Assembly: GCA_002269645.1 (NCBI GenBank)
Contig: NIVC01003315.1
Span: 1 to 47,434, forward strand
Origin: Macrostomum lignano
Lineage: Eukaryota
Length of the DNA stretch: 47,434 nt
Reading direction: 5' to 3'
Numbering within the stretch: the stretch's first letter is position 1; the number at the start of each line of letters is the position of its first letter. A model generated the notes under the pieces. That model saw only the letters and a list, made by a program, of their open reading frames with translations. It searched no databases and was not told the DNA's origin. The position numbers and the translations under genes were made by a program. Positions 1-47,434 of this stretch are shown here, piece by piece.

Positions 1-208
1 ATTCTTGGGGTCAATGAGCATCAAAGGATGAGCTAATAGGCACTTCTGTGGCTGATAATTGGTTTTGGTTTTAACTCGAACTCCAAGCAGTATTTGTTTT
101 CACAAATCGAGGTCTATTAGAATGAGTTTCTGGTTTTGTCTCTTGCACTCATACAGCTCGTAAGAGGACACGCTGCAAAGGACACAAGGCTAGAAGTTAA
201 GGTTTTAT

Positions 209-247
209 CCAGGGACAACTAAGGTTTTAGGTTTTAGTTGTCCCTGG
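209..247. repeat. Perfect 14-bp inverted repeat (hairpin)
   Basis: CCAGGGACAACTAA (209-222), an 11-nt loop, then TTAGTTGTCCCTGG (234-247). Confidence 0.85.
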
Positions 248-1081
248 TTTTATCAGAACGTTCAGGTATTAGCCAGAAACTAAAAATTGTAAAGCTTTCA
301 GTTGTACTTTTACCAGCTAGCTGGTTTCAGAACTAAGCTTATCAAATTGATCAAATATGCATTAAAACGATAATAATTTTGATTTTTAAGGCTCCGCCGC
401 CGACCATGGGAAACATGGCGCAAAATCCCTTCTGAAAGGCCCAGAGAGTAGCTCCAATCAAGGCCAATAGCACTTGTAGAAAGAAGAGGGATTTAAAAGA
501 AGTTTAGTGCTAAACTTGATAGAGTCCATCTCCCCAAATGCACTGTTGCGTGCCTGCTCAACACTGCAAACCTCTGATCGATTATTCACACAGGAAAATC
601 AGTTATTGCGCTGCTGTTTATTCAATAAACTAAAATCACTCTCACAATGCCAAGTCTCTCACATAACGATCATTTATTAACATTAAGTCAATTTTCTCGG
701 TCGATATCCCCTCAAGTAAAGTCAGCGATGCAAATTAATAACATTCCTGCATGATATGTCAAACTTGTGGACTTGTGGACTTGTGGATTTCTTTTAGAAA
801 CTGAGGCCGGAAACAGGGCTTATAGGAGTTTGGGGTGGCCAACAGACAGTATGAATTTACAGTTGTCGGAACTGAATGCACATTGCACCAAGCTAGCGCT
901 ACCATTAACCGTCTGAATTGAATGGAAATATTTCAACTTTGACTGCACATTTAACAAATTAGGATGGGAAAATGTGTAACGATACGACAAACTCACGCTC
1001 CTTTTCTAATAAAACCAAACTAGCGTCCCTCCATCGTGATACTTCCAGCTGTCTAAGAGTCAGTCAATCCTTGGATGAAAA

Positions 1082-1839
1082 TCATGTTGTACAGACGGAA
1101 CTGTCCACAAGAGATATTTCCACCTTCCCATCAGGTTCAGTGTTGCCTCCATCCGTTCCTGAGACTTGCTCAGCTGAAGCATCCGCGTAACTGGAGCCGC
1201 CGCCGCCGCCTGGACTGCCTTTCGCCCCTCCGGAGCCGCCGCAGTAGCCGCCACCGCCACCACCTCCGGCTTCATTTGCTCCAGCTCCAGCAGTTCGGCC
1301 TCCTCCGCCTCCACCGCCGTAGCCACCGGAACCGCCACTGGCACCGTCGCCTCCAGCCCAGGTGGTGCCTCCAAAGCCATTACTATCTCCAGCAGGTGAA
1401 GCCGCAGGTGACTGCCATCCAGCACCAGCAGCGCCACAGTTAGTACCCGACGGGTTGCTACCGGCGTTCTGATTGGCCGATCAGGGGCAAGAGCCATGCG
1501 AATGAATTCCAGCTTTGCCTGCAGTTGTCTCAGTGCCTCCGCCTCCTCCCCCGGCCGCCAACAGCAGGGTGCTGCTGCTCGTGTAGACAAAAGTTCCGCC
1601 TCCTCCACCGCCGCCATCGCCACTGCTTCCGCGTTTTCCAACAACAATGGTCAGCGTCTGAGAACTAGTCAAGGTAAAGTGAGCAATTTTTTCTGCTCCG
1701 TTGCCACCAGCGGCTGCTGTGCTTCCATCAAAAGCTGTACCGCCTTTGGCACCACGCGCTACAAATCGATAGCAGCCACCGTCCACAGGTGGTGTGTAGG
1801 TCACCGACGTTCCTAATTGGTATGACGCTGATGCTGGCA
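1082..1839 (-). pseudogene. ALK/LTK-like glycine-rich domain exon (diverged copy) with an internal in-frame TGA
   Basis: Acceptor ttttcag| at 1840/1839 (phase 1). Reads YTPPVDGGCYRFVARGAKGG...LTIVVGKRG..GGGGGGGTFVY..LLLAAGGGGGG, then TGA at 1481-1483. The same frame stays open for 132 more codons (GAAGAGW, GGYGGGGGGG, GGGGGSSYAD...GKVEISL) to TGA at 1082-1084. No upstream exon was located. Confidence 0.7.
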
Positions 1840-2232
1840 CTGAAAATGTTTGAGAAAATCAGATTCTAAATTATGTTATCATTTAATAAATAGTAAATAC
1901 CAACTTGAATTGTTAAACAGGCCTGTGCATGGAGAACATTGAGCCATTCATTGATAGCTAGAATCCATAGATAAAGCCAATCAAAGCCACTGTCACAGAG
2001 CTGCAGTCGGCCAAAGCCAATAAAGACAGTCCAGCTGATAAAAAGTCAATTAAGGACGTAACTCCATTAAAAATCAGCGAAATTTTAGAAACCAATTTTC
2101 TGTGGCCAGAATACTTGCTTTAAGATTATCCACTTTATTGTCTTTTAGCCAGAGAGAATTAAGCCTTTAACAGCCTGGCTTGGACTGTAGTCTGCGGGAG
2201 AGTGGCAGCTTAGAATTCCGAGCTGTCCGCTT

Positions 2233-2549
2233 GATTGGCTTTATTGTCTATGGCCGACTGCAGCTCTGTGACAGTGGTTTTGATTGGCTTTATTGTCTAT
2301 GGCCGACTGCAGCTCTGTGACAGTGGTTTTGATTGGCTTTATTGTCTATGGCCGACTGCAGCTCTGTGACAGTGGTTTTGATTGGCTTTATTGTCTATGG
2401 CCGACTGCAGCTCTGTGACAGTGGTTTTGATTGGCTTTATTGTCTATGGCCGACTGCAGCTCTGTGACAGTGGTTTTGATTGGCTTTATTGTCTATGGCC
2501 GACTGCAGCTCTGTGGCAGTGGCTTTGATTGGCTTTATTGTCTATGGCC
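2233..2549. repeat. 49-bp tandem repeat (~6.5 copies)
   Basis: Unit GATTGGCTTTATTGTCTATGGCCGACTGCAGCTCTGTGACAGTGGTTTT starts at 2233, 2282, 2331 and so on. An inverted copy lies at ~1966-2012. Confidence 0.95.
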
Positions 2550-3700
2550 CAGTGAAGTTCTGTGGCTCTCCTTCTGCTGTTGCGAATGGGGATTCCTGTC
2601 TTGATTTGCTTAATTATGAACTTCACTGACAGAAGCAATTTACAGTTCACAGGCACTGTACGCAGGCACTCACTCACACACACGCTCACACAGGATGTTC
2701 AGCAGCCCTGACTTTCTAATCGTCAGACATGTAGACTCTCTGTGCTCTCTGTTGGCCCTCGTGGCTGCGAATCGCACGGCAACCCACGCCAAATTTTCGT
2801 GCACACAATCCTCAATTCAAGTATTCGAAAACTGGTGTAGAGATCTCCAAACCTAGTAGACTACTAGAAGTAGTAAGATAAAATTACATGTACGAATGCA
2901 AATTTAAAAAAGCATGCGTCATACTCTATTTTCAGTAATACCAGTAATATCACGAAAACAGTGAGTGATCATTCCACAGTTCGAAAAATCAGTTTTCACC
3001 CTATATTTCCAAATATGGTAAATGTTAACTCAAATGCGACCCAAGTTTCACCCTTTTTTATTAGAAACCGCACCGATCAAAGGAGAAAGTTCATTTCTTG
3101 ATTCTTATCAATAAAACCGGTTTAGGGCTCAAGGTCAAATAAAATTGTGTATAATTAAATACAAGCGAAAAATCCGAGCTGAAACCTCAGACTCGGAGCA
3201 GTCAGTTTTTGTTAGTTGATTATTGAGAGCTGTGTTATTGCCGGCAGTTACTGATCAGTTGATTTAACTGAGTTTATTGAATTTGAGGTCTCCTCTTTTC
3301 CTAAGGATAGGATCTGCGGACCGATTCTGATACTCTTAGTCCATTGATTGATTTTGGTACCCTAGAGTAACCGAAGGAGCATTACGACTCCGATTCCTTT
3401 ATTTCTAGTAGAAGACGCCCTTTCTGGAGGACCTCGTTATCGTCATAGAGTTGACTTTGTTATTAGGGCGCATCTCTGCACTCGAGGAATATATTGACGT
3501 CGACGGATTAAATTGAAGTGCTCTCATATTCGGCCGATTTTAAAACTCAAGAAGACTACTCCGGAGGAGGAAGATTTGAAGAAACGAGCTCGGAGAACCT
3601 GCTCAACAAAGAAGCGGAGCCCGCACCACTGATCACTAAATTTCGTTCCCAGGCTTGATGTCTGGAAGTGGAAGTTCGTGCGTTTGGATACTAGACTTAA

Positions 3701-3748
3701 TTCTCCCTCTCTCTTCTCTTTCTCTCTCTCTTTCCATCTCTCTCTCTA
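3701..3748. repeat. (TC)n-rich microsatellite
   Basis: Visible CT/TC run. Confidence 0.8.
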
Positions 3749-4006
3749 GTGTGCTAAAACGAACTCTTCACAAGGTTACAGTCAGCATCTGATCAAACGC
3801 ATACCAACTTAATGCGCATAGGACTGATTATAAACTGGTCCAGCATCTAAAATTTTCAGGACTAAAATGTCAATAGAATTCCTTCATCCAGTACAGAATA
3901 AAAGTACTTTTTAAATTTCGTATTTGATTATATGCGGTCTGGAAAACAGTTTAGGCACTGTATAATTAAAGTACGTTGCATGTATATCCCACGGGTTCAT
4001 TCAAGA

Positions 4007-4044
4007 TTAGGGTTTAGAGTATAGGGTTAGGGTTAGGGTTGGGG
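4007..4044 (+). repeat. Short interstitial TTAGGG-like repeat
   Basis: ttagggtttagagtatagggttagggttagggttgggg. Confidence 0.6.
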
Positions 4045-5093
4045 TATTGCTGAGATTTCTAGACTGATGGGGTATTTGCTAAGATGTCATGGCTCACGGG
4101 GGGAATAGTTGAGATGTCAAGGCTTACTAAGGGAATTGTTAGGGTCATATGAGAGAAGAAAGAATGCTACATGTAGTTTATTAAAAAACTTGTATTCAAT
4201 TTTTGTTGGCCCCGTTGGGGGCGCTGATTGCTAGTATACATCTAATAATAACTGACTACAATGGTTTTCATTAATGAATGAGTATCATGTCTTCTTCCGC
4301 TATCACTTCTTTGAGACGGACTCTTTGAGACATCCTCCGGGGTGCTTGATTGAGATACGCTAGCGCCGTTCCTGTTCGTTCTGGTGCTTGACTGGGTGCT
4401 GCGGACCGCTCCTCCTACCAACGACGATGGTTTTCTGTTGCGGCGACGCGTGTCGACGCCAACCGGAGAGGCGGCTCAGTGTGCTTGGCTACGCCGACGA
4501 TCTTGCCCTGCTGTCCTCGATCGTCGAGGGCGCCCAGCGCCAGCTGGACCGGCTGGTGAGCGTTGCGGCGAGTGTCGGCCTGGTGGTCGACACGCAGAAG
4601 ACCGTTTTACTCTGCGTGCCGGACGACATTCGAGACTTCTATTTTCTGCCGAGGTGCTGACGGGCAGGTGACGAGGCTTCCGCGCTATCAGCAGTTTGTC
4701 TACCCCGGCAGTCCGGTGCCTCACGTTCGCGAGAACCGGCGACGTCTCCGTAGACTTGCCTGGGCTGCTTTCGTTCCGTGAGGATTGTCCTGCAGCCCGT
4801 GGCCCTGCCTCACAGCCAGAGGACGGCGTTGTTCCAGGCGGTGTTCGTGACCGTCCTGTGGTACAATGCCGAGACCTGGACTCTGACGAGTTTGCTCAAA
4901 CAGCAGGTCGATGCAGCGCACGCTGGCCTGCTGCGCGCCGCTTTCAAAGATCGGCTACGAGCATCAATGCGTCAATGCGGCACTCTATCGCCACACCTCA
5001 AATTTGTTGCGCCGTCGGCGACTCCAGCAGGCCAGTTAGGTCATATTATCCGAGCCGAGTCGTACTGCCCGCAACCGGTGCAGGAGCTGGAGG

Positions 5094-5480
5094 TGCTCTC
5101 TCTTTCTCTGCACCGCACACCCCGAAGTCAGCGCTGCTGCGAGGGGCGGGCGGGGCGTCAAAGTTGGCGCCCCAGTCTGCGAAGGAGCCTGAGAACTGCC
5201 TGCGCGTCACAGAGGAGAAGCTCACGATCGGCCGGGCGGGCCGCGTGTACTCTGGGGCAGTCGAAAAGAAGATGCTGCTCGGTGTCCGGGTCCCCGCAGT
5301 CCAGGCACAGCGCGCGGGTTGTCAGACAGGCCAAGCCGATGGCGAGTGGCGGCCGCTTGGAGGCTGCAGCCGGCGCGAAGCGGATTAATGGCCACCTCGG
5401 CCCTTCTGGGTAAAGCTGGCAGTTGTGGCCAGGAGGTTTCTCGGCCCCAGAACTCGAGGTCGAGGTTGGATCTCAGATGG
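5094..5480 (-). mobile_element. 5'-truncated non-LTR element 3' end (I/R1/Jockey-like CCHC finger), antisense inside the RTE
   Basis: Minus strand RRAEVAINPLRAGCSL..RHRLGLSDNP / DCGDPDTEQHLLFDCP..RRLGRQL*, then a GA-rich tail. Flanked by TGGAGG at 5088-5093 and 5481-5486. Confidence 0.65.
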
Positions 5481-5505
5481 TGGAGGCTGCTGACGCTGTA
5501 GGCAC

Positions 5506-8046
5506 CCCAGTGAAAAAAAGTATATGGATTCCATGTGGATTTTTCATATGAAATCCATATGTGCATTTGTCTCCGTCCATCCATGTGGAATTGAGATATG
5601 GATTCCACATGGAAGATCCACATGGAAGTAATTATGTATTTCACATAGAATCCACATTGTCATTGAGTAAACAGCCATTATACTGGTTGCCATAATAAAT
5701 TGTTGCATCCTAAATCTCAAAATAATATCAGATCTCAAAACTTCATATGAACCCCAGATCTCAATACCATATAAAAGAAACTGAAACACAGATAAAAACA
5801 CTAGCTATAGCGAAAAAATATTTCTGCACAAAAATATATTCAAAAAGGATGTCTCAATAAGTAAGGTGTATTTATATACAGTAGTGAGTCACTGGCACAC
5901 AAAGAATAAACACACTGATATAGATATTGATATCTTTAAAGTTGCGCTGCGCATATGATATAATATATAATTTGAAATTGACATTGTCAATAGCATTAAT
6001 TAATTAACAATAATATAATGCACCAGAATTAGAACAGTCAGAAACATGCTGCTGCCAATTGCCAGAATGCTGCTTCTTCAGGTCAGGTGAGAAACCTTAG
6101 AAAAGAAAGGGGTTAAATTACAGAATTTTATAACAGATTGATGATAGATTTTGTAATAGATTTTGATCTTATAACAGATTTTGATAACAGAAAAAAATCA
6201 GTTTATAACTAAAACTTACCATTGCTTCACAAAAGGTAGCATTCTAGATATTATATTCAAATTCCAAGTAGCTTTGCATGCTTCTTCAAAGGAAAGACCA
6301 AGGTGACATCCAAGTTTGAGGATGGGCCATGTAATGTTAGGCTGAAATGAAATAGAAAAATAATTGTTGCCAATTAAGATTGATAGATTATATTGATATA
6401 ATTCATAAAACTAATTTAAGGATGAATACTTAATAAAGTTTATTTTAAAATTAACTAGGCCTAAGTTCTAGGTTTATTTTTTTAAGCGCAAAGTGTGCAT
6501 ATGCGCCTTAAATTTTAAAATTGCACCTTGAAAATTGAAATTAAAAAGTGGATACAGTTTAGGTGCGATTTCATTACCTATTTTTCTGTTGAAGCCTTAT
6601 TTGCACTGCCTTTATATAAGAAAAAAGAGAAATTGCATTCTAAGCCTTAAAATCATAAAACCCTGAAAGTGAGCATAGGATATAATTTTGCACTTTGTCT
6701 CTAGCAAAAAAGAAAACCCTACCTAAGTCAATCAATAAACCAATAAAATAATAAATACAAAAATAATTAATATATGTTTCTATAAATTTAATTTTTTATT
6801 TTAAAATTGATTTTAAACTATAAAGTATTTAGGCAAAGCAATGCATGTTTTTTATATTTGCTGGCCTAGTATGATTTAACATTAGGCCTAAGCCTAAATA
6901 GCTATGCCCTATGCCTATGGCTATTAAATTCTGGACTTGGCCTAAATCAGATCAAATTTACAATAATCATTATTTATTTATAATAGCAACCTTAGGGATC
7001 TGCTAGGCTAGCTATGCCAAAAGCAAGTTGCAAGTGTAAATGCAGAATTATTTATTATAATTAATAATACTGTTTTTAAAAATGCAACAAGTCCAAAAGA
7101 TGCTAATAGGCTTTTTTGAAGAAAATCATAAATTAATAGATTTTTAACAGATTAACTAGATTGACTAGTCACAATTCACAAAGTCAAGCTAGTCCCAACT
7201 CCCAACCTTAATTAAAATAGAAGGACCTAAATTGATAGTTATAGGCCTAGCTTAAAATAGGCCTAATAAGCATACATATAAATAGATAGGTAGGACTAAG
7301 AGGAAATTATGAACTTCTAAAGGCCTATTTAAGTTAAAAAATGAGTAGCCAATCTATGGACATGGCCATGGGATTCCTAGAAATTGGATAGATAGGGCCT
7401 AGGCCTAAATAAATTTATCATGGATTTTACCAAAAGTATTAGGCCTATCTATGATAAAATACTGATTTATCTAATTTCTAATCCCATGGAGGCCATGGCC
7501 TTATACTCGTAAGTTATTGCCTATAGGCTAGGTCTACTAAAATTTTTAAGGTGCTTAAATAGCCATAAACAAGGCACTTTATCTTTCAAGGCCTTGGACC
7601 AAGACATTGACGAATATAAAATAAAATTAATTTAATTTTAAAACGTACGAAACGTTTTTTATTGTTAACTTCTATTTTGTCTATTTTAACAAACAGTGTC
7701 TTATTTTCCGATTATAATTTAGCTTTTAGATAATAATTTTTACTTAAAAGCATATAAATATAATAATTAATTTTAGTAATTTCATAAAAACGTCTAAATA
7801 AGGTGTATCACAGTTTTTTATCGAAGTGGATTCCATGTTGAATCAATATACGCTTATTTCTCATGAATTCCTTGTAAAATCCACATCAACATTAGGACAG
7901 TAAAAATAAAAAAATAATGCATAAAAAATACTTTGCATACCATTATGTCATCTTTAAGTCATTAATTTGCAAAAATTAAAGAAACATTTAAATTCCACAT
8001 GGCCACGTGGAACCCACGTGGAATCCATGAATCATTTTTCACTGGG
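5506..8046. mobile_element. TIR DNA transposon, 2541 bp, CCCAG termini, 2-bp TSD (AC); CMC/EnSpm-like, no transposase recognised
   Basis: Left end CCCAGTGAAAAAAAGTATATGGATTCCATGTGG; right end CCACGTGGAATCCATGAATCATTTTTCACTGGG. AC at 5504-5505 and 8047-8048. Subterminal (T)GGATTCCA(C/T) repeats. Excision restores the RTE frame. Confidence 0.8.
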
Positions 8047-9352
8047 ACCCTACCAGCGGGGGCAGGCGCGCACTCGGCGTTTCGTCGACTGCCTGCTGGC
8101 TGATGCCGGCGCCCCGGACACTGCCGGCAGTGCGGCCTAAGTTCGCGCCCAGGCCCTGAAACCCGCACAGCAAAATTACGTATCCAATAGAAAGTGGGAC
8201 GTCTCCCGTACGTAACTTTTTTCGTTGCATGAACGTCCTTGATACGTATCAAATTTTTATGATCCTCTAAAGAAGCTCGTTTCTACAAAAGTTGGACTTT
8301 ATTTTCACTGAAAATATTTTTAAACTTTATGACAGAATTTACAAAAAAAGAATAGATAAAAACTAGCAATTAATCTGTTATATTTAGACATTTCAATTTC
8401 GAAAAAGTTAAAAAAATAGTGAAACATTCATTTTTTCCGTAACCTTAAAAAATATGATTTCGGTGTACAGTGCATGTACTGTAGAACAGAAAACTTGCGT
8501 TTTATCTACTAGCAAGTAGTGTTTAGATTTTAAGCAAAATGGTTGATTAAAAGTTGTAAATTGATATTAGAAAGTTTATAAAGTACATAAAAATTTAAAG
8601 ATTAAATTGTAAGACAGAAAGGTTGAAAACGTTATTTAAAAATTTTTTAAACAAAAAGGTAATATTTCAAAAGATTTATTTTAATTCTCATAAATTTTTA
8701 TAATTTAATATATTATTTTCAATAATTATATTTATTAATTTAATAATTTAAATAATAATTAAAATTATTTTGAAATAATATTAAATTATATAACAATTTT
8801 AATAACATTTAAAATTTTTCATTTTACATTTTACATTTCTATAATTTTAATAATTTTAAAAATTTATTTTTAATTTTAAAGGTTACTTTTCGAACAAAAA
8901 GGTACTGTTTCAAAAGATTCTTTTTAATTCTCAAAAAGTGGCCAGTCAAAAAGAAGAATGGATAAATATTTTCCTAAGCCACAAGAAAAGTATATCAAAA
9001 GGAACTTAATTCAAAGCAAAGATAAAAGGGCGGCTGCAAAAAAAATCAAAATTACCCCGGCGAACACTGCAGTGGCAGGATACTGGCTGCACTCGATTAT
9101 CTTTAGAAATGAACTGGATGCCGGCTAAGCTAAGAACCCTCTTCCAAAAAGGGTTTTACCACTGATACCTACTATGCCTTAGGCCGTAAATTTAGTGCTA
9201 TAAACGAGATATTTATTATATTCTTCTAATGCAACATCCCTCGAAAACTAGGTTTCAAGTGATATCTTGTTCTATGTTGTAGTTGGCTGTTCGATTTCAC
9301 AATAAAGATCTTGAAGCAATTTCCTCCTTGATGTCCAGCGATTCACTCTAAC

Positions 9353-10152
9353 TCATTTGCAGTAAGAGTTGGCGACGGCTGCAATGACGACCTTTCCAGC
9401 AGGACCGCTATTGTGCCCATTCGATCCCTCGGGGTTCCTGCCCGATGCGTCCACGAAGCTGCCGCCTCCGCCTCCTCCATCTCCGCTGCTGCTTCCAGTT
9501 CCGCCGCAACCACCGGAGTAGCCGCCGCCTCCGCCGCCGCCGCCTTCACTGTCACTACCGTCTGTGCCGCCGCCTCCGCCGCCTCCGCCGTAGCCACCAT
9601 CGCCGTTGCTGTTTGCGCCGCCTCCCGCCCAGCTTCCGGTGGCGCTCTTTCCTCCATAGCCTCCATCGTCGCCTGTGGGTCCGGAACCTCCAGCAGAGCC
9701 CCAACCAGCACCACTGCCGCCAGACCTGTCAGTGCCCTTGCTGGGACCTCCCTGTCCGACAGTCGAGCCGGAACAAGTGCTGCTAGTGCCATCGCTGCCG
9801 TCTTTTCCCGTGTCCGAGTTGGAGCCATCACCGCCTCCGCCGCCTCCTCCGGCAGCCAGAAGCAGCTGATCAGAGTTACTGCTTCTGGTTATATAGACAA
9901 AGGTTCCGCCTCCACCACCGCCGCCGCCATTAGAGTCGCCATCGCTTCCGGCATCGGTCCCAGACTTTCCCACGACAATCGTGAGCGTCTCAATCAGATT
10001 GAAATAGGCCATTTTGTAAGCTCCCTTGCCTCCAGTTGCACCTTTTGTTGACTGGCCACCGTTGGCGCCCCATGTTTCGATTTTGTAGCAGGTGTTCACT
10101 TCCGGTGGTGTGAAGAATTGCACTAATCCCGTTTTGCCAGTTGTGCCACTCG
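9353..10152 (-). CDS. Terminal exon: ALK/LTK-like glycine-rich domain (gene A, GRD2)
   Basis: Acceptor catttcag|CG at 10153/10152 (phase 1). Intact frame SGTTGKTG..FTPPEVNTCYKIETWGANGG..LTIVVGKSG..GGGGGGGGTFVY..LLLAAGGGGGGG..GKVVIAAVANSYCK*. Confidence 0.8.
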
Positions 10153-11159
10153 CTGAAATGCGGTTGATAGAGTGTGCGTTCAGTGGTAATGCGATTGTAA
10201 AGACACAGAACTGCATGATGTTTTGAATGCAGCTATCAGTATTATCAGACATATATCACAGCCAAGTTATGGCCAAGAAGTCAGAACTAAGAGACCTGCC
10301 GTCACCCAGATTCAAAGGGTGTAGTGCTTGTGTTGACATGCTGTGGCGTTTACGGGGATAGTCATACTATTGTTAATTCTGGCAAAATATTGTTCTACCG
10401 GATGAAATAGATTAACTTAATAAAATATCTGTGTATGTAAATTTAAATGTGGCTTTTGTTAGAGTTTTATAAGTTTCTTGAGTGCTTGCAACCAAGAGTT
10501 TGTGGCGTCTGTGATTCCTGAAGTTTGATTGCAGATCGAATCCTACCTCGCAAAAGTGGAAGGCTTATACCGTATTGCTTCGCTTTTCAATATCTGAGGC
10601 AATTAATTTTTTTAAGAATAAAAATACGAATTTTTGACTCGCAGTCGCTGCTCTGCTGTTAACGCCGAGGTACTGTACACTCAGTCTACTTGTATGAAGC
10701 ACTTGGATTCACTTTGGTATGAGTATGCCAAGCCAGAAAACTTTGACACACGACAGAGTTCTCAAATTTTGTATACATTCAACCAGTTTATGCCACTTCA
10801 TTAAAGCATGAGTATGTCATTATGCTGTCTGTCGCCAAGAGTAGAATTTTAGGTGTAAAATTTATACCCCTCTGCAAAGTAATAACGGCATGCTATGAAC
10901 TTGTGACGCTTAATGAAATGCGCGTAGTAGGCTGTTTCCACAAAGTATCAACTACGTAAATGGCAAAGTGTCTAACGATTGTAGAGGAATCTAAATAGAT
11001 TCAGTAAGTAAATGACATGAAGTAAGGCTTTGACAAGCTATTGATATATACCTCAGCAAGCGCAGAATAGCATGCAGCCAGGCTTTGACAAGCTATTGAT
11101 GTTTACCTCAGCAATCGCCGTTCTTCACCTAAGTCGTAACCTAGATCTTCGAGGGAACA

Positions 11160-13975
11160 ATCGAGGCGCTGTACGAGTTGAGCGACGAGTTGCAACGAAA
11201 CAACAGCGACGCAGCACAGCACTCTCGGCTGCTCGATGAAATAGAAACCGTCGAGGAGGACTACCGCGTCAGCATGCGAGAGGTCCAGCGTTTCCGGCTC
11301 GCACCCGAGACCTCAGAAGATCCGAGGCAGGCCCAGTCACAACAACAGCAGCAACAGCCACACTTGGAAATAGGTGGCTATGGTGAGTTTGGCGACGAGT
11401 TTGCTCCGAACCATGCCAGTAGACCCGAGGCAGAACAAGCTAGCTTAGCGGAGGAACTGCTGGCAGTCAAGGTGCGAGTTCTACGGAACACGAACTGTCA
11501 AAAGAACTTTGGAAGAATGTTGCGTCGAGTTGAAGTTCCTTACCTTCTACGGAGAAAAACAGCAGTACGAGGTGTGGAAGGCAGCGTTCATGGCTTGGAT
11601 CGATAGGGCCGCGCCACACCAGAGTTCAAACTGCTGCAGTTGCGTCAGTATTTGCGTGGATCGGCGCTGAAGGTGATAGAGAGCACTTGGGTCATTCGGC
11701 TGCTGCCGACCAGGCGGCTAAGGAGAGATTGGAGCGTGAGTACGGCGGCAAGCGACGAAAGTTGGCGCACTACTTGGAGGAGCTAGATAGTTTTCCACCC
11801 GTGAAGCAGAATAGTGCCGAGAAGCTGAAGAAATTCGCAAACATCCTCGATGTGGCTGTAATTAATTTGGAAGAAGCTGGTAAGAACTCCTAACTTAGTG
11901 ATGGACTGCTTTATGCTAGATTGCAAAAAAGTTACCAGAGCCGATGGTCGCAGCATTTCGTCGATGGATCTTCGAGAAGGCAAAAGCAGAAGGCGTTAGG
12001 ACCCTTGAGAGTGGGTTTTGCGTGAGGCAGAGTTCCGGACTGAGGCAGCAGAAATTGTGTACGGGTGGCCGCATCAAGTCAGGAGCAACGGCGGCAAGGA
12101 CAGCAAGCAGAAGGCCTTCCATGTAGCGCAGCTAAGCAAGAGCTCAAGCAAGGGGAGCTAATCCTGTGTCGTCTGCAAGGAGACACACGATCTATGGAAG
12201 TGTCCCGCGTTCGGGAAGCTGTCGGCTGAGAACAGATGGAAGGCTGCTCAGGAAGTCAAAGCCTGTTTCCGCTGTCTTGGCCATGGTCACATCGGTATGA
12301 ACTGCCGACGAGGTGGAAAGTGCGGCGTTGATGGTTGCAGAAAATTCCACCATCGTCTGCTGCATTCGACAACAAGGTCGGAATCGAAAGAGAAGCCAGA
12401 AGGCAAAGCCGGCGCTGAGCAAGAAATGCAGTCGAAGCCGAAAGCTGCAACCGTGACAATGGTAGCTAGAGAAGCCAGTGCGGTTTCACTTCGAACGGTT
12501 CCGGTCATTCTTAAGGCGAATAGGCGAGCTGTGAAGATCAATGCCTTACTTGATGACGCCAGCACAAAGACCTATTTGAATACGGCGATAGCATCCAAGC
12601 TGCTGGAGGCCTGCACGGCAAACAGGAATCAATGCAGGTAAACGTGTTGAACGGACAGGTGGAAACCTTCATAACAGCACCAGTGTCATGCACCTTGGAG
12701 AGTACTGACGGCCAAATAAGCAAGGAGATTACTGCGCTGACGGTAGATAGAGTGACCGGGAGCATGGAAGTAGTAGATTGGCAAAAATTGGCGTCGAAAT
12801 GGTCGCACTTAGGAAACATTCCGTTTCCAAGAAGGCAAACATCAGCGGAGGTTGACTTGCTGATCGGAGCTGATCACACCGACTTGCATGCGTCGCATCT
12901 AGAAGTGTGTGGCAAGCCTGGAGATCCGCAAGCCCGTCTAACACCTTTAGGTTGGACCTGCATTGGCAAGGTTGATGGAGCTTCGGAACGCTCTTTATTT
13001 GCGAGCACATTCTTCAGCGGAGGCGAATTCGAGAACTTGGCCCCATTGTTGCGCCAATGCTGGGAAGTTGAAGAGCTTCAGCGGGTGGAGTCACCTTCAT
13101 TCACGAATTCAGAGCAGCTTGCCCTGGAATGCACTCGATCATCGCTGAAGTTCATTGACGGGCAATACCAGGTTGGGTTTCCATGGGAACCGGATGCCAA
13201 GCTACAAGACAACAACTTCGAGATGGCCATTAAGCGGCTTGGAAACTCTGAGAAGCGGCTCCTCAAGGATCTGGAAATAGCCAAAAAGTACCAGGACGTC
13301 ATCAATCGCTGCGAGAAAGTAGGTCACGTCAGAAGGGTGCTGCAGAATGAGCATCAGGCTATGAAAAGGTACTACCTTCCGCATTTCCCAGTGGTGGCAA
13401 CGCGTGCAGTTCATTTAAAAATGGCGTATGGCCTTGATACAAGCAGCTTCCTAAACTCGTTGTTTCGCATGATCAGTCGCCGAGGTCAAGTTCTGGAAAT
13501 CTTCTCAGACAATGGAACTGATTTTGTTGGTGCAGATAGAGAACTAAAGGAGCTGTGCAAGTCGATGGACAAGAACGCATTGCAGTCATGCACATCTTAC
13601 GTACCGATCAAGTGGCACTTTAATTCGCCTGCGGCTCCGCACTTCGGCGGTGTGCATGAGTCAATGATAAATTTAACAAAGAGGGCGATAAATGCGATCT
13701 TGAGAACGGCAGAAGTCAGCGATGAACAGCTTGTAACAGCATTTGCCGGAGCAGAGCCGCTGCTGAACTCGCGACCTTTGACCTACCAGTCGTCCCATCC
13801 TGGCGACGATCCGGTCCTGACGCCAGCGCACTTCCTGTACGGGCATGTCGGCGGACAGCTGGCACCAGAGACCGCGGCTGACGAGGTGTTCAACCCAACC
13901 AAGAGGTAGCGCTACGTGCAGCAGCTGGTGCAGTCCTTTTGGCGGCGATGGCTCCGAGAGTGGCTGCCAGCTAGT
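11160..13975 (+). mobile_element. BEL/Pao LTR retrotransposon, internally deleted and frameshifted
   Basis: Gag-like segment (11600-11900), three Cys/His knuckles (CVVCKETH, CFRCLGHGHIGMNC, CGVDGCRKFHHRLLH), protease INALLDDASTKTYL, RT start YYLPHFPVV joined directly to integrase ATRAVHL..FSDNGTDFVGA..PHFGGVHE..LLNSRPL, ending FWRRWLREWLP. Confidence 0.9.
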
Positions 13976-14119
13976 GAATAGCATGCAGTCAGGCTCTGAC
14001 CTCAGCAAGCAAACATCTCGATCAAAATACCAAGTGCACTTCCGCTCTTTCATGTCAGACCTGACAAAGTGATTTGCCTTTGAGGGAACAAAAATTTAAA
14101 ATAGCTATATATTACTTAC

Positions 14120-14946
14120 AGGTAAATGTCACCGGAATAGAGGCGTTGATTTCGCAATAGGAACTGGCGACGGCTGCAATGACGACCTTTCCAGCAGGAC
14201 CGCTGTTGTGCCCATTCGATCCCTCGGGTTCCTGCCCGATGCGTCCACGAAGCTGCCGCCTCCGCCTCCTTCATCTCCGCTGCTGCTTCCAGTTCCGCCG
14301 CAACCACCGGAGTAGCCGCCGCCTCCGCCGCCGCCGCCTTCACTGTCACTACCGTCTGTGCCGCCGCCTCCGCCGCCTCCGCCGTAGCCACCATCGCCGT
14401 TGCTGTTTGCGCCGCCTCCCGCCCAGCTTCCGGTGGCGCTCTTTCCTCCATAGCCTCCATCGTCGCCTGTGGGTCCGGAACCTCCAGCAGAGCCCCAACC
14501 AGCGCCACTGCCGCCAGACCTGTCAGTGCCCTTGCTGGGACCTCCCTGTCCGACAGTCGAGCCGGAACAAGTGCTGCTAGTGCCAGCGTTGCCGTCTTTT
14601 CCCGTGTCCGAGTTGGAGCCATCACCGCCTCCGCCGCCTCCTCCGGCAGCCAGAAGCAGCTGATCAGAGTTACTGCTTCTGGTTATATAGACAAAGGTTC
14701 CGCCTCCACCGCCGCCGCCGCCATTAGAGTCGCTATCGCTTCCGGCATCGGTCCCAGACTTTCCCACGACAATCGTGAGCGTCTCAATCAGATTGAAATA
14801 GGCCATTTTGTAAGCTCCTTTGCCTCCAGTTGCACCTTTTGTTGACTGGCCACCGTTGGCGCCCCACGCTTCGATTTTGTAGCAGGTGTTCACTTCCGGT
14901 GGTGTGAAGAATTGCACTAATCCCGTTTTGCCAGTTGTGCCATTCG
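14120..14946 (-). CDS. Internal exon: ALK/LTK-like glycine-rich domain (gene A, GRD1); 1-nt deletion at ~14226
   Basis: Near-identical to 9353-10152. Acceptor catttcag|CG at 14947/14946. AACCCGAG here versus AACCCCGAG in the twin. The corrected frame ends SYCEINASIPVTFT-T|GTAAGT (donor at 14119, phase 1). Confidence 0.7.
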
Positions 14947-15139
14947 CTGAAATGCGGTTGATAGAGTGTGCGTTCAGTGGTAATGCGATTGTAAAGACAC
15001 AGAACTGCATGATGTTTTGAATGCAGCTATCAGTATTATCAGGCATATATCGCAGCCAAGTTATGGCCAAGAAGTCAAAACTAAGAGACCTGCCGTCGCC
15101 CAGATTCAAAGGGTGCTTGTTGTTGACGCTACTTTGTAG

Positions 15140-15350
15140 CTATCGACCCGCGCGATACCATCAATGACCACTGGAACCCTGGTGAGCTCCATTGCCACAC
15201 CGACGGTTCTAAGCAGTCAGTCAACACCGGCTTTGATGTTGGAATTTTCCTGAACGGTAGGGTCATCGCACCCACGCCCAGTATACTTGGATCAACTCCT
15301 GTGTCTTCCAAAATGAAGTTCTTGCTATCAGTTCCTGCAGTGTAGTGCTT
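15140..15350 (+). mobile_element. Non-LTR retrotransposon RNase H fragment in the intron of gene A
   Basis: LHCHTDGSKQSVNTGFDVGIF..ILG / NSCVFQNEVLAISSC matches the YTDGS..G.G..TVFQAE..AI pattern of non-LTR RNase HI. Confidence 0.6.
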
Positions 15351-16196
15351 CTCGTCACTTGTGTTGCTGGTAAGAACATCATTTTCTGCAACACTGCGGC
15401 ATTGGTCTCGTTTTCTACTCTAAGTTCACTCATAGACCGTGTCGGACAACTTAGAATGCTGTCGATATAATTTAATAATTATTACCTTGATTCAGCACGA
15501 ATAAGCAAACAAAAAGTGCAAGTCCCTATTAAGCTGCGGAGAGGTGGGTCAGATAAGTATGTGCCCGATCAATCAAGCTGTGGAAGCTTTTGATTCAACC
15601 AGTCGGATACTCAACCTGCTGGTGAGTAAACTGTGGGAGTCTACAGCGACCGAGGCTGCCGTCGAGGCTGCGACAGAGTGCTGCTGTCGATCTAGTCGAA
15701 GTCATTTCTCACTATTCACCTGTGCTGTAGGTCCAAAAAGACTTTGTTGATTGGATGCTAAAGGGGAAAAGGCCGAAATCCTTAGGAGAAGGGAGGGGGA
15801 AAGCAGCGTCAGACAGCGAGAATTGAACGGAGTTTCAGTGGTTGGAGCAACGGGTGTCAACTGTCGACGCGAGCAACGCCTCTGATTGGCTGCTTAAGGT
15901 CCCAAAAGCCACCCGATCACCTGCTTTCTTTCTACCTCTTTGAGGGCAAGAATTTAAATTTTTTGGCTCCAATCGCTGTCACGAAATGATTTACAACCGT
16001 AAAATTATGTAAAAATTGCATTTCTAAAAAGAGTTTGAAGTGACAGTGAATTACATGTGGAACAATACTTCTATTAAATACAGTAAGAATTCCATAATCC
16101 CAGAGAAAAATTGGCAAAAATATGATTACGGCCTACTGCCAGTAGCGTATACTGTACCATTTAAATATAAATTTTTTAAACCCTGCTTCTGCCTAC

Positions 16197-17672
16197 CATT
16201 AAAGATGACCGACGACATAGCCGTCGTTTTTGTAGTCGTAGTGGTCATATTTTGAGTCGTGGTGGGGGTAGTCCAATTTGAAGCTGTAGTAGTCGAAGCC
16301 CCTGTGGTCGTAGTCGGAGCCTCTGTGGTCGTAGTCGGATCCCCTGTGGTCGTAGTCGGAGCCCCTGTGGTCGTAGTCGGAGCCTCTGTGGTCGTAGTCG
16401 GAGCTTCTGTGGTCGTAGTCGAGCCCCTGTGGTCGTAGTCGGAGCCCCTGTGGTCGTAGTCGGAGCCCCTGTGGTCGTAGTCGGAGCCCCTGTGGTCGTA
16501 GTCGGAGCCTGTGGTCGTAGTCGGAGCCCCTGTGGTCGTAGTCGGAGCCCCTGTGGTCGTAGTCGGAGCCCTGTGGTCGTAGTCGGAGCCCCTGTGGTCG
16601 TAGTCGGAGCCCCTGTGGTCGTAGTCGGAGCCCCTGTGGTCGTAGTCGGAGCCCCTGTGGTCGTAGTCGGAGCCCCTGTGGTCGTAGTCGGAGCCCCTGT
16701 GGTCGTAGTCGGAGCCCCTGTGGTCGTAGTCGGAGCCCCTGTGGTCGTAGTCGGAGCCCCTGTGGTCGTAGTCGGAGCCCTGTGGTCGTAGTCGGAGCCC
16801 CTGTGGTCGTAGTCGGAGCCCCTGTGGTCGTAGTCGGAGCCCCTGTGGTCGTAGTCGGAGCCCCTGTGGTCGTAGTCGGAGCCCCTGTGGTCGTAGTCGG
16901 AGCCCCTGTGGTCGTAGTCGGAGCCCTGTGGTCGTAGTCGGAGCCCCTGTGGTCGTAGTCGGAGCCTCTGTGGTCGTAGTCGGAGCCCTGTGGTCGTAGT
17001 CGGAGCCCCTGTGGTCGTAGTCGGAGCCCTGTGGTCGTAGTCGAGCCCTGTGTCGTAGTCGGAGCCCCTGTGTCGTAGTCGGAGCCCTGTGGTCGTAGTC
17101 GGAGCCCCTGTGGTCGTAGTCGGAGCCCCTGTGGTCGTAGTCGGAGCCCCTGTGGTCGTAGTCGGAGCCTCTGTGGTCGTAGTCGAAGCCCCTGTGGTCG
17201 TAGTCGGAGCCCCTGTGGTCGTAGTCGGAGCCTCTGTGGTCGTAGTCGGAGCCCCTGTGGTCGTAGTCGGAGCCTCGGTGGTCGTATCTGAAGTCGCAAT
17301 CGGAGTCATGGTGTTCGGAGCCGTAGTAGTCATCGAAGTAGACTCACAATCTGCTCTGGTTCGCAGCACCTGCGTGTTGCAGACCGGCCCGCTACTGAGC
17401 TGCCAGTAAAGCAGCAGGTCGCAGCTGTCTCCCAGAATGCATGACCGGTTGCTAGGCAAGTACTCATAGACTGAGCACAGGGCCGTGTTGCTCGCGCATT
17501 CGACAGCGCACACTCGAGCATCGGCAACACCGAGCACTGTGCGCTGACCGCTCGCAGCAGTCACAGCATTGTAGCACAGGTCCGGCCTCTTGTCGAAGAC
17601 AAAGGTAATCGTGGCTGTAAGTGAAATTAGAACTGCCAATATAATGGCAGTTCTGAAAAGACATGTAGACAT
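16197..17672 (-). CDS. Gene A exon 1: signal peptide + PAN/apple-like domain + (GAPTTTT)48 mucin stalk
   Basis: Hydrophobic leader MSTCLFRTAIILAVLISLTA; PAN-type Cys spacing CAVECASNTALCSVYEYLPSNRSCIL; Thr repeats; ends SSVIFN-G|GTAGGC (donor at 16196). Frameshifts are confined to G/C runs of the array. Confidence 0.75.
16289..17290 (-). repeat. Coding 21-bp tandem array, 48 units (GGGGCTCCGACTACGACCACA = GAPTTTT)
   Basis: Unit starts were counted at a 21-bp period. Ten units are short, by 13 nt in total. Confidence 0.95.
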
Positions 17673-18380
17673 TAATTAATTCTGGCTGATAAAGCAAGCT
17701 GCAAATAAACACCGACTGTGTAAGCGGAGGTATTAGTGAGTGAGGCTAAGTTGATGCAGCAACTTTAGCTATTTCTAGCCGTCATTCGTACGTGCGCTTC
17801 ACCCACCTCATCGGCCTGGACAAGGTCTCCAGCACGGAGAAACTACGGAGTAAATAAGTTTTGTTACCGAGGTAACTCAGTTTAAATGATGTACGTACAG
17901 AATTTCTATAGCCTCAACTTGAGTTGCAATGCAGTCAATGCAGCCCATCTGTAGGTTAGAGCAGAAGTCAAAGAGGCATATCTCTATGCGCATTCTTGAG
18001 AATCTGCTTCCCATGCCTAGTTAATTCCTTACGCTGCAGGTAAAAAAAGCATAGCTTAACTGCAGGGATGTAGAGACCAACTCCCGCACTAAGAAAAGTT
18101 TTCTAGCTGTTCTAGTGCCTGCTTCTCTGTGGGTGGAAGCTAACTAAGCTGCAACATGTTTTAAAGAGCTATTGTTCTTTACACCTCACTCCCTTAACTA
18201 TCGACAGTCATGTTAGGGCTTGGTTTGACTTTCTACTGATACCTCGGCCAGTCAGTCCCCACAAAAATACCACCTCCATTAGAATTATCCATTACAAAAA
18301 TTACAACTTTATTGCTTGCTCTATCGGTTTCAATCCTCATTTTTTAACCTCTTGGTTCACCAACCATCTCCTGAATGTCC

Positions 18381-18543
18381 AGAGCAACCAGAGCCGCCTG
18401 CTGAGCACCGAAAGCCTTCTGAACACCGAAAGCCTCCAGAGCAGTCTGCTGAGCACCGAAAGCCTCCAGAGCAGTCTGCTGAGCACCGAAAGCCTCCAGA
18501 GCAGTCTGCTGAGCACCGAAAGCCTTCAGAGCAGTCTGCTGAG
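18381..18543. repeat. 30-bp tandem repeat (4 full copies plus partial)
   Basis: GAGCACCGAAAGCCTCCAGAGCAGTCTGCT-type units at 18421, 18451, 18481 and 18511. Confidence 0.9.
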
Positions 18544-18770
18544 AAGTTTAAATCGCCTGTTGTCATTTCTTCATAGTCCTTGAACACCATTAAGCCGAAA
18601 ACTTCACTACAAGCCCAGGCAGCTTTCTTCACTTCGTGTCACGCCGTTAAAACAGTCATGCCCCAATTGGCCTTTTTTCTCGTCGTCACAGGAGCACTCT
18701 CCAGCATTACTCGGTCAATCGCTTCATTTGACATAATCTTGAATCGGGCTTCTTCGGGCTTCTCCAGTCC
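18530..18770 (-). mobile_element. Probable Crypton/DUF3504-type tyrosine-recombinase N-terminal remnant
   Basis: RFKIMSNEAIDRVMLESAPVTTRKKANWGMTVLTA*HEV...DYEEMTTGDLN resembles the RF..S.E.I.......P.NT.K.T.W....F..W and M...ELN pattern recalled for Crypton-derived proteins. The TGA at 18639-18641 falls where Trp is expected. Confidence 0.45.
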
Positions 18771-19008
18771 AATCTACTCGGCCACATGAGAAAATTGTGC
18801 TGAGACGCCGGATTGTTGTTCTAAAAGAGAAGTTGAAGAACTCGTCCAGCGAACTTTCCTCCATGTTTACTTTGATGGTCACAAATGCTTGTGTGTCTTC
18901 GAATTCTAACGTGAAATATTTATGTTTGTCAGTCGACAGATATTTGTGGGGTGGTAGTAATGCGATGCACTGAAAGTGAAGAAGAGGGAAGCTGATTGGC
19001 TGCAGGGG

Positions 19009-19160
19009 AAAGAGGGGTACAATGTACGCGGAGGAGAGAGGGGTACAATGTACGCGGAGGAGAGAGGGGTACAATGTACGCGAGGAGAGAGGGGTACAAT
19101 TTACGCGGAGGAGAGAGGGATACAATGTACGCGGAGGAGAGAGGGGTACAATGTACGCAG
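19009..19160. repeat. 26-bp tandem repeat (~5.5 copies)
   Basis: GAGGAGAGAGGGGTACAATGTACGCG units. Confidence 0.9.
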
Positions 19161-20205
19161 AGAGTACATGTCAGACTGGGCCAGGCTTTAAATTGCCACC
19201 AAAAACGTTTGATGCTACGCCTCGGCCAGAGAAACTGCGCAGCCATAGAAACGTTTTTGGGGTGGGGCATCATCTTATCCTTAAGCGCCCGGGGTGTATC
19301 TTCGCCAGTCAATTCAGTGTACTGATTGATTTTATATTCAATAATATGAGTATTAAGCAAAGTTGATCCTTAATGGGAAGCGCGAATTTTTAGGCTTAAA
19401 TTCATTCAATATTATACAGGCGAAGATTTTACTTTAGCAGCTTCGACAGCCAAAATTTGGCAGTTCACCTGCCCTTTAATTCAGTTTCCATCGACTTTCA
19501 ATGGCTGCGATTTGTGCCACCGAAACTGCAACTGAAATAATGCTAAGAAATCAAACCTTACTATTTAGCAATTAAATTTTTATGCAGAGCACAATGCAGA
19601 GCAACCTATCGAAGTAAAAAAGCATTAGAGAGCAATGGTGTACACTGCAATAAAAATGACATCGGAAATGATCAAAAAAGAGCGCAGCGTCATTGAACAA
19701 AGCAAAGATCAAGGCCTCGGTCGAATAAAATCTCACCAGAGCAAAAGCAGCAACTGGGGACACAAAACTGGAGTCTTAAAGTCTTCTTTGGGCCTCCGAT
19801 CCCACAGCCAGATTCTACTCGTGACGATCCTCCTCCTTGCCTGCTTCTTCTTTCTTCGATCTCTTCTTCCTTCTGGCTGCGAGGTTGTTTGGCAGGTGGC
19901 TCCAAGTCGGTATCGACACTGATTAACAACATTTTCTCCTGCTCCTGCACCAGGACGTCCTGTCAGTCGCATTCCTATTTTTGTGCTCTCGTCTTGATGT
20001 CGGCCAGTCGCTTCTTGTAGTCGTCCAGCTGCTGCTGCTGCTGTGCTACGACTTCAGCGAGCGATGCCCTCTGTGACGTTGTCAGTTTAAGTAGCCCCGC
20101 CAAGGGCCGTTTTGACATACGGTACCAATCTATAATATTATTAGTTTCGTTCTCTCACGTCTGCTTAAAGTAGTGCCCTAAGAATTTTAATCAGCTGCGT
20201 GCATT

Positions 20206-20716
20206 TGTAAAGCCTGCGTACAGCGCGCGATCGATAATTTCTGTTTTCTGTTTTTCCCAGCCGGCCAATAGAAAAGCTGCGCATTAATTATACTAAGTTC
20301 TCCTCGCGCGCCCACCCCCAGCCCGCTCCTTATCAGTTCTGTCTGGCCGTGCGCTCGGGGTTATCTTGGAGCCTGGCTTTGCGTCCCCGCCTGTAGACCC
20401 CTGCCGCCCGGCCCTCTTGTTTGTTTGCCTTCTCTTCCTGCCTCACTCCGCCACGGCCCTAGGCCACGCCTCTGCCACTCTCAGTCACGCCACTTCTACT
20501 ACCTAAGCTATCTAACTCATTGTCGTGTAGCCGCCAGTGTATCGTTACGAATCCAACTTGTATTTTGACCTGTCTCTGTTGACAATAAACAATAAACCAA
20601 GTCTGCGGCCATTGATCGCATTAACATTAACTGATATTGCTACTGCCAAGTGCTACCGCTACAAAATTGCCTCTGCCGTATTCATTTGCCTTCGCCGATT
20701 TCTCTCGAGGCCGCCA
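20206..20716 (+). mobile_element. Probable solo LTR (511 bp)
   Basis: Starts TGTAAAG and ends GCCGCCA. CATT direct repeats at 20202-20205 and 20717-20720. AATAAA twice near 20585. Confidence 0.55.
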
Positions 20717-21228
20717 CATTAATACGTCACACCCTCAACCTGAACATTATCGACAAATAAGGGACAAATAATGCACAAATAATTCATTACCCACACATAA
20801 TGCGCGATTTAGTCTCACTGTAAAAATTTCATATTCCTGCTACTTGCAAATTTTGCTCGCTCAAACTGAGAGTCCATCTGTGGCAATCTAAATTAGCAAT
20901 TTTTCTCTTTCATCAATTTTCGGAAAAAAAGTTTGTCAAACAAAAAAATGCAATTTGGAAAACCATATACAACCTGAAATCAAAATTGACCTAGTTGACA
21001 AAGTTAGCGGGTATAAGTAATTAATGATCGGTCATTAGAAGAAAAGTTCTAATCTTTAGAATGCCAGTTATATTTAATTGCAAAGAGCTTTATGTGTTTA
21101 AAAATGGGACCGACTAAACTTTATCTATCAGAAAGTACAGCTCCTGCCTCGTTACCAAGAACTCTGGAGTTATTGAAGACTTGTAGGAACTTCTTAGAAT
21201 CATTTGCAGAAGTTATTCCTCCAACCAG

Positions 21229-24200
21229 TTAATTAGTCAGCCTGTCAATGAGCTGCCGCAGCACGATGTTGCGCGTCCTGCCGCTCGAAGCTCGCACCTT
21301 GACGCCCTCTGCAATCTGCGCATGACTCAGAGCCACGCAGACCTGGCCATGTTGATAGCAGGCCATCGCCAGGTCAACGGCGTAGGTGCTCAGCGTCTGG
21401 CCTTGGCTATGGTGGATGGTCATGGCGAAACACAATCGGATCGGGAACTGCAGGCGGCGGAAGGTGAAGGGCAGCTCGGTTGGACCCGACTCCTGTTGGA
21501 TCCGCGGGATAAAAACCTGCCGCCCGTGGTAGCTGACGCCCGTGGCGACCTCCGAAAGCAGTACGTTGTCCCGCAGTTCGCGAAGCAGCAGCCGGGTCTC
21601 GTGGCACATCAGCGGAGGGTCCAGATTCCTCGTCATCATGACCGGCATGCCGACCTTCAGCTCTAACCGGTGATGTGGCAGGCCGTTGGAGTCCAACCGG
21701 TTCAGCAGCTCCGGTAGGGAAGTTGCTCGCTGCCCCATCGTCGTGCGGAAATTGAGTCGACCGACAGGTAGACCCGACTCTCACCGGGAAGCAGCGCCAA
21801 GCAGGTGACGTTGGCTTCGTCCAGGGTCTTGTTGAGCGGTCTTATCTTGCTCCGCGTACATCTGGTTGGTTCAAACGATGGTTAGACGTGCCGGATGAGC
21901 TACTAGTTGTGTCCTCAGGCTTGAAAATAAATTCAACATTCAGCGTTCAAGCTCAAGTTTTTCGATAGATCTTGGTTAATTCTAAAATAAGGTTGTAGTG
22001 TGCGTACGCACGGTATCTTAGCCCAAAGTGTACGCCCGGGCGGTCTGATTGGCTGCAGAGCGGGGTGGGTGCCGCCACCCCAATTCTAGCTCTAAATATA
22101 TAGATGTGTGCCCAGCGCGGCGAGAGTGTAAGAGTTTCGACTACACCGCAAACACGGCCTCTGTCTCAGTTACTACAAGGGTTAAAGGAAATTCACCTGA
22201 TCTGGCTCAACACGTGGCTCAGGCAGTCCGTAGGCAAGCAGCTCAGTTCCTCCCATGGTGTCCAGCAGTGTCTACAGCTCTCGCTAAACCTCCAACTCGG
22301 CAGCCTCTGGGCTATAGCCTTAGTCTAGCAGATCAACTCGCCGGAGAACTTCTGCCACAGCTTTGCAGGGTCGCTGGGGCCGCCTGCATGGCGACACAAA
22401 ATGGCAGCGAAAAGGCGGCGCAGAGCCGCTGGCAACCGCGTCTCCGTGGCTTCGCACAGGCAAAGTCACCATGGTGCCTGTCGTCTTCCAGCAGTCCACG
22501 AGTCTGGCAGGCGGCAGCAGTCCTCTGAAGGTCGGCAGCAGGACGCCATCAACGGTGCGCAACGCCTCGAATGACGTCGGGCCTCGAACATTCACCAGCA
22601 GCAGGCGCAGGCAGAAACTGTCTCCCGTCCGAGGGCTAACTGTGTAGACGCGGCCGTTGTTGCCAGTCGTCAGCACGCCAGCTGGCTGATCGGCAGTCTC
22701 TCGGCTGTGCCTCGCGCGATGCCACTGGTGCGCCCTGTTGTCTCAGGTGAAGTTCCGGGGTACCTCCTGGTACAGCAGGTCTCGCGCAACTGCATCCTGG
22801 TCGTCCTTCAGGCTGATGAAGGGCCAGTCTGATGACAGCCGGATACCGACTGTTCATGTGCACTTAAAAGCCCAAGATGGTGCTGACCACCTCCATGGGA
22901 CTAAAGTACCCGCCCAGAAGGTGCTGCCTGACTTGCGCTTCGCTGGCGCCGCCTTGGTCTGAGCTGACTGATGGGGCTGCTGATCGCCACTTTCCTGAAG
23001 AGCCGCCGCGTCGCTAGCCGTAGTAGCATGGCTGTCGGCCTTCGCATCAGCAGCAGCAGCTAGCTCCTTCCGGACTTGGAATTCGCTGCCCTTAAATATA
23101 AGGGTACCGACGTAGTTTAACGCCTTGACTGTCGCACAGATCTAGACGTTCAGGTGAGACCTAAACTCGTGCAGCAGCACAGGGCAGTAAGCACGACCTA
23201 GCGCGGTTTGCCTTCTGACCGCCGCGCAGCTTTGCGACCTTGGCCACCGAGAAGCCGCTTATCTAAGTTAATATGCGATGATAGTGCGGGTAGCCGTCCT
23301 CTTGAATCATGGTGACTGCCTAGAACTCTCTCGGATAGCGCTTGCTACATGCGCCATTCTCCATGCACGACGCGTCTGGATTCAGCTGCATTACACAGGG
23401 ACCATGTGTTGTATTTTCTGCTTCCGTCCGTGCGGACCGCAGACGGGCTGATCAGGGGTTCGGGTACTGGACTGCCCAGAGCTTGCCAGGTGGGATAGGC
23501 GAGAGAGTGGCGACCCCCGAGGCGTACGAACACTTCGAGGTGGAGGTGGAGAGGCTGGGAGCGTACAGACACTCGGCCAGCCCCACGGAGAGAGGGAGAC
23601 GCAGATGAGGAGGCTGTGAGCAGGTAGCCACTCAGCAGCAACAGCAGAGGTGAGCACGGGTCTGGAGGCGTACAGACACTTCGCAGACCCGAAGGAAGAC
23701 GGTGGCGAGAGAGGTAAATAATGAAGGCGGGACAAATTAACGAAAGCGAACGCTGTCTTACCGGGCGGGGTCACTTGTCGCGCTGATGCAGGCGTGGCCT
23801 CTAATATCTCAGCCTCAGTTGACTGTATTTCAATTTCAAGCTTCACTTTCACTCAAACACGTGTAGAGCTAGAGTTGTAGAGAGAGAGCAGGGAGGGCGA
23901 GAGCCGGGCGAGGGCCGCGCGCGCACATAAATACTGGGTGAGCACTGAGCAGGGGACTGGGGAGGGCTTAGCCACGCAGGGCTGGGGGTGGGGGCAAAAC
24001 TCACAGAGTTGAAGGGCGAGAGGGAAGGCTAGCCAATCAGGTGCCTCCGCGGCGAGACACATGATTGGACTAGCCCACGCGAGAGAGAGAGATGAAAATA
24101 CGCCAGCCAATGAAAATGTGGGCTGATGAAAGTGAGAACAAAAAATGAATAGCAGCTTTAGACGGAGGGGGCAAGCCAGAAAAAACCAGTGGCAGGGAGA

Positions 24201-25030
24201 GGAGGGGCGGAGAGCGCAGAGGTCGGGGCAAGGGCATTGCGAGGCGCAGCTCACAACACCGACCAGCTTGTGCGTCGGCAACGGGATCCGGGAGTTCTGC
24301 ACTGATGATGGCGACATACTGACCCGGCTTCAGCTTAACAGTCAACCAAAGCAGTGCGTGCACGTGGGGAAGACCTACTTGGAGTGGGATTGGAAAATGA
24401 AAGTTCGATCTAACCAGATGATCAGCAAATACATATATAATGATTCTGTCTCTATGAATAACATTTTAACCATTTTATTAGTACATAATAAAGTAGGCAA
24501 TCAATAATGGCATGATAGTAGTTACTTCGCTTCTGGCACTCGAGAGCGCAGACTCGACCCAGCGTGTCGCCAAACAGAATCTTCAGCCTGTCGAGGAAGG
24601 TCTTCTTTGGCTCGAACACCCAGTCGGTGATACCCGGCCGGCCGATCCACGGCAGTTTGGCCATACAGCAGCTCAGCAAGGATCTCAGGCCATTTCGGGT
24701 TACACGTCATTGTCAGGAACAGATCTGGGCGGCCGAAGGCGTGCACATACGCCATGGCATCCTGCCGACGTTCTAGACGGTACCGAGGGCCACCGACGTT
24801 AGCTAGACGTCAGGATGACCTGGTTCCCGATGTCGATCCCCCTCGGGTCGATCTCGCTCGGGTCTCCGTCATTCTCGTGGAGGGTGTCTCGCAATCCGTG
24901 CAAGCACTTTGACAGAAGTTCCTTCCGGTGCAGCCGGATGTAGTTGAGCCTCTCCAACTCAATCTTGGCAGTAATCCTGAGCACATCAAGCGCCAATACT
25001 GTACGCAGGCACGCACTCGTACAACGCTCA
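21229..25030 (-). mobile_element. Decayed Helitron Rep-helicase, fragmented by deletions and insertions
   Basis: In order on the minus strand: IELERLNYIR..L..L.D (24996-24800); MAYVHAFGRPDLFLTMTCNPKWPEI (24755); LLHEFRSHLNV.ICATVKALNY (~23170-23110); GRVYTVSP..FCLRLLLVNVRGPTSFEALRTVDG (22650); PIF1-type LELKVGMPVMMTRNLD..RLQFPIRLCFAMTIHHSQGQTL (21700-21370). Confidence 0.9.
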
Positions 25031-26364
25031 CACAGGACGCTATCTAAAATTTTCAGGACATTTCAATAGAATTCCTTCATATTGTACAGATTTTTCCTTG
25101 AATAAAAGTTACTTTTTGAACGTGATATTTGATTTTTGGCTGGCTGGAAAGCAGCTTAAGCACTGTAAGTAAAGTAGCTACGTTGCACGTATACAGTACA
25201 TATATAGCCAACGGTTTTTTTCAAGAACGGGGCCCAGTTGACTCTCACGTGTCCGCTGCAAACCAATTCAGTGACCAGGAAAATCTCTGCTTCGTGGCTG
25301 TTTTGGCAATTGATTTTTCAATGCTGAGGAAGGTTTGTATGAAGTAATATGAAGGAAATGAAGGAATCTTTCAATTTCTTAATAGCTATTTGATAAGGAA
25401 AGTCAGTTTCAATATTTTCAGCCAATCTTCTTCAAGCAGTACCAACGAGTTTACTACTAAAAGATTGAGTAGCCATACATGTATATCCCTATTTTCCTTA
25501 AATAGATACAACACTCTTGGCTTTCACGAATCTTAACAAAAAATTCGTTTCGTTTTCACTTCAGTCAGTGTCCTAGTGTTGCTACTATGCATAGTAGCTA
25601 TAGTGTGCTTTGTATTGGTTTGGTTTGTTCCGTTATTTTAAAATTCCAATTATGTGAAGAAAATGACAATATTTTAAAAGATTTATTATTATAGAATCTA
25701 AAACAACTAAAAAGAAAAGACAACGAAATAGCAAAACTGTTATATTTGAACATTTTAATTTCGAAGAAGTTGGAAAATTTTGATGATGAAACTTTCATTT
25801 TTCTTAACTTAAAAAATTATACAATTTCAAAGTGGCCGTACAGTAATGTAAAACAGCAAACGTGCGCTTAAGCTGCTACCTTGTAAATTTGTTAATTAAA
25901 AGTTAGAAATTGATATCAGACAGTTAATCGAGTACATAAATATTTAAAGATAAAAGTTTCATTTAGAAAGGTTAAGAACGTAATTTTTTCAAACGGAAAG
26001 GTTATCTGGTTTAAGATATTGAATTTTCTGATGAAGTGGAGTCAAAAAATAGGAATGGGTCCATATAACTACAGCCACAAGCAAAAGTATATCATGGAAT
26101 GCGGAACTCAATCCAAAAAAATCCAAGAAAAAATGGGTGCTACAAAGAAGTAAAATTTACCCCAGGGAAGACTGCAGAGGAATGCACTCGATTTTCTTAG
26201 AAATGAGCTGAATGCCGACAAGGAATGCACATTTTTAGTACCGCCACAAAGTGACTTTAGTACATGTACTCTAACCGGTGTGCCTCTCAAGAAGAGTTAA
26301 TTATCTCGACCCAGCTTGTCTACGGTGAAGCCCTTTTGAGCGCTATGCTTTCTCTAAAGTAATA

Positions 26365-26678
26365 AAATAATTATTTAATACACCTGCCCTAATGGTCAGA
26401 TGTGCAACTGAGAGACAGCTCAGCCGCAGCTATTGCGCGGCGCATCTGAAGGCTGCGTACGGCTGTTCAGTCCAAGGACTGGGGGGGGGGGGGTCGCCAC
26501 ACACACCCTCAATTACCCCAGCTAATACTGGCACCCATTTTACAGCTGGGTGGAACTGAAGCAATGCAGAGTTAAGTGTCTTGCTCAAGGACACAATTTG
26601 TCCCGAATGGATCGAGAATCGAACCCCCTACCTTTTATTCACAAGTCCGACTCTCTGACCACAATAGGCTATACAACC
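26365..26678 (-). mobile_element. tRNA-derived SINE
   Basis: A-box-like TAGCCTATTGTGG, B-box GGTTCGATTCT, core TTGTGTCCTTGAGCAAGACACTTAAC and an AT-rich tail. Absent from the paralogous flank at ~9150-9200. Confidence 0.75.
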
Positions 26679-26944
26679 CCTGTTACCGACCTCCAGCTCA
26701 TTTCTGAGATAATCAGCGCCAAAAAGTGTTTAGCCAATGATAAACACTACAAGTAATGGCCTTGAGCCTGCCAATTTAGTGCTACAATGAGATATTTAAC
26801 ATTCTTCCAATGCAATATCCCTCGAAAACTATGGGTTTTGATTGGATTTTGGTTCGATGTTTTAGTTGGCTGTTCGATTTCACAATGCTTCCTTATCTTA
26901 GAGCAATTTATTCATTGATGTCCAGCGTTTAACTCCTTAACTTC

Positions 26945-27738
26945 TTAGTTGCAGTTGGCACGAGCGACGGCTGCAATGACGACCTTTCCAGGAGGACCGC
27001 TGTTGTGCCCGTTCGATCCCTCGGAGTTCCTACCCGATGCGTCCACGAAGCTGCCGCCTCCGCCTCCTCCAACGCCGCTGCTGCCTGATCCGCCGCAACC
27101 ACCGGAGTAGCCGCCGCCTCCGCCGCCGGCGCCTCCGCCGCTACCGTCTGTGCCGCCGCCTCCGCCGCCTCCGCCGTAGCCACCATCGCCTTTGCCGTCT
27201 GCGTCGCCTCCCGTCCAGCTTCCGGTGGCGCTCTGTCCTCCATAGCCTCCATTGTTGCCTGTGGGTCCGGAATCTCCAGCAGAGCCCCAGCCAGCTCCAC
27301 TGCCGCCAGACCTGTCAGTGCCCTTGCTGGTACCTCCCTGTCCGACAGTCGAGCCGGAACAAGTGCTGCTAGTGCCATCGCTGCCGTCTTTTCCCGAGTA
27401 CGAGCTGGAGCCATCACCGCCTCCACCGCCTCCTCCGGCAGCCATAAGCAGCTGATGCGAGTTACTGCTTCTGGTTATATAGACAAAGGTTCCGCCTCCA
27501 CCGCCGCCGCCGCCGTTATTGCTGTGATCACTTCCTGAGTTGGTCCCAGACTTTCCAACGACAATCTTGAGCGTCTCGGTCAGATTGAAATAGGCCATTT
27601 TGTAAGCTCCTTTGCCTCCAGTTGCACCTTTTGTTGACTGGCCACCGTTGGCGCCCCACGCTTCGATTTTGTAGCAGGTGTTCACTTCCGGTGGTTTGAA
27701 GGATTGCACTGATCCCGTCTTTCCAGTTGTGCCACTCG
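26945..27738 (-). CDS. Gene B exon 2: ALK/LTK-like glycine-rich domain
   Basis: Acceptor cacttcag|CG at 27739/27738 (phase 1). Intact frame SGTTGKTGSVQSFKPPEVNTCYKIEAWGANGG...GKVVIAAVARANCN*. Confidence 0.85.
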
Positions 27739-29067
27739 CTGAAGTGCGTTTGATAAGGGATGAGCGCTCAATTGAAATCCATTACGTGTACATTCTAGAA
27801 GTCGCTAAATGTACTCTAACACTTCGCGGAAAATGTATTTACAATCTGAGCATTAAAAGTATATTTAGCCTGCGAATGGCTGCTGGATGTGCTGCTTGTT
27901 CATTACTGACAAGACAATGTCTTGTCGATTTGAGTGACAGAGATCGATTTCGCTTGTTGGTCATTTGCAGCCCTTATGGTTTGGTTTTCTCACTAAGTTT
28001 CCTCACAGAACCTGTCGAAGCACTCAAATTTCTCAAAGCGCAACTAATCATATTCTCAACCTGCAGGTGACCTTGGATTCCACAGTCATATCGAGGCTTC
28101 TAGACAGGGTGACAGCTACTGCTGACAAATTACCAATGACTTTTCTTTTTTTGAGCAGTAATGATGGGGAGCCAGGAGAAAAGAACGATGTTTCAGGGGT
28201 TGCTGCACCGGGTGTCAATGCGATCAAAGTCTCTGAACTTGCCGGAGTATCCTGTTTCAGCAAATAAATGAACAGAAAACAATGTAAAATTTTGCACTCA
28301 AGGTAAATAATCAAGCGGAAGGAACAGAATATGAAGATGGGAAGATTTGGGCTGATCCCAGAGAATTCCTGTGGTACAAAACAGATCTATTGAAGCTTTT
28401 AAGCGTCTAAGAAACTCATAAACATGTACCGGGTATGCAGGCTCTGATCGATCCTATACAACTCATGATGACCCATCAATAAGCACGTGTGGACTTGAAA
28501 CTTATATACATATGTTTGCAATAATATGTAAGAATCGTCTCCTAGAAAGAGTGCAAAGGTGACAGAGAAAAACATAATTAACAAGTCTTATATATTACTT
28601 TAAGAAATAGCTCCCAAATCAGAGAGAAAAATGACAAAAATTAACTGCCAGTAGTCAATACTGCACTTAGGCCAATATGCGAATGTAGAATTTGAAAAAA
28701 ATTTGCATCATCATGATCGGTTCTTTCTTTAACTCCCTGGTCCCTGATTCATACATGCGCCGGCATTTCGACAGATGAAATTCCTCTAGGGAGAGACTAT
28801 ACGCTCGTACTATTCCATAGGTAGAAGAGGATATGATGTACAATATTATTATACATGTACAGCCAGTAAGGCATAAATGATGTACTTCGTTTCATTTATG
28901 CTTTTATCAGCTTTGACTCCACTAAGAGAGAAAAAGTAGTGGCGTAAATAAATGTGTGCATATAAATTTTCTACACGCCGATTGCTTGAAAAATATATAC
29001 CAAGATTTCTCAACGCCTATTATATAGCATTAATTATACAAACAGAAACATTAAAAATTCCGCCTAC

Positions 29068-29494
29068 CATTAAAGACGACCATCGGCGTTGCAGTAGTTG
29101 AGGTCGTAGTCGAAGTCGTAATCGGAGTCGTAGTGGTCGGAGCCGTAGTAGTCATCGAAGTAGTCTCACAATCTGCTCTGGTTCGCAGCACCTGCGTGTT
29201 GCAGGCCGGCCCGGTGCTGAGCTGCCAGTAAAGCAGCAGGTCGCAGCTGTCTCCCAGAATGCATGACCAGTTGCTAGGCAAGTACTCATAGACTGAGCAC
29301 AGGGTCGTGTTGCTCGCGCATTCGACAGCGCACACTCGAGCATCAGTAACCCTGAGCACCTTGCGCTGACCGCTCGCATCAGTCGCAGCATTGTAGCACA
29401 GGTCCGGCCTCTTGTCGAAGACAAAAGTCAGTGGAGATGTAAGTGAACCCAGAACTGCCAGTATAATGGCAATTCTGAGAATACTTGTAGACAT
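29068..29494 (-). CDS. Gene B exon 1: signal peptide + PAN/apple-like domain + short Thr stalk
   Basis: MSTSILRIAIILAVLGSLTS leader, the same Cys pattern as gene A, TTT-rich linker, and end MVVFN-G|GTAGGC (phase 1, donor at 29067). Confidence 0.85.
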
Positions 29495-32400
29495 TAACTA
29501 TAATTCCAGCTGTAAAAGCAATTGCTGCAGATAAAAGCCGTCTTAGTTAACGGAGGTGTGCAGAGGAGCGCGCTGATGCAGCAACTTTATAGCCATTTCA
29601 AGTTGCCAATTGTGCGCTTCACCCACCCCACAATGTCTCAAGCTCGCAGTAGCTACGGAGTAAACATGTTTAGTTACCAAGGTAACTGAGTTTAAATGCT
29701 ATACCTGACTTCTATAGCCTCAAAATCGAGTGCTAATGCATTCATGAGGTTAGGGCAGAAGTCGCTGGGAAGTCAAAGAGGCATGTCTCTACGCTCGTGT
29801 GCACATTCTTGCATTGACAATCGGCTTCTTCTTCTAGTCCCCCCCTAGCTGCTGGCGCTGCAGCACCTCTTTTCGCTGCCGGTAAAATTGCATACTTGAC
29901 TGCGCTGGGTCAAATCCCACACTAAGAAGTTTTATTCTATCTGCTTTTTGTCAGTTTTTCTGCGAGGTGGAAGCTTAATAGCTGTTGTGTTAGAGAGCAA
30001 TATTGTTCTCACTTCCTCACTTTCCCTAGCAATCGACAGTCTCTAGAGATACTGCAGGGCTTGTTTGACTTTTTCTCCTGATACATTCCGTGTACATGTA
30101 AGAGCCAAGAGCTTCTATATTAGCCTATGCATATAGCTACATGTGTATACGGATGCATCGCATAGTATTGCGTGCACGTAAAGAGGACCACCCCCGGCCA
30201 ACAAATCGCCCCCGCAAAAATGCACCGTCTCCATTTTAACTTCTGAAAAACTACATGTAAGTGAAAAGAACATGTCAACCAAACTTGACGAACGACGCAG
30301 TAGCTCAACTTTTGCCGCTCTTTGCATTGAACGTTTGCCTGCATGGGGATCATTGCCGGGGGCACGCATATCCCCCACTAATTCTACTATAGCCCCTGTC
30401 CACAAAGACAATTAGACATCAAATATCAATTGGCATTCCATTAGCTTAGGATTGCGTCACTATAGCTTTTCAATTAATATTTCTGTGCGTCAGTGCCACT
30501 ATAATTTACTAAACTCTTTTTTAATAGCTTTGCAATAAATTTTTAATAGCGGCTCAAATCTTCCATATAACAAAATCTGAATAATAATGCTAATTTTGAA
30601 CCCAACAATACGCAACTCGTTTAGGAAAATGTTTAGAAATACAGTACATAGTAGCAAACAATAATAAACAAAGTAACATGTACATGTAAAATAATTGGTT
30701 ATATCCGCTATTAATTTTTTTCAGATTTATGATGCTGTCCAAGAGGACTTGGTATTCTCACGTACCAAATTGTTCACAGTAAGCAATTTCCCGCTAAGCT
30801 GTTATATTAAATTATTATGTACGAGAATAAATGTAACAATAAATAACATATTTCACTCTAACAAAAATTTTAATTTGAGTTGAGCTATTAACATCTTCTA
30901 TCGTTATTATACCACTTAAGTTAAAATTTTTTACTTAAAATTAAAAGTATAGTTAAGCCCCTAAATTATGAGGTAAAAAGTTATGCTTCGAAAAATCAAA
31001 ATGCTTCTGGAATTCTCAAATTCTGGAATCAAAATTGATAAAATATAACAGCCACAGTTTTGGCGTCATTTTAAACAACAAAAATTGTTGAGGCGTGCAC
31101 GCATGATGCAGCGTACGCACGACCCGCCGCGGCGTGCATGTCGCCGGCTAATGCACAGCGCAGCTGCAAGCGAGCTGTTCATGAACTCGACATTTAATGA
31201 AAGGACCCTCGACATGTTTGTGAGGTCTTACGAAAAGCAAAAACAAAAACAAACAGATAAATGTCTGACTCTAAGAACGGACTGTTTGTAGAATAGAATG
31301 TAGAGCTGAATCTTTATTCTTTATCTTTACTATAGTATATAGTAGGCCGATGACTATGTAGCATTAACAGCATATAAAGCGAGAATTAGGGTGGCAGTTT
31401 TGCATAGATCTTTTCAAGAGTCAAGACTTCCGAAGGTTATAGAGGTATAAACCCTACCTCTACAGGGTACTTTAAGTTTAAAGTCATTTAATAATACTAT
31501 AAGTAACTGGGGCTATGGCCTATTGATTTAGTAAATTTATAATATAGACTATGTCTATAGATATTGTACAACATAAGTATGATAGGTCATAAGCATATTC
31601 TATATAATTTTTCTTATTATTGCCTATGCAGTAGGCCCCCTATTACATATTGAAAGCATTTAATTTTTTAGAATGTTGGCCTAACTGGCTAAATTGCTTG
31701 AATTTTTTAAACTTGGACATAGCCTTAGATTAGGCCTATGCAATAGGCCTAGCCCTAGGCTTGAATTTCATCCTATTTAACTTTCAATATATTATATTAT
31801 ATCATATATTATAGAGTATAGTAAAGTAAATAGGATATAATATCATATTCTTATTTTTAATTTTATATAAAGTATATAGCTAGCTAACCTAAGTTAACAT
31901 ATAGATTTGTCTTGCATTTAAAGTAAAATTTTAATAAGTATAAATCATTATCAGGCATAGTTCTAGTTTACTTCATTATATTATTTCATAATTCTACTTT
32001 ACTTTGTTATATTAATTTCATGTATTTTCTTGCATCTGTACTCTTACCACAACCCTTTGAGCAATGCACTTTTCAAGGCCCATCTCGAGAAGTATATCTG
32101 GCGCGGCATGTACCATAATAACCCCTTTGGCGCCATGCTGTACTGGGCCTTTGTTTATTATCCTATTTAGGACTTGACTTGACCTTGAACCTGAAATTGA
32201 TAGAAGAAATAATTTAACAAAAGGCAGAATAATATAATGAAGTAAACTAGAACTATGCCCATTATCAAATTAAACTTATTCATTTGCTTATTAATAGTGT
32301 AGGACCTAGGTTTTGTGCTAAATTTCCACTTTCTAGGTTGTTAGTTGCCAATATAGCACATTTTTGGAATACAATTTCAGATCTTGCAAACATGTAGCAT

Positions 32401-32827
32401 AGGTTTATAAACATGCTTAGACATAGTAAATGATATACATCCCTATTGTAGTGCATGACTTAGATATGCCAGATGCCTACCTTAACTATATCACAGTAGC
32501 ATGGTAGTTGATAGATAGAGAGAAGTACTTTGCTTATTAGCTTTTTTTGTCTCTTGCTGTTTTCTTATACTATGCTAGGCCTCCTGCTGCTTTGCCATGC
32601 TGCACTGTGCTAGGCTAATCCACACTAGATGCTATCTATCAAAATGCCTATGCATTGCAATTGGGTTATATATGAATAAGGCCTATAACTAATTTTGCAA
32701 TAGTGCTATATAGCACTAAAATTAAGCAACTTGTATATTGGAAAATTGTACATAGTATTTATACATGCAGTTATTCAAATAAATATGATAATTGCTATTG
32801 CCAAAATGTTTATTTGTTATTCTTGGA

Positions 32828-32980
32828 TGCAACCTAGGGATTTACCTGACCATTTCTATTGGTAACACACATATAAGTCACTATTGGATAGAAGAGTAGT
32901 CACGTGACTGCTCTTAGCCAATAGCAACTTACATGTATATGTTGCCAATAGAAATGGCCAAATAATTCTCAAGGTTGCGC
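32828..32980. repeat. Imperfect ~150-bp palindrome centred on CACGTG (32901-32906)
   Basis: Left arm CCATTTCTATTGGTAAC..CTATTGG..AAGAGTAGTCAC pairs with right arm GTGACTGCTCTT..CCAATAG..GTTGCCAATAGAAATGG. Confidence 0.8.
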
Positions 32981-33106
32981 ATGTATGTTATTTGTCACAA
33001 AATTATTGCCAAAATGTCTTGTCACTGAAGTGACTAGCATCTATAAAATGCCTTATATGCCTATCTGGAAATATATATATATATACCTAGTACTACATAG
33101 ATGATA

Positions 33107-33699
33107 CCCTATAGGAAAAAGTTGTAAAACCGCGGACGGTGTCCGGCGCACTTTTGAAATTTTTCTAAAGCGCAGCGCGCGCACAGGCGCATCGCCTGCG
33201 CGCGCGCTGCCCTTTCTTACTGGCTGCTGCTCTAGCAAATACATATACATGGAAATGGGTATAATACCCCTGTTGAAGGGGCTTATACACTCGTAATTTA
33301 TTAAGCTTAGAGATGTTCCGAGAATTCAATTTCAATTTTCCAAAATTTGAAATTTTTTAGAGCGAATTTCAATTTAGAAAAAAATTTAGAAGTGAAAATT
33401 TTGGTAGTGTCTAAAAAGTCGCTAAAAATAAACTACTTTCTACTACATATACATGTATTACTTCTTGCTTAAGCAGTAAATTGAAAGTAAAAAAGTGAGT
33501 GTTGATCATACTAAACTTTGTTTTTCTGAATTATGATTTCGGGAAATTTCAATTTTGATTTTGGAAAGTTAGCAAATTTTGATTTCGACGAAACTGCAGA
33601 TCTTTCGGAACATCTCTAATAATCCTAAAGCGCGGTAAAATAGTTTGACTCTTTTCTAAAGCGCGCGTCCGCGGATTTTTAACATTTATTCCAATAGGG
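33107..33699. mobile_element. MITE with 8-bp TSD (AGATGATA)
   Basis: TIRs CCCTATAGGAAAAAGTTGTAAAACCGCGGACG and CGTCCGCGGATTTTTAACATTTATTCCAATAGGG. TSD at 33099-33106 and 33700-33707. Confidence 0.8.
33310..33616. mobile_element. MITE with TA TSD nested in the previous MITE
   Basis: GAGATGTTCCGA ... TCGGAACATCTC, flanked by TA at 33308-33309 and 33617-33618. Confidence 0.7.
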
Positions 33700-34456
33700 A
33701 GATGATAAAGCATTTAGCTTCATTAATAAAGTCATTACTCCTGCCATTTACCCAAAATTATATTAGTTTTTACTTTGGTTTCTTTTATATGTAAGTCACA
33801 TTTTTGTCAAAAGTTGTATAGCTAGTATAAATAAGGGGGGTAGCACATAACTATAAACATTTTAATAATAACAAGGCCTAGACAAAATAGACTATCAAAC
33901 TTTCTTAACAATTATATTGTTAAGTTAGTTAAGCTTTTAAGTATTAATAGATAAGCCTAGCCTTTCTTTTTTAAAATAAATTTAAATTTCTACCTAGAAC
34001 TAGGCCTAAGACAAGGCTACAAATGAAAAAAACTATATGAAATAATTTTATTTTGCTATAACTTTGCTATAACTCTTTGTTTGTCTTTTTTTCCAAACCT
34101 AAATGTTTGATGAAGATTTTTGGGCTCTTATACAAGTTAATTTAGATATATTTTAGAGGCATTTAGGTACATATTATTGTTTGCTAATGTTGCAATTGAA
34201 ATTTCGTGACTGCTTCCAATTTATACTCTCCTTCCTTACTTGCAACCTTCCTAGTTTACACCAGCCATGAAATATTAGTAGTGTTTGCTTGTTTTGACTT
34301 GTGGTCTCTTTGCCTAGCCATCCATATATACTGTACCATTTTGTGATGTTTCCATTGCATGCCAACAAACTAGACTTCTCAAGGCCGAACTGAAAGCTAT
34401 TAATTATCGTGTGTCAAGCAAAGTTTAGACAATAAAATCGATAATCGGCTCACTCT

Positions 34457-37400
34457 ATGCCATTGCCAATTGGACGATTCTCTTTGACCAACGTTGCCCG
34501 ACTTTATCAACTACCGAGGCTACTGCAAGTGCAGCACAATCTCAGAGCGGCAATGTCCTCCTCACCTGGATACCTAATTAATGAGCCTAAGTATGCTTGG
34601 CTGAAAGATCTTGGACTAGAGGTTAGTAATCAATATTTAAGTACACTGTGTACTGAATTGTTGGTATTATTAAGCTTGAAATTTATGTTTTTATGGTAAC
34701 TTAGAGGGCCAACCCTTAAGGCACAGAGGGTGTGCATGCCTGATGATTTGGAAATTCAGTATTGTCGCAATTAGTGACGCAAAGTCATTAACAATGGTCT
34801 CAGCAAGTGTAGAACCCTCTGCAAACAATAACTTGTGCACTCCATATTCGCAGGAAGTCAACAAAGGAGTGTACAGCGGTGGCGCCTGGAGCGGCAGCGG
34901 CAATCGGATTGACTCCATCTGTCCGGCTAATGGTAGAAAAATTGCCTCAGTAGTTGAAGGCACCCCGGAAGATTATAACAAACTGATTGAGGCGGCCCGT
35001 GCCGCTTGGCCAGCCTGGGCGGAGACCACGCCACCGGCTAGGGGAGAGATTGTTCGCCAGATTGGCGACAATCTGCGCAAAAATCTGCAACTACTTGGCA
35101 AGCTGGTGTCGCTTGAAATGGGAAAAATTCTGCCCGAAGGGGTGGGCGAAGTGCAGGAAGTTGTTGACATTTGCGATTACGGTGTTGGATTGTCCAGGAC
35201 GTTGAGCGGCCAGGTGAGGACCTTCTGAGAACCTAGTAGAGATCTGAGGACCCAGTAGGGATCTGATGACCTAGTAGGGATCTGATGACCTAGTAGAGAT
35301 CTGAGGACTTAGTAGGGATCTGATGACCTAGTAGGGATCTGAGGACTTAGTAGGGATCTGAGGACTTAGTAGGGATCTGAGGACCTTGTGGGGTCCCGAG
35401 GACCTAGTAGGGATTTGAGGACCTAGTAGGGATCTGAGGACCTAGTAGGGATCTGAGGACCTAGTAGGGATCTGAGGACTTAGTAGGGATCTGATGACCT
35501 AGTAGGGATCTGATGACCTAGTAGGGATCTGAGGACCTAGTAGGGATCTGAGGACCTAGTAGGGATCTGATGACCTAGTAGGGATCTGATGACCTAGTAG
35601 GGTCCTAAGGACCTAGTGGGGTCCTGACCTGAGGATCTGGTGGGGTTCTGAGGACCTAGTAGGGTCCTGAGGACCTAGTGGGGTCCTGACCTGACAATCT
35701 GGTGGGCTTCTGAGGACCTAGTAGGGATCTGGACCTAGTGGGGTCCTGAGGGCCTAGTAGGGATCAGGGACCTAGTGGGGTCCTGAGGACCTAGTGGGGT
35801 CTTGAGGACCTAGTAGGGATCTGAGGACCTAGTAGGGTCCTGACGACCTAGTGGGGTCCTGACCTGACAATCTGGTGGGGTTCTGAGGACCTAGTGAGGT
35901 TCTGAGGACCTAGTAGGGATCAGGGACCTAGTGGGGTCCTGAGGACCTAGTGGGGTCCTGACCTGACAATCTGGTGGGGTTCTGAGGACCTAGTAGGGTC
36001 CTGAGGACCTAGTAAGGATCTGAGGACCTAGTGGGGTGGGGTCCTGACCTGAGGATCTGGTGGGGTTCTGAGGACCTAGTAGGGATCTGAGGACCTAGTG
36101 GGGTCCTGAGGACCTAGTGGGGTCCTGACCTGAGAACCTAGTGGAGTCCTGAGGACCTGGCAGGGTTCTAAAAACCAACTGACCACCTGGGGATGTTTCG
36201 GGTTCAGTAGAGTGCTAAATGAATGATCAGATAGGAACTGTAATTAATTATTATTCTACAGTAATGTCTTAGATAGAGTAGGAGTAATATGAATCAGTTA
36301 AAACTTTAATGCATCATATCGTTCTTGCAGGCAGATTAATACTAGATGGTCAGTTGGTTTCGTTGAATTTTAAAACATACCACAAAGCAAAAGAACATTT
36401 CAAGGTGGTTACCTAGCAAATCTGTGTGGGTCAGATGGGTGTATCTTCAGACTGCTGTACAGTGGGTGTGGTCTTTCACCCGAGTTTGTGTATAGCAGCA
36501 AGCGTGGAAAGAAACTCGCTTTTCTTTCCGGTAGAAAATTTCTCTTACCCCACAGTTCTAGCGGTTGTGTCCAGGGCGGTTGAATACCGAGCGTACACTG
36601 CAGGCCCTGGGGTTTTCAGTGACGAATACCCGAAAGAAGGTTGATAAGCCATCTGAAAACGAATTAAAGTACTCGTTGGTAGTCTAAACAGTTTACGCAA
36701 CAAACTACTCTTATCATTTATCAGTAGTATGCTGTGATTAAATTTTGAGTTTTTGTGCAGAACTAATTAGGTGACGAGGCGTTAAAGCATTTACTCCCGT
36801 CCCGCCTTTAACGACTAGTAATCAGTGTACTAATTAGATGACGAGGCGGTGCCAAAGTCATGTTTACTCCCGCCTTTTACCCACTAAAAGAGCACAATAA
36901 ATGCATTAAATTTTACCAGGTGCTACCATCCGAGCGGCCCAATCACTCTCTAATGGAAGTGTGGAATCCACTGGGCGTCATCGGAGTCATCACCGCTTTC
37001 AACTTTCCCTGCGCCGTGTTTGGCTGGAACTTCAGCCTGTCAGCCGTGTGCGGCAATTGCACAGTGTGGAAGGGCGCCCCCAGCACGCCGCTGACTACCC
37101 TGGCTGTCACCAGAGTTGTAGCCGAAGTGTTCGAACGGAATGGCGTCCCGCCCGGCGTCCTGTCGGCCATCTGCGCCGGGGCCGACGTTGGAGCCGCGAT
37201 GGCGGCTGACGAGCGACTGCCACTGGTGTCCTTCACCGGCAGCTGCGCCGTGGGGCGCGAGGTCAGGCTGCGCGGGGTTAAGGATGCCAAACTGGGGGGG
37301 GGGTCAGGGTGCCAAACTCGGAAGGTCAAGAGTACCAAACTTACAGAGGGGGGGTCTCAAATGCCAAACTCGATGGAGTCAACGGTGTCAAACGTAAGGG

Positions 37401-38251
37401 GAGGTCAAGGGTGCCAAACTCGGGGGAGTGGTCAGGCAAACTTTAGAGGGGTGCAATGCAAAACTTCAAGGGGGTCAGGGTGCCAAACTTCAGGGGAGGT
37501 CAAGGGTGCCAAACTTTAGGGGAGGTCAAGGGTGCCAAACTTCAGGGGAGGTCAAGGGTGCCAAACTTTAGGGGAGGTCAAGGGTGCCAAACTTCAGAGG
37601 TCAAGGGTGCCAAACTTCAGGGGAGGTCAAGGGTGCCAAACTTCAGAGGTCAAGGGTGCCAAACTTCAGAGGTCAAGGGTGCCAAACTTCAGAGGTCAAG
37701 GGTGCCAAACTTCAGGGGAGGTCAAGGGTGCCAAACTTCAGAGGTCAAGGGTGCCAAACTTCAGAGGTCAAGGGTGCCAAACTTCAGGGGAGGTCAAGGG
37801 TGCCAAACTTTAGGGGAGGTCAAGGGTGCCAAACTTCAGGGGAGGTCAAGGGTGCCAAACTGTACCTAAACTGGTTCAGCTGTGCCAATTTTTTCTCATT
37901 AAATATGGCCAGATTGCTAATAATGCGCCCCTCAGGTTGCGGTGACTGTGGCTGGCAGATTCGGCCGCATTCTGCTCGAGCTGGGCGGCAACAATGCCAT
38001 CCTGGTGAACGCCGATGCGGATCTGGACATGGTTGTGCAGTCAGCCGTCTTCGCCTGCGCCGGCACCGCCGGTCAGCGCTGCACCTCAACCAGGCGGCTG
38101 GTGCTACACAGCTCCGTGCACGATCAGGTCGTGTCCCGGCTGGGCAAGGCGCTGGAGTCGCTCATGGCCAAGGCTGGCGATCCTGTTGAACAGGGCGTGC
38201 TGTACGGCCCGCTACACTCGCCTGCCTCCGTGGAAAAGTGAGTTCTGTCTG

Positions 38252-38284
<33 letters not shown>

Positions 38285-38377
38285 CAGTGTCTGTCTGTCT
38301 GTCTGCCTTTCTGTCTGTCTGTCTGTCTGCCTTTCTGTCTGTCTGTCTTTCTGTCTGTCTGTCTGTCCGTCTGGCTT

Positions 38378-38408
<31 letters not shown>

Positions 38409-40013
38409 CAGTGTCTGTCTGTCTGTCTGCCTGTCTCAGTGTCTGTCTGTCTGTCTGTCTGTCTCAGTGTCTGTCTGTCTGTCTGTCAGGGTGTCTGTCT
38501 CTCTGTCCATCAGCCCATATCTACCACCGCGCACCAGATACGAGTCGGCAGTGGCCCGGGCCCAGGCGGAGGGCGGCCAGATCGTGTTCGGCGGCAAGCG
38601 AATCTCTCGTCTGTCCAGCAGCGGCGGCTACTTCGTCGAGCCGACCCTGATCACCGGGCTGAAGCCGGACTCGCCGCTGGTGCAAGAGGAGACTTTCGCT
38701 CCGATTGTGTACGCGCTCAAGTGCGACTCGCTTGACGAGGCTATTCGGATTAATAATTCGGTAAATTTTTTGTTTACCATCTGCGCTTATTTACTATGGA
38801 CTACTGATTTCACTGGTAGAATTTGATAGACTCAAATCTCAAGTGGAAATAGTTAGAGATTAATTGGGATGCAGTGAGGTGAATGCACATTAGAAAGTGA
38901 GAATATTAGAACAGGAAGTTTAATTTGGTCGAGTGAGATTGGAAGAGAATGAGATTGGTAGGGAGTGAGATTGGTAGTGTGAGATGGGTAGAGTGAGAAT
39001 ATACGAGGTAGAGTGTGAGATTGGTGGAGAGTGTGATTTTGGTAGAGAGTGTGATTTTGGTAGAGAGTGTGATTTTGGTAGACTGAGATTGGTAGAGTAT
39101 GAGATTATAGTAGAGTGTGAGATTAGTAGAGTGTGAGATTAGTGGAGTGTGAGATTGGTACAGTGAGATTGGTGGAGTGTGAGATTGGTAGAGAGTGAGA
39201 TTGGTACAGTGAGATTGGTAGAGAGTGAGATTGGTAAGGAGGAGATTGGTTGAGTGAGATTGGTAGAGTGAGATTGGTTGAGTGAGATTGGTAGAGAGTG
39301 AGATTGGTTGTGTGAGATTGGTAGAGTGAGATTGGTTGAGTGAGATTGGTTGAGTGAGATTGGTTGAGTGAGATTGGTTGAGTGAGATTGGTTGAGAGAG
39401 ATTGGTTGAGTGAGATTGGTTGAGTGAGATTAGTAGAGTGAGATTGGTTGAGTGAGATTGGTAGAGAGTGAGATTGGTTGAGTGAGATTAGTAGAGTGAG
39501 ATTGGTTGAGTGAGATTGGTTGAGTGAGATTGGTTGAGTGAGATTAGTAGAGTGAGATTGGTTGAGTGAGATTGGTTGAGTGAGATTGGTTGAGTGAGAT
39601 TAGTAGAGTGAGATTGGTTGAGTGAGATTGGTAGAGAGTGAGATTGGTTGAGTGAGATTGGTTGAGTAAGATTGTTTGAGTGAGATTGGTAGAGTGAGAT
39701 TACCAGTAGCAGATCTCCAGCCTCAGCCGCTAAACTCCCTCAGGTGAAGCAGGGCCTGTCATCCAGTTTATTCACCCGGGACCTCAGCAACCTGTTCCGC
39801 TGGATCGGGCCTCGCGGCTCCGACTGCGGCCTCGTCAACGTCAATATACCGACGTCTGGCGCCGAGATTGGCGGCGCTTTCGGCGGCGAGAAGCACACTG
39901 GCGGAGGCCGGGAGTCTGGCAGCGACGCGTGGAAGCAGTACATGCGACGGAGCACCTGCACTATCAACTATGGCAAGGACCTGCCGCTGGCTCAGGGCAT
40001 CAAGTTTGAGTAG
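34457..40013 (+). CDS. ALDH7A1: Aldehyde dehydrogenase 7A1 (antiquitin, alpha-aminoadipic semialdehyde dehydrogenase), 6 exons, 553 aa
   Basis: Exons 34457-34621, 34854-35213, 36920-37261, 37936-38237, 38538-38760 and 39744-40013; all GT-AG, phases consistent, 1662 nt. Motifs [105 protein letters not shown]. Confidence 0.97.
35214..36170 (+). repeat. ~19-bp minisatellite in ALDH7A1 intron 2
   Basis: GAGGACCTAGTAGGGATCT and variants. Confidence 0.95.
37270..37862 (+). repeat. 23/26-bp minisatellite in ALDH7A1 intron 3
   Basis: GGGTGCCAAACTTCAG(GGG)AGGTCAA units. Confidence 0.95.
38244..38505 (+). repeat. (TCTG)n microsatellite in ALDH7A1 intron 4
   Basis: Visible tetranucleotide run. Confidence 0.95.
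38930..39702 (+). repeat. 14/16-bp minisatellite in ALDH7A1 intron 5
   Basis: GAGTGAGATTGGTT / GAGTGAGATTGGTAGA units. Confidence 0.95.
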
Positions 40014-40254
40014 GCTGGCTTCTAGCTCGTAGTTTTGCTGCGCGGTTCAATATCGTCAAGTTGTTTGATGGATTGAATTCAATTTTTTGACTGGCTTCGA
40101 TTTTTTGTGTAAGGAAATCTTTGTTTACATTTTTTACAATACGATCGTATTCTGCCTATACTACTATCGAATTCAGGGTTGCTTCATCTTAATCAATGTA
40201 AGTGTTAAAACATTTCCTCATATAAATCAGCTTTTCTCCCATCCCAAACTTTTC

Positions 40255-40497
40255 ATATCTAATCGCCCCTGTTCCCGTATCTAATCTCCCCTGTTCCCGT
40301 ATCTAATCTCCCCTATTCCCGTATCTAATCTCCCCTGTTCCCGTATCTAATCTCCCCTATTCCCGTATCTAATCTCCCCTGTTCCCGTATCTAATCTCCC
40401 CTGTTCCCGTATCTAATCTCCCCTGTTCCCGTATCTAATCTCCCCTGTTCCCGTATCTAATCTCCCCTGTTCCCGTATCTAATCTCCCCTGTTCCCA
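40255..40497. repeat. 22-bp tandem repeat (~11 copies) 3' of ALDH7A1
   Basis: CTCCCCTGTTCCCGTATCTAAT units. Confidence 0.95.
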
Positions 40498-41029
40498 ATA
40501 ATCTAATCCAATCTGATATATCCAATATGAACAAAAATAGTTCTTCCCATTATTTCGTGTATTAATTATGAACAATTGTCCGGTCAATCATAATGCCATG
40601 TTTATCACACCATTGTCATTCGCTTCCCTGCATCGGTGATCGAAATCAATTATTTATTATTTTCTCCATAAAACTAATTTTTCAATTTCATTTTTTCTAC
40701 AAGCATCGCATGTTATGCATTATCTAACCTTTAGCTTACTACTTTGAATTTAGCTAATTAGTAGTATGTAGACTAACCGATAGCTAATTCACAATATTTT
40801 CATAAGCACGAGCGGTTGTTATTTTCGCAAATTATTTTATATGGTTCTGTATGCCAATAAGAAACGTATATCATTTTGAGTAATATATTTCTACCAATAC
40901 TGATAATAAAGTTGAACTCATTCTTGCATGCTTTTCTGCTCAGTTAAAAAGCAAACTGCAATTCCGCGTTGTCTTCATTTCTATCGGTTCGCTTCGTTTA
41001 GTTGTCACGAAAGATTTGTGAGGCCCGCT

Positions 41030-41830
41030 TGCCCTCTTCCCTTCCCCTCTTCCCTTCCTCTCTTCCCTTCCCCTCTTCTCTTCCCCTCTTCCCTTCCCCT
41101 CTTCTCTTGCCCTCTTCTCTTCCTCTCTTCTCTTCCCCTCTTCCCTTCCCCTCTTCTCTTGCCACCTCTTCCCCTCTTCTCTTCCCCTCTTCTCTTCCCC
41201 TCTTCTCTTGCCCTCTTCTCTTCCCCTCTTCCCTTCCCCTCTTCCCTTCCCCTCTTCCCTTCCCCTCTTCTCTTCCCCTCTTCCCTTCCCCTCTTCTCTT
41301 GCCCTCTTCTCTTCCTCTCTTCTCTTCCCCTCTTCCCTTCCCCTCTTCTCTTGCCACCTCTTCCCCTCTTCCCTTCCCCTCTTCTCTTGCCCTCTTCTCT
41401 TGCCCTCTTCTCTTCCCCTCTTCTCTTCCCCTCTTCTCTTGCCCTCTTCTCTTCCCCTCTTCTCTTCCCCTCTTCTCTTGCCCTCTTCTCTTCCCCTCTT
41501 CTCTTGCCCTCTTCTCTTCCTCTCTTCTCTTCCCCTCTTCCCTTCCCCTCTTCTCTTGCCCTCTTCCCTTCCCCTCTTCTCTTGCCCTCTTCTCTTCCTC
41601 TCTTCTCTTCCCCTCTTCTCTTGCCCTCTACTCTTGCCCTCTTCTCTTCCCCTCTTTCTTCTCTTCCCCTCTTTCTTCTCTTCCCCTCTTTCTTCTCTTC
41701 CCCTCTTTCTTCTCTTCCCCTCTTCTCTTCCCCCTCTCTTCCCCTCTTCTCTTGCCCCCTTCTCTTGCCATCTTCTATTCCCCTCTTCTCTTGCCCTCTA
41801 CTCTTGCCCTCTTCTCTTGCCCTCTTCTTC
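41030..41830. repeat. ~800-bp polypyrimidine/polypurine tract
   Basis: Almost only C/T on the plus strand (CTCTTCCC, CTCTTGCC variants). Confidence 0.95.
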
Positions 41831-42004
41831 CCCAAGTATTCATCAAATGCGCAACTTAACCGAAATATCTGGGGTCCGTTTTCAATCTGTCTTCCCCTTA
41901 CCTACTGCAGACTAATTTTACTGAAAATAGGCAGTTCTTGAAGACCCAGTTTTTCTGTAGTTAAAATGCAACACTTCTTTAATTTCTCTTTCAAGACTTT
42001 GGAA

Positions 42005-44946
42005 ATGTCGTCTTCGTCAGCGCTGTCATCGGTGGAGAACCAGCTGAACAATCAGCAGCCTCTGTCGCCACAAGTCTCCGGCGTCCAAACTCGAATGTCG
42101 AAAATCTCCGACTTCGACATCGGCTGCCCGCTCGGCAAGGGCAAGTTCGGCAATGTGTATTTAGCCAAGGAGAAGAAGCACGATTTCCTGGTTGCTCTGA
42201 AGATTCTGTTTAAAAGTCAGTTGGTCAAAGGTCGGATGGAGCACCAGCTTCATCGCGAGATTGAGATTATGAGTCATCTGAGGCATCCGCATATTCTGCA
42301 GCTCTATACAATGTTTTACGATCAGAAGCGCATCTACTTGGTGCTTGAGTACGCCTTTCGAGGCCAGATGTACTCCCTGCTCACCAGGATGGGCCGCTTC
42401 AGCGAGCGGAGGTCCGCCACCTACATGTACCAGCTAGCTGATGCCCTGGCCTTCTGTCATAGCAAGCAGGTCATTCACAGGGGTGAGTGAGAATCTCATG
42501 TAGCCAGATCTATTCTCATGGGTGAGAATCCCATGTAGCCAAATCTATTCTCATGAGTGAGAATCCCATGTAGCCAGATCTATTCTCAAGGGTGAGAATC
42601 CCATGTAGCCAGACCTATTCTCATGAGTGAGAATCGCATGTAGCCAGACCTATTCTCATGGGTGAGAATCCCATGTATCCAAATATATTATTATGGGTGA
42701 GAATCTCATGTAGTCAAATCTATTCTCATGGGTGAGAATCTCGTGTAGCCAGATCTATTCTCATGGGTGAGAATCTCGTGTAGCCAGATCTATTCTCATG
42801 GGTGAGAATCTCATGTAGTCAAATCTATTCTCATGTGTGAGAATCTCGTGTAGCCAGATCTATTCTCACGGGTGAGAATCTCGTGTAGCCAGATCTATTC
42901 TCATGAGTGAGAATCCCATGTAGCCAGATCTATTCTCATGGGTGAGAATCCCATGTAGTCAAATCTATTCTCATGTGTGAGAATCTCGTGTAGCCAGATC
43001 TATTCTCACGGGTGAGAATCTCGTGTAGCCAGATCTGTTCTCATGAGTGAGAATCCCATGTAGCCAGATCTATTCTCATGGGTGAGAATCTCATGTAGTC
43101 AAATCTATTCTCATGTGTGAGAATCTCGTGTAGCCAGATCTATTCTCATGAGTGAGAATCCCATGTAGCCAGACCTATTCTCATGAGTGAGAATCGCATG
43201 TAGCCAGACCTATTCTCATGGGTGAGAATCCCATGTATCCAAATATATTATTATGGGTGAGAATCTCATGTAGTCAAATCTATTCTCATGGGTGAGAATC
43301 TCGTGTAGCCAGATCTATTCTCATGGGTGAGAATCTCGTGTAGCCAGATCTATTCTCATGGGTGAGAATCTCATGTAGTCAAATCTATTCTCATGTGTGA
43401 GAATCTCGTGTAGCCAGATCTATTCTCACGGGTGAGAATCTCGTGTAGCCAGATCTATTCTCATGAGTGAGAATCCCATGTAGCCAGATCTATTCTCATG
43501 GGTGAGAATCCCATGTAGTCAAATCTATTCTCATGTGTGAGAATCTCGTGTAGCCAGATCTATTCTCACGGGTGAGAATCTCGTGTAGCCAGATCTGTTC
43601 TCATGAGTGAGAATCCCATGTAGCCAGATCTATTCTCATGGGTGAGAATCTCATGTAGTCAAATCTATTCTCATGTGTGAGAATCTCGTGTAGCCAGATC
43701 TATTCTCACGGGTGAGAATCTCGTGTAGCCAGATCTATTCTCATGAGTGAGAATCCCATGTAGCCAGATCTATTCTCATGGGTGAGAATCCAGTGCAGTT
43801 AGAACAGAGTCGAACCCCCGCTGCCCCATCGCAGACATCAAGCCGGAGAACCTGCTGCTGGGATTCTATTACGAGCTGAAGCTCGCCGACTTCGGCTGGT
43901 CAGTGCACGCGCCATCGCAGCGGAGGCGAACCCTGTGCGGCACCCTGGACTACCTGCCGCCAGAGATGGTCACAGGGGTCACCCACGATGAAGGCGTCGA
44001 CGTCTGGACGATGGGCGTCCTCTGCTACGAGATGCTGCACGGCTCGCCACCGTTCGAGGACGAAGATGAGCATGGGACCCAAAAACGAATCGCTATGGTG
44101 GACTTCACCTTCCCGAGCACATCTCTCCTCTGGCCAGGTGAGGCGGTTAGGAGGGGACAGTTTTGTCGTTTTCCGTTGCTTACCGGTTTTTTTTTATGAT
44201 TATTATTCTAATGTCAAATCTCATGAACCCACTTGCCGCCTCAAATGCCACTCCAATCTCATAAATCCCACTCCCCATCTCATAAATCCCACTCCCCATC
44301 TCATAAATCCCACTCCCCATCTCATAAACCCCACTTCTAATCTCATGAATTAGTTTAGTTGGATAAATATTGTTTAAAGCGTGGATAAAGTTGGATATAT
44401 CCTACTTTCCATCTCATAAATCTCAATTCCCATCTCGTAAATCTTACTTCCCATCTCAAAATCTCACCCACCACCTCATAAATCTCACTTCCCGTCATAA
44501 ATCTCACTTCCTATCTCATAAATCTCTCACTTCCCATTTCATAAATCTCACCCACCATCTCTAAATCTCACTTCCTATCACATAGATCCCACTATCATCT
44601 CATAAATGTCACTTCTCATCTCAACTCTGAATTAACTCCCAAGCTTGCACTTTTGACATTAGAAAATTCCAATTATTTACGCCCCTATATCTTTTATATA
44701 TTGATTCCCATAAAAACTGTTGCCATCAGAGACCTGATCAGCCGCATTCTGCGCAAGCGCTCCAAGGACCGCATCAGCCTCCAGGACATCCAGTGCCACC
44801 CGTGGATTGAACAGCACGCTACAAAATCTGTAGACACGAACCCCAGCCATCTGGAGTCTTACCTGCGTGAGGATTTCAATCGGACGATGAATGAAGAGTC
44901 CAAGGCTCTGCTGACCGACTGCACTGCTGAGAGTCACGGAGAGTGA
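42005..44946 (+). CDS. AURK: Aurora kinase, 3 exons (42005-42482, 43835-44137, 44730-44946); apparent 1-nt deletion at ~44112
   Basis: [50 protein letters not shown]|[69 protein letters not shown]. An alternative ATG at 41966 is in frame. Confidence 0.93.
42484..43790 (+). repeat. 35-bp satellite (~37 copies) filling Aurora intron 1
   Basis: GGGTGAGAATCTCATGTAGCCAGATCTATTCTCAT units. Confidence 0.95.
44255..44620 (+). repeat. 21-bp repeat plus degenerate copies in Aurora intron 2
   Basis: ATCTCATAAATCCCACTCCCC units. Confidence 0.8.
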
Positions 44947-46942
44947 TTGCCGGTATTTTCAAGGTGCAAATTTTAACTGACCTACAATATACTGCAGCTC
45001 TAGCTCTGATGTGTGCATAAATGTTTGTATAGTTATTTGCTATTAGTGTGACTAACTAACCTGTCCATCAATTACTACCTGTGAGAACGTTGCCCTGACC
45101 AGAATCGCTAAGGAGTCATTGCACACAATATATTTAAGTCTCTAGCGACTCTAGAGCGATCTTTTGTGACATTTTAACGACACAAACGACTAACTCAAGT
45201 AAACTAAATTAAGTTGTTATATAAATGCGAAGTGCGATTTTAATTCATAAAGACGCAACTCAGTGATTTTACAGCGACTCTGGTACGCCTCAGATCCGAC
45301 TGTACGGTCTCAGTCGCAGACAATTGAGACAGTAAAACGTTTCAAATTGTTTTAGAGTCGTCTAGAGTCACTTCTTTCCTAGTTTACCTGTGTTACCTGC
45401 AACGACTCTATGCTGCTTCTTGGCCTTCTCGTTTTCATCGGGGTGGGGGCAATTTAGTTTGCAAAATACATGCAATTTTCTTTTTTATTTACATGTATGA
45501 CCATCTTCATTACATTTGCATAATTCATATGCTATTACTAATGTAATAAACAGTGAATTAGTAATGATATTAGCTTGATTTTCTGGTGCTGATTTATTTT
45601 TTCTACTTATTGCTCAAAGCTACAAGTCTTAATTAACACTCGTTGATTTAGCCGATACCGATATATATTTACAATATTTTGTAAGTTTTTTTCTGTCTTA
45701 ATCAGCATTTTGTAAGAAACAGCTGGTAACTAAAATAGTATATTTTGTCCTGCGTAAAACATTTTTTAATAAATGCTACTAATTAAATTGCCTGCTCGCA
45801 ATATTTTATTTATTTTATTGTCAAAACATAAACACGTTTCTTAAGGGGCTTGTTGTTATTTGTATCAATACGCATCTTTAGTTAAGCATATATTAGGAAC
45901 AAAGTATAGTTAATCAGCCAGTCTCAGGGGTTTATCTCAATTTTGCATAATGCCGGAGCAGTCGCAGACCAAACAGACATTTTTTGCCTGAAAATCTAAA
46001 TAAAATTGATTAATATATCGATGAATTTCTAGCTACTTAAATCTGTATGAGTAACTTCCCCTTGGGTTAGACAAAATGGGGAGACAAGATTTTTATTTCA
46101 ATTTTAAATTTGTATTTTTATGCAAATGGGAACAGCGGTTAGAATTTGATTTATATTACAATACGATCGATACGACAAATATGCATTAATTGGTTGCTGG
46201 TCAATTGTTATATTCTATTTCGTCATATAGGATAACGAAGTGACCAGGAGCTAAGTAGCATTCTAAAGTAATATAAGATGAAGTTAGCAAATATTTTAAT
46301 AATACCTGGAACCTAGGTTAATCAATACTTTGTTATCAATTTAAATCGGCTAAGTGGTGGATGACAATCCATTGCAACACACTCGTGTGTAACAATGCAC
46401 ATATAACTAAACCGTAAATTTGGACCCTTCGAGAGAGTAATCACCAGTAGAGATGCACACCAAGTCCTTAATTATAAAAATGCAAACAGTTAATACTTTA
46501 AGCACACGTATTTGCATACAAAATACTTTATACTCGTAAATGATCCACATTAATTCACTTGGAATTGAAATGCTTGTGGATGACAAAATGACTCCCTTCA
46601 GTTAGTGTATGTTGATTAAGATGACGAAGTGACCAGAACCGGGAGGGGGTCATACATATAGACACCCTAGATGACGAAATGACTAGGGACGCTTCTCATA
46701 ACCGACCTCCTGCTAAACTGATATTAAAGCTAGATGTGCATACTGTACAAAAGGTACTTGAATGTTATGCCTATGTTATACTTACTATGTACAACAATGA
46801 CATTCCTTGATATCACCTTACCAAGTTAGAAGCAACTCAAATTTAATTAAATCTGATGTGGACACTACTTGTACTGTAGTTTTCTGATCATCAAGCTTCT
46901 AGTGTGGGCTCAGAGAAGATAGTTGAGCTCGGGTAGGTACTC

Positions 46943-47020
46943 GTAAAATTCACCATGGCGATCTGTTTCTGAGTCCCGCGCTTCATCCTCGAGGAGTTGG
47001 ACGAGGACGCGCATGCAACA
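46943..47020 (-). pseudogene. Inverted fragment of an Aurora kinase paralog
   Basis: GGG ACT CAG AAA CAG ATC GCC ATG GTG AAT TTT (GTQKQIAMVNF) versus GGG ACC CAA AAA CGA ATC GCT ATG GTG GAC TTC ([11 protein letters not shown]) at 44074-44106. Confidence 0.6.
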
Positions 47021-47434
47021 ACAACCATCCTGTCCTGCAACGAAACTGTGGGGCTGAACGAACCGACTGAAGAAGTTGCGTTCAATCCTTCTCTGCACAC
47101 GGGAAGAATATAGCCAGCATCAGACAAAATAACGCAGAGTTTCTGATTCCTGGAATGAGTTCGATAATCACCCAGCTGGTTCGGAATTCCACAAGAGCTG
47201 TTAACTGCCATTCTCGTTAGCAGAGCTTCCTGGCGCTGTCTCATTTCGTATTTACAATTGGAAATAGCGGAATACCCTTTGTCGCATCTATAATAGAGCT
47301 CTATGCGTTCTCGAGAGACTACTTAATGCAGTAGCAATAAGACAAATATGCGTTTTCTGCCGCGGCCTCCAGCTCATTTCTAAGAAAAGCGAGTTTTAGC
47401 GTCCCTATGAATTCGATGACTGGATATGAATGTA

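Follow-up and report, generated by a model that had tools for sequence, protein, structure and literature searches.

Organization of the locus

The stretch of Macrostomum lignano DNA analyzed here (GCA_002269645.1 NIVC01003315.1:1-47434; 47,434 nucleotides, referred to as the window) carries on its (-) strand a genuine, unannotated M. lignano gene, gene A. Its features are collected in Table 1. The first exon is followed by two copies of an exon for a glycine-rich domain (GRD), here called GRD a and GRD b. A preliminary description of this DNA had placed exon 1, the array, and both GRD exons on the (-) strand and assigned their splice phases. These positions and phases were reproduced exactly, as was the joining of 1489 + 828 + 800 nt into a 1038-aa product after correction of indels. 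The only stop in this product is the terminal one.

Table 1. Features of gene A and of the DNA within it, numbered from the first nucleotide of the window
Feature	Position	Strand	Remarks
5′ flank (promoter/5′UTR)	17673..17937	(-)	Conserved with gene B; blastn 17280-17937 vs 29102-29744, 82.6%
Exon 1	16197..17672	(-)	ATG at 17672, hydrophobic N-terminus, PAN domain, Thr-rich array, tail ...TTAMSSVIFN
PAN/Apple domain	17343..17594	(-)	About residues 27-110; Pfam PAN_1 match
Thr-rich tandem array	16289..17286	(-)	21 bp x 48, encodes (G/E)APTTTT; mucin-type Pro/Thr-rich spacer
Intron 1	14947..16196	(-)	1250 nt; last 169 nt within duplicated unit
Duplicated unit, copy a	14151..15115	(-)	Intron tail and GRD exon through conserved C-terminal Cys codon
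GRD exon a	14120..14946	(-)	827 nt as assembled; 828 nt if 14226-14228 CCC is really CCCC
Putative intron 2	10153..14119	(-)	3967 nt; contains antisense retrotransposon remnant
BEL/Pao-type LTR-retrotransposon remnant	11010..14000	(+)	gag-like DUF1759, zinc-knuckle-like stretch, pol fragment
Duplicated unit, copy b	9356..10321	(-)	blastn match to copy a
GRD exon b	9353..10152	(-)	Intact, 800 nt; ...VANSYCK and TGA (9353-9355)
3′UTR	9144..9352	(-)	Homologous to gene B 3′UTR; AATAAA at 9217-9212

Exon 1 and the PAN domain

Exon 1 ends with ...TCT TTA ATG/GTAGGC at 16197 (a slash marks the splice site), which gives a phase-1 donor AATG/GTAGGC. The position and phase of this donor are matched in two annotated paralogues, P0251 and P0255, and the phase-1 intron at the same place in both supports the proposed junction between exon 1 and a GRD exon. 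The unique sequence of exon 1 (380 nt) is free of stops and indels. In an alignment of the upstream flanks, the TATAAA located about 95 nt upstream of the gene B ATG is replaced by CTA--AAG at gene A.

Hydrophobic 19-residue windows were confined to residues 1-28 of the 1038-aa product, and no exon for a transmembrane or kinase segment lies downstream on the (-) strand. The earlier view that such segments are missing thus stands, and the sequence is consistent with a secreted, non-receptor protein, as had been suggested.

The PAN domain, previously recognized by inspection, scored above the Pfam cut-off of 21.4 bits for PAN_1 (PF00024), reaching 22.9 bits with the 146-aa N-terminus and 24.2 bits with a 95-aa segment; gene B likewise matches PAN_1. 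PMC9249922 gives the PAN/Apple core as four to six conserved cysteines. Gene A carries the cysteine core C-x3-C...C-x-[AV]-[FY]...C-x-[LM], and the pattern C-x3-C-x6-C...C-x-L-G is common to gene A and four paralogues. Seven cysteines are invariant in the PAN alignment of these five family members; C32, C36, C43, and C55 are unchanged in all five, as are C10 and C75 on their flanks. A family profile pairs these cysteines with ECAAKCEEDEEFTCRAFQY...QC in the PAN region of plasminogen, a weak match (E 0.11). The AF2 model of the domain built from the five-sequence alignment was too poor for a fold test (pLDDT 48.9), and Foldseek with this model returned nothing at E < 1, with the PAN-bearing structures 6ryv, 2yip, and 6i58 amid noise.

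The Thr-rich array and its missing bases

TRF reported 48.1 copies of a 21-bp unit with 95% matches and 2% indels. Residues 114-495 of the product are 55% Thr and 13% Pro, and the long tandem Pro/Thr/Ser-rich repeats that define mucin-type (PTS) regions are represented by 48 x (G/E)APTTTT. Ten units are short and lack 13 bases in total; all 13 indels are deletions within G4 or CC runs (0 insertions), and restoring them brings the exon end (VIFN) into frame with the ATG. The Thr-rich frame is readable without correction at both ends of the array and was chosen because it is continuous with the PAN domain and the exon end. With one further homopolymer base restored in GRD a, the three exons form one open reading frame of 3117 nt, in which the 14 restored bases (13 in the array, 1 in GRD a) are assumed, not observed, assembly errors.

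The assembly was generated by Canu on PacBio reads and polished only by Pilon, with short reads (PMC5730564), and long perfect repeats and recent duplicates would therefore keep indel errors. Elsewhere in this contig, some 350 residues of ALDH7A1 agree at 100% with the protein as annotated and show no frameshift, so assembly errors appear to be confined to repeats. Zero frameshifts were found in approximately 4 kb of non-repeat coding sequence of the assembly, and GRD a may therefore truly have CCC where copy b has CCCC. Other long arrays in the contig were searched for a clean single-base-deletion pattern as independent proof of the error model, and none was found.

Two GRD exons and an intervening retrotransposon

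Copies a and b of the duplicated unit are 97.8% identical over 966 nt (blastn), including about 169 nt of intron, and differ by 21 substitutions and in their 3′ ends. Both GRD exons begin at phase-1 acceptors tttcag/CG (at 14946 and 10152), and the acceptor-proximal sequence of about 95 nt in GRD a is identical to that of exon b. Between GRD a and GRD b, dN/dS is 0.33 with dS about 0.04, and all invariant Gly positions are retained; between gene A and gene B, dN/dS is 0.72 for the PAN domain and 0.53 for the GRD.

GRD exon b is the ancestral terminal exon, and positions 9144-10169 match 26719-27755 of gene B at 87% (blastn). In GRD a, the C-run is one base short compared to copy b. Past the Cys codon, this exon continues into a novel 11-codon tail, EINASIPVTFT, followed by a phase-1 donor, ACCT/GTAAGT. 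Left unspliced, it reads TGT AAG TAA (CK and stop) and ends two codons past the donor; if the CCC frameshift is real, its reading frame stops at 14129, before the donor. No AATAAA or ATTAAA was detected within 500 nt downstream of GRD a in a scan for poly(A) signals.

The retrotransposon remnant between the two copies was recognized by DUF1759 (26.1 bits vs a cut-off of 25.4), a Cys-His zinc-knuckle-like stretch noted by eye, a pol fragment of 425 aa that shows integrase-like motifs but has no Pfam match, and short terminal repeats (11010-11118 / 13976-14000).

The glycine-rich domain and its predicted fold

Judged by sequence and by predicted structure, the gene A GRD is of the ALK/LTK TNF-like/Gly-rich (TG) fold. 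A phmmer search of the PDB with GRD b returned only LTK (7nx0, E 1e-4) and ALK (seven entries), with alignments over query residues 4-72 and 62-237, which take in the TNF-like strands as well as the Gly runs. The AF2 model of GRD b reached a pLDDT of 89.2 and a pTM of 0.90. In Foldseek, its matches at ranks 1 to 21 were all ALK/LTK TG domains, including the invertebrate ALK GRD 7lir (E 8e-11 to 8e-5, TMq 0.51-0.71, about 300 aligned columns), and rank 22 followed at E 0.19. The overall fold is shared with the ALK/LTK TG supradomain (PDB 7NX0, 7N00, 7LS0, 7MZY) at 24-27% identity. In both, terminal beta-strands are arranged around a long Gly-run region that is modeled with high confidence in gene A but has no DSSP structure: residues about 101-237 of the GRD b model have pLDDT values of 71-95 (means of 10-residue blocks) with no DSSP helix or strand. 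Seventeen Gly positions of the domain are invariant across 48 homologues. Both features would fit, if indirectly, a polyglycine-II helix lattice formed by the Gly runs.

The earlier proposal of an ALK/LTK-like domain is thus supported by phmmer against the PDB, AF2, and Foldseek, although Pfam ALK_LTK_GRD itself stayed below threshold: the window copies scored 11.7-22.4 bits for PF12810 (gathering cut-off 24.5, with scores of 21.2-22.4 just under it) and 18-20 for Gly_rich_2 (cut-off 24.3). The ALK_LTK_GRD cut-off is passed by the paralogue P0246 (42.7 bits) and by many homologues found with gene B, and the marginal PF12810 shortfall of the window copies was treated as a limit of sensitivity, not as exclusion.

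A PAN and GRD family in M. lignano

At least three M. lignano entries in public databases, in addition to gene B, are paralogues with a putative signal peptide, a PAN domain, and a GRD. They include BOX15_Mlig019850g1/g2 (PAA61162.1 / PAA91998.1, UniProt A0A267H149, 403 aa), BOX15_Mlig028980g1 (PAA57358.1, 373 aa), and A0A1I8IMG2. Like gene A, the paralogues and gene B possess a putative signal peptide, the PAN cysteine pattern, the phase-1 intron, and a full TNFL and Gly-rich module. Their linker is short or missing and their GRD single, in contrast to the 48-unit array and duplicated GRD of gene A. Gene A is about 85% identical to gene B; its identity to the annotated paralogues is 38-44% in the PAN domain and 43-50% in the GRD. 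In NCBI and UniProt, these proteins are named "hypothetical" or "Apple domain-containing protein", and related fragments carry the automatic UniProt name "receptor protein-tyrosine kinase".

All those M. lignano paralogues and gene B have a single terminal GRD exon after the matching phase-1 intron. The family rule (phase 1 before the terminal GRD, then Cys plus one or two residues and a stop) holds for gene A exon 1 with GRD b, for gene B, for P0251 (AATG/GTGAGA...CAG/AT), and for P0255 (TATT/GTGAGC...CAG/CG), whereas GRD a breaks it with a tail and a donor instead.

Gene B, also in the window, is intact and encodes 406 aa; gene C, near gene A, lacks a PAN exon and is interrupted by an in-frame stop. 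On a homeologous contig that is 96% identical (L001), the gene B copy has neither its acceptor nor the first third of the GRD, and the remaining GRD is 97.9% identical to GRD a, yet lies in gene B context. In the NCBI annotation, which is based on transcripts, gene A and gene B are both left without a gene model. No near-identical protein to gene A was found among 5.8 billion database sequences. The family appears to be restricted to flatworms and to combine PAN/Apple with an ALK/LTK-type glycine-rich domain in predicted secreted proteins, and the lineage-specific combination proposed earlier fits the database searches.

Comparison with other GRD proteins

In the ALK family, EGF-like, transmembrane helix, and tyrosine-kinase segments follow the GRD, as described with the composition of the ectodomain (PMC10605310); gene A has none of the three. 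Outside receptor kinases, stand-alone or tandem GRDs serve as extracellular modules beside adhesion-type domains. For example, bacterial surface or secreted GRD proteins carry PKD, HYR, Ig-like, or FN3 domains and T9SS or PEP-CTERM tails. Tandem GRDs are found in Monosiga brevicollis XP_001748072.1 (four GRDs), in the metazoan-looking protein P0242 (five GRDs with EGF repeats and a transmembrane segment), and in bacterial surface proteins. With these proteins known elsewhere, and with PAN and GRD paralogues of M. lignano already in NCBI and UniProt, the suggestion in the preliminary description that the architecture might be undescribed does not hold for databases. Compared to P0242 and to ALK, the gene A GRD lacks the N-terminal CGxxGRxGP...C segment of ALK/LTK.

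Non-kinase GRD proteins are 39-55% identical to gene B by phmmer, but the composition-corrected similarity is weak, about 40 bits. Among approximately 270 such proteins, no mucin array of the gene A kind was found. A PAN domain of the M. lignano family was found in none of them except those of M. lignano and a weak fragment, P0319 (E 4e-4), with a family profile that failed to detect the Pfam PAN_1 domain in P0246 and is thus not a sensitive probe for other PAN domains.

Origin and product of gene A

Our tentative preference, taken as a whole, is for gene A as an expanded-linker family gene with a duplicated GRD, its product being a 1038-aa protein with the order signal peptide, PAN, mucin, GRD, GRD. 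The ground plan of the family would comprise two exons, the first for a signal peptide, PAN/Apple, and a short Thr-rich linker, and the second, after a phase-1 intron, for one terminal TG domain. Two recent events may have altered it. First, the linker would have grown into 48 near-identical (G/E)APTTTT units, an O-glycosylated mucin-type spacer of approximately 380 residues. Second, a segment of 0.97 kb, made up of 169 intron nt and the GRD exon to its last Cys codon, would have been duplicated 4.8 kb upstream of the original, with the BEL/Pao remnant antisense between the copies, and the upstream copy would have gained the 11-codon tail that reads into GTAAGT, a consensus phase-1 donor. The 14 frameshifts would represent uncorrected PacBio homopolymer deletions. 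Given the expanded linker and a duplicated GRD with a phase-1 donor, the two-GRD protein would be the most likely product.

Several observations argue for this tandem product. First, GRD a, if corrected, measures 828 nt and is symmetric, with phase 1 at both ends. Second, its acceptor-proximal sequence of about 95 nt is identical to that of exon b, and it reaches the spliceosome first. Third, the chance of an in-phase GTAAGT within 13 codons of the duplication breakpoint is estimated at roughly 0.6%. Furthermore, the intronic transposon is antisense, a poly(A) signal is absent near GRD a, and dN/dS between the two copies is 0.33 with all invariant Gly positions retained. Against it, only one GRD is present in each of the other family members examined, and the CK and stop of unspliced GRD a mimic a normal family C-terminus. 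The preferred reading of gene A as a whole is also weakened by the lack of a gene model and of a near-identical database protein, by the high dN/dS relative to gene B, by the disrupted TATAAA, and by the other long arrays, which give the error model no independent proof. The tandem protein is plausible but unproven, because the duplication is recent and the frameshift of the upstream copy may be real. The preliminary description had gone further in presenting it as the product, and its case is weakened by the young 966-bp duplication, the BEL/Pao element between the copies, the single GRD elsewhere, and the frameshift repair that GRD a requires.

A functional gene A could also encode a protein with one GRD, the ground plan being kept and the other copy being a silent by-product of the recent duplication. 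Either GRD a would be terminal (read-through to ...SYCEINASIPVTFTCK and a stop, 774 aa) or GRD b (762 aa), or the two would be used alternatively. One terminal GRD exon is the rule in all paralogues examined, unspliced GRD a ends in a family-like C-terminus, GRD b keeps the ancestral stop, 3′UTR, and AATAAA, and with dS about 0.04 the duplication is very young, so that selection would have had hardly any time to shape a new architecture. We nevertheless consider this somewhat unlikely: the acceptor-proximal sequence of GRD a is identical to that of GRD b and is transcribed first, its consensus donor has the fitting phase, a poly(A) signal is absent from its vicinity, and skipping an 828-nt exon with good splice sites would be unusual.

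Decay of gene A is unlikely. Under this reading, some of the frameshifts in the array, GRD a, or both would be real, and at most a truncated peptide of PAN and scrambled repeats would be made from a duplicate turned pseudogene. The 14 frame-breaking indels would count toward it, but all 13 in the array are homopolymer deletions, restoring all 13 mends the frame, and such errors in a 1-kb perfect array are predicted by the assembly method (PMC5730564). While the assembly is frameshift-free over about 4 kb of coding sequence outside repeats, 380 nt of unique exon 1 and 800 nt of GRD b are themselves free of stops and indels, and each Cys and each invariant Gly is retained. The transcript-based annotation holds no gene model, but the same is true of the intact gene B, which makes this gap uninformative. 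The disrupted TATAAA-like motif, the decay of family members around the locus (gene C and the homeologous gene B copy), and dN/dS values of 0.5-0.7 remain on the side of decay.

A false tandem duplication, created when Canu merged two haplotypes or two homeologues distinguished by a transposon insertion, is highly improbable. M. lignano is a neopolyploid with a notoriously difficult assembly, a 96% identical homeologous contig exists, and GRDs have seemingly been exchanged between copies, as in the L001 remnant that resembles GRD a in gene B context. However, the duplication lies mid-contig with a span of 4.8 kb, well inside PacBio read length, the copies differ in 3′ ends and by 21 substitutions, and the junction of copy a is unique and absent elsewhere in the DNA compared.

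Least probable of all is that the GRD exons form part of an ALK-like receptor or of a decoy that captures an ALK ligand. The restriction of PDB fold matches to ALK/LTK and the automatic receptor names in UniProt would speak for it, but GRD b closes with a stop and the 3′UTR after it is conserved, EGF-like, transmembrane, and kinase exons are absent from the (-) strand of the window, Pfam finds no kinase domain in the M. lignano proteins so named, and identity to ALK is just 24-27%. The only kinase in the window is Aurora-like Ser/Thr, on the other strand and 24 kb away. ALKAL ligands are a vertebrate family, and binding of ligands of this type by gene A is not expected.

Possible function of the gene A protein

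Returning to the mucin-spaced family protein, we infer that gene A would encode a secreted mucin-like matrix or mucus protein, presumably heavily O-glycosylated. A stiff mucin rod may hold the PAN end (protein or glycan binding) apart from the GRD end, where one or two rigid polyglycine-II/TNF-like modules would bind a second partner. Such a molecule might tether or cross-link an extracellular coat, mucus, or glandular secretion in the manner of LET-653. The adhesive, decoy, and polyglycine-II surface-binding roles suggested in the preliminary description stay conjectural. We give little credence to a wider proposal in which the ALK/LTK fold is a free secreted module in flatworms, carried double-headed by gene A on a mucin rod opposite PAN for PGII/TNF-like recognition in mucus, adhesive, or reproductive secretion, and in which the family might derive from a stand-alone GRD of bacterial type and not from the ALK receptor.

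Caenorhabditis elegans LET-653, an apical extracellular-matrix protein, consists of a signal peptide, a pair of PAN/Apple domains, a Pro/Thr/Ser mucin-like region, and a ZP domain, and its PAN domains and C-terminal domain bind different matrix pools (PMC4970718). Its layout resembles that of gene A, with PAN at the N-terminal end, then a PTS spacer that carries O-glycans (presumably so in gene A), and lastly a module for matrix binding (a putative role in gene A). This last module is a ZP domain in LET-653 and a GRD in gene A, and sequence kinship is limited to PAN, so that the likeness is one of design and not of homology.

Exon Structure and Reading Frame of Gene A

Exons, acceptors, and donors of gene A (minus strand, 9353–17672) were found where the preliminary description had placed them (table). 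In the assembled sequence, the frame of exon 1 shifts repeatedly. When the 21-bp array was inspected unit by unit, ten units proved short, with 13 bases missing in total; all 13 fall in G4 or CC runs, and there are no insertions. In GRD exon a, the upstream copy of the ALK/LTK-type TNF-like/glycine-rich domain (GRD), the C-run at 14226–14228 has one C fewer than in copy b. At both ends of the array, the encoded (G/E)APTTTT units are in frame with the flanking unique sequence and need no repair, and restoring the 13 bases re-links these ends in frame. With 14 bases restored, the three exons (1489 + 828 + 800 = 3117 nt) form a single open reading frame of 1038 amino acids, which reproduces exactly the product proposed earlier.

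Positions of gene A exons and related features in the window
Feature	Coordinates	Strand	Description
Gene A exon 1 start	17672	minus	ATG; encodes hydrophobic N-terminus and Cys-rich domain
Array in exon 1	17286 to 16289	minus	21 bp x 48.1 (TRF; 95% matches, 2% indels)
Gene A exon 1 end	16197	minus	...TTAMSSVIFN; donor AATG/GTAGGC, phase 1 (sequence)
GRD exon a	14946 to 14120	minus	acceptor tttcag/CG at 14946; donor ACCT/GTAAGT at 14120 (sequence)
BEL/Pao-type LTR-retrotransposon remnant	11010–14000	plus	antisense to gene A; DUF1759 above cut-off
GRD exon b	10152 to 9353	minus	acceptor tttcag/CG at 10152; ends ...VANSYCK-TGA at 9353 (sequence)
Gene B	29494 to 26945	minus	two exons, 406 aa
Gene C, third, diverged GRD exon	1839 to ~1090	minus	~49% identity to GRD b in alignment

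The indels in gene A are probably assembly errors. The assembly (GCA_002269645.1), in which the window is one complete contig (NIVC01003315.1, 47,434 bp), was built from PacBio reads with Canu, and its only polishing was by Pilon, with Illumina and RNA-seq reads (PMC5730564). The deletions-only, homopolymer-only pattern in the array fits such an origin because short-read polishing fails in a near-perfect array of 1 kb. No frameshift was seen in a further ~4 kb of coding sequence (ALDH7A1, the Aurora-like kinase, gene B, exon 1 outside the array, and GRD b), and the ALDH7A1 exons match Macrostomum lignano BOX15_Mlig003190g1 at 100% identity. Errors therefore appear to be confined to repeats, but the frameshift in GRD a is for the same reason less safely regarded as an error. 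In the other long arrays of the contig, unit-length variants look genuine, and these arrays are uninformative on the homopolymer-deletion error model.

The sole hydrophobic segment of the repaired protein comprises residues 1–28. GRD b is followed by a stop codon, a 3′UTR homologous to that of a paralogue, and AATAAA. Because of this ending, the lack of any later hydrophobic segment, and the failure to find a kinase or transmembrane exon on the gene A strand of the window, the predicted product is not, as judged from its sequence, an ALK-type receptor. The absence of transmembrane and kinase segments, also claimed at the outset, thus held.

PAN and Glycine-Rich Domains

The N-terminal domain of gene A scored 22.9–24.2 bits against Pfam PAN_1, above the gathering score of 21.4, and its cysteines follow the PAN pattern, which is invariant in five family members including gene A. 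A family PAN profile aligned weakly with the PAN region of plasminogen (E 0.11), and the structure model of the domain, built from a shallow alignment, was too poor (pLDDT 49) for a meaningful fold search. The GRD copies of the window fall slightly below the Pfam cut-offs for ALK_LTK_GRD and Gly_rich_2. Among solved structures, phmmer matched them only to LTK (E 1e-4) and ALK, over the TNF-like strands and the glycine runs. Furthermore, an AlphaFold model of GRD b based on 48 homologues reached a pLDDT of 89.2 and a pTM of 0.90. In a Foldseek search of the PDB with this model, the best 21 matches were all TNF-like/Gly-rich domains of ALK or LTK (E 8e-11 to 8e-5, TMq 0.51–0.71), and the first match outside ALK/LTK had an E value of 0.19. 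Given the PAN_1 score and the phmmer and Foldseek matches, the domain names first given to gene A are right, for the GRD at the level of the fold.

Exon Duplication and the Number of GRDs in the Product

The segment 14151–15115 is 97.8% identical to 9356–10321 over 966 nt. The duplicated unit begins 169 nt inside the upstream intron and ends at the conserved C-terminal Cys codon. Copy b has the ancestral stop and 3′UTR, which are common to gene B, and copy a has 31 novel bases (EINASIPVTFT) and then a consensus donor. The copies differ by 10 non-synonymous and 6 synonymous changes (dN/dS 0.33), and the duplication is young (dS about 0.04). Glycine positions invariant in 48 homologues are all retained in both copies.

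The BEL/Pao-type remnant between the copies consists of a gag-like DUF1759 region, a stretch that by eye resembles a Cys-His zinc knuckle, and a pol fragment of 425 aa that has an integrase-like DNGTDF...PHFGG motif and no Pfam match; the reverse transcriptase is missing. Full LTRs were not found around the remnant, only repeats of 25–53 nt, and the DNA compared contains no other copy of the 10322–14150 spacer.

The preliminary description had proposed a product with tandem GRDs. Both exons and a ready in-phase donor after copy a are indeed present, but one GRD is the rule across the family; we hold a two-GRD product only tentatively, at somewhat less than an even chance. A single-GRD product would follow the family rule, and exon a, if left unspliced, ends in CK*, like the family C-terminus. 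If the CCC at 14226–14228 is real, furthermore, the reading frame stops at 14129. Several features nevertheless favor the inclusion of exon a and its splicing to exon b, and a single-GRD product is held to be somewhat less likely than the two-GRD one. Once repaired, exon a has 828 nt and is symmetric (1-1); over the ~95 nt next to the acceptor it does not differ from copy b, it is the first of the two to be reached, and an in-phase GTAAGT within 13 codons of the breakpoint has a chance of ~0.6% by a rough estimate. In addition, no poly(A) signal occurs for 500 nt past exon a, and the intronic element between the copies is antisense. That gene A is a pseudogene is more doubtful again. It is very improbable that the second GRD copy, with its own substitutions, is an artefact of assembly.

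Family Members and Distribution

Gene B is an intact paralogue of gene A, and its protein consists of a signal peptide, a PAN domain, a 25-residue Thr-rich linker, and one GRD. The gene B donor (AATG/GTAGGC) and acceptor (cag/CG) are identical to those of gene A, and the gene has TATAAA ~95 nt upstream of the ATG and AATAAA 33 nt past the stop. In gene C, the acceptor is in phase 1 and a TGA interrupts the frame; no PAN exon for it was found in the window, and it is probably a relic. An intact relative appears to exist elsewhere in the genome, to judge from the UniRef fragment P0319.

An exhaustive HMMER search with gene B recovered M. lignano paralogues; a word-indexed search was swamped by Gly-rich bacterial proteins. 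The M. lignano proteins with the architecture of gene B are P0251 (BOX15_Mlig019850g1/g2, 403 aa, named "Apple domain-containing protein" in UniProt), P0255 (BOX15_Mlig028980g1, 373 aa), and P0253, along with the fused or fragmentary WormBase-type models P0241, P0246, P0319, P0387, and P0388. At the P0251 and P0255 loci, a phase-1 intron is followed at once by the only GRD exon, which is terminal and closes with Cys, one or two residues, and a stop; there is no extra GRD copy within 6–8 kb. Homology with this intron position is the best support for the predicted junction of gene A exon 1 with a GRD. The UniRef fragment P0241, from an older assembly, was rejected as junction evidence; it does join linker to GRD, but its linker is read in the wrong frame and its donor lies 13 nt upstream.

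A family PAN-type profile found no match among ~270 other GRD proteins save the weak fragment P0319 (E 4e-4), though this profile failed to pick up the PAN_1 domain that Pfam assigns to P0246 and would not catch every PAN domain. A search with the PAN N-terminus by itself matched nothing among 5.8 billion proteins, even at E ≤ 10. On present evidence, the PAN+GRD combination appears restricted to this flatworm lineage. Of the earlier claim of a lineage-specific, undescribed architecture, the first part fits the searches, but PAN+GRD paralogues and tandem GRDs are already, uncharacterised, in public databases, and no long-standing question is opened. Horizontal transfer of the GRD from bacteria was also considered, and there is no case for it, bacterial and eukaryotic GRDs being equally distant (~40 bits in composition-corrected BLAST).

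P0242, a 2116-aa protein from a Logan contig that resembles a type I membrane protein of a metazoan, has five tandem ALK-like GRD modules with a TCGxxGRxGP motif ahead of each. Approximately ten EGF-like repeats follow, then a transmembrane segment and a tail that includes NPxY; it has no kinase.

The products of genes A and B are absent from the NCBI annotation and protein collection, and the annotation of the contig part 24457–47434, where gene B sits, does not call it. Exact-product look-ups of the transposon ORF and a Pif1 ORF near gene A gave no match in the annotation. In the literature, no paper was found that deals with glycine-rich, PAN, or Apple proteins in Macrostomum or names the gene identifiers of the paralogues, and no mention of PF21722/ALK_LTK_GRD was found; the single mention of PF12810 concerned a fungus. 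In UniProt, the GRD-containing P0241 and P0246 (M. lignano) and P0249 (Monosiga brevicollis XP_001748072.1) carry the automatic name "receptor protein-tyrosine kinase". P0241 is a 157-aa GRD fragment, and in P0246 a Pfam scan found PAN_1 and a GRD fused to IFT140 but did not find a kinase domain. The ALK GRD signature appears to have been over-propagated into these names.

Signs of Family Turnover Near the Locus

Signs of turnover in the family close to gene A temper strong functional claims for it. Gene C is broken, and dN/dS between genes A and B is 0.5–0.7. The last 24.6 kb of the homeologous contig (NIVC01003940.1:44037–68646) are collinear with window 23746–47434 at ~96% identity. In its gene B counterpart (locus positions ~3200–5100), the GRD exon is without its acceptor and first third, the equivalent of window 27391–28345 (acceptor and first ~115 GRD codons). 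The remaining GRD is 97.9% identical to GRD a of gene A; because this remnant lies in a gene B context, members of the family may have undergone gene conversion.

Conservation between genes A and B extends upstream of the ATG (window 17673–17770 and 29495–29600, minus strand), but where gene B and its homeologue have TATAAA, gene A has CTA--AAG. Acceptor-like sites (...tttatytgcag / ...cag) lie 13–27 nt before the ATG of both genes and could be spliced-leader trans-splice sites.

Proposed Function and Significance

The gene A product would be a secreted extracellular-matrix or mucus glycoprotein. A putative cleavable leader, clearer in the paralogues P0251 and P0255, would precede a PAN domain that binds protein or glycan, an extended Pro/Thr rod (~380 residues) bearing O-glycans, and one or two rigid TNF-like/Gly-rich modules. 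The ectodomains of ALK and LTK bind their ligands through this fold (PMC10605310). The module also occurs, at times as tandem copies, in large surface proteins that carry PKD, HYR, Ig, FN3, or EGF domains as well; these come from bacteria and a choanoflagellate, and one is a metazoan-like protein. In design, the closest analogue is LET-653 of C. elegans (PAN-PAN, mucin-like region, ZP), whose PAN domains and C-terminal domain anchor to different matrix pools (PMC4970718). Because of its predicted parts and this analogy, we favor a role in which the gene A protein may tether or cross-link parts of a secreted coat, mucus, or glandular product. The protein is unlikely to act as an ALK-ligand decoy, and a receptor function is without support.

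Gene A is new to annotation, and its mucin expansion and possible double GRD are new variants. The locus is of value in several respects. First, it presents a domain-architecture change in progress, with a young exon duplication, a transposon between the copies, and a ready in-phase donor. Second, it adds two genes absent from the M. lignano annotation and indicates that the naming of GRD-only proteins as "receptor protein-tyrosine kinase" is misleading. Third, the flatworm PAN+GRD family, fast-evolving and small, is tractable for asking what the GRD fold binds without a kinase, because RNAi and in situ hybridisation are established in M. lignano. Transgenesis is available as well (PMC5730564).

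Other Features of the Contig

An ORF at 21229–21738 (minus strand) with a match to the Pif1 2B domain (E 9e-13) is probably a Helitron or Pif1-like helicase fragment. Upstream of gene A, 18316–18632 contains a 30-bp repeat (18419–18543) with an open frame of four PPEQSAEHRK units. On the plus strand, ALDH7A1 (BOX15_Mlig003190g1) and an Aurora-like Ser/Thr kinase occupy 34743–38826 and 41966–45200, respectively. Their introns are packed with long minisatellites, including a 19-mer (35224–36122), a 26-mer (37276–37861), and (TCTG)n (38244–38507); further intron minisatellites are a 14-mer (38925–39701), a 13-mer (41028–41828), and a 35/140-mer (42484–43791). A short interstitial telomere-like (CCCTAA)n stretch lies at ~4005–4040.

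Follow-up and report, generated by a model that had tools for sequence, protein, structure and literature searches.

A truncated tandem copy of a terminal TG-domain exon in Macrostomum lignano, and its possible use as an internal exon

In a 47,434-nucleotide stretch of the genome of the flatworm Macrostomum lignano (contig NIVC01003315.1; "the window" below), a gene on the minus strand carries two nearly identical exons for a glycine-rich domain of the ALK/LTK type, and the two are separated by DNA that resembles a retroelement. Is the second exon a dead duplicate, or could it be spliced as an internal exon, so that the gene would encode two domains instead of one? A sequence-only reading of the window had argued for the latter. 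It described the upstream copy as a symmetric phase 1-1 exon once a single missing C is restored, with a BEL element spliced out between the copies. We will call this gene gene 1, its terminal domain exon copy A, and the additional upstream copy of that exon copy B. Exon-intron boundaries are marked with a slash. A literature search found no papers on these genes.

A family of secreted proteins with a TG domain

Exon 1 of gene 1 (16197-17672, minus strand), which we delimited by its open reading frame and translation, is 1,476 nt long as assembled. It encodes a signal peptide, a PAN/Apple-like domain (the match to PAN_1 is weak), and a long mucin array, whose 21-nt unit reads APTTTTG. The exon ends with GTC ATC TTT AAT G/GTAGGC at 16197, that is, with ...AMSSVIFN plus one G, so the intron is in phase 1. 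The donor of this intron, GTAGGC at 16191-16196 (minus strand), is the same as the donor of a second family gene in the window, gene 2, at 29067. The terminal exon, copy A, occupies 9353-10152 on the minus strand. Its coding part runs from 10152 to 9356 as an intact open reading frame and reaches TGA at 9353-9355, six codons past the last strand of the domain; the 3'UTR that follows has AATAAA at 9212-9217 (minus strand). The protein of gene 1 is secreted and combines a PAN/Apple domain and a mucin stretch with a C-terminal TG domain of the ALK/LTK type.

Gene 2 consists cleanly of two exons and encodes only one TG domain. Its exon 1 (29068-29494, minus strand) is homologous to exon 1 of gene 1 and ends with ...PMVVFN plus G/GTAGGC, again in phase 1. 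Its single terminal TG exon (26945-27738, minus strand), which we call paralog C, is our outgroup for comparing copies A and B. The best database match, P0001 (UniProt A0A1I8J935, from Macrostomum lignano), is 100% identical to paralog C over 135 amino acids (27739-27335). P0002 (BOX15_Mlig019850g2) is a more distant member of the family. In the annotation of the Mlig_3_7 assembly, its gene has an exon 1 of 388 nt that ends with ...AVYEN plus G/GTGAGA, followed by one terminal domain exon, and the C-terminal end of the protein is as in gene 1 and gene 2. A further family exon lies in the window at about 1840 to 1084 and has an in-frame TGA. The plan of the family is a signal peptide, a PAN domain, a linker, a phase-1 intron, and one terminal domain exon. 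Every relative that we found has a single domain; we found no relative with two.

When scanned one at a time, family sequences score just under the Pfam gathering thresholds: 21.4 bits for PF12810 (ALK_LTK_GRD; cut-off 24.5 bits), and 23.4 and 18.4 bits for PF21722 (Gly_rich_2; cut-off 24.3 bits). A profile built from 19 family members matched ALK chains with E = 1.4e-25 and LTK with E = 1.2e-23, over about 255 profile positions. We also modeled the exon-1 tail joined to copy A with AlphaFold (pLDDT 77.7, pTM 0.84). The predicted structure has the TG fold, a β-sandwich with glycine-run helices, and a Foldseek search of the PDB with it returned 21 ALK/LTK chains (E from 1e-12 to 5e-6), with the human chains at TM 0.57-0.65. 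Judging from the profile comparison and the predicted fold, the domain is a homolog of the ligand-binding TG domain of the ALK and LTK receptor kinases, in which TG stands for TNF-like and glycine-rich. It resembles the known structures (PDB 7NX1, 7MZY, 7LS0, 7LIR) across the whole domain (TM 0.6-0.65), and it shares their invariant glycine runs. Unlike an ortholog of the ALK/LTK receptor tyrosine kinases, the family proteins have no transmembrane segment and no kinase domain; the TG domain instead forms the C-terminal end of a secreted PAN-mucin protein. It also lacks an insertion of about 25 residues that ALK has after the first strand.

The position of the first strand matters for what follows. 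In the AlphaFold model, SVIFNAS (S9-S15) is the first β-strand, and the family alignment has the conserved start x-F-[TN]-x-x-G..G..G. Both agree with the sequence-only reading, which had placed an F-T/N strand before the G..G..G run at the start of an ALK-type domain. Because SVIFNAS lies on the upstream exon, the domain exon by itself lacks strand 1. The same phase-1 intron splits strand 1 from the rest of the domain in three genes of the family (gene 1, gene 2, and the gene for P0002).

Origin of copy B and of the filler

Copy B (14149-15127, minus strand) consists of about 180 nt from the end of the intron and the TG-domain exon as far as its last sense codons. With blastn, 9355-10321 aligns to 14149-15115 at 97.8% identity over 968 nt, and local alignment extends the match between A and B by about 12-16 nt beyond these limits, with two small indels. 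The acceptor of B at 14946, tttcag/CG, is identical to the acceptor of A at 10152, and the intron sequence just before it, roughly 180 nt, is shared by both copies at 97-98% identity. Since the repeat includes intron sequence, it arose by segmental duplication at the DNA level and is not a retrocopy.

Which of the two copies is the original? In a three-way alignment, A and C have a common stop position, and B departs from both of them at TGC-GAA/, a few bases before the stop. (The stop region reads TGC AAA TGA in A and TGC GAA ATC in B.) Also, the 3'UTR of A is homologous to the 3'UTR of gene 2: 9189-9355 aligns from 26773 onwards. Because A has the stop and the 3'UTR of paralog C, A is the ancestral form, and B is a derived, truncated terminal exon. 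The upstream sides of the copies have the opposite arrangement. Upstream of B is the original intron, and upstream of A, from 10338, is unrelated DNA; the introns of gene 1 and gene 2 are clearly homologous (z = 16.5). From this comparison, the ancestral gene consisted of exon 1, the intron, the domain exon, and the UTR, and the order in the present locus is copy B, filler, and copy A.

B is thus a derived tandem copy of the terminal exon in a gene of M. lignano. The duplicated segment, about 980 nt, comprises ~180 nt from the intron end and the exon as far as its last codons, and the copy lies 4.8 kb upstream of the original. The downstream breakpoint fell at the stop codon, so that B lost the stop, the 3'UTR, and the poly(A) signal while keeping its native phase-1 acceptor.

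The filler between the copies (10338-14148, 3.8 kb) would be the body of an intron if B is used. It contains a dead BEL/Pao fragment (11010-14092) that lies on the plus strand and is antisense to the gene. The gag-like and protease regions of the element are present, with frameshifts; there is a gag-like match to DUF1759 at 11678-11962, and the match to the start of DUF5641 is weak. The closest full polyprotein that we found is P0029. Its residues 456-1144 map to 11520-13456, across shifted frames, and its residues 1848-2058 map to 13337-13969. The intervening residues (~1145-1847), which comprise the reverse transcriptase, RNase H, and the N-terminal part of the integrase, have no counterpart in the fragment. 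Only the C-terminal half of the integrase core is there, and the C-terminal domain is nearly absent. At the fragment and the filler, we found no LTR pair, no inverted repeats, and no target-site duplication, and this is not an intact BEL/Pao LTR retrotransposon. Also, 13968-14092 resembles 11054-11161, upstream of gag (z about 6.8), which means that a leader-like motif is repeated after the truncated pol. The left 700 nt of the filler show no homology to intron 1 (z = 0.3).

The claim that a BEL insert separates the two exons was therefore right about the homology and wrong about its form: what lies there is a truncated antisense fragment that exactly fills the gap, and not a clean insertion. 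It is better described as filler at a duplication junction than as a transposon that inserted between two exons. We also considered recombination between two full BEL elements, and we rejected it because an element with neither an LTR pair nor a target-site duplication does not support it.

Tandem duplications with a transposon or other filler at the junction are known from other systems, such as the Bar duplication of Drosophila, which has roo/B104 at its breakpoint, and templated insertions are known as well. As in those cases, the locus has host DNA twice in direct orientation, with retroelement sequence occupying precisely the space between the copies. It differs from them in that the element is truncated, internally deleted, and lacks the LTR pair and the target-site duplication. 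Another difference lies at the edges of the filler, where some 700 nt at one end and 56 nt at the other are not accounted for by the BEL element.

The divergence between A and B is 2.0-2.2%, which equals the divergence (2.0%) between two Mlig_3_7 loci that encode P0002. The two copies may therefore derive from different subgenomes or haplotypes, and their divergence gives no date for the duplication. M. lignano is a hidden polyploid, and its assembly contains many duplicated loci (PMC10468722). Could the whole structure be an assembly artefact, with A and B being subgenome or haplotype versions of one exon that were stitched together via a repeated BEL element? The matching divergence, the duplicated loci of a polyploid genome, and the uncorrected errors in this region of the assembly (see below) would all fit. 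However, both junctions of the filler join unique sequence, and the window is free of gaps and contains the filler only once. The whole structure is just 5.8 kb and could be spanned by single PacBio reads, and an artefact would require two different BEL-linked rearrangements at both ends of the same exon. We consider an artefact to be very improbable.

The reading frame of copy B

The candidate internal exon B (14120-14946, minus strand) is 827 nt as assembled. In the three-way alignment, B reads GGAA-CCC-GAGG, whereas the run is CCCC in A and CTCC in paralog C, so B is one base short relative to both. This single-base gap, at the run of three Cs at 14226-14228 (minus strand), breaks the frame. 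From ...GRNP onwards the frame is shifted, the product lacks the nearly invariant last strand (G-x-V-x-I), and translation runs to ...PLFR and a TGA at 14129-14131 (minus strand), 10 nt before the putative donor. An AlphaFold model of the product of exon B as assembled has a pLDDT of 69.3, versus 77.7 for the exon-A model, and its residues 258-270 are below 50.

If the run has four Cs, then B reads ...EGSNGHNSGPAGKVVIAAVASSYC-EINASIPVTFT, which is open and runs into ACC T/GTAAGT. This agrees with the sequence-only reading, on the minus strand: once the C is restored, B lacks the stop of its twin and continues to a donor. The further claim, that B is a symmetric phase 1-1 exon of 828 nt, stands in part. 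The upstream intron is in phase 1 in either case, but the length and the open frame fit only if 14226-14228 is really a run of four, and the exon would be phase 1-1 only at 828 nt.

Is the missing C an assembly error? The mucin array of gene 1 has 13 single-base homopolymer deletions, all of them in runs of G or C, and no insertions. These deletions look like assembly errors: at 1,476 nt, exon 1 does not fit a phase-1 donor, while 1,476 + 13 does. Because restoring the 13 bases puts exon 1 in frame, an assembly error is also a credible explanation for the missing C in B. The published assembly of M. lignano, Mlig_3_7, was built with Canu from PacBio CLR reads and was polished with Pilon only (PMC5730564), and this argument from the assembly method holds if the window comes from Mlig_3_7.

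Other comparisons point the other way. Between the two duplicated Mlig_3_7 loci that encode identical P0002 proteins, substitutions amount to 2.0%, and there are eleven 1-nt gaps over 6.25 kb; a G or C run is contracted in none of the eleven. Residual errors in G/C runs look rare in polished unique sequence. Given this rate of gaps, a neutral copy of 800 nt at such divergence would be expected to carry about one real 1-nt indel. Also, the C run of B is only 80 nt from the unique flank, so paired reads should have permitted its correction. Overall, we give an assembly error at this run slightly less than an even chance. Because there are uncorrected homopolymer deletions in this stretch, a frameshift here should be taken for a pseudogene only with read support.

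If the deletion is genuine, B may be a dead duplicate. It would then be skipped, with exon 1 joining A and the function of the gene unchanged, or it would act as a poison exon and cut the protein short, and its tail, its donor, and its VTFT motif would be chance features of the filler. The assembled sequence is out of frame, as this explanation predicts, and about 1.4 real 1-nt indels per 800 nt are expected for the pair. The one-domain architecture is universal among the relatives, and another family member in the window has an in-frame TGA. A broken copy would also be tolerated, because a hidden-polyploid genome has redundant copies of its genes (PMC10468722). In contrast, B has no disabling change besides the one-base homopolymer gap, and this deletion is of the same type as the apparent assembly errors that riddle the neighboring exon 1.

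Patterns of substitution bear on the same question. There are 16 differences between A and B at exon sites, with dS = 0.041, dN = 0.014, and ω = 0.34 by the NG86 method. By the same method, ω is 0.52 between A and C and 0.70 between B and C; the family baseline is 0.5-0.7, and the A-B value is no higher. When the changes are polarised by C, the lineage of B has 5 nonsynonymous changes versus 1 synonymous, plus the frameshift, which counts for a dead duplicate, and the lineage of A has 4 nonsynonymous nucleotide changes (in 2 codons) and 4 synonymous ones; these changes are too few for dN/dS to separate the hypotheses. The replacements that are specific to B sit in variable columns of the family alignment, which, like the A-B value of ω, counts for an exon in use. 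Among the bases private to B are those at 14205 and 14271.

Predicted splicing of copy B

Where the homology to A ends, the read-through of B continues into the filler. This tail, (E)INASIPVTFT plus a T (14120-14148, minus strand), is not homologous to A or C in the alignment. We found no second copy of it in the window, and the last 56 nt of the filler (14093-14148) match nothing else there. The tail leads to the consensus donor GTAAGT at 14114-14119 (minus strand), which would make 14120 the last base of the exon; the exon side, CCT, is non-consensus. GTAAGT occurs 14 times in the 94,868 strand positions of the window, and this instance is the only GT[AG]AG between 14946 and 13900. By our own count, the donor of B can pair with U1 at 7/9 positions, versus 5/9 for the proven GTAGGC donors of the family. 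We estimate that a phase-1 GTAAGT would precede the first in-frame stop in about 0.3% of random read-throughs, and that any GT[AG][AG]G would occur in such a position in about 7%.

The acceptor of B is also well placed. It is 1.25 kb from the donor of exon 1, versus 6 kb for the acceptor of A, so it should be seen first. On the strand of the gene, there is no poly(A) signal close after the donor of B; the closest ATTAAA and AATAAA lie at 13624 and 12999, respectively. Given that B has the same acceptor and intron end as A, that its acceptor is nearer, that its poly(A) signal was lost, and that it has the sole GT[AG]AG donor in the region, serial splicing of exon 1, B, and A is expected. In our proposal, the first 35 nt of the filler would contribute ten codons without a stop and, after them, the sole strong donor of the region, and the spliceosome would join exon 1 to B and B to A, removing the BEL fragment inside an intron of 3,967 nt; the mean intron of M. 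lignano is 1.1 kb (PMC10468722). Joining exon 1 directly to A, with B skipped, is the ancestral alternative and may still occur. From these signals, we judge it a little better than even that splicing uses B as an internal exon, whatever the state of its frame.

What such a transcript would encode depends on the C run. If there are four Cs, then B would be a symmetric 828-nt phase 1-1 exon, and the product would have two TG domains. The filler-encoded VTFT would then replace the β-strand that exon 1 normally provides as VIFN. The junction from B to A would read VTFT-S-SGTTG, which fits the family motif. The sequence-only reading had this junction mirror the VIFN/A-SGTTG of exon 1; joined to B, exon 1 would read VIFN/A-NGTTG and not SGTTG. 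If there are three Cs, then translation would end at 14131-14129, and the domain encoded by B would lack its last conserved strand.

An in-frame, two-domain protein made from B is plausible, but we hold to it only tentatively, and we consider a decayed duplicate to be roughly as probable. The view that B is not a dead duplicate is favored by the lack of any other disabling change and by the sole strong donor, which is in phase; the broken frame and the descent of B from a terminal exon that was truncated speak against it. A dead duplicate would require that three things coincided: the breakpoint fell only a few nt from the stop, the read-through met no stop before a phase-1 consensus donor (about 0.3%, or 7% for any usable donor), and a strand-like V-x-F-T lay at the place where the next domain needs a strand. 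Besides the donor, the closeness of the breakpoint to the stop and the resemblance of the motif to a strand are thus coincidences too. These features make the arrangement compatible with splicing at its birth, and they do not imply that it was maintained.

Alternatively, with four Cs but with the donor unused, B could be an alternative terminal exon. This would yield the ancestral one-domain protein with a 13-residue C-terminal tail (EINASIPVTFTCK) and a 3' end inside the antisense BEL fragment, and A would be silent. Read-through would meet a stop two codons beyond the donor, ATTAAA at 13624 and AATAAA at 12999 lie on the strand of the gene, and a breakpoint at the stop would be explained with no need for a donor. 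However, a perfect GTAAGT that is 4 kb upstream of a proven acceptor is unlikely to go unused. The poly(A) signals are 0.5-1.1 kb away, and A retains its intact open reading frame, its ancestral 3'UTR, and its AATAAA. We consider an alternative terminal exon to be improbable.

The tail and donor could also have an older origin, by descent. This would be a variant of our main reading that differs only in the origin of B: an early tandem duplication would have taken in the exon-1 tail together with the intron and the TG exon, VTFT/GTAAGT would be a diverged form of VIFN/GTAGGC, and later gene conversion would have homogenised the TG exons. The phase, the motif, and the sharp end of the homology would then be explained without coincidence. 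In a donor-anchored comparison of 64 nt around 14119, 31/64 positions agree with the boundary of gene 1 and 27/64 with the boundary of gene 2, and none of 345 control GT sites reach 31/64 or 27/64. Under a permutation that preserves composition, however, the p value is only about 0.03, and it is 0.5 for the intron part against gene 2. Because the apparent strength against the control sites shrank in this way, we do not claim that the tail of B is homologous to the exon-1 tails. Also, the left part of the filler is not similar to intron 1 (z = 0.3), whereas the introns of gene 1 and gene 2 are (z = 16.5), and gene 2, the closest paralog, lacks a second exon. This older descent seems unlikely, albeit less so than an alternative terminal exon.

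Using a 116-aa query across the junction, we searched a set of 5.8 billion proteins, and we found no protein with the tail of B, the junction, or even the C-terminus of A; the control, P0001, was retrieved. This result shows only that the set contains no gene model or open reading frame for the TG exons of gene 1. The suggestion that alternative use of the acceptors at 14946 and 10152 tunes the number of domains is speculation.

The event belongs to a familiar class, exon duplication. Patthy's rules describe how symmetric phase 1-1 exons are duplicated and shuffled, and tandem exon duplication has reportedly been surveyed by Kondrashov and Koonin and by Letunic et al. As in those systems, a domain-sized exon flanked by phase-1 introns would have been copied in tandem within a gene, and a secreted protein would gain a repeated domain. 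There are also differences. The source is a terminal exon here, and the stop was lost and the donor gained via the breakpoint and the filler. The exon holds an incomplete domain, whose first β-strand is on the upstream exon. And as assembled, the frame of B is broken, and its use in transcripts is a prediction. The locus also recalls exonisation, in which a transposon or an intron contributes sequence with a new splice site: the donor of B and its final ten codons would derive from DNA that is foreign to the gene. It departs from exonisation of a transposon in that the 56 nt with the tail and the donor lie past the last detectable BEL homology, at 14092.

Putting these together, we tentatively propose that a terminal exon turned into an internal, symmetric one, with the junction filler giving it both a donor and strand 1 for the next domain. 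The gene would have gone from one ligand-binding-like domain of the ALK/LTK type to two, and skipping of B would still produce the one-domain form. From the sequence features above, this full scenario is possible but on the doubtful side. If it is true, then the locus would be a clean, datable example of a last exon becoming a reusable internal module, in which the placement of the breakpoint and the foreign DNA together solve the problems of the stop, the donor, and the domain boundary. Models of exon shuffling assume such a step, and it is seldom shown. More broadly, a tandem family of secreted, non-kinase flatworm proteins that have the TG domain of ALK/LTK bears on the origin of this fold.

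The mucin array of gene 1

The 21-nt mucin array in exon 1 of gene 1 (window 16289-17286; the unit on the gene strand is ACGACCACAGGGGCTCCGACT) contains 13 single-base deletions and no insertions. Each falls within a G4 or CC run, and the reading shifts among APTTTTG, LRLRPQG, and SDYDHRG as a result. As assembled, the exon is 1476 nt long, and only 1476+13 matches the phase-1 donor. The deletions look like uncorrected errors in the long-read consensus.

Gene 2 and other family members

Gene 2 (window 27335-29130) is modeled only in part by P0001 (UniProt A0A1I8J935). The model reads the linker of gene 2 in the wrong (SDYD) frame and splices at a GT that lies 12 nt before the true donor. P0001 owes the name "receptor protein-tyrosine kinase" solely to a match to PF12810; no kinase is encoded.

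A third family member has its TG exon, which encodes the ALK/LTK-type glycine-rich domain, at 1084-1840 on the minus strand. It is a more distant relative (44% identity to copy A, the terminal TG exon of gene 1), and its TG exon contains an in-frame TGA (1483-1481). Upstream of this exon is a 49-nt tandem array with 6.8 copies (2231-2564).

In Mlig_3_7, two loci, L001 (NIVC01002065.1) and L002 (NIVC01000067.1), encode an identical protein, P0002, which is also a more distant TG-family protein. Across 6.25 kb, the alignment of these loci shows 2.0% substitutions and 14 gaps, which equals the divergence between copy A and its tandem duplicate, copy B. The tandem array that adjoins the P0002 gene differs in length between L001 and L002.

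Transposon debris and neighboring exons

Two tandem copies of a 55-nt motif (11011-11118) lie upstream of the gag region of the BEL fragment, and the motif, a possible remnant of a leader or an LTR, recurs at 13976-14000, immediately past the end of the truncated pol. More transposon debris is found amid the TG-family genes: an ORF with a Pif1 2B domain (21229-21738, minus strand), which is probably Helitron-like or a helicase fragment, and a separate RT-like ORF with a YADD motif (4388-4660, plus strand).

The plus strand also carries, at 34743-38200, aldehyde dehydrogenase exons (Pfam positions 5-111 and 110-222) with 19-nt and 26-nt satellite arrays between and after them, and, at 41966-43791, a protein kinase exon that adjoins 1.3 kb of 35/140-nt satellite.

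The glycine-rich fold outside receptor kinases

Homologs of the TG/glycine-rich domain include many short metagenome proteins of ~300 amino acids (P0004-P0028 and P0179), some of which have PEP-CTERM or prepilin-type signals. Foldseek also gave weak matches of the fold to phage tail fibre proteins. Given these metagenome homologs and phage matches, the TG/glycine-rich fold is widespread outside receptor kinases.

Follow-up and report, generated by a model that had tools for sequence, protein, structure and literature searches.

A two-exon gene of Macrostomum lignano predicted to encode a secreted PAN/Apple protein with a single ALK/LTK-type glycine-rich domain

The window, a stretch of 47,434 nt of Macrostomum lignano DNA, carries on its reverse strand a predicted two-exon gene, here called gene B. 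Its reading frame begins at the ATG at 29494-29492, which an in-frame TAG (29500-29498) precedes by 6 nt, and exon 1 (29494-29068; 427 nt) ends with the first base of codon 143. A phase-1 intron of 1329 nt (29067-27739; GTAGGC...cacttcag) separates it from exon 2 (27738-26945; 794 nt, including the TAA stop codon at 26947-26945). The donor reads AATG/GTAGGC, with the GT at 29067-29066, and the acceptor cacttcag/CG, with the AG at 27740-27739. Splicing yields a frame of 1221 nt encoding 406 amino acids, with the junction VVFN-A-SGTTGK; the mRNA predicted across 29068^27738 runs ...GTCGTCTTTAATG^CGAGTGGCACAACTGG, also written ...TCTTTAATG^CGAGTGGCAC.... Left unspliced, exon 1 would read through to a stop codon at 29053-29051 and give 147 residues. 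On re-reading, the coordinates, the intron phase and the sum 427 + 794 = 1221 nt for 406 residues in the original prediction all proved right, and the read-through stop that it had placed at 29051 was found. Two further reverse-strand elements flank the gene: a TATAAA box at 29591-29586, 92-97 nt 5' of the ATG, which may act as a promoter element, and an AATAAA at 26912-26907, 33 nt past the stop codon, a putative polyadenylation signal.

Exon 1 encodes a predicted signal peptide (residues 1 to ~20, with a predicted helix at 4-16), a PAN/Apple-like module (residues ~24-112; 29425-29159) and a Thr/Ser/Pro stalk (residues 110-137; 29167-29084) in which 20 of the 28 residues are Thr or Ser and three are Pro. 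Because the intron interrupts the glycine-rich domain (GRD) five codons from its start, exon 1 also holds the first β-strand of that domain, MVVFN (residues 138-142; 29083-29069). Assignment of the N-terminal module to the PAN/Apple type is marginal but consistent. Against a cut-off of 21.4 bits, PF00024 (PAN_1) scored 17.8 bits with the full-length product and 22.0 bits with the segment scanned alone, the corresponding segment of the neighboring gene A scoring 24.2 bits; three of five family members match this Pfam model. A cysteine core of the PAN type, which comprises 4-6 cysteines arranged about a C-x3-C...C...C pattern, is present, with C33, C55, C59, C66, C78, and C98 invariant in five family members (alignment A5) and C109 invariant in a four-sequence alignment of gene B and three paralogs (alignment A4). 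The best PDB match of the family PAN profile, the N-terminal PAN domain of plasminogen, was itself marginal (E = 0.09), and a match of a two-sequence PAN profile to lysozyme was rejected as a chance match. The signal peptide and PAN segments of genes A and B yielded no match in a word-indexed homolog search of a collection of 5.8 billion proteins. The hydrophobic N-terminal helix suggests that the product is secreted. Judging from its residues, it would be N-glycosylated at four sequons, among them N142-A-S, which arises through the splice, and the Thr-rich stalk would probably be heavily O-glycosylated and mucin-like.

Exon 2 encodes the body of an ALK/LTK-type GRD (TG; residues 143-406), and glycine makes up 34% of residues 138-406. 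Structure prediction, which had been suggested earlier as a check, was carried out with AlphaFold. The single-sequence model of the gene B product was not usable (mean pLDDT 41); with a 63-sequence alignment, residues 138-406 were modeled as an ALK/LTK TG-like domain at a mean pLDDT of ~90. Over residues 20-133, where the alignment is too shallow, pLDDT was 30-46 in both runs. When the model was compared with the PDB by Foldseek, the top 21 matches were all ALK or LTK TG/GRD structures (E = 1.2e-12 to 4e-6), with TM-scores normalized to the target of 0.65-0.69 for ALK/LTK TG (7nx1, 7lrz, 7mzy, 7lir), the sole fold family matched. For the last 269 residues, the prediction is a fold resembling the “TG” supradomain of ALK and LTK, which combines TNF-like and polyglycine parts. 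Consistent results came from phmmer, in which ALK and LTK chains were the only significant PDB matches (E = 4e-4 to 1e-2) and both the N-terminal β part and the Gly-rich part were aligned. PF12810 (ALK_LTK_GRD) gave E = 1.3e-4 and 22.4 bits with exon 2 alone, slightly below the curated cut-off of 24.5, and 10.5 bits with the full-length protein; in the closest relatives, P0242-P0244, it reaches 84-113 bits, and many of the homolog matches carry PF12810. Cys405, the next-to-last residue, is conserved.

The order of motifs, including the poly-Gly runs (GGYGGGGGG...GGGGGYSGG), is that of the ALK/LTK TG supradomain, whereas identity to ALK and LTK is only 23-25%, with 23 bits for human ALK. Gene B has no transmembrane segment, kinase match or kinase domain, and its TAA lies 8 residues past the last GRD strand (residues 394-399). 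As the stop codon falls right after the GRD and no kinase is matched, gene B is not an ALK-family receptor. It lacks the EGF, MAM, and LDLa modules, the membrane anchor and the kinase of ALK/LTK, and the resemblance does not imply an ALKAL-type ligand; to our knowledge, none is known for this GRD.

Two paralogs lie on the same strand of the window. Exon 1 of gene A (17672-16197) encodes a signal peptide, a PAN module and a stalk, with frameshifts where G-runs are one base short; the stalk (17286-16289) consists of 48 copies of a 21-nt repeat encoding APTTTTG. An internal GRD exon (14946-14120) is 827 nt long (828 nt should a base be missing from the C-run at ~14232), has phase 1 at both ends and the donor ACCT/GTAAGT, and ends in a tail, ...IPVTFT, that provides the first strand of the following GRD. 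The terminal GRD exon (10152-9353) has the acceptor TTTCAG/CG and the stop codon TGA at 9355-9353. With its long stalk and two GRD exons, gene A bears out the proposal that the family varies in stalk length and GRD number. Gene C (1858-1085), a third and more diverged GRD copy, contains an in-frame TGA (1483-1481), and no PAN exon was found for it within the window. Genes A and B are 91-92% identical in their exons and ~80% in their 5' and 3' flanks, with introns near background; the ~250-nt 5' flank (29744-29495) that is ~80% identical to that of gene A includes the TATAAA box of gene B. The only indels between their GRD exons are of 3 nt. The two introns, correctly given before as 1329 nt in gene B and 1250 nt in gene A, had been described as homologous; this applies to four collinear stretches, each 30-160 nt long and 66-80% identical, with alignment scores of z = 9.7 (local) and z = 3.6 (global), but not throughout their length. 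The same contig carries intron-containing metazoan genes for an aldehyde dehydrogenase and an Aurora kinase, and Rfam and tRNA scans gave no matches. The best matches of the Aurora kinase exon, at no more than 69% identity, include flatworm proteins and assign the window to an animal.

Gene B is a new member of a PAN-GRD family that is already in public databases as uncharacterized predicted proteins. The M. lignano “Apple domain-containing proteins” P0251, P0253, and P0255 align with it end to end. Like gene B, PAA61162.1/PAA91998.1 (Mlig019850; A0A267H149), PAA57358.1 (Mlig028980; A0A267E764) and A0A1I8IMG2 have a signal peptide, a PAN-like Cys-rich module, a single GRD and the conserved end Cys; PAA61162.1, PAA57358.1, and A0A1I8IMG2 are 40-44% identical to it from end to end. 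Unlike gene B, these three have no Thr-rich stalk, only 15-25 ordinary residues connecting PAN to GRD, and one of the Apple-domain paralogs has an additional intron within PAN. Domain order, end-to-end homology and intron position all place gene B in this M. lignano PAN/Apple + GRD family, and a MAFFT alignment revealed a conserved Cys pattern common to gene B and the paralogs. A word-indexed homolog search with the full gene B protein was swamped by poly-Gly words and missed all Macrostomum relatives, which an exhaustive search found. Gene B and P0253 gave no BLASTP alignment, presumably through composition filtering, and were well aligned by MAFFT. In the literature, we found nothing relevant on a PAN + GRD family in Macrostomum.

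One public entry, the 157-aa M. lignano fragment A0A1I8J935 (UniProt; P0241), is the same as gene B throughout residues 143-277, encoded by exon 2, and its N-terminus corresponds to the gene B stalk with two substitutions; from this similarity it most likely represents the same gene, or an allele. It differs in using the donor GATG/GTCGTC at 29081, 13 nt upstream of 29068, in reading the stalk in the +1 frame (GSDHYDSDYD...), and in having neither the PAN part nor the C-terminal half. The entry was automatically named “receptor protein-tyrosine kinase”, which is wrong for the kinase-less gene B locus. No protein record matched exactly either the 406-aa product or the 147-aa read-through product. 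Since the PAN exon is unmatched and the 406-aa product is not on record, current annotations miss the gene B model.

Twelve GT-AG combinations keep the gene B frame open, so an open frame alone is weak evidence for any one junction; it is comparative evidence that singles out the 29068/27738 pair. The junction VVFN-A-SGTTGKTG restores the N-terminal GRD motif that is unbroken in intron-less bacterial homologs (e.g., TFNASGTGRNG). The motif is contiguous in P0009 GAVTFNASGTGRNG, P0048 TVVTFNASGSGRSG, and P0014 IMVFNNTSSGMTG, and both FNASG and VxFN occur uninterrupted among bacterial homologs; the BLASTP alignment of gene B with P0014 begins at M138 and runs over the splice junction. A phase-1 intron is found at the same place in the annotated paralogs PAA61162 and PAA57358, reading ..AVYEN^D (G/GTGAGA...cag/AC) in Mlig019850 and ..MLYSNY^S^ASG (T/GTGAGC...gcag/CG) in Mlig028980. 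Genes A and B have in common the donor TTTAATG/GTAGGC and the acceptor TTCAG/CGA; the acceptor is kept in three GRD exons, and similarity drops upstream of it. Finally, the exon-1-encoded strand 138-142 falls within the confidently predicted GRD. Expression of the GRD exon alone was considered and rejected: exon 2 lacks a signal peptide, its first ATG is the codon for M190, and its frame upstream of SGTTGK is open for just 15 codons. The two-exon architecture originally proposed (signal peptide, PAN, Thr linker, single GRD) is thus supported by the restored motif, the paralog intron position and the modeled strand, its PAN Pfam score being marginal.

We consider it likely that gene B is a genuine nuclear gene, intact and protein-coding, of M. 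lignano or of a very close relative, and that it belongs to a tandemly arrayed, lineage-specific family of secreted PAN/Apple + GRD proteins. The principal competing view, that gene B is a silent or decaying copy of recent origin, its frame open only for want of time to break, strikes us as improbable. It would fit a dN/dS against gene A of 0.6-0.8 at a dS of just ~0.1, values that point to weak constraint or to a recent duplication accompanied by gene conversion; it would also fit the damage in both neighboring copies as assembled (the frameshifts of gene A and the stop codon of gene C) and the absence of the PAN exon from the public protein sets searched. Yet the 1221-nt frame is intact despite slippage-prone GGC runs, every indel relative to gene A is a multiple of 3, and conservation of the exons exceeds that of the flanks by ~10 percentage points. 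Moreover, gene B has a TATA box, splice sites and an AATAAA, and the defects of gene A, which fall within homopolymer runs, may have arisen in assembly.

Less probable again is that gene B is expressed with its main mRNA formed by another splice pair, using either the GATG/GTCGTC donor at 29081, to give a ~157-aa product of PAN and stalk only, or GATT/GTGAGA at 29170, to give a stalk-less PAN-GRD protein of 372 aa. A0A1I8J935 does join 29081 to 27738, the GTGAGA at 29170 is a good donor with GTGAGT at the same place in gene A, and the number of open GT-AG pairs leaves room for such products. GTCGTC, however, is a poor donor (+3 is not a purine and +5 is not G), and with it the stalk is read in the wrong frame and the conserved VxFN strand is lost, whereas the 29170 donor loses both the Cys109 that is invariant in A4 and the first GRD strand; neither fits the intron position of the annotated paralogs. 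Bacterial contamination or mis-assembly as the source of the glycine-rich part is raised by the matches outside Macrostomum, the best of which are bacterial or archaeal and lie far above human ALK, but we give it practically no weight, because the GRD is split by a spliceosomal intron and the gene context is animal: the four GRD exons of the window all show this arrangement, as do no fewer than three further annotated loci of M. lignano, and the contig holds the intron-containing aldehyde dehydrogenase and Aurora kinase genes.

The closest sequence relatives outside Macrostomum are bacterial and archaeal surface proteins with 39-48% identity, reaching at most 199 bits for multi-GRD proteins. 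These PF12810/PF21722 proteins resemble gene B in the N-terminal pattern TFNASGxGxxG...QxWTVP...YxIEAWGA; by sequence similarity, its GRD is nearer to the bacterial GRDs than to that of ALK. The prokaryotic proteins differ in being intron-less and in their T9SS, PEP-CTERM, PKD, and HYR contexts, bearing bacterial sorting signals and Ig-like repeats where gene B has PAN and a mucin stalk. One speculative origin, which we regard as possible but rather doubtful, is that the flatworm PAN-GRD (and WSC-GRD) family stems from a horizontally acquired bacterial GRD surface-protein gene, not from an animal ALK receptor, and later gained the in-domain spliceosomal intron, a signal peptide, eukaryotic glycan-binding heads, a mucin stalk and tandem expansion; or else that it is a relic of an ancestral free-standing GRD that was the source of the ALK ligand-binding region. 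Either origin, if true, would make gene B a small, secreted and experimentally tractable animal GRD.

Apart from this family, the unusual TG/glycine-rich fold is known from bacterial surface proteins and from ALK and LTK, and nearly all work on it concerns the ligand-binding region of the two human receptor kinases. We postulate that the gene B product works extracellularly as a binder with two heads. One, of the PAN/Apple module type that binds glycans or proteins, would be kept off the other, the GRD head, by a stiff mucin-like stalk; the GRD head would be rigid and, by analogy with ALK/LTK, where this module type binds a protein ligand, might do likewise. Such a protein could cross-link or tether its partners on microbes, in mucus or matrix, or in a secretion used for adhesion or reproduction. 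Within the family, stalk length may be set by the number of 21-nt repeats, and GRD number may change by duplication of a symmetric phase 1-1 exon. Because the intron splits off the first strand of the domain, an exon comprising a GRD body and the next first strand could be duplicated to add GRDs.

The locus yields a full-length, corrected gene model for a small animal protein, predicted to be secreted, with the TG fold at its core. The result is one of annotation, for a lineage-specific and uncharacterized family, and does not represent a novel type of system. It corrects the mis-framed and misnamed entry A0A1I8J935 and flags merged gene models in an older annotation. In situ hybridization, RNAi and transgenesis are established in M. 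lignano, a laboratory model, so the expression site and function of gene B are directly testable.

Reading and translating the minus strand of the window bore out every coordinate in the original prediction of gene B. The gene begins with an ATG at 29494, 6 nt downstream of an in-frame TAG, and comprises exon 1 (29494-29068, 427 nt) and exon 2 (27738-26945, 794 nt), the latter ending in a TAA stop codon (26947-26945). The exons are separated by a phase 1 intron with the donor AATG/GTAGGC (GT at 29067-29066) and the acceptor cacttcag/CG (AG at 27740-27739), and together amount to 1221 nt encoding 406 amino acids, with VVFN-A-SGTTGK at the junction. Left unspliced, exon 1 encodes 147 amino acids, up to a stop at 29053-29051. 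The gene is flanked by a TATAAA box (29591-29586) and an AATAAA signal (26912-26907). The analysis showed gene B to be an intact gene whose product carries a signal peptide, a PAN/Apple-like (PAN) module, a threonine stalk, and a glycine-rich domain (GRD) of the type found in the TNF-like plus glycine-rich (TG) supradomain of ALK and LTK.

The C-terminal part of the protein matched, among solved structures, solely the glycine-rich domains of ALK and LTK (E 4e-4), while the Pfam ALK_LTK_GRD model scored 22.4 bits, just under its cut-off of 24.5 bits. Structure prediction, proposed earlier as a check on the gene, returned the TG/GRD fold: in an AlphaFold model built with a 63-sequence alignment, residues 138-406 had a pLDDT of about 90, and all of the 21 best PDB matches by Foldseek were ALK/LTK TG/GRD structures (E 1.2e-12 to 4e-6; TM-score normalized to target up to 0.69). 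The GRD is followed directly by the stop codon, with neither a membrane anchor nor a kinase. Residues 110-137 are rich in Thr/Ser (20 of 28), with proline also present, and one of the protein's four N-glycosylation sequons, N142-A-S, is formed by splicing. The assignment of the N-terminal module to PAN is plausible but marginal. With this part scanned alone, PAN_1 scored 22.0 bits for gene B and 24.2 bits for gene A (cut-off 21.4), as against 17.8 bits in the full-length gene B protein; the best PDB match of a five-member family profile was the plasminogen PAN domain, at an E of only 0.09. The five-member alignment has six invariant cysteines; the region was uninformative in the predicted structure.

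Because twelve GT-AG pairs preserve an open frame in gene B, the open frame alone is weak evidence for the splice. Three independent tests upheld the phase 1 junction 29068/27738. (i) Aligned with intron-less bacterial homologs, gene B reads PMVVFN/A/SGTTGKTGSVQSF across the splice, where the motif is contiguous in P0009 (GAVTFNASGTGRNGTTQTF), P0048 (TVVTFNASGSGRSGGLQRW), P0022 (SQTFNANGSGPTGSIQTF), P0014 (IMVFNNTSSGMTGTILEW), and P0087 (VWTFTNSSTGRTGSVQKW); splicing is thus predicted to recreate a conserved motif that is uninterrupted in these proteins. The BLASTP alignment with P0014 begins at M138, and residues 138-142 form a β-strand of the GRD in the AlphaFold model. (ii) When annotated paralogs were mapped onto their own loci in GCA_002269645.1, two distant ones had a phase 1 intron at the same position: Mlig019850 (...AVYEN^D; G/GTGAGA...tcag/AC) and Mlig028980 (...MLYSNY^S^ASG; T/GTGAGC...gcag/CG). 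(iii) In gene A, the tail of the internal exon (...PVTFT) yields the first strand of the second GRD once it is joined, in phase 1, to SGTTGK. Taken together, the restored motif, the shared intron position, and the logic of gene A pick 29068/27738 out of the twelve open pairs.

That another pair predominates in gene B we consider quite unlikely. Joining 29081 (GATG/GTCGTC) to 27738 and translating the stalk in frame +1 gives, two substitutions aside, the N-terminus of a public M. lignano model, A0A1I8J935 (P0241); at this donor the usual purine (+3) and G (+5) are missing, its frame differs from that of the PAN module, and the conserved strand is lost. We read that model as a gene-prediction artifact on a truncated contig. 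A second donor, GATT/GTGAGA at 29170 (GTGAGT at the same place in gene A), would skip the stalk and remove both Cys109, invariant in a four-sequence alignment, and the first GRD strand; a minor stalk-less isoform arising from it is possible.

Gene B might also be a silent young duplicate, an explanation to which we give slightly more weight than to another predominant splice pair, while still judging it improbable. Genes A and B have in common the donor TTTAATG/GTAGGC and the acceptor TTCAG/CGA, and their similarity decays about 10-17 nt into the intron. Their coding sequences are 91-92% identical with indels of 3 nt only, and their 5' and 3' flanks about 80% identical with many indels. The original prediction had called the introns homologous, which held for four collinear patches (30-160 nt, 66-80%), the remainder being near background. 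With dN/dS at 0.6-0.8 and dS at about 0.1, the constraint suggested by this young pair is weak. Bacterial contamination, as a source of the GRD part, is ruled out by the intron and the gene context, and we give it practically no credence.

Self-comparison of the window, together with family profiles run over its six-frame translation, located two PAN exons, starting at 29494 (gene B) and 17672 (gene A), and four GRD exons, all on the minus strand: that of gene B, the internal (14946-14120, 827 nt) and second (10152-9353) exons of gene A, and the diverged copy of gene C (1858-1085). In exon 1 of gene A, a 21-nt repeat that encodes APTTTTG occurs 48 times. Stalk length and GRD number thus do vary in the family, as proposed earlier. 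The reading frame of this exon shifts at every G-run that is short by one base, and the internal GRD exon lacks one C from a C-run near 14232; adding it gives an exon of 828 nt that is phase 1 at each end and terminates in ...IPVTFT/GTAAGT. All gene A frame breaks examined were in homopolymer runs (16289-17286 and about 14232, minus strand), with GGG in place of GGGG inside the 21-nt repeat, and CCC in place of CCCC in the first GRD exon. Such breaks are typical of long-read assembly errors, so these defects may be assembly errors and the animal itself may have an intact gene A. Since its internal exon ends in ...CEINASIPVTFT (14120-14160, minus strand) followed by GTAAGT, it supplies the first β-strand to the following GRD. 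What can be duplicated is a phase 1-1 exon holding the GRD body plus the next first strand. The gene C GRD (50% protein identity) has an in-frame TGA (1483-1481), and no PAN exon was found anywhere upstream of it within the window; gene C is probably either a pseudogene or a family member whose first exon is different. Immediately upstream of its GRD exon is a 49-nt tandem repeat (2231-2564; 6.8 copies, 97% identity) with stops in every frame.

A word-indexed homolog search, saturated by poly-Gly words, yielded for gene B only GRD proteins of bacterial or metagenomic origin, and no match for its PAN part. Macrostomum relatives were obtained by exhaustive protein search and cluster look-ups. 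Over exon-2 residues 143-277, A0A1I8J935 has exactly the sequence of gene B, and three M. lignano "Apple domain-containing proteins", P0251 (PAA61162/PAA91998, Mlig019850), P0255 (PAA57358, Mlig028980), and P0253, align with gene B end to end at 40-44% identity. These matches assign the window to M. lignano or a very close relative, in keeping with the hits of its Aurora-kinase exon, which lean toward flatworms. Two merged older gene models (P0246 and P0388) fuse a PAN+GRD gene to IFT140 or pyruvate kinase; M. lignano GRD proteins such as P0241 are automatically named "receptor protein-tyrosine kinase" in UniProt, though without a kinase. The family is thus already public, as uncharacterized predictions, as is gene B itself, as a mis-framed fragment; gene B therefore adds a corrected member, one with a stalk, to a kind that is known but unstudied, and we found nothing in the literature on the family's expression or function in M. 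lignano. A "WSC domain-containing protein" of this species (P0258, A0A1I8I814) also has a GRD, so that here the domain is combined with at least two types of putative glycan-binding head. The nearest relatives outside Macrostomum are surface proteins of bacteria or archaea (39-48% identity), far closer to gene B than is human ALK (23 bits). It is a doubtful though conceivable proposition that the animal family derives from bacterial horizontal transfer, or is a relic of a free-standing ancestor of the ALK ligand-binding region.

We postulate that the gene B product would be a secreted, heavily glycosylated extracellular protein in which a mucin-like stalk keeps two binding heads apart, and that it might serve to tether or cross-link, whether in a secretion, in matrix, or against microbes. 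Diversity in the family could arise through changes in repeat number and duplication of symmetric exons.

Other features of the window include an Aurora-kinase-like first coding exon (41966-42490, plus strand). No protein above 69% identity to it was found in a 5.8-billion collection that includes the species' proteome, so this looks like an annotation gap. Before the exon lie 63 copies of the 13-nt repeat CTTCCCCTCTTCT (41028-41828), strongly strand-skewed (GC skew about -0.6); after it comes a 35/140-nt repeat array (42484-43791). Within intron 2 of gene A (14119-10153), a 425-amino-acid ORF (12632-13909, plus strand) resembles a retroelement protease/integrase region on visual inspection, but had no Pfam match at E<=0.001. 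The ORF at 21229-21738 (minus strand) has a Pif1 helicase 2B domain (E 9e-13) and probably represents part of a Helitron-type or Pif1-like element. An aldehyde dehydrogenase gene (Pfam Aldedh; exons in 34743-39000, plus strand) has introns dense with tandem repeats: 19 nt x 47 (35224-36122), 26 nt x 24 (37276-37861), TCTG x 66 (38244-38507), and 14 nt x 52 (38925-39701).
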